DNA of 32,000 bases from Mucisphaera calidilacus (GCF_007748075.1 NZ_CP036280.1:60001-92000); one strand, 5' to 3'; positions 1 to 32,000 are shown, numbered from the stretch's first letter. Notes: generated from the letters alone by a model not told the origin. Program-made: numbers and translations.

Positions 1-476
1 GACGCCTCCCCGAGCGACGCGGCCACCGACTCCAGCAGACGCTCCGCCGTACCCCCATCAATCGCCGACTTCACCTCCGTGTCCAGCCGGAACATCTTCT
101 GCGGGTGCCGGTGCTGCGCCAGGCCGACCAGGCTGTGCTTCACCGTCGTTGGACGCTCCACGCTACGCGTCAACCCCGAACCATCCACGCCCGCCGCCGC
201 CAACGCCGACACCAACGCGCCCCCCGCCTCGTCCTCGCCGATCACCCCCAACGCCCGCACATCACAACGCATCGCCGCCAGCTGGCGACACACGTTCGAC
301 GCACCACCCGGCCGAACCTCCTCACGCTCCACCGCCAGCACCGGCACCGGCGCGTCAGGCGACAACCGCTCCGCGTTCCCGTACGTGTAACGGTCCAGCA
401 TGAAGTCGCCCACCACAACCACACGCACCGACCGCCAGCGGTCCAGACGGTCCAGCAGATCCGCGTCCTGTTTCAT
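1..476 (-). CDS. hldA: D-glycero-beta-D-manno-heptose-7-phosphate kinase (RfaE domain I / HldA-type PfkB sugar kinase); N-terminal 158 codons only, 3' end lies outside the window
   Basis: Absent from the ORF track because it runs off the window. Hand translation of the reverse complement from the ATG at 476 gives MKQDADLLDRLDRWRSVRVVVVGDFMLDRYTYGNAERLSPDAPVPVLAVEREEVRPGGASNVCRQLAAMRCDVRALGVIGEDEAG... This matches the remembered N-terminal signature of RfaE/HldE kinase domains (V-V-GD-MLD-Y, R-SPEAPVPV, RPGGA-NV). Its ATG overlaps the lpxK stop (ATGA). The fragment cannot show whether the protein is monofunctional or bifunctional HldE. Confidence 0.7.
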   Translation of the reverse strand, partial: MKQDADLLDRLDRWRSVRVVVVGDFMLDRYTYGNAERLSPDAPVPVLAVEREEVRPGGASNVCRQLAAMRCDVRALGVIGEDEAGGALVSALAAAGVDGSGLTRSVERPTTVKHSLVGLAQHRHPQKMFRLDTEVKSAIDGGTAERLLESVAASLGEA

Positions 477-1546
477 GACAACACCCTACCAATCAGCGAC
501 TCGATCACCTCGCCGCCACGCACCATCCGCGTCGCCAGCACCGGCCGGACCACCGGCAGACCCAGACCCTCAGCACGCTCGCCCAGCTTCACCCAGTCCT
601 TCTCCGTCGTCAGAACCACCTCCGCGCCGCACGCCCGCGCCTCCGCCGCCATCCGCCCCACATCGCCCGCCCCGTACACGTGGTGATCGTCAAACACCGC
701 CTCACCCACCACCTCGCTCGCCTCGTGCGCCATCGCCAGAAACGGCCACGGATTCCCGATACCCGCCGCCGCATACACCCGCCGACCCTCCAGCCACGAC
801 ACCGCCCGCTCACCCTCACCCGTCATCAGCCCCGTCCACACCGACTCCGCCCGCGCCACCGGGATGTCACCCGCCACCTCCGCCACACGACGCTCGATCG
901 CCACCAGCTCCGGCTCCTTCACACGCCCGCCGCGCGTGATGATCACGCCGTCCGCACGCCGCAAACCCGCCACCGGCTCACGCAGCAGGCCCCGCGGCAA
1001 AAGATGCCCGAACCCAAACGGGTTCGTCGCGTCAATCAGCACCAGGTCCACGTCACGCCTGACCTGCCGCCGCTGAAACCCGTCGTCCAACAAAAACACG
1101 TCCACCTCCGGCCGACGACGCAGCACCCACGCCGCCGATCGCTCGCGGTCCGGGTCCGCCGCCACCGGCACCCCGGGCAACGCCGCGAGATACTCACGCG
1201 CCTCGTCCGAGTCCATCCGACGCGGGCCCCCGTCCAGCCCCGCGTCCTTCTCGCCCCGATACCCCCGCAGCAGCACCGCAGGTCGATGACCCGCCGCAAC
1301 CAGCCAACGCGCCAGCGCCACCACCATAGGCGTCTTGCCCGTCCCGCCCGTCGTGAGATTCCCCACCGACACCACCGGCCGACCCAGATCCGCCACCGAC
1401 CGACGCCCGCCGTCAAACGCCGCGTTCCGACGCCGAACCACCTCACGGTACACCGGCTCCACCACGCCCAGACCCAGACGCATCAGACGCGCGACCGGGT
1501 GATGCGAAGCCCCCGACATCACACGCTCGATCCTTCGGTGCATCAT
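473..1546 (-). CDS. lpxK: tetraacyldisaccharide 4'-kinase (lipid A biosynthesis)
   Basis: VSVGNLTTGGTGKTPMVVALARWL is the LpxK P-loop motif (GN-x-GG-GKTP), followed by LLRGY(R)G. I chose the ATG at 1546 as start because it forms an ATGA overlap with the maf stop. The longest ORF in the track extends to 1573. Confidence 0.85.
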   Translation of the reverse strand: MMHRRIERVMSGASHHPVARLMRLGLGVVEPVYREVVRRRNAAFDGGRRSVADLGRPVVSVGNLTTGGTGKTPMVVALARWLVAAGHRPAVLLRGYRGEKDAGLDGGPRRMDSDEAREYLAALPGVPVAADPDRERSAAWVLRRRPEVDVFLLDDGFQRRQVRRDVDLVLIDATNPFGFGHLLPRGLLREPVAGLRRADGVIITRGGRVKEPELVAIERRVAEVAGDIPVARAESVWTGLMTGEGERAVSWLEGRRVYAAAGIGNPWPFLAMAHEASEVVGEAVFDDHHVYGAGDVGRMAAEARACGAEVVLTTEKDWVKLGERAEGLGLPVVRPVLATRMVRGGEVIESLIGRVLS

Positions 1547-2154
1547 CCGCAACGCTCCCCGACCAGGCCGCACGCCGCCAGCACAGGCAGCAGCCGACGC
1601 ATCGGCAGACCCACCACCGTCCCCGGATCACCCTCCACCTCGATCGCCCAGCCCGCTGCCTGACGGTCAAACAGGTTGTAACCGCCCGCCTTGTCCGACC
1701 ACTGCCCGGAATCCAGATACGCCTCGATCTCACCCTCCGAAACCGCACCCCAGCGAACCATCGACACGTCCGTGAACCCCGCACGCACCCCGCCCCCGGG
1801 CTCCAGCAACGCCACCCCCGTCATCACCCGATGCTCCGCGCCCACAAACCCCCGGAGCATCGCTCCCGCTCGCTCACGCGACACAGGCGTCCCCAGCACC
1901 TCGCCCCCACAACCCACACACAAGGTGTCCGAGGCCAGAATCCAATGATCTGACCCGTGTTCATTCATCGATTCGGCCTTCGCCATCGCCAGCCGCGCCG
2001 CCAACCCCTCCGCCGACTCACCCCCCACCCGCTCCGGCTCCGGCGGATCGTCAAACCCGGGCGACAGCTGATCAAACACAACCCCCGCCTCACGCAGCAG
2101 CTGCGCCCGCCGAGGCGAACGACTCGCCAATATCAATCCGCCTTGTCGGGTCAC
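1543..2154 (-). CDS. maf: Maf-like nucleoside triphosphate pyrophosphatase / septum formation protein
   Basis: Contains LILASRSPRRAQLLREAGVVF near the N-terminus and DKAGGYNLF near the C-terminus, typical of the Maf family. The start is uncertain. The track ORF begins with TTG at 2211; the GTG at 2154 sits just before the conserved LILASxSPRR block. Confidence 0.8.
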   Translation of the reverse strand: MTRQGGLILASRSPRRAQLLREAGVVFDQLSPGFDDPPEPERVGGESAEGLAARLAMAKAESMNEHGSDHWILASDTLCVGCGGEVLGTPVSRERAGAMLRGFVGAEHRVMTGVALLEPGGGVRAGFTDVSMVRWGAVSEGEIEAYLDSGQWSDKAGGYNLFDRQAAGWAIEVEGDPGTVVGLPMRRLLPVLAACGLVGERCG

Positions 2155-2270
2155 GTCACACACGCAACCAGTGTACGTCACGCCAACGGCCGGTAAGAAC
2201 AGTCCCCACAACCCTTAATCACGCCCGATATTCAAGACCGCGACAAAACCGTCCCGATAACCCTGAACGG

Positions 2271-2297
2271 TGGTCGAGCCGCGGCACGTCTCGACCA
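2271..2297. repeat. inverted repeat TGGTCGAG-N11-CTCGACCA in the divergent maf / parA-like intergenic region
   Basis: Read directly from the sequence: 8-bp perfect arms (2271-2278 and 2290-2297), 62 nt upstream of the GTG start at 2359. Its function (operator or 5' UTR hairpin) is unknown. Confidence 0.4.
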
Positions 2298-2358
2298 ACC
2301 AGCTGTCGCGCCACGATGCTCCGGCCGGGCATCGGGCAACACAGCAGAGGGACTAGAC

Positions 2359-3660
2359 GTGAGGACCATCGCGGTCATCAACCAGAAGGGCGGCTGTGGC
2401 AAGACCACAGTCTCAATCAACATCGCCGCCGTCCTCGCCGCCAAGGGACACCGGACCCTCCTCGTCGACATGGACCCGCAGTCCCACTGCGCCCTCGGTC
2501 TCGCCGTCCCCGAAGAACAGATCGAACGCTCCGTCGCCGACGTCCTCGCCGCCGGACTCAACGGTTCCCTCGGCATCCCCGACGTCGTCTGGCAGGTCGC
2601 ACGCCACTTCGACCTCGCGCCCTCCACCATGGCACTCGCCGGCATCGAACAGAAACTCGCTCAGGCCACCGACAAGGACCGACGACTCGCGCACATCCTC
2701 GCCACCGTCGACGCCAAGTACGACTTCTGCATCATCGACTGCCCGCCCTCCATCGGGCTCCTCACCTTCAACGCACTCCGCGCCGCACGCGAGGTCGTCA
2801 TCCCCGTCGAGACCGGCTACTTCGCCATGCGCGGCGCCGTCAAGCAGCAACAGACCATCGAGATGCTCGCGCGACGCGTCGGGCACGTCGCACGCTTCAA
2901 GATCCTCCCCACCATGTACGACGTGCGGACCAAACTCGCCCGCGAAATCCTCTCCGAGCTCAAAAAACACTTCGGCGACAAGCTCCTGCCCGTCGTCGTC
3001 AACTTCAACGCCAAACTCAAAGAGGCCGCCTCCTTCGGCCAGCCCATCACCGAGTACGACGCCTCCTCACGCGGCATGTCCGACTTCGACCGGCTCGCCG
3101 ACTGGCTCCTCGAGAACGCCCCCGCTCAGCAGATCGCCGAGATGATGCCGGGCGAAGAACCCGCGCCCACCTCCAACCCCACACTCAGCCGCGCCGCCGA
3201 ACTCGTCGAACGCGCACGGGCCCTCACCTCACGCGCCGCCGCCATGCCCAACGGCGCTCCACCCACACCCGATCTCGCGACCGAGACCATCGCCGCCCAG
3301 CAGCCGAACAACCCCGTCGCCATCATCGACGAGCCCGCGCCGCCCGCCGACCCCACCCTCCAGGAAAAACTCGCGCGTATCTACGGCGTGCGAACCACCA
3401 GCCAGGGACTCCTCTTCGTCCAGCCGGCAAACGGCGCCGCGAAACTCGAAATCGCCGCCGACTTCAACAACTGGAACCCCGCACTCACGCCCATGAAACG
3501 CGACGACAACCTCGGCGTCTGGCAGGTCCAGGTGCCCCTCGCCCCGGGCGAATACAAGTACCGACTCGTCGCCGACGGACGCTGGTACAACGACCCCTAC
3601 AACCCCCGTGTCGAACACAACCCCTTCGGCGACCTCAACAACGTCGTCGCCGCAACCTAG
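2359..3660 (+). CDS. ParA/MinD-family P-loop ATPase fused to a C-terminal CBM48 / AMPK-beta glycogen-binding-like domain
   Basis: GTG start with AGAGGGA upstream. The ATPase core carries a deviant Walker A (KGGCGKTT, signature Lys present), an A' motif (LLVDMDPQ) and Walker B (FCIIDCPP). A Pro/Ala-rich linker of about 85 aa follows. The last ~93 aa (3379-3657) read LEIAADFNNWNP...GVWQVQVPLAPGEYKYRLVADGRWYNDPYNP...FGDLNNVV, which matches the AMPK1_CBM/CBM48 pattern. C-ending codon periodicity is strong throughout. Confidence 0.85.
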   Translation: MRTIAVINQKGGCGKTTVSINIAAVLAAKGHRTLLVDMDPQSHCALGLAVPEEQIERSVADVLAAGLNGSLGIPDVVWQVARHFDLAPSTMALAGIEQKLAQATDKDRRLAHILATVDAKYDFCIIDCPPSIGLLTFNALRAAREVVIPVETGYFAMRGAVKQQQTIEMLARRVGHVARFKILPTMYDVRTKLAREILSELKKHFGDKLLPVVVNFNAKLKEAASFGQPITEYDASSRGMSDFDRLADWLLENAPAQQIAEMMPGEEPAPTSNPTLSRAAELVERARALTSRAAAMPNGAPPTPDLATETIAAQQPNNPVAIIDEPAPPADPTLQEKLARIYGVRTTSQGLLFVQPANGAAKLEIAADFNNWNPALTPMKRDDNLGVWQVQVPLAPGEYKYRLVADGRWYNDPYNPRVEHNPFGDLNNVVAAT

Positions 3661-3669
3661 GCGGGAATC

Positions 3670-5187
3670 ATGGACGACGCCCGGACACGACAGGCCCTCG
3701 ACGAACTGGCCGAGGTCTTCCTGACCGGAACCAGCAACGACCAGACTGCACCCGAACCCACGCAAGCTAGCCCGACTCAGCCGCACCCCACCGAACTCAG
3801 ACTCTCCGGGACCGAACCCGACGACCAGCCCGTCAGCGACCGACCCCCCGTCGGACGCGAGGCCGTCATCCTCGGCAACCTCCCGGGACTCGGCGACGCA
3901 TGGCTCGGACAGTACGCCCAGCACCTCGCCGACGAACACGGGCCCGTCGCACTCCTCCACCTCGACCACGACGCCATCGACCTCGAGGTCATCGGCGAAC
4001 AGCAGACCAGCCGACCCCCGGGCAGGATCCCACCCGCCAACCGCGAACGCGACGACCTCACCCAGGCCCTCGACGAACTCGCCCTCGACGACAACAGCCC
4101 CGTCGCACGACTCCTCGTCCACGTCCAGCCCTACGCCGACGGCGAAATCCAGATCCAGGCCGTCGCTCGACTCGCCGCACTCGACCGCTGGACCCTCCTC
4201 TGCGGCGCCGACGACGCCGCCATCGTCGCCTGCTACCGCATGCTCAAACACCTGCTCGAGGCCACCGATCAGCCCGGACCACGACGCATCGGGCTCATGA
4301 TCCTTGGCAGCTCCGAGATCGAAGGCCTTGAAGCCGCCCGCAAAGTCCAGGCCGCCGCGCAGTCACACATGAACCGGCCCATCGACCTCGTCGGAAGCCT
4401 CGCACGCATGCGACCCGTCCACACACGACCCGTCGGGCGGTTCACGCCCGTCGACCGCATGTGGCTGCGACTCCGGGGCTGGCTCGACGACCTCGAACAC
4501 GACGAACTGCCCGAAACCACCAGCGACACAACCCGCGGAGACACCGCCATGACCCAGGCACAGCCCGCAGCCGACACCCCCACGACCACCAGCCAGCACG
4601 CCGACGACGACCTCGATCTCGACCTCAGCGCCGAACAGGCCGTCGCAGGACGAACCGCACGCTCACGCATCGGCGAACTCGCACAACCCATCGCCGAATC
4701 CGCCGCCACCAGCACAGCAGCCCCCGCCGCCGAAACCGCCGAACCCGATCCCATCGCGCTCATGATCGACAACCCCGACCTCGGGCTCCACGACGCCATC
4801 CGACTCGATGCCGTCTGCCCCCACCAGCCCGACGTCGCCATGCTCCTCGACGCCCACGGACGACTCCACCTCGTCCGCACTCACCGCCGAGCCCCGCGCT
4901 CCGCCGTCGCCGACAACACGCACACCGACCTCCCCGCACTCCACCAGGCCCTCCTCGACCTCGCCGACGCACGACGCTGGGCCAGGCAGCACCTCCAGCT
5001 CCTCCAGCTCACCCAGCGGCAGTGCCGCTTCGACCCCGACGCACGGCCCGTCATGCACCTCGCCACCGAACGCGCCGACCTCGGACTCGAACTCACCCAG
5101 CGCCTCGGCAACGCCCTCCGCCTCCATCTGCTCCAGCACGTCCGCCTCGGCGACGTCTCCGGCTGGCACCTCACACCCCTGAGCTGA
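3670..5187 (+). CDS. hypothetical acidic protein; the N-terminal half resembles a ParA/MinD-like fold with a degenerate P-loop (putative pseudo-ATPase partner)
   Basis: The ATG lies 9 nt after the parA-like stop, and C3 codon periodicity is strong over the whole frame. EAVILGNLPGLGDAWLGQYAQHLADEHGPVALLHLDHD aligns by eye to the ParA/MinD pattern i-av-s-KGGvGKTT-a-nLA-alA---g-kVLLvDlDpq, with both lysines lost. RLLVHVQP sits at the Walker B position, and WTLLCGADDAAIVACYRMLKHLLE...RRIGLMILGS sits at the position of the helix and sheet that follow Walker B. I do not recognise the C-terminal ~150 aa. Confidence 0.6.
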   Translation: MDDARTRQALDELAEVFLTGTSNDQTAPEPTQASPTQPHPTELRLSGTEPDDQPVSDRPPVGREAVILGNLPGLGDAWLGQYAQHLADEHGPVALLHLDHDAIDLEVIGEQQTSRPPGRIPPANRERDDLTQALDELALDDNSPVARLLVHVQPYADGEIQIQAVARLAALDRWTLLCGADDAAIVACYRMLKHLLEATDQPGPRRIGLMILGSSEIEGLEAARKVQAAAQSHMNRPIDLVGSLARMRPVHTRPVGRFTPVDRMWLRLRGWLDDLEHDELPETTSDTTRGDTAMTQAQPAADTPTTTSQHADDDLDLDLSAEQAVAGRTARSRIGELAQPIAESAATSTAAPAAETAEPDPIALMIDNPDLGLHDAIRLDAVCPHQPDVAMLLDAHGRLHLVRTHRRAPRSAVADNTHTDLPALHQALLDLADARRWARQHLQLLQLTQRQCRFDPDARPVMHLATERADLGLELTQRLGNALRLHLLQHVRLGDVSGWHLTPLS

Positions 5188-5315
5188 TCACCCCGACGCC
5201 ATCAACGCCGTGGCCTTGGTCAGCCCGTCTGGCCAGGGTTATCCTCCTCGTCGATCGACCCGATGCTCATGCCTGTACCGAGCACAGGTCAGACCGCCGA
5301 CACAACGGAAGCGCC

Positions 5316-6071
5316 ATGAAACCCATCCGCCGCCTCAAGCAGTTCATCAAGAACAACACGCCCACCTGGGTCTACTACCAGTCCAGGCGACTCTACCGCG
5401 CCCTCTCGCCCGAACTACGACGCGAAGACCAACGCGAACAGCAGTTCATGGCAACCCTCGTCAAGCCAGGCGACCTCGTCTTCGACATCGGCTGTCACCT
5501 CGGCCGAAAAGCACAGGCCTTCCGCGCCTGCGGCACCACCGTCGTCGGCATCGAACCCGAACCCCTCTGCCAACGCATGATCCGCTACGCCTTCCGCAAC
5601 GACCCCGACTTCACCCTCGTCCCCGCCGCCCTCGCCGACAAACCCGGAACCATGACCCTCCACGTCTCTACCAACCTCTCCATGACCAGCCTACGCAACG
5701 ACTGGGCCAGCACCGCACGAACCGTCGACGTCGACGTCACCACACTCGACCTCCTCATCGAACGCTTCGGCAGACCCGACTACTGCAAGATCGACGTCGA
5801 GGGATTCGAGACCACCGTCCTCTCCGGACTCACCCAGCCCGTCCCCCTCATCTCCTTCGAGTTCGCCCAACGCGAAACCCAACGCGCCATCGACTGCCTC
5901 GACATGCTCAGCCGACTCGCCGAGCTGCGCATCAACGTCACCCCCATGGACGAAACCGACTTCCACTTCCCCCAACACCTCACCCGCGACGACTTCGTCA
6001 ACTTCATCACCAACGACTGGAACCTCGGGTCGCGAGGCGATATCTACGTCTGGTCCACACCCGAAGCCTGA
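5316..6071 (+). CDS. FkbM-family SAM-dependent methyltransferase
   Basis: This is the internal ATG of track ORF 4461-6071; the upstream part of that ORF is Arg/Pro-rich junk overlapping the previous gene. VFDIGCHLG (SAM motif I) and CKIDVEGFETTVLSG are characteristic of the FkbM/Methyltransf_21 family. Confidence 0.75.
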   Translation: MKPIRRLKQFIKNNTPTWVYYQSRRLYRALSPELRREDQREQQFMATLVKPGDLVFDIGCHLGRKAQAFRACGTTVVGIEPEPLCQRMIRYAFRNDPDFTLVPAALADKPGTMTLHVSTNLSMTSLRNDWASTARTVDVDVTTLDLLIERFGRPDYCKIDVEGFETTVLSGLTQPVPLISFEFAQRETQRAIDCLDMLSRLAELRINVTPMDETDFHFPQHLTRDDFVNFITNDWNLGSRGDIYVWSTPEA

Positions 6072-6177
6072 CCACGAACCCCGCCTCATTTCACACTTTC
6101 CGGGCTATCCGTGCGAATTACCCGCAATCCGCTACCATACGCGCGCCCGAATCATCCGTAACCCAAGGCTCACCACC

Positions 6178-7218
6178 ATGACCATGACCGGCCGCGAACG
6201 TGTCCTCCGCACCCTTGAGTTCGACAGCCCCGACCGCGTCCCACGCGACCTCTGGCGGCTCCCCATCTGCGATCTCGTCCACGGCAAAGCCAACATCGAC
6301 GCCCTCCTCAACAAGTACCCCATCGATTTCGACGGACCCGACTTCACCAACCACAAACTCCAGGCCCTCACCCAAGGCGACCCCTACGCTGTCGGCCAGT
6401 ACACCGACGAGTGGGGCTGCGTCTTCGAGAACCTCAAAGCCGGGATCATCGGCGAAGTCAAGAACCCGCCCCTCACCGACTGGTCCCGACTCGAAGACCT
6501 TCGCCCGCCCGTCGAGTCCTACGACATCGACGTCGAAGCCATCAACGCCTCCTGCGCCGCCAAAGACAAGTTCCTCTGGGCCCACGCCTGCCCCCGACCC
6601 TTCGAACGCTGCCAGTTCCTCCGCGGCGCCGAAGAACTCTACATGGACCTCGCCGAACAACCCGACGAGCTGCTCCAGCTCCTCGACACCATCCACACCC
6701 ACGACTGCAAGGAACTCGACGCCTGGGCCAGAACCGACGTCGACTACCTCCGCTTCATCGACGACTGGGGCTCCCAGCATTCCCTGCTCATCAACCCCGA
6801 CACCTGGCGCAAGCTCTTCAAACCCATGTACGCCGAGTACGCCCGCATCGCCCACGACGCCGGCAAGAAGATCTTCATGCACTCCGACGGCCACATCTTC
6901 GACATCTACGAAGACCTCATCGAGATCGGCATCGACGCCATCAACTCCCAGCTCTTCTGCATGGACATCGAGGAGATCGGCAATCACTTCAAAGGCCGCA
7001 TCACCTTCTGGGGCGAGATCGACCGCCAGCACATCCTCCCCAACGGCACGCCCGACGACTGCCGCAACGCCGTCCAACGCGTCGCCGACGCCCTCTGGTC
7101 ACCCCAAGGCGGCGTCATCGCGCAGTTCGAAGCCGCCGAAGCACCCCTCGAAAACTACGACGCCGTCTACGACCAGTGGTCCCGGGTCGGTCAGGTCGCA
7201 AGCTCAAGACCCTCGTGA
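6178..7218 (+). CDS. uroporphyrinogen decarboxylase (URO-D) / MtaA-CmuA-like family protein, function unknown
   Basis: 346 aa. The overall pattern (N-terminal RERVLRTLEFDSPDRVP, central FIDDWGSQ...INP, HSDGHIFDIYEDLIEIGIDAINS) matches my recollection of URO-D-family TIM-barrel proteins. There are no heme or corrinoid genes nearby. Confidence 0.55.
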   Translation: MTMTGRERVLRTLEFDSPDRVPRDLWRLPICDLVHGKANIDALLNKYPIDFDGPDFTNHKLQALTQGDPYAVGQYTDEWGCVFENLKAGIIGEVKNPPLTDWSRLEDLRPPVESYDIDVEAINASCAAKDKFLWAHACPRPFERCQFLRGAEELYMDLAEQPDELLQLLDTIHTHDCKELDAWARTDVDYLRFIDDWGSQHSLLINPDTWRKLFKPMYAEYARIAHDAGKKIFMHSDGHIFDIYEDLIEIGIDAINSQLFCMDIEEIGNHFKGRITFWGEIDRQHILPNGTPDDCRNAVQRVADALWSPQGGVIAQFEAAEAPLENYDAVYDQWSRVGQVASSRPS

Positions 7219-7247
7219 CCACCACCCACAGAAACGATGTCCACCAC

Positions 7248-7274
7248 AAAAAAACCCCGTCATCACAGACGGGG
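7248..7274. terminator. bidirectional rho-independent terminator between the convergent URO-D-family gene and rplU
   Basis: A7 tract (7248-7254), stem CCCCGTC (7255-7261), loop ATCACA, stem GACGGGG (7268-7274), then a T-rich TTCGTGTTCGATTTCGTGTT. On the minus strand the hairpin is followed by U7. Confidence 0.8.
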
Positions 7275-7297
7275 TTCGTGTTCGATTTCGTGTTGTC

Positions 7298-7321
7298 GGG
7301 GCCGGGGGCCGGGGGCCGGGG
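7298..7321 (+). repeat. GGGGCC-type microsatellite / G-quadruplex motif G4-CC-G5-CC-G5-CC-G4
   Basis: Read directly: GGGGCCGGGGGCCGGGGGCCGGGG, with a further G5 run at 7332-7336 abutting the rplU stop codon (7337-7339). It lies in the rplU 3' UTR, where it is C-rich on the transcript. Confidence 0.7.
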
Positions 7322-7336
7322 TCAGGATGTCGGGGG

Positions 7337-7651
7337 TCAGCCCGCGATCTTCGTGATCTTGACCTCAACGTAGGGCTGGCGGTGGCCGCGACGACGGCGG
7401 TAGGTCTTGCGACGCTTGAACTTCACCACTTCAATCTTCTCGGCCCGACCCTCTTCCAGGATCTCCGCCTCGACCGAAGCGCCTTCCACGTACGGGGCAC
7501 CGACCTTCGCGGTCACGCCCTCGCCCATGAACACCACGCGGTCGAACGTCAGGGACTTCGCGTCCTCGGGCAACTCGCGCGGGTCGATGCGAATCGTGTC
7601 GCCCTCGGCGACCTTGATCTGGGTTCCGCTGTCTTCGATCACGGCGTACAT
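7337..7651 (-). CDS. rplU: 50S ribosomal protein L21
   Basis: MYAVIEDSGTQIKVAEGD...KFKRRKTYRRRRGHRQPYVEVKITKI is canonical L21. I chose the ATG at 7651, which has GAAGGA 7 nt upstream. The track ORF starts 5 codons earlier. Confidence 0.95.
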   Translation of the reverse strand: MYAVIEDSGTQIKVAEGDTIRIDPRELPEDAKSLTFDRVVFMGEGVTAKVGAPYVEGASVEAEILEEGRAEKIEVVKFKRRKTYRRRRGHRQPYVEVKITKIAG

Positions 7652-7764
7652 GGCGTCATCCTTCACGCAGTCAACAGCCCGAAGCGGGCCGAGCCGAGTA
7701 GTCTAGCAACTTCGCCGAGGCTTTCAACGACCGGCCCGAACCCGTGTCAGACTGTGCGCGCCAG

Positions 7765-7867
7765 AGGCCGGTTAACTGCATTTAACAGTCGTTTAACAGC
7801 GTCGGGCAGACCGATTCTGACGAAAACGGGTCATTTTAACACGATATAAACATGACCTATTTTAACA
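7765..7867 (-). promoter_or_regulatory. AT-rich island with four direct TGTTAAA(A)(T) repeats (minus-strand reading) plus a GTTAAC-centred imperfect palindrome; probable rplU promoter region
   Basis: On the plus strand, TTTAACA occurs at 7781-7787, 7792-7798, 7835-7841 and 7861-7867, and GTTAACT at 7771-7777. On the minus strand two copies read TGTTAAAAT, which resembles an extended -10 element (TGn + TAAAAT). The region is about 100 bp of high AT content in an otherwise GC-rich window. It lies upstream of rplU and immediately downstream of the lipoprotein operon stop (7883). Confidence 0.4.
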
Positions 7868-7882
7868 TTCGTTGGCCCGGAC

Positions 7883-8317
7883 TCACTGCGACCGGTCGGA
7901 ACGGATCTCCAGGTTCCAGTCTGACGCGAAGTAATCGGTCGCCGAGCCCCGCAGGAACTCCTGCACGTCCGGCTCCAGCTCCGCCGTCCGCCAGGCGCTG
8001 TCGTGCTTCACAGGCGTCCCGTCGCTCAGGAAGAACTGGTACCGGTACTGGATCGCGATCGCCTTCTTGCCCTCGACCAGGCGCACCGGGACGGTCACTT
8101 CCATCGGCTTGTCCGCGGTCGACGGCTTCACGATGTACTTGCCGGTACGGAGTTTACCGCGAAGGTCCTTCTCGCTGGCGATCACCTGCGACGTCTCCTC
8201 GCCCGCGACCCAGCCCGCCTTGATGCCCGGGTCGGTCTGGCAACCCGCCAGCATCGAGAGCCCCAGACCGGCCGCGAGGGCCATCATCCCAAGTCCGCTT
8301 CTTCCATACCTGCTCAT
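7883..8317 (-). CDS. YcfL-like (DUF1425-like) lipoprotein
   Basis: ATG with TAGGAG 7 nt upstream. It has a signal peptide with lipobox LAGC. AIAIQYRYQFFLSDGTPV...AWRTAELEPDVQEFLRGSA...ASDWNLEIR resembles the remembered YcfL pattern (Y-Y-f-W-D-G-pv ... W ... l-p ... A-dyrl-ir). Confidence 0.55.
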   Translation of the reverse strand: MSRYGRSGLGMMALAAGLGLSMLAGCQTDPGIKAGWVAGEETSQVIASEKDLRGKLRTGKYIVKPSTADKPMEVTVPVRLVEGKKAIAIQYRYQFFLSDGTPVKHDSAWRTAELEPDVQEFLRGSATDYFASDWNLEIRSDRSQ

Positions 8318-8395
8318 GACGAAACTCCTAAAAGGAAAAGTGCTGACAGCCTAATCCGCCGGCTCTCGGCCGGCCATATCCACTGTGGTCGAACC

Positions 8396-10048
8396 TCACT
8401 CGCTTTTTCCGCGATACGCCGGATGAATCTGCCCGAAGAGCCGCGCAAAGCCCGTCGTGCCCGGCAGGGGGGAGACCAATGACCGCCCGCCCTCGAGCAC
8501 GTGCAGCCCCACCCGGCCGTACTGGTCCTGGATGGTCAGCAGCCATTTCTCCCGGCGGTACATCTCGATCAGGCTGCCATAAGTAATATTCGGCACGGCG
8601 TTAACGACAAGCAGGTCGGCGAGCACCTCGTCGCTTGGCGGTCGGGCGTCGCGTCCGCCCGCCGGCAGGGGCTTGGCCGCGTCGGCGGTCAGGGGGATGG
8701 TCGCTTTCGCGTAAGGCGTGTGGTAACAAACCTTTCCGCTCGTCGCCCACGGCCGCTGCTCGATCGCGGGCCCGGTGGGCAGGCGCACGTAGCGCAGCTG
8801 CGCCCGCGGTCCGCTCGGCGGGTCGAGACCCGCCAACACCAGTCGTGAACCGGGTTTACCGCTGATGGTAAGCTCGACGGTCTTGCCCGGCTCCAGCTTG
8901 AGCGGCACGACGTAGTACCGCTGGGCCGTCGCTTCGCAGTAGCGCGTGTCGGCGCTGGCGGTCGCCTTGAGCATGGCGCCGCTCAGCGCGGTGACCAGCC
9001 CCGCGATCACGAGTGCCTCGTTGTCGTTGTTCGCCCCGGCCTGGGCCGCGGTCAGCCCGCCATAGACCATGGCCGTGCCCGCGATGGACTTGAAGACGCG
9101 GACGTCTTCGAGGTTGTTCCAGCGGTGGTCGGTGGCCATCTGGTTGACGTTGGTCACGACCGGGAAGGGTCCGAGGTCCTGCTCGTTGTGGCGGACGCGG
9201 AGCGTCGCGTTGTCGCTGAGGGTCCGGGGCCGGAACATGGCGATAGCGCCGTCCATGCCCTCGGCGGTCTTCTTCGGGCCGAGTCCCCAGGCGACGACGA
9301 GGACGGTGTTGTAGTCGCCGCCGCGGATCAGTTCGGTGGTCTCTTTGAGTTTCGGGTTGAGTCCGGCGGCGAAGGCGAGCATCTCGTTGGACTCGTCGGG
9401 CCGTCCGAGCTGGTGGTTGGCGATGCCGTTGAGCAGGTAGCCGAGGGTGTAGTTGGACGGCTGGGCGATGTAGCCGGCGTCGAGGTAGTCCTCGTCGGCG
9501 TCGGGATCGGTGGCGCGTTCGGCGAGCTCGACCTTGTCGAACTCCTCGTCGTCGTCGGCGAAGTCGCGGAGGTAAAACAGGGCGTTGTCGAGGGCGGCGC
9601 GGGCGTTGCCCCACTGTCCAAGCGAGGCCTGCTGGAGCCCGTAGTAGGTGAAGGCGAGGGCCTGCTCGAAGGGCTCGCCCTTCCAGATCTTGACGCCTTC
9701 GTTGACGACGACCGAGGCGACGGTGCGGTCGGCGTTGATGCCCTGGATGCGGAGGGTGTCGTAGAGCTCTTCGAAGGTGGTGTTGGCGGCGTGGGGGTAG
9801 CCGTCGGCCATGGTGAGCAGGGCGACGCGCATGCGGTCGAGGATGTAGTCGCGGTCGTCCCGGTCGTCTTCCATGTCGTCCTGGATCTCGACGCGGGCGT
9901 AGCCGTAGTTCCCGGAGTAGAGGGCGTTGTCGATCTCGATGCGGTGGGGGGAGGAGCAGGCGGCGAGCAGGAGGATCAGCAGCAGGCCGGCGAGGCTGGC
10001 GGCGCATCGTGCGAGGCGGCTTGCGTGATGGCGTTGGGCGTCGGCCAT
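8396..10048 (-). CDS. large (550 aa) lipoprotein with a TPR-like helical N-terminal half; hypothetical
   Basis: This is the internal ATG (10048) of the spurious 1475-aa track ORF 8396-12823. MADAQRHHASRLARCAASLAGLLLILLLAAC is a signal peptide plus lipobox (LAAC). The gene starts 14 nt after the stop of the upstream gene. TPR-like segments include FEQALAFTYYGLQQASLGQWGNARAALDNALFYL and YTLGYLLNGIANHQLGRPDESNEMLAFAAGLNP. Confidence 0.7.
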   Translation of the reverse strand: MADAQRHHASRLARCAASLAGLLLILLLAACSSPHRIEIDNALYSGNYGYARVEIQDDMEDDRDDRDYILDRMRVALLTMADGYPHAANTTFEELYDTLRIQGINADRTVASVVVNEGVKIWKGEPFEQALAFTYYGLQQASLGQWGNARAALDNALFYLRDFADDDEEFDKVELAERATDPDADEDYLDAGYIAQPSNYTLGYLLNGIANHQLGRPDESNEMLAFAAGLNPKLKETTELIRGGDYNTVLVVAWGLGPKKTAEGMDGAIAMFRPRTLSDNATLRVRHNEQDLGPFPVVTNVNQMATDHRWNNLEDVRVFKSIAGTAMVYGGLTAAQAGANNDNEALVIAGLVTALSGAMLKATASADTRYCEATAQRYYVVPLKLEPGKTVELTISGKPGSRLVLAGLDPPSGPRAQLRYVRLPTGPAIEQRPWATSGKVCYHTPYAKATIPLTADAAKPLPAGGRDARPPSDEVLADLLVVNAVPNITYGSLIEMYRREKWLLTIQDQYGRVGLHVLEGGRSLVSPLPGTTGFARLFGQIHPAYRGKSE

Positions 10049-10062
10049 GGCTTGCCTGTCGT

Positions 10063-10659
10063 TCAGTCCCAGATGTGTCCTCGTGCGGCGCGCTTGTAGC
10101 CGACGTCGCCTTGCCAGACGCGTGTCCCGTCGCGGAGGTCGGTGAGTTCGTACTCGATGAAGTAGGCGTCGGTGCGCGACTTGGCCTGGGCGCGGGTGGC
10201 GGAACGGAAGGTGACGGTGAGGGTGTGGGTGGGGTTGCGTGCGGCGGCGAGGCCGCTGACGCCCGCTGTGGTTGGTTCGCTGAGGCCCTGGGTTTCCTGC
10301 CAGGTGATGACGAAGGTGATGTTCTTCTGCTGGCTGAGCTGGTCGAGGGGTGCGGCGGCGATGATGCGTCGGACGATTGATTTCTGCTCGGCGGGCGTGA
10401 TGACCTCGGAGGAGAGGTTCTCGAAGCGGTCGGCGACGACGACCCAGGGTTCGCTGTCGGGCCGTCGCTCGGCGATGGCCTCGCTGTTGAGCATGGCGGC
10501 GGCGATCTGCTCGCTCATGACGATGAAGTCGTCGGTCTCGGTGCGTGTGGTCTGGGGCGGGCCGGAGCAGGCGGGCAGGAGCAGCAGCAGGGCAAGAACC
10601 AGCGCACTGGCGGTGCGCTGGGGTCGCGGGGTTTGCGTTTGAGGGGCGGGGGCGGTCAT
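10063..10659 (-). CDS. LpoB-like (COG3417-type) lipoprotein, paralog 2
   Basis: Signal peptide plus lipobox LLPAC. The layout and the C-terminal motif YFIEYELTDLRDGTRVWQGDVGYKR match the remembered LpoB-type pattern (Y-l-l-L-d--tg--vW ... K). Its ATG directly abuts the TAA of the upstream paralog. Confidence 0.55.
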   Translation of the reverse strand: MTAPAPQTQTPRPQRTASALVLALLLLLPACSGPPQTTRTETDDFIVMSEQIAAAMLNSEAIAERRPDSEPWVVVADRFENLSSEVITPAEQKSIVRRIIAAAPLDQLSQQKNITFVITWQETQGLSEPTTAGVSGLAAARNPTHTLTVTFRSATRAQAKSRTDAYFIEYELTDLRDGTRVWQGDVGYKRAARGHIWD

Positions 10660-11271
10660 TTACTTGCTGGCGACGCGCTTGGATTCGTAGTCGTCGCGGA
10701 AGACGATCTGGGCGTCGTGCAGGCGGATCAGGCTGAAGTCGAGGTAGTAGTACTGGGTGTCGCCTCGGCCGGTGCGGTAGAAGTTGCCGGTGAGGGAGTA
10801 GGTCATCTTCGCGTCGAGGTCGGGGGCGTCGCGGTTGACGTTCTCGGTGGCGGCGATGGCGTCGACGCGGGCGCGTTTTTCGATGAAGCGGATCTGCTCG
10901 CGGCCGACGCGTGAGTTGATGAGGGTGCCGGTGATCTTGCGGGCGAGGATCTCGAAGTCGCGGGTGGAGACGATGTCGGTCTCGTTGACGAGGTCGCCGA
11001 TGTAGATGACGGGCTTGGGTGTCTCGCCCTCGATCTCGGGTGCGCTGTGGGTCTGCTTGCCGAGCTCGGGGATCTCGGCGAGGTCGGCGAGGAGGTTGGT
11101 GGCGGCCTGCTCGGCGAATTCCTGGAGTTCGGTGAACTGGATCTGCTTGCTCTTCTGCTCGCCCTCGGTGGTTTCGCCGAGGCCGTATCGGCCGGAGTTG
11201 TCGGCGCAGCCGAGCGGGAGGATGAGGAGGGTGGCGGCGGCGAGGGCGGTGAGGGTGCGTGCGAACGTCAT
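10660..11271 (-). CDS. LpoB-like (COG3417-type) lipoprotein, paralog 1
   Basis: ATG with AAGGAG 6 nt upstream. It has a signal peptide with the lipobox-like LPLGC. PVIYIGDLVNETD..., YSLTGNFYRT and YYYLDFSLIRLHDAQIVFRDDYESKR follow the penicillin-binding-protein-activator LpoB / TolB-N-like pattern as I remember it. Confidence 0.55.
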   Translation of the reverse strand: MTFARTLTALAAATLLILPLGCADNSGRYGLGETTEGEQKSKQIQFTELQEFAEQAATNLLADLAEIPELGKQTHSAPEIEGETPKPVIYIGDLVNETDIVSTRDFEILARKITGTLINSRVGREQIRFIEKRARVDAIAATENVNRDAPDLDAKMTYSLTGNFYRTGRGDTQYYYLDFSLIRLHDAQIVFRDDYESKRVASK

Positions 11272-11361
11272 GGTTGGCTCCTTGAGTTACCCGAGTGCGG
11301 TCGTGACGGACCGGATGGTGTCCCGGGTGTGGTCGCGATGCGTTCCCGAATATGTCCTTCT

Positions 11362-11387
11362 GATTAACCCCCATTGTACGGTTAATC
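11362..11387. repeat. inverted repeat GATTAACC-N10-GGTTAATC between the MFS stop and the lipoprotein operon start
   Basis: Read directly: 8-bp perfect arms at 11362-11369 and 11380-11387. No U tract follows on the minus strand. It could be an operator or a weak terminator. Confidence 0.4.
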
Positions 11388-11403
11388 TGGGTCGTGTCTC
11401 GGC

Positions 11404-12942
11404 TTACCTGCGAAGCCGGTAGGAGGCCTCGAGGATCCGGCCTGCCATGCGTGTGGGCGCGAGCAGCCCGCCTCGGATGTTGGAGTAGAAGGCGGAGGTG
11501 GTGAAGGCCATGGCCTCGCGGGTGCCCTGCGATCGCGGTTCGTGGAGCTGGATGGAGAAGAGCAGGGCGGTGATGCGCAGGAGGATGGCGAGGGCGAAGA
11601 TGAGGGCGTGGAAGGTGAGTTGGGACTCGAAGAGGGTGGATTCGACGTTGGTGTCGACGTCGTTGAGGACGGAGGAGACGGTGAAGCTGTAGTGGAAGCC
11701 CTCGAAGTTGATGGCGTAGACGAGTCCGATGAGCCCGCCAAGGATCCCGCCGGTGGCGGAGACGACGGCGTTGATGGCGGGATAGGCGGAGCCGGCGCGT
11801 TGGTGGTGGGGTTTTCTGGCGCTGCCCGAGAGGTCGAGGATGATGTTGAAGCTGGAGATCTCGATGGCGGCCCAGCCGAGGTTGGCGACGAGGACCAGGA
11901 AGTAGCCGGGCCAGATCGAGTCGTGGGACATGAGCAGCCAGTTGACCGGGACCGGGAGCAGGAGGAGTTGCCCCATGATGAGGACGGGTCGTTTGCCGAC
12001 CTTGTCGACGACGGCGCCCCAGACGGGGGTGATGAGGAACTTGAAGGCGAAGGGGATGGCGAGGAGGAAGACGTTGAGGGAGAAGGAATCCCACTCGAGG
12101 ACGAAGATGGCGTAGTGGAAGCCGTAGGCGCCCATCATGGAGGCGCTCATGGCGAAGAAGAAGCCGTAGCCGAGGAAGGGTCGGAACTCGCGGTCGAGCA
12201 GGGGGACGAGGAGGGATCGGAGCGGGGCGGGGTTGCGTCGCGGGTGCTTGGGTCCGGGGTCGGGCACAACGAGGAAGCAGAGGATGTCGATGGTGCCCAT
12301 GATGCCGGCGAGGATGAGCAGGAAGGTGGTGGCCCAGAGGGCGTTGTCGGCGAGGTAGAGGACGACGCCGGCGAAGGTGGTGGCGGCGAGGGAGGCGGCG
12401 AGTCCCCAGCGGTTGCGTTCGGCGAAGTAGGTGCCGCGGATGCGTCGCGGGATGACGTCGGACATCCAGTTGAGCCAGGGCGGCCCGCCGGAGTCGTTGA
12501 GCAGTCGGCTGACGCCAAAGAGCAGGAGGAAGATGACCCACCACCAGGCGTCGAGTCCGGGCAGGAGCCAGGGGATGAGTCCGATGAGGACCCACGCCAG
12601 GCGTCCGGCGATGAGGACGACAAAGAAGAAGGCGCGTCGGTGGCCGAATTTCTCGATGAAGAGGCTGCCGGGTAGCTGGGCGAGGGGTCCGACGAAGACC
12701 ATGGCCCCGAAGAGGCCGAAGGCCCAGGTGGGGGTGTTGAGTTGTTTCTTGAAGATCTCGACGGCGGCGCCCTGCATGGTCCAGAGCCACCAGGCGCCGA
12801 AGATCCACGCGACGAGGATCCACCAGAGCTGGCGGTTGAGCTCGGCGGCGCGCGTGCGAGGTTGCAGGGTGTTGACGGTGTCGGTGAAGGACACGCGGGG
12901 CTCCGGGGTAAGTGGGTTCCCGCCGGAATGAGTGGCGCGCAT
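11404..12942 (-). CDS. MFS-type transporter (about 12 hydrophobic segments)
   Basis: 512 aa, highly hydrophobic, with repeated TM-like segments and a DKVGKRPVL loop motif typical of the MFS family (D-R/K-x-G-R/K-R/K). Confidence 0.8.
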   Translation of the reverse strand: MRATHSGGNPLTPEPRVSFTDTVNTLQPRTRAAELNRQLWWILVAWIFGAWWLWTMQGAAVEIFKKQLNTPTWAFGLFGAMVFVGPLAQLPGSLFIEKFGHRRAFFFVVLIAGRLAWVLIGLIPWLLPGLDAWWWVIFLLLFGVSRLLNDSGGPPWLNWMSDVIPRRIRGTYFAERNRWGLAASLAATTFAGVVLYLADNALWATTFLLILAGIMGTIDILCFLVVPDPGPKHPRRNPAPLRSLLVPLLDREFRPFLGYGFFFAMSASMMGAYGFHYAIFVLEWDSFSLNVFLLAIPFAFKFLITPVWGAVVDKVGKRPVLIMGQLLLLPVPVNWLLMSHDSIWPGYFLVLVANLGWAAIEISSFNIILDLSGSARKPHHQRAGSAYPAINAVVSATGGILGGLIGLVYAINFEGFHYSFTVSSVLNDVDTNVESTLFESQLTFHALIFALAILLRITALLFSIQLHEPRSQGTREAMAFTTSAFYSNIRGGLLAPTRMAGRILEASYRLRR

Positions 12943-13038
12943 GTTAGTGGGATGTGGAGAGAATACGAGGGAGGATGTTGTGGATTACGACTTTTTTTTG
13001 TGGGTTCAGGGTGAACCCTGAGCGGATGGAGGTTTTGG

Positions 13039-13398
13039 ATGGATGATCGTGTGACGGTGTCGGCGTTGAAGGAGCGGGTTTCGCGTTTCGTGCTGGAGCG
13101 TGACTGGGGGCGTTATCACCAGCCGAAGAACCTGGCGATGTCGGTGGCGATCGAGGCGGCGGAGCTGATGGAGTTGTTCCAGTGGGACCCGCACGAGAAC
13201 CCGGTGCGGCCACAGAACGAGGCGGAGCGTCGCGAGCGTGTGAGGGAGGAGATGTCGGACGTGCTGGCGTATCTGCTGTCGCTGGCCGCGGTGATGGAGA
13301 TTGATGTGTCGGAGGCGTTCGAGGCGAAGATGGCGTCGAACGAGGAGCGTTACCCGGCGAGTGGTCCGGGAGGCGAGACGGGCGCGGCGGAGCGTTAG
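13039..13398 (+). CDS. MazG-like nucleotide pyrophosphohydrolase (small all-alpha NTP-PPase)
   Basis: ATG with GGAGG 6 nt upstream. AIEAAELMELFQW...VREEMSDVLAYLLSLAAVMEIDVSEAFEAKMASNEERYP carries the EExxE...E..D metal-binding pattern of the MazG/dCTPase-like family. Confidence 0.8.
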   Translation: MDDRVTVSALKERVSRFVLERDWGRYHQPKNLAMSVAIEAAELMELFQWDPHENPVRPQNEAERRERVREEMSDVLAYLLSLAAVMEIDVSEAFEAKMASNEERYPASGPGGETGAAER

Positions 13399-13409
13399 GG
13401 CATGAACGA

Positions 13410-13442
13410 CAGCGAGCCCGGGCGGGATGCCCGAGCTCGCTG
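13410..13442. terminator. strong GC hairpin between the convergent mazG-like and PEP-CTERM genes (probable bidirectional terminator, no clear U tract)
   Basis: CAGCGAGCCCGGGC-GGGAT-GCCCGAGCTCGCTG forms 13 paired positions with one mismatch. It sits 12 nt after the mazG-like stop and 24 nt after the PEP-CTERM gene stop. Confidence 0.6.
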
Positions 13443-13465
13443 GAGATGTTGTGATGTCGGTGGGT

Positions 13466-14236
13466 TTAGCGGCGCTTGATGGCGAGGATGCCGAGGGCGG
13501 CGAGACCTGCACCGAAGGCGGCGGGCGTCGGGACCGAGGGCGGCGGTGCGATCTGGGTGTAGGTGAGGTTGTCGATGGCGCCGGAGCCGCCGAAGTGGAC
13601 GGTGACCTTGTCGATGTGGGTCATGCCGCCGTTGAGGTCCTGGAGATCGGCGATGTCGATGGGGTAGATGGTGTTGGCGGTGTTGTTGCCGAAGACGATG
13701 CCGGGTGTGTAGAAGGCCGAGGCGGTGTCGGTGAAGTCGGTGAAGTCGATGGTGACCCGCTTGTTGCTGGAGCCGACGATCTGGTCGAGGGTGACGACCC
13801 AGCTGTTGGAGGCCTCGATGCCTTCGAAGTCGATGAAATCGAAGCCGATGGAGGTGATGGGGGTGCTGAAGTCAAAGACCAGGGTTCCGGCGGGGCGACG
13901 GCCCTCGTCGTCGGGGGTGCCCGGCGAGACGTTCTTTTCCTGAATGATCAGGGCGTTGCCGAGGACGGTGTTGGCGGGGATGTTGCCGCCGGACCAGGGG
14001 TCTTCGAGGTCCGGGTCGCGGGTGCCGGTCTGGGTGGTGTCGAAGATGACGGCGGGGTCGTTGCTGGCCGAAGTGCTGGCGTTGTTGGCCTTGACGGTCA
14101 GCCCGACGCCGGCGTACTGGTTGGTGACGACGTCGCCGTGGCCGAGCCCGAATTCACTGAAGGTGATGACGGTGCTTGCCTGAGCGGCGGTCGTGGCGGC
14201 GGCCAATGCAGCAGCCGTAGTCAGCGCGTTACGCAT
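13466..14236 (-). CDS. PEP-CTERM sorting-domain secreted protein
   Basis: N-terminal signal peptide (AAALAAATTAAQA-S). The C-terminus reads SVPTPAAFGAGLAALGILAIKRR: a PEP-like motif (VPTP), then a hydrophobic helix, then a basic tail. The ATG has GAGGAA upstream. Confidence 0.85.
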   Translation of the reverse strand: MRNALTTAAALAAATTAAQASTVITFSEFGLGHGDVVTNQYAGVGLTVKANNASTSASNDPAVIFDTTQTGTRDPDLEDPWSGGNIPANTVLGNALIIQEKNVSPGTPDDEGRRPAGTLVFDFSTPITSIGFDFIDFEGIEASNSWVVTLDQIVGSSNKRVTIDFTDFTDTASAFYTPGIVFGNNTANTIYPIDIADLQDLNGGMTHIDKVTVHFGGSGAIDNLTYTQIAPPPSVPTPAAFGAGLAALGILAIKRR

Positions 14237-14458
14237 GGTTGAGTTCCTCTCACTCGTCCTGAGTTTGTTGTGGGGTGCGCGTTAACGCACGGTCCCCGTT
14301 GCTCCCATAAAGCGTAATATACACGCTATGGGGTGATTTGCCTAGTGGAAATCCGCGCATCCGTGTGAGCATTTTGTGAGCTAGCCTGTTTTATCGCAAT
14401 GATCAGGCAGGCTCGGGGGCAGATTTGTGGATTTAGGTAATCTGCGCGGGTTGGGATG

Positions 14459-15985
14459 TCAGTCGGCCAGTTGTTCGTCGAGGAAGGCGGTGACCTTGTC
14501 GAGCGGAACGCGTTCCTGGGCCTGGGTGTCGCGGTGCCGGACGGTGACGGCCTGATCGTTGGCGGTTTCGCCATCGATGGTGAAGCAGAAGGGGGTTCCG
14601 GCTTCGTCCATGCGTGCGTAGCGTTTGCCGATGGACTGCTTGGCGTCCATCTGGACGGTGTGTTTCTGGCGGAGGTCGAGGTAGAGCTTGTGCGCGATCT
14701 CGGGCATGCCCTCTTTGTTGACGAGGGGGAAGATGCCGGCCTTGATGGGGGCGAACTTCGGCTTGAACTTCATGAAGACCTTGGCGGCGCGCGACTCGTC
14801 GGGCGTGTAGGCCTCGCAGAGCAGGACGAGCACGCCTCGGGTGAGTCCGGAGGCGGGTTCGATGACGTTGGGGATGTAGCGCTGCTTGTCCTTGTCGGGG
14901 TTGGCCTGGTCGAAGTACTCCATCTTGGTGCCGGAGTGCTCCTGGTGCTGGGTGAGGTCGAAGCAGCCGCGGTGGGCGACGCCCTCGAGTTCGCCGAAGC
15001 TCGGCGCGGAGAAGGGGTACTTATACTCGACGTCGACGCACATCCTGGAGTAGTGGGCGAGTTCGTCGTCGTCGTGATCGCGGAAGCGGAGGTTGTCGTC
15101 GGTGACGCCGAGCGACTTCCACCAGTTCATGCGTTCGTGCTTCCAGAAGTCGTACCACTTGGGGGAGTCTTCGGGGGCGCAGAACCACTCGAGTTCCATC
15201 TGCTCGAACTCGCGTGAGCGGAAGATGAAGTTGCGGGGCGTGACCTCGTTGCGGAAGGACTTGCCGACCTGGGCGATGCCGAAGGGCACTTTGACGCGCA
15301 TGGTATCGACGACGTTCTTGTAGTTGAGGAAGATGCCCTGCGCGGTCTCGGGGCGGAGGTAGGCCTTGGCGTCGTCGTTGCGGATGGCGCCGACGAAGGT
15401 CTCGAACATGAGGTTGAACTGGCGTGGCTCGGTGAGGGTGCCGGGCTTGTCGGTGTCGGGCCCGATGATGTTGGGGTAGACGGCGACGTCGAGTTCGGTA
15501 AGGAGTTTGCGCTCGCCGTCGTCGATCGCGATCTTGGCCTTCTTGAGTTTCTTGGCGATGGTGTCGGGCTGGTTCTCCATGAAGGCCCACATGCCCCTGC
15601 CCTCGACGATCAGGACCTCGACGTGGTCGGCGCGGTAGCGTTTTTTGGTCTCGGTGCAGTCGACCATGGGGTCGTTGAAGCCGCCGACGTGTCCGGAGGC
15701 TTCCCAGGTTTTGGGGTTCTGGATGATGGCGGAGTCGAGTCCGACGACGGAGAGCGGTTCGCCATCGGGCCCGATGGGCGGGCACTCGACGGTCTGTTTC
15801 CACCACCAGTCGCGGATGTTGTTCTTGAGGGCTGTGCCGAGCGGGCCGTAGTCCCAGAAGCCGTTGATGCCGCCATAGATGTCGGAAGCGGGGTAGACGA
15901 AGCCGCGTCGTTTGCAGAGCGCGACGATGTCTTCCATCGATTTTTCTTCGGGGGTGACGTGGGGGGCGGTGGCGGTGTCGGTCAT
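14459..15985 (-). CDS. glyQS: glycine--tRNA ligase (single-chain alpha2 type)
   Basis: IVALCKRRGFVYPASDIYGGINGFWDYGPLGTALKNNIRDWWW and FRNEVTPRNFIFRSREFEQMELEWF are canonical GlyRS class II motifs. Confidence 0.95.
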   Translation of the reverse strand: MTDTATAPHVTPEEKSMEDIVALCKRRGFVYPASDIYGGINGFWDYGPLGTALKNNIRDWWWKQTVECPPIGPDGEPLSVVGLDSAIIQNPKTWEASGHVGGFNDPMVDCTETKKRYRADHVEVLIVEGRGMWAFMENQPDTIAKKLKKAKIAIDDGERKLLTELDVAVYPNIIGPDTDKPGTLTEPRQFNLMFETFVGAIRNDDAKAYLRPETAQGIFLNYKNVVDTMRVKVPFGIAQVGKSFRNEVTPRNFIFRSREFEQMELEWFCAPEDSPKWYDFWKHERMNWWKSLGVTDDNLRFRDHDDDELAHYSRMCVDVEYKYPFSAPSFGELEGVAHRGCFDLTQHQEHSGTKMEYFDQANPDKDKQRYIPNVIEPASGLTRGVLVLLCEAYTPDESRAAKVFMKFKPKFAPIKAGIFPLVNKEGMPEIAHKLYLDLRQKHTVQMDAKQSIGKRYARMDEAGTPFCFTIDGETANDQAVTVRHRDTQAQERVPLDKVTAFLDEQLAD

Positions 15986-16064
15986 GGCGGTTCTCCGTGT
16001 TTTCTCGCGTTAGGACTGCCGCGAGGGTGGGGCATGGTACCGGAATCGGTATGCTTTCGAGCGT

Positions 16065-16781
16065 TCAGGGCCGGACGGCGTGGAAGAGGGTCCAGGTGAG
16101 TTGGGTCTCGCGCGGGGTGGCGACAAAGCCGGCGTCGTGGAGTTGTTCGAGCCAGGCGGACCTGGGAAAGAGGCCGCAGGTGTGGTGGTCGGTGATGTGC
16201 TCGGCGGCCTGGGTGGCGCGGTCGGTGATGGTGATGTCGAGGGTGAGCCGGAAGGTGTGGGGGGTGTGGGGCCGCTCGAGGGTCGAGGTGAGGGCGTAGT
16301 CGTGGGTATCGGTGGTGTGGCGGTCGGTGGCGGAGGCGTGCTCGAAGGTGTCGGCGGTCTCGGTCGGGGCGACGAGCAGGAGGCCGTTGGGCCTGAGGTG
16401 GTCGTGGGCGGTGCGGAGGGTTTGGTTGATGTCGTCGATGGAGAGGAGGTAGTCGATGGCGTCGTGGATAAGGATGGCGTCGAAGGTCTGGTTGAGTTGT
16501 GCGGAGCGCATGTCGGCGACGATGGTGGGGACCTCGGGGTTGAGGGCCTGGCACTGGGCGAGCATCTCGGGTGAGAGGTCTGAGGCGGTGCAGTTGTGGT
16601 GGTGTTTGAGGTGGTAGAGGGTGTGTCCGCCGCCGGCGCCGAGCTCGAGGAGGTTGAGTCGGCGGTCGCCGAAGTGCTCGGTCAGCAGGTCGTGGATGAT
16701 CTGGGCCTCGGCGGTGTAGTCCTCGGGCGGGGAGAGGCAGGGCCAGAGGTGGGCGAGGTCCTGGTAGAGGCGTGGTGTCAT
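16065..16781 (-). CDS. class I SAM-dependent methyltransferase (layout reminiscent of TylM1/DesVI-type sugar N-methyltransferases)
   Basis: LLELGAGGGHTL (motif I), SDLSPEML, ADMRSAQLNQTFDAILIHDAIDYL and LRPNGLLLV. The start lies 4 nt after the stop of the upstream gene. Confidence 0.75.
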   Translation of the reverse strand: MTPRLYQDLAHLWPCLSPPEDYTAEAQIIHDLLTEHFGDRRLNLLELGAGGGHTLYHLKHHHNCTASDLSPEMLAQCQALNPEVPTIVADMRSAQLNQTFDAILIHDAIDYLLSIDDINQTLRTAHDHLRPNGLLLVAPTETADTFEHASATDRHTTDTHDYALTSTLERPHTPHTFRLTLDITITDRATQAAEHITDHHTCGLFPRSAWLEQLHDAGFVATPRETQLTWTLFHAVRP

Positions 16782-16785
16782 GGCG

Positions 16786-18057
16786 TCAGCGATCGAGTCG
16801 TTTGTTGAGGAGGAATTCGGTTTCGGCGGGGATCTGGGCGATGAGGGTCCAGGCGACGAGTTCGCCCGCGACGCCTGAGATAGGCCCGAGTCGTGCGTCG
16901 AGGTTCTCGATGCCGAGGATCGCGTCGCCGACGGGTGCCCAGGTGTCGATGGTGAGGTCGCGTCGGTGGATGCGTTGGCGTCGGTCGAGGCCGTAGCCGG
17001 CGTAGACCCAGGCGACGCCCCGGCCGGCTCGGCTGAGGGCGTGGGGGCTGCCCCACCACGGGTCGCCGGGCGGGCGGTGGTTGCCGATAGCGATGATCAT
17101 GTCTTGTGAGGAGAGGGGTTGTCGGCGTGGCTGGTTGAAGGGGACGAGGACGTTGGGGTCGTCGGCGAGCTTGCCGCCGAGGTGGTGCGAGGCGGGCCTG
17201 GCGCCGGCGAGGATGTAGACGGTGCCGCCGTCGGCGCGGGCGCGGCCTGCCTTGCGTGCCGCGGCGTCGATGGCGTGCCAGCTGGCGGTTGAGATGTCGC
17301 GGATGATGAGTTCGGCCTTGCGGAGGTAGCGTCGGCCGAGCTGCTGGGGCTCGATGGGGTCGAGCCACTTGTCGTGCATGAAGCGTTGGCCGGCGTACTT
17401 GGCGGCGCGCTGCTGCATGCGGTCGAGTTCGTGGCTGACGATGATGACGGGGATCTTGCCCTCGCGGACGCAGGCGGCGAAGAGTTCGGCCTGGAGGGTC
17501 CACGCGGCGAGGGTGTTGAGGACGGTGAGGGTGGGGGTGTCGTGGTTGGTGTCGTCGGCGCCGTTGTCGAGGAGGATGTCGACGGCGGCGCGGGCGTTGT
17601 CGAGCTGGTCGTGGTGGTTGAGCTGGGCGAAGGAGGCGAGACCGATGAGGGGGCCGGAGCCCTTGAGGCTGGTGGCCTCGTCGATCTGCTGTTGGAGGAA
17701 CTGCGGTTCGGGCGGTGCGTTGGCGGGTCGGACACCGAAGACGTAGAGCACCGGTTCGCCGGTGCGTCCGGGCTCGCCGGAGGAGAGGGCGAGGGCTCCG
17801 GGTCGGTGGCTGAGTTCGTGGGCGAGTCCGTCGCTGCCCATGACGCCGAGGTGGCGGTCGTCGGGGATGAGGGCGGGCGCTGCGTGCCGGGCGGCCTCGG
17901 CGTAGTCGGGCAGTTGCTCGCAGATGCGTTCGATGCCCTGCTCGATGCGTCGGATGTAGTCGCGGGCGTCGGGGATCTCGTCGGCGGCGCGGGTGAGGGT
18001 GGTCAGGAGGAGGTTGAGGAGGATGAGACAGAACAGCGTGCGCCATGGGGGGCGCAC
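16786..18057 (-). CDS. signal-peptide/anchor-bearing protein with two tandem SIS-like (UPF0309/COG4821-like) domains; hypothetical
   Basis: I prefer the GTG at 18057, which avoids overlap with efp; the track ORF starts at 18117. The N-terminus WRTLFCLILLNLLLTTLTRA is hydrophobic. Two repeats follow the pattern Y-(I/L)-R-(R/K)...(A/I)-x-x-A-A-R...G...(H)...(DILLDNGADD / LTIDTWAPVGDA)...(TVLNTLAAWTL / GPISGVAGELVAWTL), as in SIS-type UPF0309 proteins (remembered consensus). Confidence 0.5.
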   Translation of the reverse strand: MRPPWRTLFCLILLNLLLTTLTRAADEIPDARDYIRRIEQGIERICEQLPDYAEAARHAAPALIPDDRHLGVMGSDGLAHELSHRPGALALSSGEPGRTGEPVLYVFGVRPANAPPEPQFLQQQIDEATSLKGSGPLIGLASFAQLNHHDQLDNARAAVDILLDNGADDTNHDTPTLTVLNTLAAWTLQAELFAACVREGKIPVIIVSHELDRMQQRAAKYAGQRFMHDKWLDPIEPQQLGRRYLRKAELIIRDISTASWHAIDAAARKAGRARADGGTVYILAGARPASHHLGGKLADDPNVLVPFNQPRRQPLSSQDMIIAIGNHRPPGDPWWGSPHALSRAGRGVAWVYAGYGLDRRQRIHRRDLTIDTWAPVGDAILGIENLDARLGPISGVAGELVAWTLIAQIPAETEFLLNKRLDR

Positions 18058-18088
18058 GCCGTGTGCGTTCAGGGCGGAGCGGTGGAGC

Positions 18089-18649
18089 TCAGCCGTTTTG
18101 TCGTGAGAGGTATTCACCGGTGTCGGTGGAGATGCGAACGACGTCGCCGTTGTTGATGAAGGGTGGCACGCGTGTTTTGAGTCCGGTTTCGAGGATGGCT
18201 TCCTTGAGCTGGTTGGTGGCGGTGGCGCCCTTGATGCCCGGGGGCGTGTCGGAGACCTCGAGGTCGACGGTGGGCGGGGGCTGGACGCTCATGACGTTGC
18301 CCTGGTAGACGAGCGCGGTGATGACGGTGTTGGGCTTGATGTAGGAGAGCACGTCGCCAAGGACGTCCTCGTTGACGTTGAGCTGGTCGTAGGTCTCGTT
18401 GTCCATGAAGACGGCGCCGGAGCCGTCGGAGTAGAGGTACTCCATGTCGCGTTTATCGAGGGTGGCCTGGGTGACGTCTTCGCTGGAGCGGAGTCGTTTC
18501 TCGATGTGGTTGCCGGTCTGGAGGTTTTTGAGTTTGACCTGCGAGTAGGCGGGCCCCTTGCCCGGCTTCACGTGATCGAGGTTGACGACCATCCAGATCT
18601 GCCCGTCCATCTCGAGGGCCATTCCTGTTCTGACTTCGTTCGCCTTCAC
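18089..18649 (-). CDS. efp: translation elongation factor P
   Basis: GTG start at 18649 with AGGAG 6 nt upstream. (M)KANEVRTGMALEMDGQIWMVVNLDHVKPGKGPAYSQVKLKNL... is canonical EF-P with the KPGKG loop. The track ORF extension to 19072 is Arg-rich junk overlapping truD. Confidence 0.95.
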   Translation of the reverse strand: MKANEVRTGMALEMDGQIWMVVNLDHVKPGKGPAYSQVKLKNLQTGNHIEKRLRSSEDVTQATLDKRDMEYLYSDGSGAVFMDNETYDQLNVNEDVLGDVLSYIKPNTVITALVYQGNVMSVQPPPTVDLEVSDTPPGIKGATATNQLKEAILETGLKTRVPPFINNGDVVRISTDTGEYLSRQNG

Positions 18650-18750
18650 GGCAAGCTCCTGGTGTGTTTCGGCGTGTTGGTTATCGGCTGTTCGCGGTGC
18701 TCGTTTGAGCGGTGCGCGGCGTCTCATTATGACAGTTTCGGCGGGATGTA

Positions 18751-20067
18751 TCACCCCTGCGGCTTGTCGGGGTCGGGTCGGAGTCGTTCGAGGGAGGCGT
18801 CGGGTACGTCGTTTTTCATGACCTCGCGGAGGATCATGGTGGCGAAGGCGCCGCGTGGGAGGGTGAAGCTGGTCTCGATGTAGGGCCCGTGCTCGTCGGC
18901 ACCGGACTCGATCTGGAGTTCCTGCGCGAAGACGCGGAGGGCACGTCGTCCGCCGCCGACGTCGTGCTTGCCGGCGGCTTCGAGGTCGCGTTCGCCGACG
19001 CCGAGCTGTTCGAGCGCGAGCAGTTCGCGGTTGAGGATGTCGCCCTCGGGCTTGATCATCCGGGGCCCCCACATGGGCCCGCTGGGCGAGACGAGGTGGC
19101 TGTGGATGCGTCCGCCGGGCGCGTTTTCCGTGTCGGCGGTCTGCTTGTCGACGGCGAAGACGGAGCCGTTGTCGTGCTTCCAGGCGAGGTCGCCGGGGAC
19201 GAGCCGGTCGAATCGGTTCTCGCGGATGCGGCTGTCGAGGACGGCGTTGAAGGCGGCGCCCTGGAGCGCGGAGATGTAGAGCTGCCGCTGGGTCATGTCG
19301 ATGGTCTGGACGGTCTGCTCGGCGGTCTTGCCCTGCCGGAGCGCTTCGAGGGCCTGGCGGTCGTGGCGCAGGGAGCGTGGGCAGTGTTCGAGGGCGGTGT
19401 CGTAGTCGCCCTGGTCATAGGCGCGTCGTGCGGCCTGGAGGTTTTCGTTCTCGATGGGCAGGGGTTTGCCCAGGAGGGTGTCGAGCAGGTCCTGATAGCG
19501 TTGCTGGAGGAGTGCGGCGCCGATGAGGTGGGCGTTGTCGCGGTAGCCGAAGCGTTGCTGGCCGAGGTAGTTGGGGGCGCCGCGTTGTTCGAGCTGCTGG
19601 AGGATGGCGTTGGCGTGGATCACGTCGGTGGGCTTGACGCGTCGGACGCGGATGATGAAGCGGTTGCCGGCGTGGTGACCGCGTCGGAGTTTGTTGGCGT
19701 GTCGGTCGTGCCAGACGACGCGCAGGCGCGGGGGCATGTCGACGCGTTCGAGGTACTCGTTTTCCTGCTCGGCTGTTCGGCCGGGCAGGTAGACGGAGAC
19801 GAGCTGGCGGGTCAGCGCGTGCTTGTCCTTGAGGCCTGCGTACCCGACGTCGCGGCGGCCGACGCGGAAGGCTTTGGCGATGCGTCGGACGGCGTCGGCG
19901 GTGGTGAGTTTGCGTTTCTCGATGTAGAGGTAGAGGTGTTCACCTTCGCCGGCGGGTTCGTAGAGGGGTTGTTCCTCGACGATGAAGTCTTCGGGGCGTT
20001 CTTTGATCACGCCACCGATGCCGGGGTGGTCGTCGGTGAGCAGGGCGAGGTTTTCGGTGAGTGACAT
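18751..20067 (-). CDS. truD: tRNA pseudouridine(13) synthase TruD
   Basis: PEDFIVEE...GEGEHLYLYIEKRKLTTADAV...GYAGLKDKHALTRQ is the TruD signature. Confidence 0.9.
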   Translation of the reverse strand: MSLTENLALLTDDHPGIGGVIKERPEDFIVEEQPLYEPAGEGEHLYLYIEKRKLTTADAVRRIAKAFRVGRRDVGYAGLKDKHALTRQLVSVYLPGRTAEQENEYLERVDMPPRLRVVWHDRHANKLRRGHHAGNRFIIRVRRVKPTDVIHANAILQQLEQRGAPNYLGQQRFGYRDNAHLIGAALLQQRYQDLLDTLLGKPLPIENENLQAARRAYDQGDYDTALEHCPRSLRHDRQALEALRQGKTAEQTVQTIDMTQRQLYISALQGAAFNAVLDSRIRENRFDRLVPGDLAWKHDNGSVFAVDKQTADTENAPGGRIHSHLVSPSGPMWGPRMIKPEGDILNRELLALEQLGVGERDLEAAGKHDVGGGRRALRVFAQELQIESGADEHGPYIETSFTLPRGAFATMILREVMKNDVPDASLERLRPDPDKPQG

Positions 20068-20112
20068 GGCGTGAGGTAGTGGGCTGCGGTTTGTTTCGGT
20101 CGTGGCGGAGGC

Positions 20113-21051
20113 TCAGTCTTCGGGGGCGTCGTTGCTGACGAGCTGGTGGAAGGCCTCGATGAGTTTGCGTGTGATCGGGCCGGGCTTGCCGTCGAGGATG
20201 GTTCGGCCGTCGATCTGGGTGACGGGCATGATCTCGGCGGCGGAGCCGGTGATGAAGACCTCGTCGGCGGTGTAGAGGTCGTGGCGGGTCATGTCGGTGG
20301 CTTCCATGCGGAGGCCGGCGGCGCGGGCGATGTGTTCGACGGTCTGCTTGGTGATGCCGTCGAGGATGCCGGCGTGGAGGGGGGGTGTGCGGACGACGGT
20401 CTCGCGGTCGTCCTGGCGGACGATGAAGATGTTGTCGGCGGTGCACTCGGCGACGAAGCCCTGAGCGTTGAGCATGACGGCTTCCATGACGCCCGCGTCG
20501 ATGGCCTCGATCTTGGCGAGGATGTTGTTGAGGTAGTTGAGGCTCTTGATGCGTGGGGAGAGGGCGGCGGGGTGGTTGCGGATGGTGGAGGCGGTGATGA
20601 TCGCCATGCCGTCGCTGTACATCTGCTCGGGGTAGAGGCGGATGTCGTCGGCGATGATGAACATGACCGGGCGCGGGCATCGGAAGGGGGTGAGGCCGAG
20701 GGTGCCGGGCCCGCGGGTGACGCAGAGCCGGACGTAGCCGTTGTGCTGCTGGTTGGCCAGGACGGTGGCGCGGACGGCCTCGGCGATCTGGTCGGCGGTG
20801 TAGGGGAGGTCGAGCCGTATGGCGCGGGCGGATTCGTGGAGCCGTTTGATGTGGGTGGCGAGTTTGAAGACGCGTCCGTTGTAGACGCGGATGCCCTCGA
20901 AGACCCCGTCGCCATAGAGCACGCCATGGTCGAAGACGCTGACGGTGGCCTGTTCGGAGGGCACGAGCTGGCCGTCGATCCAGACGCGCTTCCCGGCGGG
21001 GATCGACGGCGGGTCGGTCGTGCCGGAGGAGCGTGTCGGGATCTCGGTCAC
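20113..21051 (-). CDS. ilvE: branched-chain amino acid aminotransferase (fold-type IV PLP enzyme)
   Basis: GTG start. VFDHGVLYGDGVFEGIRVYNGRVFKLATHIKRL, SPRIKSLNYLNNILAK and EVFITGSAAEIMPV are typical of short bacterial IlvE. Confidence 0.85.
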   Translation of the reverse strand: MTEIPTRSSGTTDPPSIPAGKRVWIDGQLVPSEQATVSVFDHGVLYGDGVFEGIRVYNGRVFKLATHIKRLHESARAIRLDLPYTADQIAEAVRATVLANQQHNGYVRLCVTRGPGTLGLTPFRCPRPVMFIIADDIRLYPEQMYSDGMAIITASTIRNHPAALSPRIKSLNYLNNILAKIEAIDAGVMEAVMLNAQGFVAECTADNIFIVRQDDRETVVRTPPLHAGILDGITKQTVEHIARAAGLRMEATDMTRHDLYTADEVFITGSAAEIMPVTQIDGRTILDGKPGPITRKLIEAFHQLVSNDAPED

Positions 21052-21070
21052 TGTGTTGACTCGCTAGGTA

Positions 21071-21877
21071 TCAGCCGCCCACCTGATAGCGGACGAACTT
21101 CTTGATGGTGCTGCCCTTGGGCAGGAGGTCCTGGATCTGCTTCTTGTCGTCCTTGACGAAGGGCTGGCGGAGGAGGACGACGGTGTCGAGGTACTTGCGC
21201 ATCTTGCCCTCGACCATCTTCTCGGCGATTTCCTTGGGCTTGCCGGACTCCATGGCCTGCCCGATGGCGATCTCGCGTTCCTTGTCGATGGCTTCCTGGG
21301 GGACGTCCTCGGGGTTGACGCCAAGGGGTGCCGGGACGATGGCGGTGACGTGCATGCAGAGGTCGGAGAGCAGCTCGTCGGAGGCTTCGCCATCGACCTC
21401 GATGAGGACGCCGACTTTGCCGTTGTGGTGGAGGTAGGAGCCGATGCGTGTGCCGGCCCCGCCGAGGACCTCGGCCTTGCCGAACTGGGCGTTTTCCTTG
21501 GTGGTGACGCGGACGTCATCGATGAGGGTCTGCATGGCGTCGGTCTTCTCGACCGGGCCAGCGTCGGCCTTGAGGGCTTCGTCGGCGACGCCCTCGACCA
21601 TCTTGATGAAGTCCTCGTTGTTGGCGGTGAAGTCGGTTTCGGTGTGGACGGCGGCGATGGCGGCCTTGGTCTTGTCGTCGCTGACCTTGATGGCGATGCG
21701 GCCTTCGGCGGACTCGCGGTCGGTGCGCGTGTCCATCTTGGCGAGGCCCTTCTTGCGGACGAGTTCGACGGCTGCGTCGAATTCGCCGCCTGCCTCTTCG
21801 AGGGCGGCCTTGCTTTCCATCATCCCGAGGCCCGTTGCTTTGCGGAGGGCCATTACGTCCTTGGCGGTGATCGCCAT
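21071..21877 (-). CDS. tsf: translation elongation factor Ts
   Basis: MAITAKDVMALRKATGLGMMESKAALEEAGGEFDAAVELVRKKG is the canonical EF-Ts N-terminus. I chose the ATG at 21877, which has GGGAG 8 nt upstream. The track ORF starts 5 codons earlier at a non-ATG codon. Confidence 0.95.
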   Translation of the reverse strand: MAITAKDVMALRKATGLGMMESKAALEEAGGEFDAAVELVRKKGLAKMDTRTDRESAEGRIAIKVSDDKTKAAIAAVHTETDFTANNEDFIKMVEGVADEALKADAGPVEKTDAMQTLIDDVRVTTKENAQFGKAEVLGGAGTRIGSYLHHNGKVGVLIEVDGEASDELLSDLCMHVTAIVPAPLGVNPEDVPQEAIDKEREIAIGQAMESGKPKEIAEKMVEGKMRKYLDTVVLLRQPFVKDDKKQIQDLLPKGSTIKKFVRYQVGG

Positions 21878-21919
21878 GGTTCGAGCTCCCAATGAGGTGG
21901 TCCAAGTTGAACGATCGAG

Positions 21920-21940
21920 GCACCGGGATCGTCCCGGTGC
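21920..21940 (-). promoter_or_regulatory. 9-bp GC hairpin in the rpsB-tsf intergenic spacer (possible attenuator or processing structure)
   Basis: GCACCGGGA-TCG-TCCCGGTGC is a perfect 9-bp stem. On the transcript it is followed by CUCGAUCGUUCAACUU, then the tsf RBS. Confidence 0.5.
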
Positions 21941-21952
21941 GGGGCGGGCATT

Positions 21953-22816
21953 TTACGGTGTGGCGGGTCCGGCGTCCTGCGTGGCGGGTTCGGCGACGGC
22001 GGGCTCGGCCGCTGCGTCGTCGGCCGCTGCTGCCGGCGCTTCCTGATCGGCGGAGAACTGGGCCCGCTTGCTGCGGCGGCGGGGCTGCTCCGAGGAGCCC
22101 TCGGCGGCCTCCGGGTCCTTCTGGGTGGCGGCGGCGCGGTTGTGCTTGCCCTCGGCGATGGCCTTGGTCAGGTTGGAAACGACGACCTCGATGGCACGCA
22201 TGGCGTCGTCGTTGCCGGGGATGGGGATGTCGGCGAACTCGGGGTCGGCGTCGGTGTCGATGAGGCAGACGGTGGGGATGCCGAGTTTGCGGGCTTCCTT
22301 GACGGCGTTGAGTTCGGCGTTGACGTCGACGACGACCATGGCCCCGGGGAGCTTGGTCATGTTGCGGATGCCCTCGAGGTTGCGGAGGATCTTGGTCTTC
22401 TCGCGTCGGAGCTGGGACTCCATCTTCTTGGAGTATTTGTCGATGTCGCCTGACTCTTCGAGTCGTTCGAGTTCTTCGAGTCGCTTGAGGCGTTCACGGA
22501 TGGTGCGGAAGTTGGTGAGCGTGCCGCCGAGCCATCGCTCGGTGACGTAGTGCATGCCGACCTCGGTGACGTACTTTTCGACGATGGCGCGTGCCTGCCG
22601 CTTGGTGGCGACAAAGAGGACGTCCTTGCCGTCGGCGACGGTCTGCGTGAGGAACTTGCGCGCCAGCAGGAGGCCCTTGATGGTCTCCTTCACATCGATG
22701 ATGTGCATCTTCTGACGTTTGCCGAAGATGTAGGGGGCCATCTTCGGGTTCCAGTGGGTCGAGCGGCTGCCGAAGTGGATCCCGGCCTCCACCAGATCCT
22801 TGACGAGTGACGCCAT
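21953..22816 (-). CDS. rpsB: 30S ribosomal protein S2 (with an Ala/acidic-rich C-terminal tail)
   Basis: MASLVKDLVEAGIHFGSRSTHWNPKMAPYIFGKRQKMHIIDV is the canonical S2 N-terminus. AGGAG lies 6 nt upstream of the ATG. Confidence 0.95.
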   Translation of the reverse strand: MASLVKDLVEAGIHFGSRSTHWNPKMAPYIFGKRQKMHIIDVKETIKGLLLARKFLTQTVADGKDVLFVATKRQARAIVEKYVTEVGMHYVTERWLGGTLTNFRTIRERLKRLEELERLEESGDIDKYSKKMESQLRREKTKILRNLEGIRNMTKLPGAMVVVDVNAELNAVKEARKLGIPTVCLIDTDADPEFADIPIPGNDDAMRAIEVVVSNLTKAIAEGKHNRAAATQKDPEAAEGSSEQPRRRSKRAQFSADQEAPAAAADDAAAEPAVAEPATQDAGPATP

Positions 22817-23084
22817 AGTGTGCTCCTGGGCGAAAGCCCTGATCGATCGATGCTCCCGTGCGTACCAGTACGGCGGGAGAGCCGCTCGGGGTGGGTTGAC
22901 CCCGTCACAACACCGGTGCGGCGTCCGGTTTCGTATACGTCCGTTCCGTTGGTCGGTCGCTGAGATCGCGATCCGTGCCTGCAGCGAATCCGTTCGCCGG
23001 ATCGCTCATCGTAAACGCAGGTGGCATCAACTGCAAGCGAGCGGCCGGGTGGCGGGACGGAGAATCGGTGTCGGGGTAGCCGGG

Positions 23085-24395
23085 TCAGGCGGCGGGGGGG
23101 GCATCGGGGTCGGCGTCGGGTTCGGAATCGGTGTCCTGGTCCTTCATCTTCTCGAGCAGCCACTGGTGTTCGCCGTACTTGTAGGCGGTGACCATGATGA
23201 AGGCGTAGAGGACGATGAAGGCGGCGAGGGCGTAGCGCCAGCGGATCTCGTAGGCGACCATGGCGCAGCCGATGGCGGCGAAGGAGGCGGCGGCGAGATA
23301 CATGACGAGGACGGCCTGCTTCACGGAGAGGCCGGCGCGTCGGAGCAGGTGGTGGATGTGCTGGGAATCGGGGCTGAAGAGGGGCTGGCCGCGCATTTTT
23401 CGGCGGAAGATGGCCAGCGAGGTGTCGGTGATGGGGACGGCGAAGGTGATCAGCGAGGCGGTCACGAGGAGCAGGGCCTTGCCGGGGACGGTGGCGAACA
23501 TGAGGATCGTGGCGATGCAGAGGTAGCCGAGCAGCAGGGAGCCGGCGTCGCCCATGAAGATGGTGGCGGGGTTGAAGTTGTAGGGCAGGAAGCCGAGGAC
23601 GGCCCCGATGATGGCGAGGCACATGACGATGCGGATCGGGTGAGAGAGGACGCCCTCGGCGACGATCTGGGCGTCCTGGGTCTGGAGGGCGACAAGGGCG
23701 GCGATGATCAGAAAGCCGGTGGCGGAGATGACGGTGACGCCGCCGGCGAGGCCGTCGAGGCCGTCGATGAGGTTCAGGGCGTTGCAGGCGCCCAGGACGA
23801 GGAAGGCGATGAGCGCGGCGCCGAGCCAGTACTCGAGCCCGTAGGGCGCGGTCATGATGGCGTCGGGGATGGGGAAGGCGAAGCCGGTGGTCTGTTCGGT
23901 GGCGACGGTGAGTTCGTGGACGATCTGGGTGCCGACGTTCTCGTGGGCGAGCATGGCGGCTCCGAAGAGCTGGCCGGCGACCTTGATGCGCGGGCTGAGG
24001 GAGTAGACGTCGTCGATGAGCCCGGTCAGGCAGATGATGCCGGCGCCGAAGATGACCCACCCGGGGAAGTTGACGTAGGAGAGGCTGACGAGGGTCATGG
24101 ACTCGTGGGGCTCGGTGAAGTAGCCCATGAAGACGCCCGCGAGCCATCCGAAGAAGATGGCGACCCCGCCGAGGTAGGCGACGGCCTGGATGTGGTTCTT
24201 GCGGACGAGGTCGGGCTTGTCGACGACGTTGTTGTGGGTCGCGAGGCTGCGCATGATCGGGGTGAGGATCAGCGCGACGATGAAGGCGACGAAGAAGACG
24301 GGCATGTAGGGGGCGATGACCTCGGAGAAGGTCAGGGTGTTCTCCGGGGCGAGTGTGGCGGCCGGGGCGTCCTGGGCGATCAGGCTGATCATCAC
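23085..24395 (-). CDS. glycosyltransferase family 4 polyprenyl-phosphate sugar-1-phosphate transferase (WecA/MraY superfamily)
   Basis: Multi-pass membrane protein with the motifs LIDDVYSLSPRIK, NALNLIDGLDGLAGG and IFMGDAGSLLLGY. The start is either GTG at 24395 (GTGA overlap with the epimerase stop) or ATG at 24392. Confidence 0.85.
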   Translation of the reverse strand: MMISLIAQDAPAATLAPENTLTFSEVIAPYMPVFFVAFIVALILTPIMRSLATHNNVVDKPDLVRKNHIQAVAYLGGVAIFFGWLAGVFMGYFTEPHESMTLVSLSYVNFPGWVIFGAGIICLTGLIDDVYSLSPRIKVAGQLFGAAMLAHENVGTQIVHELTVATEQTTGFAFPIPDAIMTAPYGLEYWLGAALIAFLVLGACNALNLIDGLDGLAGGVTVISATGFLIIAALVALQTQDAQIVAEGVLSHPIRIVMCLAIIGAVLGFLPYNFNPATIFMGDAGSLLLGYLCIATILMFATVPGKALLLVTASLITFAVPITDTSLAIFRRKMRGQPLFSPDSQHIHHLLRRAGLSVKQAVLVMYLAAASFAAIGCAMVAYEIRWRYALAAFIVLYAFIMVTAYKYGEHQWLLEKMKDQDTDSEPDADPDAPPAA

Positions 24396-25396
24396 TTCTT
24401 CTCCACGGTGGTGACCTCTTGGGTGCTGTTCTCGGCCTGTCGGACCAGTTCACGGATGGTCTGTTCGAGGGTGTAGCGGGGCCGGAAGCCGATGGCCTCG
24501 CGGAGCCGCTGGGTGCTGGGGGCCCGTTGGGGTGTTTCTTCGAAGCCGGGGGGGTAGGCCTGCTCGTAGGGGACGAACTCGATGTCCGAACCGGACTCGG
24601 CGAGTCGGACGACGAGGTCGGCGAGTTGGCGGATGGTGATCTCGTTCTCGCTGCCGAGGTTGTAGGTGCGGCCGTGGGTCTCGGGCGTGGTGACGAGGGC
24701 GATCATGGCATCGACCACGTCGCGGACGTCGCAGAAGGCCCGGGTCTGGTTGCCGTCGCCGAAGACCCGGAGCGGCTGGTTGTTCACGGCGCGCTCGACG
24801 AAGCGGGGGACGACCATGCCGTAGTGCCCGACCTGCCGGGGGCCGATGGTGTTGAAGAGGCGGACGATCACGGCGGAGAGGTCGCGTTGGCGGACGGCGT
24901 CGAGGACGAGGTGTTCGTCGAGGGCCTTGGCCATGCCGTAGGCCCAGCGTGAGGAGGTGGTGGGGCCGAAGACGAGGTCGCCTTGTTCGGTGAGGGGCAG
25001 GTTTTCGGATCGCCCGTAGACCTCGGAGGAGGAGGCGACGAGGAGGGTGGCGTTGTGTCGGGTGGCGGCGTCGACGATGCGTGCGGTCTCGTCGACGTTG
25101 TTGCGGATCATGCCGGTGGGGTCTTCGAGGACCTTCTGGACGCCAACGGAGGCGGCGAGGTGGAAGACGGCGTCGGCGTGGTCCCAGAGTGCTTGGTCGT
25201 GGTCGTGGTCGAGGGCGTCGGCGGCGTCGGCCTGGGTGAGGGTGCAGCGGTCGCCGAGGAGGTGGTTGATGTTCTCGGCGCGTCCGGTGGAGAGGTTGTC
25301 GAGGATGCGGACGTCCCAGCCCTCGCGGAGGAGGGCTTCGGCGAGGTGGGAGCCGATGAAGCCGGCCCCGCCGGTGATGATCGCGGTGGCCGCCAC
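24392..25396 (-). CDS. NAD-dependent epimerase/dehydratase (extended SDR, nucleotide-sugar modifying)
   Basis: GTG start. TGGAGFIGSHL Rossmann motif, SSSEVYG and YGMAK (YxxxK) catalytic motifs. Confidence 0.85.
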   Translation of the reverse strand: MAATAIITGGAGFIGSHLAEALLREGWDVRILDNLSTGRAENINHLLGDRCTLTQADAADALDHDHDQALWDHADAVFHLAASVGVQKVLEDPTGMIRNNVDETARIVDAATRHNATLLVASSSEVYGRSENLPLTEQGDLVFGPTTSSRWAYGMAKALDEHLVLDAVRQRDLSAVIVRLFNTIGPRQVGHYGMVVPRFVERAVNNQPLRVFGDGNQTRAFCDVRDVVDAMIALVTTPETHGRTYNLGSENEITIRQLADLVVRLAESGSDIEFVPYEQAYPPGFEETPQRAPSTQRLREAIGFRPRYTLEQTIRELVRQAENSTQEVTTVEKK

Positions 25397-25425
25397 GGGG
25401 GATTCCTGGGGGTGGGTGGTGGTAC

Positions 25426-27612
25426 TCAGGCCGAGAGTCGTTCGGTGCCCGAGGTGCCCTGGTAGTCGTAGTAGGCCTTGTAGTTCTTCCGGAAGTAGCC
25501 GCCTGCGGAGGACTGGACCCAGTTGAGGATGATGCCCAGGACCTGAGCCTTGCCGGTCTCGAGCTGGCGGATCATGCGGTCGGCCATGCCGCGCTTGTCG
25601 GCGCCGGCTCGGAGGACGACGGCGACGGCGTCGACCGATCGTGCCATGAGCTGGCTGTCGGAGCTGAGCAGGGCGGGGGGTGCGTCGAGGATGATGAGGT
25701 CGTAGGAGGCCTTGAGCTGTTCGATGAGGTTGGCGAAGTTCTGGCCGTCGAAGAGGTCGGAGACGGTGCCGGTGATCTTGCCGGCGGTGACGACGTCGAG
25801 GCCGGAGGCGTCGAGTTTGGTGGTGACGTTTTCGATGGGCGTTTCGCCTCGGAGGACGTTGGCCAGGCCCATGTCGGTGTCGAGACCGAGCAGGGCGGCG
25901 AGGTGCGGCCTGCGGAAGTTGGCTTCGAGCAGGATGACCCTGCGGTGGTTCTGGGCGAGGCTGGTGGCGAGGTTGTGGGCGATGGTGGTGGTGCCGGCGC
26001 TGGCCTGAGGCGAGGTCATGAGCAGGCTCTTGTGGTCGGCCTGCTCCATGCGGCCGAGCAGGGCGGTGCGGACCTGCCGGAACTGTTCGGTGATCAGCCC
26101 GTTGGCGTCGCGTTCGACGACGCGGTCGATGGTGCCCGAGCCGGAGAGGTCCTCGGTGGCGTCGGGGAGCATGCCCAGGAGGTTGCCGCGGGTGAGCATG
26201 CGGACGTCGGTGGGCGAGAGGACGCGCTGGTCGAGGAGCTCGCGGACGAAGATCACGCCGGTGATCAGGCCGAGCAGGGCGATGGTGACGCCCGGGACGA
26301 TGACGATGAAGCGGGGGAAGGTAAGTTCGGCTTCGCTGGGCCGGGTGATCTGGATGAACTGGAGGCGTGCCTCGATGAGGCTCTGGTTGACGGCGATCTG
26401 GCTGATGTTGCTCTGGACGTCGACGAGTCTTGCCTGCTGGCGGTCGAGGTCTTTCTCGAGCTGGTCGTAGCGGGCCAGGCGGTCGGTGAGGTCGATCATC
26501 TTGCGGGAGGCTTCTTCCATGCGGGGCATGAGGCCCTCGATGGTCCCGCGGATGGACTCGACGATCTTGCTGGCGGACTCGAGGCGTCCGGCCTGCATCT
26601 CGCGAGCGAGCCGGTTCTTCTCGATGTCCTTTTCCTGTTCCAGGGCGGTGATCTGGGCGTCGATGAGCTTGATCTGGGGGTGGGAGTCGCCGAAGCGCGA
26701 GAGCGCGGCGCGCTTGTTCTCGCGGAGCATGGTGATCTGCTGGGTCTGGCGGGCGATGTTGGGGGTCTGCTCGAGTTCGGCTTCGAGGTCGGGGGTGATC
26801 TGGACCTGCCCCTGACTCTGGGCCTCGGCGAGCTGCTCGTACTGGGCGGTGGCCTGTTCGAGGTTGAGCTTGAGCTCGGTGATCTGGGAGTTGAGGATGT
26901 CGAACTCCTGGGCGGCGGCGTTGCCGTCGCGGCGGAGGGATTCGATGTTCTCGTTGGTGAGGAAGGTACTGCGCTGGCGTTCGAGGCGGTCGATGTCTTC
27001 CTGGAGGCGTTGTTCCTGGGTGCGCAGCGCGGTGAGGGCCTGGTTGTCGTTCTGGCCGCGCTCGATGCGCTGGATGTTCTCGTAGGCGTCGGCGACGGCG
27101 TCGACGATCGGCCCGGCTTCCTCGGGGATGCGTGTCCAGACGCCCAGCTCGATGAGCTTGGTGTTGCGTCGGGTGGTGATGACGATGTGCTCGTTTGCGA
27201 GGGCCCGGCGGGCGTCTTCGGGGGTCTCGAACTGCTGGTACCAGTTGGTGCTCTGGACGGAGGGCTGCTCGATGACGCGTTGCAACAGCTCGTCGTTGGT
27301 GAGGAAGGGGATCTGGGAGTTGATGTCCATCTCGATCGCCTGCGTGGCGCGGTTGCCTTCCTGGCCGACCTCGGTGGCGTCGGTGGCGGGAGCCTGGTAG
27401 CGCAGGAGGACGGTCGAGGTGAACTGAGGCGACGAGGACTTGAGGATGAACCAGAGGATCAGCCCGACGACGATGCCGATGCCGCCGGCGATAACCAGGG
27501 GCAGGACGTTGGCGCGGAGGACGCGCACCGGGTCGATGGGACGGAAGCGCAGCGAGGCGGGTTGTTGCGTTGGCTGCTGGGGTGTGGTGCTTCCGAGTGG
27601 GTTTGCGTTCAT
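25426..27612 (-). CDS. Wzc/Wzz-type polysaccharide co-polymerase with a BY-kinase-like C-terminal domain whose Walker A lacks the lysine
   Basis: N-terminal TM segment, a long coiled-coil periplasmic region, then a second TM segment (FIVIVPGVTIALLGLITGVIFV). The cytoplasmic domain has SPQASAGTTT at the Walker A position (GKT expected), ILLEANFRRP at Walker A', and an intact IILDAPP Walker B. The C-terminal Tyr cluster is YFRKNYKAYYDY. Confidence 0.8.
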   Translation of the reverse strand: MNANPLGSTTPQQPTQQPASLRFRPIDPVRVLRANVLPLVIAGGIGIVVGLILWFILKSSSPQFTSTVLLRYQAPATDATEVGQEGNRATQAIEMDINSQIPFLTNDELLQRVIEQPSVQSTNWYQQFETPEDARRALANEHIVITTRRNTKLIELGVWTRIPEEAGPIVDAVADAYENIQRIERGQNDNQALTALRTQEQRLQEDIDRLERQRSTFLTNENIESLRRDGNAAAQEFDILNSQITELKLNLEQATAQYEQLAEAQSQGQVQITPDLEAELEQTPNIARQTQQITMLRENKRAALSRFGDSHPQIKLIDAQITALEQEKDIEKNRLAREMQAGRLESASKIVESIRGTIEGLMPRMEEASRKMIDLTDRLARYDQLEKDLDRQQARLVDVQSNISQIAVNQSLIEARLQFIQITRPSEAELTFPRFIVIVPGVTIALLGLITGVIFVRELLDQRVLSPTDVRMLTRGNLLGMLPDATEDLSGSGTIDRVVERDANGLITEQFRQVRTALLGRMEQADHKSLLMTSPQASAGTTTIAHNLATSLAQNHRRVILLEANFRRPHLAALLGLDTDMGLANVLRGETPIENVTTKLDASGLDVVTAGKITGTVSDLFDGQNFANLIEQLKASYDLIILDAPPALLSSDSQLMARSVDAVAVVLRAGADKRGMADRMIRQLETGKAQVLGIILNWVQSSAGGYFRKNYKAYYDYQGTSGTERLSA

Positions 27613-27630
27613 GGTGAAATTCCTGAGTTA

Positions 27631-30600
27631 TCAGCCCTGCTGGAGCGTCTTGAGACGCTGCTGTGCCTTTTCGAGCGTTTCATCGTCGCCCTCGGTCTGC
27701 GCGTCGCGGATGGCGTCTTCGAGGAGGTCCATGGCGGCGGCGGTGGAGCCGAGGTCGGTGAGGACGATGGCCAGATGATACTGATTCACGGGCAGACGGC
27801 TAAATGAGATGCTGCGCTCGAGGGTTCGTCGCGCCTCTTCGAGCTGCCCGTTCTGGTACTGGACCCAGCCGAGGGTGTCGAGGGTGTTGGCGTTCTGGGG
27901 CGCGAGGTTGACGGCCCGCTGGGCGAATTCGACGGCGGCGCTGGTCTCGCCGAGGTCGTTGCCCAGGAGATAGGCGAGGTTGTTGAGCGTCAGGATGTCG
28001 CTGGGCGCGATCTCAAGGACTTTTTCGTAGGCGACGCGAGCGTCCTCGAAGGCCTCGGAGAGCTGGAGCGCCCGGCCGAGCAGGGTGAGCAGCTGGAAGC
28101 GGAGGCCCTGGTCGGCGGTCTCGACCTGTCCCTCGAGGGCGCGGAGTCGTGAGACGGCGTCGTCGTAGCGGCCGTCGTTGGTTTCGAGACGGGCGGCGGC
28201 GAGTTGCGACCAGAGCGGCTCGCGGGCCTGGGTGTTGTCGACGAGGAGGGTGATGGCGGTGGGGACGTCGAACGACTTCTGGACGCGGTCGGCGATGGCG
28301 TTCATCTCGCCATAGGACCGGGCGCGTTCCATGGCCTTGGCGAAGACGCGTTGGGCGGCCTCGCGCTGGCCGGTCTGGGCGAGGGCGGCGCCGCGGATGC
28401 CCTGGATGGTGGGGTCGTTGGCGGTGACGTTGGGGTTCTGGTCGATGAGCCGCAGCGCGAGGTCGGCGCGGTTGTTGTCGACCTGCAGCGCGAGCAGGGC
28501 GCGGATGTTGGCGGCGCTGGGGTCGATCTGGACGGCCTGGTTCAGGGCCTGAACGGCCTCGGGGAGACGGTTCTCGCGGACGGCGACGCGGGCGGCGTAG
28601 CGGAGCCAGCGGGTGTCGTTGGGGAAGGTCTCGATGCCGTCGTTCACGGTTGCTCGTGCGAGGGCGTAGTCGCCTGTGAGCATGTACATGGCGTAGAGCT
28701 TCTCGCGGGCCTGGACCTGGCGTGCGTCGCGGTTGAGGACGTTCTGCAGCTCGCGGATGGAGCCGTTGTAGTCGCCCGAGCGTTTGCGGATGTCCGAGAG
28801 CAGCAGGCGTGCCTGGATCTGCGTGGGGTCGAGGGTCAGGGCGCGGTCGAGGTCGACGAGGGCCGCGTCGGGCTGGTCGAAGCCGGTGAGATTGGCCCTG
28901 CGGACGAGGCCCGGGATGCTGTCGGGGTTGATGTCGAGGGCCTGGTTGACGTAGTCGAGGGCCAGTTCCCGGTCGCCTTCCTTGAGGGCGAGTTCGGACT
29001 TGAGCAGGATGATGGTGTCGGTCTGGTTGTCCTGGTTTTCGAGGAAGGCGCGGGCGTCCTCGTTGCGTTCGGCGCGGAGGTAGGACTCGACCAGCCGGAG
29101 CGTCACGGGTGCCTCGTCGGGGAAGGCCCGGTGGAGTTTCTCGTAGAGGGCGGTGGAGAGGTCGCTCTCGCCACGGCTAAAGAGCAGGGCGGCGAGTTCG
29201 CGGGACATGGGCATGCTGGCCGGGTCTTCGAGGGTGATGCCCTGCCGGTAGGCCTGGACGGCGGCGGGCAGGTCCTGCCGCTGGAGCCGGTAGCGGGCGA
29301 GGAGCTGGTAGTCCTGCGCGGCGACCTCGTTGCCGAGGGTCGCGATGTAGCGTTGGATCTCGCGTTCGCCCGCTTCGGCCTGCTCGTTGCGGAACAGGAC
29401 GTTGGCGAGGGTGGCGACGTTGGCGAGCTTCATGCCGTCGTCGGCGATGATCTGCTCGGCGAGGGTGATCGCCTCGTCCTTGCGGTCGTCGGTGGTGGAG
29501 AGCATGCTGGCGAGGGCGCGTTTGTTGGCGTAGTCGGCCGGCTCTTCCTCGGCGATGCGTTCGCGGGCCTCCATGGCGAGGTCGGCGCGGCCGTGCTGGG
29601 TCTCGTAGAGCAGGTAAAGGTTGCGGATGCCGGGGTCTTTGGGCTGGAGCTGGTAGGCCCGGCGGAGGTGTTCGAGGGCCTCGTCGGCGCGTCCCTGCTC
29701 GTTGCGGATGGCGGCGAGCAGCCGGAGGGCCTTGAGGTTGTTGCCGCGTTGGGAGAGGGCCTGGTCGAGCTCGGCGGCGGCCTGGTCGTAGAGCCCCTGC
29801 TGGCGGTAGATCTCGGCGAGGAGGGTGCGGATCTCGGGGTTGACGCGGTCGATCTCCAGGCCCTCGTTGAGCTCGACGGTCGCTTCCTCGTAGCGTTGCT
29901 GGGCGGCGAAGACGCGGGCGCGGAAGAACTTGCCCTGCACCTTGTCGAGGTTGCGCTGGCGTGCGACCTCGGCGACCTGCATGGCGCCGTCCCAGTCCTG
30001 CTGGATCATGGCGAAGTCGAACTTGAGCTCGACGACGGCGGGGTTGTCGGGTTCGAGTGCCTCGGCCTCGGCGATCGCCTCGCGGGCGTTCTCGATGTCG
30101 CGTTGGCGCATGGCGTTCTGGGCCTCGGCGCGGGCGCGGGCGAAGGGTGTGGTCTGGACGAGGCCGGAGACGACCTCGCTGAGGCTGGACTCGTCGATCA
30201 GGGCGCGGAGCACCTGGACGACCTTGGCGTCGCCACCCGAGGATTCGTAGGCATCGATGAGTTGGGTCTGCCGGGCCTCGTCTTCGAGCAGCGGGATGAG
30301 CTGGCCGAGGATCTGGGGGTTGTTGGGCGTGAGCGCGTTGGCTTCGAGCAGGGCGTCGCGGGCCTCGTCGTTGCGGTCGAGTGCCTTGAGCAGCCGGACG
30401 GCGATCATGCCGGGCGGCTGGTTGTTGGCGCGGGCGTTCTCGAGGAGCGGCTCGAGCGCGGCCTCCTTCTCGGCCCGGCTGCCATACTGAAGAACGATCT
30501 GGATCAGCGCGGTGCGTGCGAGGGTGTTCTCGGGGTCGCTGGCGAGGAGGTACTCGATGTGTCGGCGTGCGTCGGCGGGGTTCTGCTCGGCCAGGTAGAC

Positions 30601-32000
30601 CTGGATGAGTTCCTGCCGTGCCTCGGTGTAGCTCGGTCGCGCACTCAGAACGGACTCGAGGCGGGTGGCGGCCTCGCCCCACTGCTTGAGGATGGCGTGG
30701 GTCTTGGCCAGGAGGTAGAGGGCCTCGAGGTTGGATTCGCCGTAGCGCGACGAGGCCTGGTCGAAGTAGATGGCGGCCTGCCGGAAGTCCTGCCGGGCGA
30801 AGGCGAGCTTGCCGGCGAGCATGGTGACCTGGGGGCGGTCGGGGAAGGTGATGTTGAGTTCCTTGACGATCTCCCCGATCTGGTCGAGCACGGGCTGGCG
30901 TCCCTCGGCGTCGCGCTGGTTGGCGATGAGGAAGAGGCTGGTGGCCATCTCGAGGCTGGCGACGAGTTTGACCTGTCGCGAGAGGAGGGTCTCGATGGGC
31001 GGTGCCTTGGCGTCGGCGAGGCTGCGTGCCTTCTCGGCGGCGGCGACGGCCTTCTGGGGCTGATTGGTGCCGCGGTAGAGGGTCGCGAGCTGGAGGTTGA
31101 CCGAGGCGTTGTCGGGCTGGATCTCGAGGACGGCCTCGCCGAGTCGGACGGCGCGGTCGCGGTCGGCCATGATGGCCTCGGCGCGTCCGCCGGCGAGTTC
31201 GGGGTCGCTGACGGTCGGCCCGCCGCGTGCGCCGGCGTTGAGGATGGCCATGGCGGCGAGGACCTGGCGGCGTGAGCCGCCGGAGGCGGCGAGGGAGCCC
31301 TCGATCTGACCGAAGGTTTCCTGGGCCTGGTCGCGGAGTCCGAGCACGGGGTTGAGGGCGAGCTGGACGTAGCGGAGCTGCTGCTCGATGTCCTGGCCGG
31401 CCGCGGTGCTCAGGCGTTCGAGGGCGTCGATCGCCTCGGCGCGGAGCTCGGCGATCTCGGGGTCGTCGGCGGCGAGGCGTGCGATGCGGTCGGCGCGGTT
31501 GATGTCGAGGATGGCGAGGGCTTCGAGGGCCTCGGCGTCGTCGGGGGTCTGTTCGAGGACGGCCTTGAGGTCGGCGCGGGCCTGCTCGCGCTGGTCTTCC
31601 ATGGCGGTGCCGCGTGCGATGCGTGCGGCGGTGGCGACGCCCCGGTACTTGAGGGCGACGCGGTCATCCTGAACGTTGCCGAGGCGGTCGTTGGCGGCGT
31701 CGTACATGACGTCGGCGAAGGCGGAGTCGAGTTCGCGTCGCATCTCGTTGAGGAAGCTGTAGTAAGCCCGCTGAGCCTCGGGGTCGGAGAGCTGGAGCGT
31801 GGCGACCTTGCGGCGGATGCTGCGGAGGGAGTTGAGGCGTTTCTGGGCCTGCTGGACGTCGGCGACGGGGGCCTCGCGCATGTAGTCGTACTGGATGTTG
31901 AGCAGCTCGATGTTGTTGGGGTCGTGGCTGATGGCCTTGCCGATTTCCTCGATGGCGAGCCGGTACTCGCCCTGCTCGTAGTAGGCCTGGGCCTCGGCGA
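27631..32000 (-). CDS. very large TPR-repeat protein (EPS/PEP-CTERM-locus-type); 5' end outside the window
   Basis: The track ORF has 1416 aa of TPR-like repeats. The same frame stays open upstream of the annotated Met to the window edge, translating to AEAQAYYEQGEYRLAIEEIGKAISHDPNNIELLNIQYDY, another TPR unit. The gene is therefore 5'-truncated by the window, and the protein exceeds about 1455 aa. Confidence 0.85.
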   Translation of the reverse strand, partial: AEAQAYYEQGEYRLAIEEIGKAISHDPNNIELLNIQYDYMREAPVADVQQAQKRLNSLRSIRRKVATLQLSDPEAQRAYYSFLNEMRRELDSAFADVMYDAANDRLGNVQDDRVALKYRGVATAARIARGTAMEDQREQARADLKAVLEQTPDDAEALEALAILDINRADRIARLAADDPEIAELRAEAIDALERLSTAAGQDIEQQLRYVQLALNPVLGLRDQAQETFGQIEGSLAASGGSRRQVLAAMAILNAGARGGPTVSDPELAGGRAEAIMADRDRAVRLGEAVLEIQPDNASVNLQLATLYRGTNQPQKAVAAAEKARSLADAKAPPIETLLSRQVKLVASLEMATSLFLIANQRDAEGRQPVLDQIGEIVKELNITFPDRPQVTMLAGKLAFARQDFRQAAIYFDQASSRYGESNLEALYLLAKTHAILKQWGEAATRLESVLSARPSYTEARQELIQVYLAEQNPADARRHIEYLLASDPENTLARTALIQIVLQYGSRAEKEAALEPLLENARANNQPPGMIAVRLLKALDRNDEARDALLEANALTPNNPQILGQLIPLLEDEARQTQLIDAYESSGGDAKVVQVLRALIDESSLSEVVSGLVQTTPFARARAEAQNAMRQRDIENAREAIAEAEALEPDNPAVVELKFDFAMIQQDWDGAMQVAEVARQRNLDKVQGKFFRARVFAAQQRYEEATVELNEGLEIDRVNPEIRTLLAEIYRQQGLYDQAAAELDQALSQRGNNLKALRLLAAIRNEQGRADEALEHLRRAYQLQPKDPGIRNLYLLYETQHGRADLAMEARERIAEEEPADYANKRALASMLSTTDDRKDEAITLAEQIIADDGMKLANVATLANVLFRNEQAEAGEREIQRYIATLGNEVAAQDYQLLARYRLQRQDLPAAVQAYRQGITLEDPASMPMSRELAALLFSRGESDLSTALYEKLHRAFPDEAPVTLRLVESYLRAERNEDARAFLENQDNQTDTIILLKSELALKEGDRELALDYVNQALDINPDSIPGLVRRANLTGFDQPDAALVDLDRALTLDPTQIQARLLLSDIRKRSGDYNGSIRELQNVLNRDARQVQAREKLYAMYMLTGDYALARATVNDGIETFPNDTRWLRYAARVAVRENRLPEAVQALNQAVQIDPSAANIRALLALQVDNNRADLALRLIDQNPNVTANDPTIQGIRGAALAQTGQREAAQRVFAKAMERARSYGEMNAIADRVQKSFDVPTAITLLVDNTQAREPLWSQLAAARLETNDGRYDDAVSRLRALEGQVETADQGLRFQLLTLLGRALQLSEAFEDARVAYEKVLEIAPSDILTLNNLAYLLGNDLGETSAAVEFAQRAVNLAPQNANTLDTLGWVQYQNGQLEEARRTLERSISFSRLPVNQYHLAIVLTDLGSTAAAMDLLEDAIRDAQTEGDDETLEKAQQRLKTLQQG

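Follow-up and report, generated by a model that had tools for sequence, protein, structure and literature searches.

The ParA family of ATPases generally follows a simple rule, in which the partner protein is encoded next door and contacts the ATPase through its N-terminus, usually by means of a stimulating peptide that is positively charged and disordered (PMC10241942). In the McdA-McdB system, a ParA-type ATPase adjoins a fast-evolving, partly disordered partner. The nucleoid is the presumed matrix, the partner binds the cargo, and this cargo, which possesses a protein shell, is a large cytoplasmic body that must be spaced out and inherited. Storage granules of PHB/PHA are attached to the nucleoid by proteins of the PhaM/PhaF type and are thereby inherited equally by the daughters; these tethers, histone-like proteins or phasins, are passive and lack an ATPase. 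The pair of genes described here resembles McdA-McdB in its general plan, with an ATPase beside a fast-evolving, partly disordered partner, and presumably in its matrix and in the size of its cargo. It differs from McdA-McdB in that the cargo-binding module, a CBM48 domain, is part of the ATPase itself, in that the partner is a predicted pseudo-ATPase with an acidic N-terminal helix, and in that a granule of polysaccharide is predicted as the cargo. With PhaM and PhaF it would share the concept of a carbon-storage granule attached to DNA, but it would use an ATP-driven ParA and glycogen. We propose, with a probability of roughly 40%, that the two genes form a conserved module in which a Soj-type ParA binds both the nucleoid and alpha-glucan (glycogen), so that granules are distributed in the cell, and in which the gene 2 protein regulates this process. 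To judge from sequence and modeled structure, the position of the cargo-binding domain, in the ATPase rather than in the partner, and the pseudo-ATPase nature of the partner would set the pair apart from known systems. A search of the literature found neither a report of a ParA-type ATPase combined with CBM48 nor a description of a ParA-CBM48 protein with a pseudo-ATPase partner, in agreement with the first-pass annotation of this DNA, in which no characterized system with such an architecture could be named.

The two genes form a unit on the + strand, at positions 2359-5187 of the window, by which we mean the entire 32-kb stretch of DNA from Mucisphaera calidilacus (Phycisphaerae, Planctomycetota) that was analyzed. 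Their features are listed in Table 1. When the open reading frames were determined again, the coordinates, the frames and the 9-nt spacer all proved to be as first described, and the claims of the first-pass annotation that concern sequence features (the motifs, the linker, the CBM48 and the acidic gene 2 product) were likewise upheld. The gene 1 product is 100% identical to an NCBI entry of M. calidilacus named "AAA family ATPase / Soj-like protein", and the gene 2 product is 100% identical to an annotated protein of the same organism. No terminator-like sites were detected on the + strand between or within the two genes, and the short spacer suggests that they are co-translated.

Table 1. 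Features of the two-gene unit, with positions counted from the first nucleotide of the window.
Feature	Residues (aa)	Position (nt)	Strand	Basis or remarks
Gene 1, ParA-CBM48 fusion, 433 aa		2359..3660	+	GTG start; stop included (3658-3660); ORF and Pfam domains
Soj-type ParA ATPase core	1-255	2359..3123	+	AAA_31 2.9e-47; PDB sequence matches
Deviant Walker A, KGGCGKTT, with signature Lys10 and Lys15	10-17	2386..2409	+	Family conservation
Pro/Ala-rich linker, 85 aa	256-340	3124..3378	+	38% Pro+Ala; pI 4.4
Invariant helix within the linker, NPTLSRAAELVERARALTSRAAAM	272-295	3172..3243	+	Homologue alignment
CBM48 / AMPK-beta-type carbohydrate-binding domain	341-433	3379..3657	+	Pfam match 350-431
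Intergenic spacer, 9 nt, GCGGGAATC		3661..3669	+	Read from the sequence
Gene 2, 505-aa acidic partner protein, unannotated family		3670..5187	+	ATG start
Conserved N-terminal helix, MDDARTRQALDELAEVFLTGT	1-21	3670..3732	+	Model helix 4-19; candidate ParA-contact peptide
Predicted degenerate MinD/ParA-like (SIMIBI-fold) domain	60-280	3847..4509	+	pLDDT mostly 84-94; Foldseek
Pseudo-P-loop, GNLPGLGDAW	69-78	3874..3903	+	Between strand 1 and helix 1; no lysine
Acidic disordered linker	281-355	4510..4734	+	pLDDT 28-42; pI 4.1; length very variable
C-terminal globular domain, new family	356-505	4735..5184	+	pLDDT 91; pTM 0.86

By its motifs and profile scores, gene 1 encodes a member of the ParA/MinD group of deviant Walker A ATPases. 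The intact core that had been noticed was recovered with all of its motifs, which besides the Walker A sequence and its signature lysine are LLVDMDPQ (aa 34-41) and FCIIDCPP (aa 123-130). Profile searches with AAA_31, CbiA, AMPK1_CBM and CBM_48, which had been recommended as a check, gave significant matches to gene 1 for all four models; AAA_31 scored 161 bits (2.9e-47; cut-off 27) and CbiA 72.6 bits (3.7e-20; cut-off 25.4). The top PDB sequence matches of the core are chromosomal ParA/Soj proteins, namely 8ray (1.2e-47), Thermus thermophilus Soj (1.5e-41) and Helicobacter pylori Soj (2e-39). BLASTP identity to these proteins is 35-40%, slightly lower than the 39-51% by which the Soj proteins resemble one another. 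Throughout the gene 1 family (n=205), D37, D39, D127, R190, K219 and K221 are invariant, and the two Walker lysines are retained nearly everywhere (K10 in 202/205 members, K15 in 201/205). R190, present in 202 of the 205, aligns with the arginine in the sequence MYDGRT of T. thermophilus Soj, which we take to be Soj R189. Judging by these invariant catalytic and DNA-binding residues, the ATPase looks active. Gene 1 resembles the Soj of ParA(Soj)-ParB-parS systems in its best core matches, its deviant Walker A, its signature lysine and its equivalent of Soj R189. Unlike Soj, it continues into a linker with an invariant helix and then into a CBM48.

That the C-terminus of gene 1 follows the CBM48/AMPK1_CBM pattern, as was supposed from inspection, is borne out by scores above the gathering cut-offs of both Pfam models: 34.4 bits against 26.8 for AMPK1_CBM (PF16561; 2.6e-8, aa 358-431) and 33.8 bits against 22.4 for CBM_48 (PF02922; 4.3e-8). 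Among PDB entries the domain is most similar to the CBMs of AMPK beta1/beta2 (7e-8), followed by SEX4, pullulanase and GlgB. In the family of 205 the near-invariant residues of the domain are W372, R402, W409, F/Y423 and N427. The first three of these, each retained in 193-197 members, align with W100, K126 and W133 of AMPK beta1, at which mutation abolishes or weakens glycogen binding (PMC6274970). From the profile scores and the conservation of the predicted sugar-binding residues, the CBM48 looks functional. It belongs to the same domain subfamily as the CBM of AMPK beta and the CBM48 of plant SEX4, with the sugar-binding Trp/basic/Trp/Asn set conserved, and in all three proteins a non-catalytic CBM48 is carried by an enzyme other than a glycoside hydrolase and directs it to alpha-glucan (a prediction for gene 1). 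What differs is the fusion partner, which is a bacterial P-loop positioning ATPase in gene 1, as against a kinase scaffold in AMPK and a phosphatase in SEX4. All of the best 120 homologues of gene 1 (58-83% identity) possess both domains. Relatives are encoded in 552 stretches of species-representative genomes, and the best 80 of these 552 all match through the CBM. On this sequence evidence the ParA-CBM48 fusion is genuine and under selection.

The gene 2 protein was described as acidic and 505 aa long, which its pI of 5.07 confirms. It has no sequence match in Pfam, NCBIfam, PADLOC or the PDB, including a profile search of the PDB. However, it has relatives: a library of 1.84 billion proteins contains 1413 cluster representatives at E<=1e-3, ranging from 359 to 1105 aa, so that the gene 2 family, like the gene 1 family, is large. 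The claim that its N-terminal half mimics the ParA/MinD fold may be divided in two. At the level of predicted structure it stands. When the AlphaFold model of the central domain was compared with the PDB using Foldseek, the best matches were the MinD-like proteins FlhG (1.2e-6) and FleN (6e-5), falling within a range of 1e-6 to 7e-4 for this group; NifH, HypB, ParA, McdA, Soj and MinD followed. TM values in this comparison were about 0.45-0.48, and the order of strands and helices in the model fits the SIMIBI fold. At the level of sequence profiles the claim finds no support, with no family match and a profile-profile comparison (hhalign) between the gene 1 family and gene 2 that yielded a probability of only 0.1. 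Thus, in the predicted structure, the central domain is MinD/ParA-like in fold, with sequence similarity not detected. Gene 2 is unlike FlhG and FleN in several respects: it shows no detectable sequence similarity to them, lacks the Walker A lysines and the Walker B aspartate, is extended by further disordered stretches and a C-terminal domain, and occurs in a non-flagellar context. The reported absence of both P-loop lysines is a property of the whole family, where KGGxxGK[ST] occurs in 0/158 members and the corresponding stretch reads GNLPG[FL]xGPW. The Walker B position reads LLVHVQP, with a histidine where ParA has aspartate. Among the best-conserved stretches of gene 2 is its extreme N-terminus, where 141/158 members share the motif M[DE][DE]xRTxQALDxLADLFLTG; the Sedimentisphaerales version of this helix is RGIESISHLFLSQ. 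In the C-terminal domain the conserved positions form LHL strands with invariant histidines, and the residues H400, H441, H463, H486, W437, T448 and R450 are invariant. The best fold matches of this domain, none of them significant, are SfsA, EndoMS/NucS, restriction enzymes, and Cas4-like and phage nucleases (E>=0.02 in the PDB, 0.002 in BFVD, TM<=0.49), a weak signal of the PD-(D/E)xK nuclease type. Assignment as a PD-(D/E)xK nuclease was considered but is not supported, since no canonical (D/E)xK motif is present and the fold matches are non-significant.

The prediction that the two genes would be neighbors in other genomes was borne out across the Phycisphaerales and in three loci of the Sedimentisphaerales, where divergent copies of gene 2 occupy the same position. 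Gene 2 lies directly 3' of gene 1 in 55 of 84 loci, or about 58 when three further loci are included that our script had flagged on account of overlapping or frameshifted ORFs. In about 18 of the 84, mostly from a distant clade with 46-48% identity, gene 2 was not found nearby. Gene 2 is thus tightly linked to gene 1, and the pair is conserved in the Phycisphaerae yet not universal. The exceptions lend some weight to the notion that the genes are merely neighbors and that gene 2 encodes an independent, degenerate nuclease-like or DNA-binding protein. In addition to the distant clade with no adjacent gene 2, the two genes of one Poriferisphaera locus (L008) lie on opposite strands at a distance of about 6 kb, and in Poriferisphaera strain ZRK32 there is no gene 2 within 8 kb of gene 1. 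We regard this explanation as very improbable. Adjacency has been maintained in some 58 loci across deep divergence, in spite of the fast evolution of gene 2 itself, the 9-nt spacer speaks for co-translation, gene 2 shares a predicted fold with the ATPase next door, and its N-terminal motif is highly conserved, as in the partners of ParA proteins.

Returning to the module proposed above, we envisage the following mechanism, of which the first steps are suggested by conserved residues. Gene 1 would bind ATP and form the usual sandwich dimer, which would use the conserved Arg190 together with a basic patch for non-specific binding to DNA. The two CBM48 modules of each dimer would be attached by flexible tethers about 85 aa long, and their AMPK-beta-type Trp/Arg/Trp sites would grip glycogen particles; with two tethered modules per dimer, a multivalent granule could be held on a carpet of ParA. 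More speculatively, the gene 2 protein would regulate ATP hydrolysis or release, acting by way of its N-terminal helix, its nucleotide-dead MinD/ParA-like domain or the two together, and possibly docking on the invariant helix of the ParA linker. In the model its anatomy is that of a partner: the N-terminal helix is conserved, the linkers are acidic and disordered, and the MinD/ParA-like fold is without Walker lysines. As an outcome, granules would be dispersed across the nucleoid and passed to both daughters, either by a ParA gradient (diffusion ratchet) or by tethering. The suggestion that these genes position glycogen granules was made in the first-pass annotation and is in part supported by the CBM48, the linkage and the dead P-loop. 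Against it may be set the character of the N-terminal peptide of gene 2, which with a net charge of about -3, one conserved Arg/Lys and a predicted helix is atypical, such peptides usually being basic and disordered. An ATPase bound to the cargo would also be unusual, at odds with the standard ratchet, in which the activator is on the cargo. Further counterpoints are that the ParA likeness of gene 2 is confined to the modeled fold and that some loci have no gene 2 nearby. Finally, the neighborhood of the pair and the distribution of ParB, which are considered below, count against it.

The conserved neighbors of the pair are housekeeping genes, encoding HldE, LpxK, Maf, DnaJ and ClpB. There is no genomic link between the pair and glycogen metabolism; genes of this pathway are unlinked, with a GH57 branching enzyme close by in just 1 of 84 loci. 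This context would suit a pair that positions or regulates another structure, such as the division site in bacteria that lack FtsZ (in the manner of PomXYZ or MipZ) or an envelope complex, in which case the CBM48-like domain would serve to bind proteins or to sense a different glycan instead of holding glycogen cargo. The CBM of AMPK does make protein contacts as well, and we know of no mechanism for placement of the division site in Phycisphaerae. The very high conservation across the class and the envelope-related neighbors (HldE, LpxK, Maf) fit such a role, as do two bactofilin genes located 3' of gene 2. But the bactofilin genes are limited to one lineage, no known division proteins are linked to the pair, and the most conserved positions of the gene 1 CBM are precisely the glycogen-binding residues of AMPK beta, which would be hard to explain if no alpha-glucan were bound. 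We therefore judge a role at another structure to be improbable. An anti-phage defense system was also considered and set aside: PADLOC returned weak P-loop matches for gene 1 and none for gene 2, and the context is one of syntenic housekeeping genes.

Another explanation is that the Phycisphaerae use gene 1 as their ParA (Soj) for chromosome partitioning, together with an unlinked canonical ParB and parS. The CBM48 would then be an addition, by which glycogen hitch-hikes on segregating chromosomes or by which ParA is sequestered or regulated in response to the status of the carbon store, as by the CBM in AMPK, and gene 2 would be a lineage-specific regulator of ParA analogous to TipN, PadC or MipZ-type modulators. 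The similarity of the core to chromosomal ParA/Soj, with its invariant equivalent of Soj R189, and the near-universal presence and high conservation of the gene 1 protein in the class are consistent with this explanation. Further, a canonical ParB exists in Phycisphaerae, with an LGRGL N-terminal motif, a GERRWRAA box, an HTH and ParB_C, and on long contigs ParA accompanies it in 0/6 neighborhoods, whereas among 68 ParA loci taken from other bacteria as controls, 60 have an adjacent ParB. This ParB lies 4-7 kb upstream of gene 1 orthologues in five loci (L037, L040, L041, L065 and L075), and in strain ZRK32 a distance of about 58 kb separates the two on a 5.2-Mb chromosome. A ParB with no adjacent ParA, so close to gene 1 orthologues, makes chromosome segregation a serious rival and suggests that segregation may be the role of gene 1, instead of or in addition to granule positioning. 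On the other hand, the genome of L039 (Phycisphaeraceae) has, at a distance of 6 kb from its ParA-CBM48, a second ParA that is plain and Soj-like (KGGVGKTT) and with 38-44% identity to Soj is at least as close to it as gene 1 is. The relatives of this plain ParA are likewise without an adjacent ParB, so that an orphan ParB does not point to gene 1 in particular. Scanning of the 32-kb window confirmed the reported lack of a ParB-like gene and of parS near the pair, with no ParB-like ORF and no canonical 16-mer parS at <=3 mismatches, a search that a lineage-specific parS would escape. The pair thus differs from ParA(Soj)-ParB-parS in having no adjacent ParB, no such parS in the window and a partner unrelated to ParB, and a ParA with a conserved partner of its own next door usually belongs to a dedicated system that is not chromosomal. 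On balance, it seems rather unlikely that partitioning accounts for gene 1.

If granule positioning is correct, this may be the first case of active positioning for sugar-storage granules. It is possible, although we say this only tentatively, that the pair is the first ParA/MinD system to position polysaccharide granules, that it is distributed throughout the Phycisphaerae, and that in it the CBM48 resides in the ATPase and the regulator is a paralogue with the ParA/MinD fold that no longer binds nucleotide. In a bolder version the same ATPase would also drive ParB-dependent chromosome segregation. If this were true, these bacteria, whose division does not involve FtsZ, would physically couple the inheritance of their carbon store to that of their chromosome.

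The linker of gene 1 was correctly recognized as Pro/Ala-rich and about 85 aa in length. Among homologues it varies in both sequence and length, apart from its internal helix, a feature that did not appear in the first-pass annotation. In an alignment of 21 diverse homologues, R278-A286, L289 and R292 of this helix are invariant, and distant clades possess a related motif, SxxA[DE]EL[LV]xxA, at the same position of the linker.

Gene 1, which encodes a fusion of a ParA-type ATPase to a CBM48 module, and gene 2, which encodes an acidic protein, are separated by 9 nt, with no terminator-like site found between them on the plus strand. Their products are 100% identical to annotated proteins of M. 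calidilacus (Phycisphaerae, Planctomycetota), from whose chromosome the window comes, and the ORF coordinates (see table) bear out the two-gene unit with this spacer that a first-pass annotation of the sequence had proposed. Residues 1-255 of gene 1 form a complete deviant-Walker-A ATPase, matching AAA_31 (2.9e-47) and CbiA (3.7e-20) in Pfam. The closest PDB sequences are chromosomal ParA/Soj proteins (8ray, 1.2e-47; T. thermophilus Soj, 1.5e-41; H. pylori Soj, 2e-39), the match to MinD being much weaker. BLASTP gives 35-40% identity to these Soj proteins, compared with 39-51% among Soj proteins of different phyla. In an alignment of 205 distinct members of the gene 1 family, the signature Lys10, the Walker Lys15, Asp37, Asp39 and Asp127 are essentially invariant, as are Lys219, Lys221 and Arg190, the last of these being aligned with the arginine through which Soj binds DNA. 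Gene 1 is a genuine member of the ParA/MinD ATPase family, and the intact core claimed for it earlier is upheld by the two Pfam matches and the invariant catalytic residues. Because of the conserved residues, the enzyme is very probably active and its ATP dimer probably binds DNA non-specifically.

Coordinates of the gene pair and of related features at homologous loci (L numbers; first two rows, window positions)
Feature	Position	Strand	Remarks
Gene 1	2359-3660	+	GTG start; stop 3658-3660; 433 aa
Gene 2	3670-5187	+	ATG start; 505 aa
ParB	L037:2995-4143	-	near ParA-CBM48
ParB	L040:2765-4126	-	near ParA-CBM48
ParB	L041:2937-4451	-	near ParA-CBM48
ParB	L075:2875-4077	-	near ParA-CBM48
ParB	L065:384-1349	-	near ParA-CBM48
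Plain Soj-like ParA	L039:1-717 (ORF continues to 1623)	-	cut by locus edge
Two bactofilin genes	L081:14517-15690	+	directly after gene 2 homologue; also L082, L083; one Phycisphaeraceae lineage

The core is followed by a Pro/Ala-rich (38%) linker, residues 256-340. Within it lies a helix (residues 272-295, LSRAAELVERARAL..R) in which polar and apolar residues alike are invariant across diverse homologues; a related motif occupies the equivalent linker position in distant clades. This pattern points to a specific protein contact, made by a linker that would be more than a plain spacer. The C-terminal 90 residues score 34.4 bits against AMPK1_CBM (cut-off 26.8) and 33.8 bits against CBM_48 (cut-off 22.4). 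In the PDB they are closest to the AMPK beta1 and beta2 modules that bind glycogen (E ~1e-7), with SEX4, a pullulanase and branching enzymes next. With both Pfam models above cut-off, the CBM48 match, a check that had been asked of these ~90 residues, is significant, and the earlier reading of a Pro/Ala-rich linker leading into an AMPK-beta-type module stands. Trp372, Arg402 and Trp409 align with W100, K126 and W133 of AMPK beta1, whose mutation abolishes or weakens glycogen binding (PMC6274970). These three residues are kept in 193-197 of the 205 family members, and Phe/Tyr423 and Asn427 are likewise among the most conserved CBM48 positions. Since the sugar-binding residues both align with those of AMPK beta1 and are conserved, binding of alpha-glucan by gene 1 is well supported by sequence.

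The fusion and its partner are widespread. ParA and AMPK1_CBM domains are present in all of the best 120 homologues of gene 1 (58-83% identity). Relatives are encoded in 552 stretches of species-representative genomes, the best 80 of which derive from Phycisphaerales, Sedimentisphaerales and MAGs with various labels. The gene 2 family is also large: a library of 1.84 billion proteins contains 1413 of its cluster representatives at E<=1e-3. When 84 loci with gene 1 were checked, gene 2 was directly 3' of it in 55 by script count and adjacent also in 3 others, flagged for overlapping or frameshifted ORFs; the pair therefore does occur as neighbours across related genomes. Poriferisphaera contributes one locus in which gene 2 is ~6 kb off on the other strand, and at 6 loci the contig end is too near to judge its presence. 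No gene 2 was seen in 18 loci, mostly those of a distant clade of gene 1 relatives (46-48% identity), plus strain ZRK32. Three loci from Sedimentisphaerales have, at the same position, a very divergent gene 2 whose N-terminal motif is equivalent (RGIESISHLFLSQ), whose central domain is degenerate and which has the C-terminal domain too. That genes 1 and 2 are neighbours with no functional tie seems to us very improbable. In the distant clade (L059, L063-L066, L070) the gene 3' of ParA-CBM48 is not gene 2 and encodes a secreted protein of ~220 aa, conserved inside the clade, with a C-terminus that by eye resembles a hydrophobic anchor of the PEP-CTERM type.

Gene 2 has no family match in Pfam, NCBIfam, PADLOC or the PDB (phmmer and profile searches). 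An AlphaFold model based on 18 homologues (mean pLDDT 75) predicts a helix at the N-terminus (residues 4-19) and two confidently modelled domains (60-280 and 356-505); the stretches 22-54 and 283-355 are acidic and disordered. With the first domain, Foldseek retrieved MinD/ParA (SIMIBI) ATPases, namely FlhG (E=1.2e-6), FleN, NifH, HypB, ParA, McdA, Soj and MinD, and the order of strands and helices agrees with the SIMIBI fold. The loop at the P-loop position reads GNLPGLGDAW; the motif conserved in 158 members of the family is GNLPG[FL]xGPW, and none of them has KGGxxGK[ST]; the Walker B position is occupied by His, not Asp. The first-pass annotation had described a ParA-like half devoid of P-loop lysines. 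The missing lysines and the predicted fold agree with this description, but a profile-profile comparison with the gene 1/ParA family (hhalign) gave no similarity (probability 0.1), and for this reason the likeness of gene 2 to ParA is a model-based, fold-level one.

The N-terminal motif M[DE][DE]xRTxQALDxLADLFLTG occurs in 141 of these 158 gene 2 family proteins; its net charge is acidic, and it has one conserved Arg/Lys. In this ATPase family, the peptides that have been described from partners are basic and disordered (PMC10241942). The first disordered region of the homologues (alignment columns ~120-210) contains in most of them the linear motifs LxGPxPIRLxPK and P.LRLH amid variable surroundings, which may be docking motifs; M. 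calidilacus keeps only the P.LRLH type (TELRLSG, window ~3790-3810). Modelled alone, the C-terminal domain (4735-5184) reached pLDDT 91 and pTM 0.86. Its fold matches were all non-significant and were enriched for PD-(D/E)xK nucleases (SfsA, EndoMS/NucS, restriction enzymes, Cas4-like proteins, phage nucleases), and no (D/E)xK motif was found in it. It has four invariant histidines (H400, H441, H463 and H486), one on a helix and the other three within LHL motifs of neighbouring strands, and a near-invariant Cys within RCPHQP, which suggests a metal or ligand site. We regard it as a new domain, not assigned to any family.

ParA/MinD ATPases are a general bacterial means of placing chromosomes, plasmids, carboxysomes, chemoreceptor arrays, flagella and the divisome. 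In the systems characterised so far the cargo is, to our knowledge, always linked through a separate partner protein. The gene 1/gene 2 module would work in the same general way. It differs from McdAB, PomXYZ and similar systems in that the cargo-binding domain is on the ATPase, not on the partner, and in that the partner, judged by its modelled fold, would be a pseudo-ATPase. Our preferred reading, to which we assign a probability of about 0.4, is that ParA dimers bound on the nucleoid hold glycogen particles. Each dimer would grip a particle with its two tethered CBM48 modules and might behave as a ratchet, and gene 2, interacting with it, would control ATP turnover or release, so that granules would be spread through the cell and inherited. 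This scheme draws on computed results: what the domains are, how well the catalytic and sugar-binding residues are conserved, the fusion of ATPase and CBM48, and its linkage to gene 2. The functions are inferred from them.

The 32-kb window contains no ParB and no match to canonical parS, in keeping with the earlier statement that neither a ParB-like gene nor a parS-like palindrome was nearby; its short palindromes were rejected as parS, as they sit within coding sequence. These failed operon tests argue against a ParABS reading of the window. A canonical ParB (LGRGL N-terminus, GERRWRAA box, HTH and ParB_C) does lie 4-7 kb upstream of gene 1 orthologues, on the opposite strand, in five loci that represent three or more lineages. 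Phycisphaerae ParB often has a small HisKA/HATPase_c protein encoded divergently upstream of it. None of six Phycisphaerae ParB genes on long contigs (L084-L089) has a ParA-family neighbour within 6-10 kb, and in ZRK32 ParB and the gene 1 orthologue are ~58 kb apart. A ParB without an adjacent ParA is unusual for bacteria: in a control set of 68 ordinary ParA loci, taken from other bacteria, 60 had an adjacent ParB. Gene 1 is therefore a candidate for the cognate ParA of this orphan ParB, and could be a chromosomal ParA with a glycogen-linked add-on. If it served in this capacity, instead or as well, it would bear on how segregation is coupled to metabolic state in FtsZ-less planctomycetes. 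However, one Phycisphaeraceae chromosome (L039) encodes, 6 kb upstream of ParA-CBM48, a second, plain ParA (KGGVGKTT) that resembles Soj no less than gene 1 does. Metagenomic proteins closely related to it (L090-L098), ParAs of 270-300 aa, likewise have no adjacent ParB. We regard the chromosomal role as somewhat unlikely. The plain ParA of L039 is in frame, with no stop between, with an N-terminal stretch that by eye resembles an SGNH/sialate-esterase domain.

The other genes conserved around the pair have housekeeping roles: HldE, LpxK and Maf upstream and, in ~27 loci, DnaJ and ClpB downstream. An anti-phage function was rejected on the basis of the PADLOC search and this syntenic context. 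L081 alone has a GH57 branching enzyme, 4 kb upstream of ParA-CBM48, so that genomic context gives the glycogen reading no support. A general link to bactofilins was likewise rejected: two such genes lie 3' of gene 2 in L081-L083 only, and a profile search of the other loci was empty. The pair might position another structure, such as the division site, with the CBM put to a different use, but we think this unlikely.

Full-text literature searches, several of them noisy because 'para' and 'mcda' also match unrelated words, turned up no paper describing a ParA fused to CBM48 or naming glycogen as the cargo of a ParA. If glycogen positioning is correct, a ParA that carries its own glycogen-binding domain would make storage polysaccharide a new class of cargo, with a different wiring in which the ATPase is tethered to its own cargo and the regulator is a pseudo-ATPase. 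The module is widespread, well defined and directly testable, its function being a matter of inference, and it provides a concrete, genetically tractable handle on the organisation and inheritance of bacterial glycogen. Cultured hosts include Mucisphaera, Poriferisphaera and Phycisphaera.

Two further features of the window may be recorded. A 728-aa protein (25429-27612, minus strand) with a C-terminal ParA-like/AAA_31 domain (residues 531-698) lies between an NAD-dependent epimerase (24395-25396, minus) and a 1416-aa TPR protein (27634-31881, minus); this cluster is probably of the tyrosine-autokinase type for polysaccharide export and unrelated to the pair. The GC skew is extreme, from -0.25 to -0.37 on the left and from +0.2 to +0.4 on the right of window 1-32000, changing sign at ~7000-8800. 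The third-codon-position skew, ~0.5-0.75 in magnitude, depends on the chromosome strand and not on the coding strand. In a sister Mucisphaera locus (L001) the skew is ~-0.4 throughout, with no switch within 8 kb. Neither dnaA nor dnaN is in the window. Genes on both sides face the switch, including rpsB-tsf, efp, truD and a class II tRNA synthetase on the minus strand. Under the usual rule that the leading strand is G-rich, the switch would be an origin with all genes head-on; the gene orientation suggests a terminus with a C-rich leading strand.
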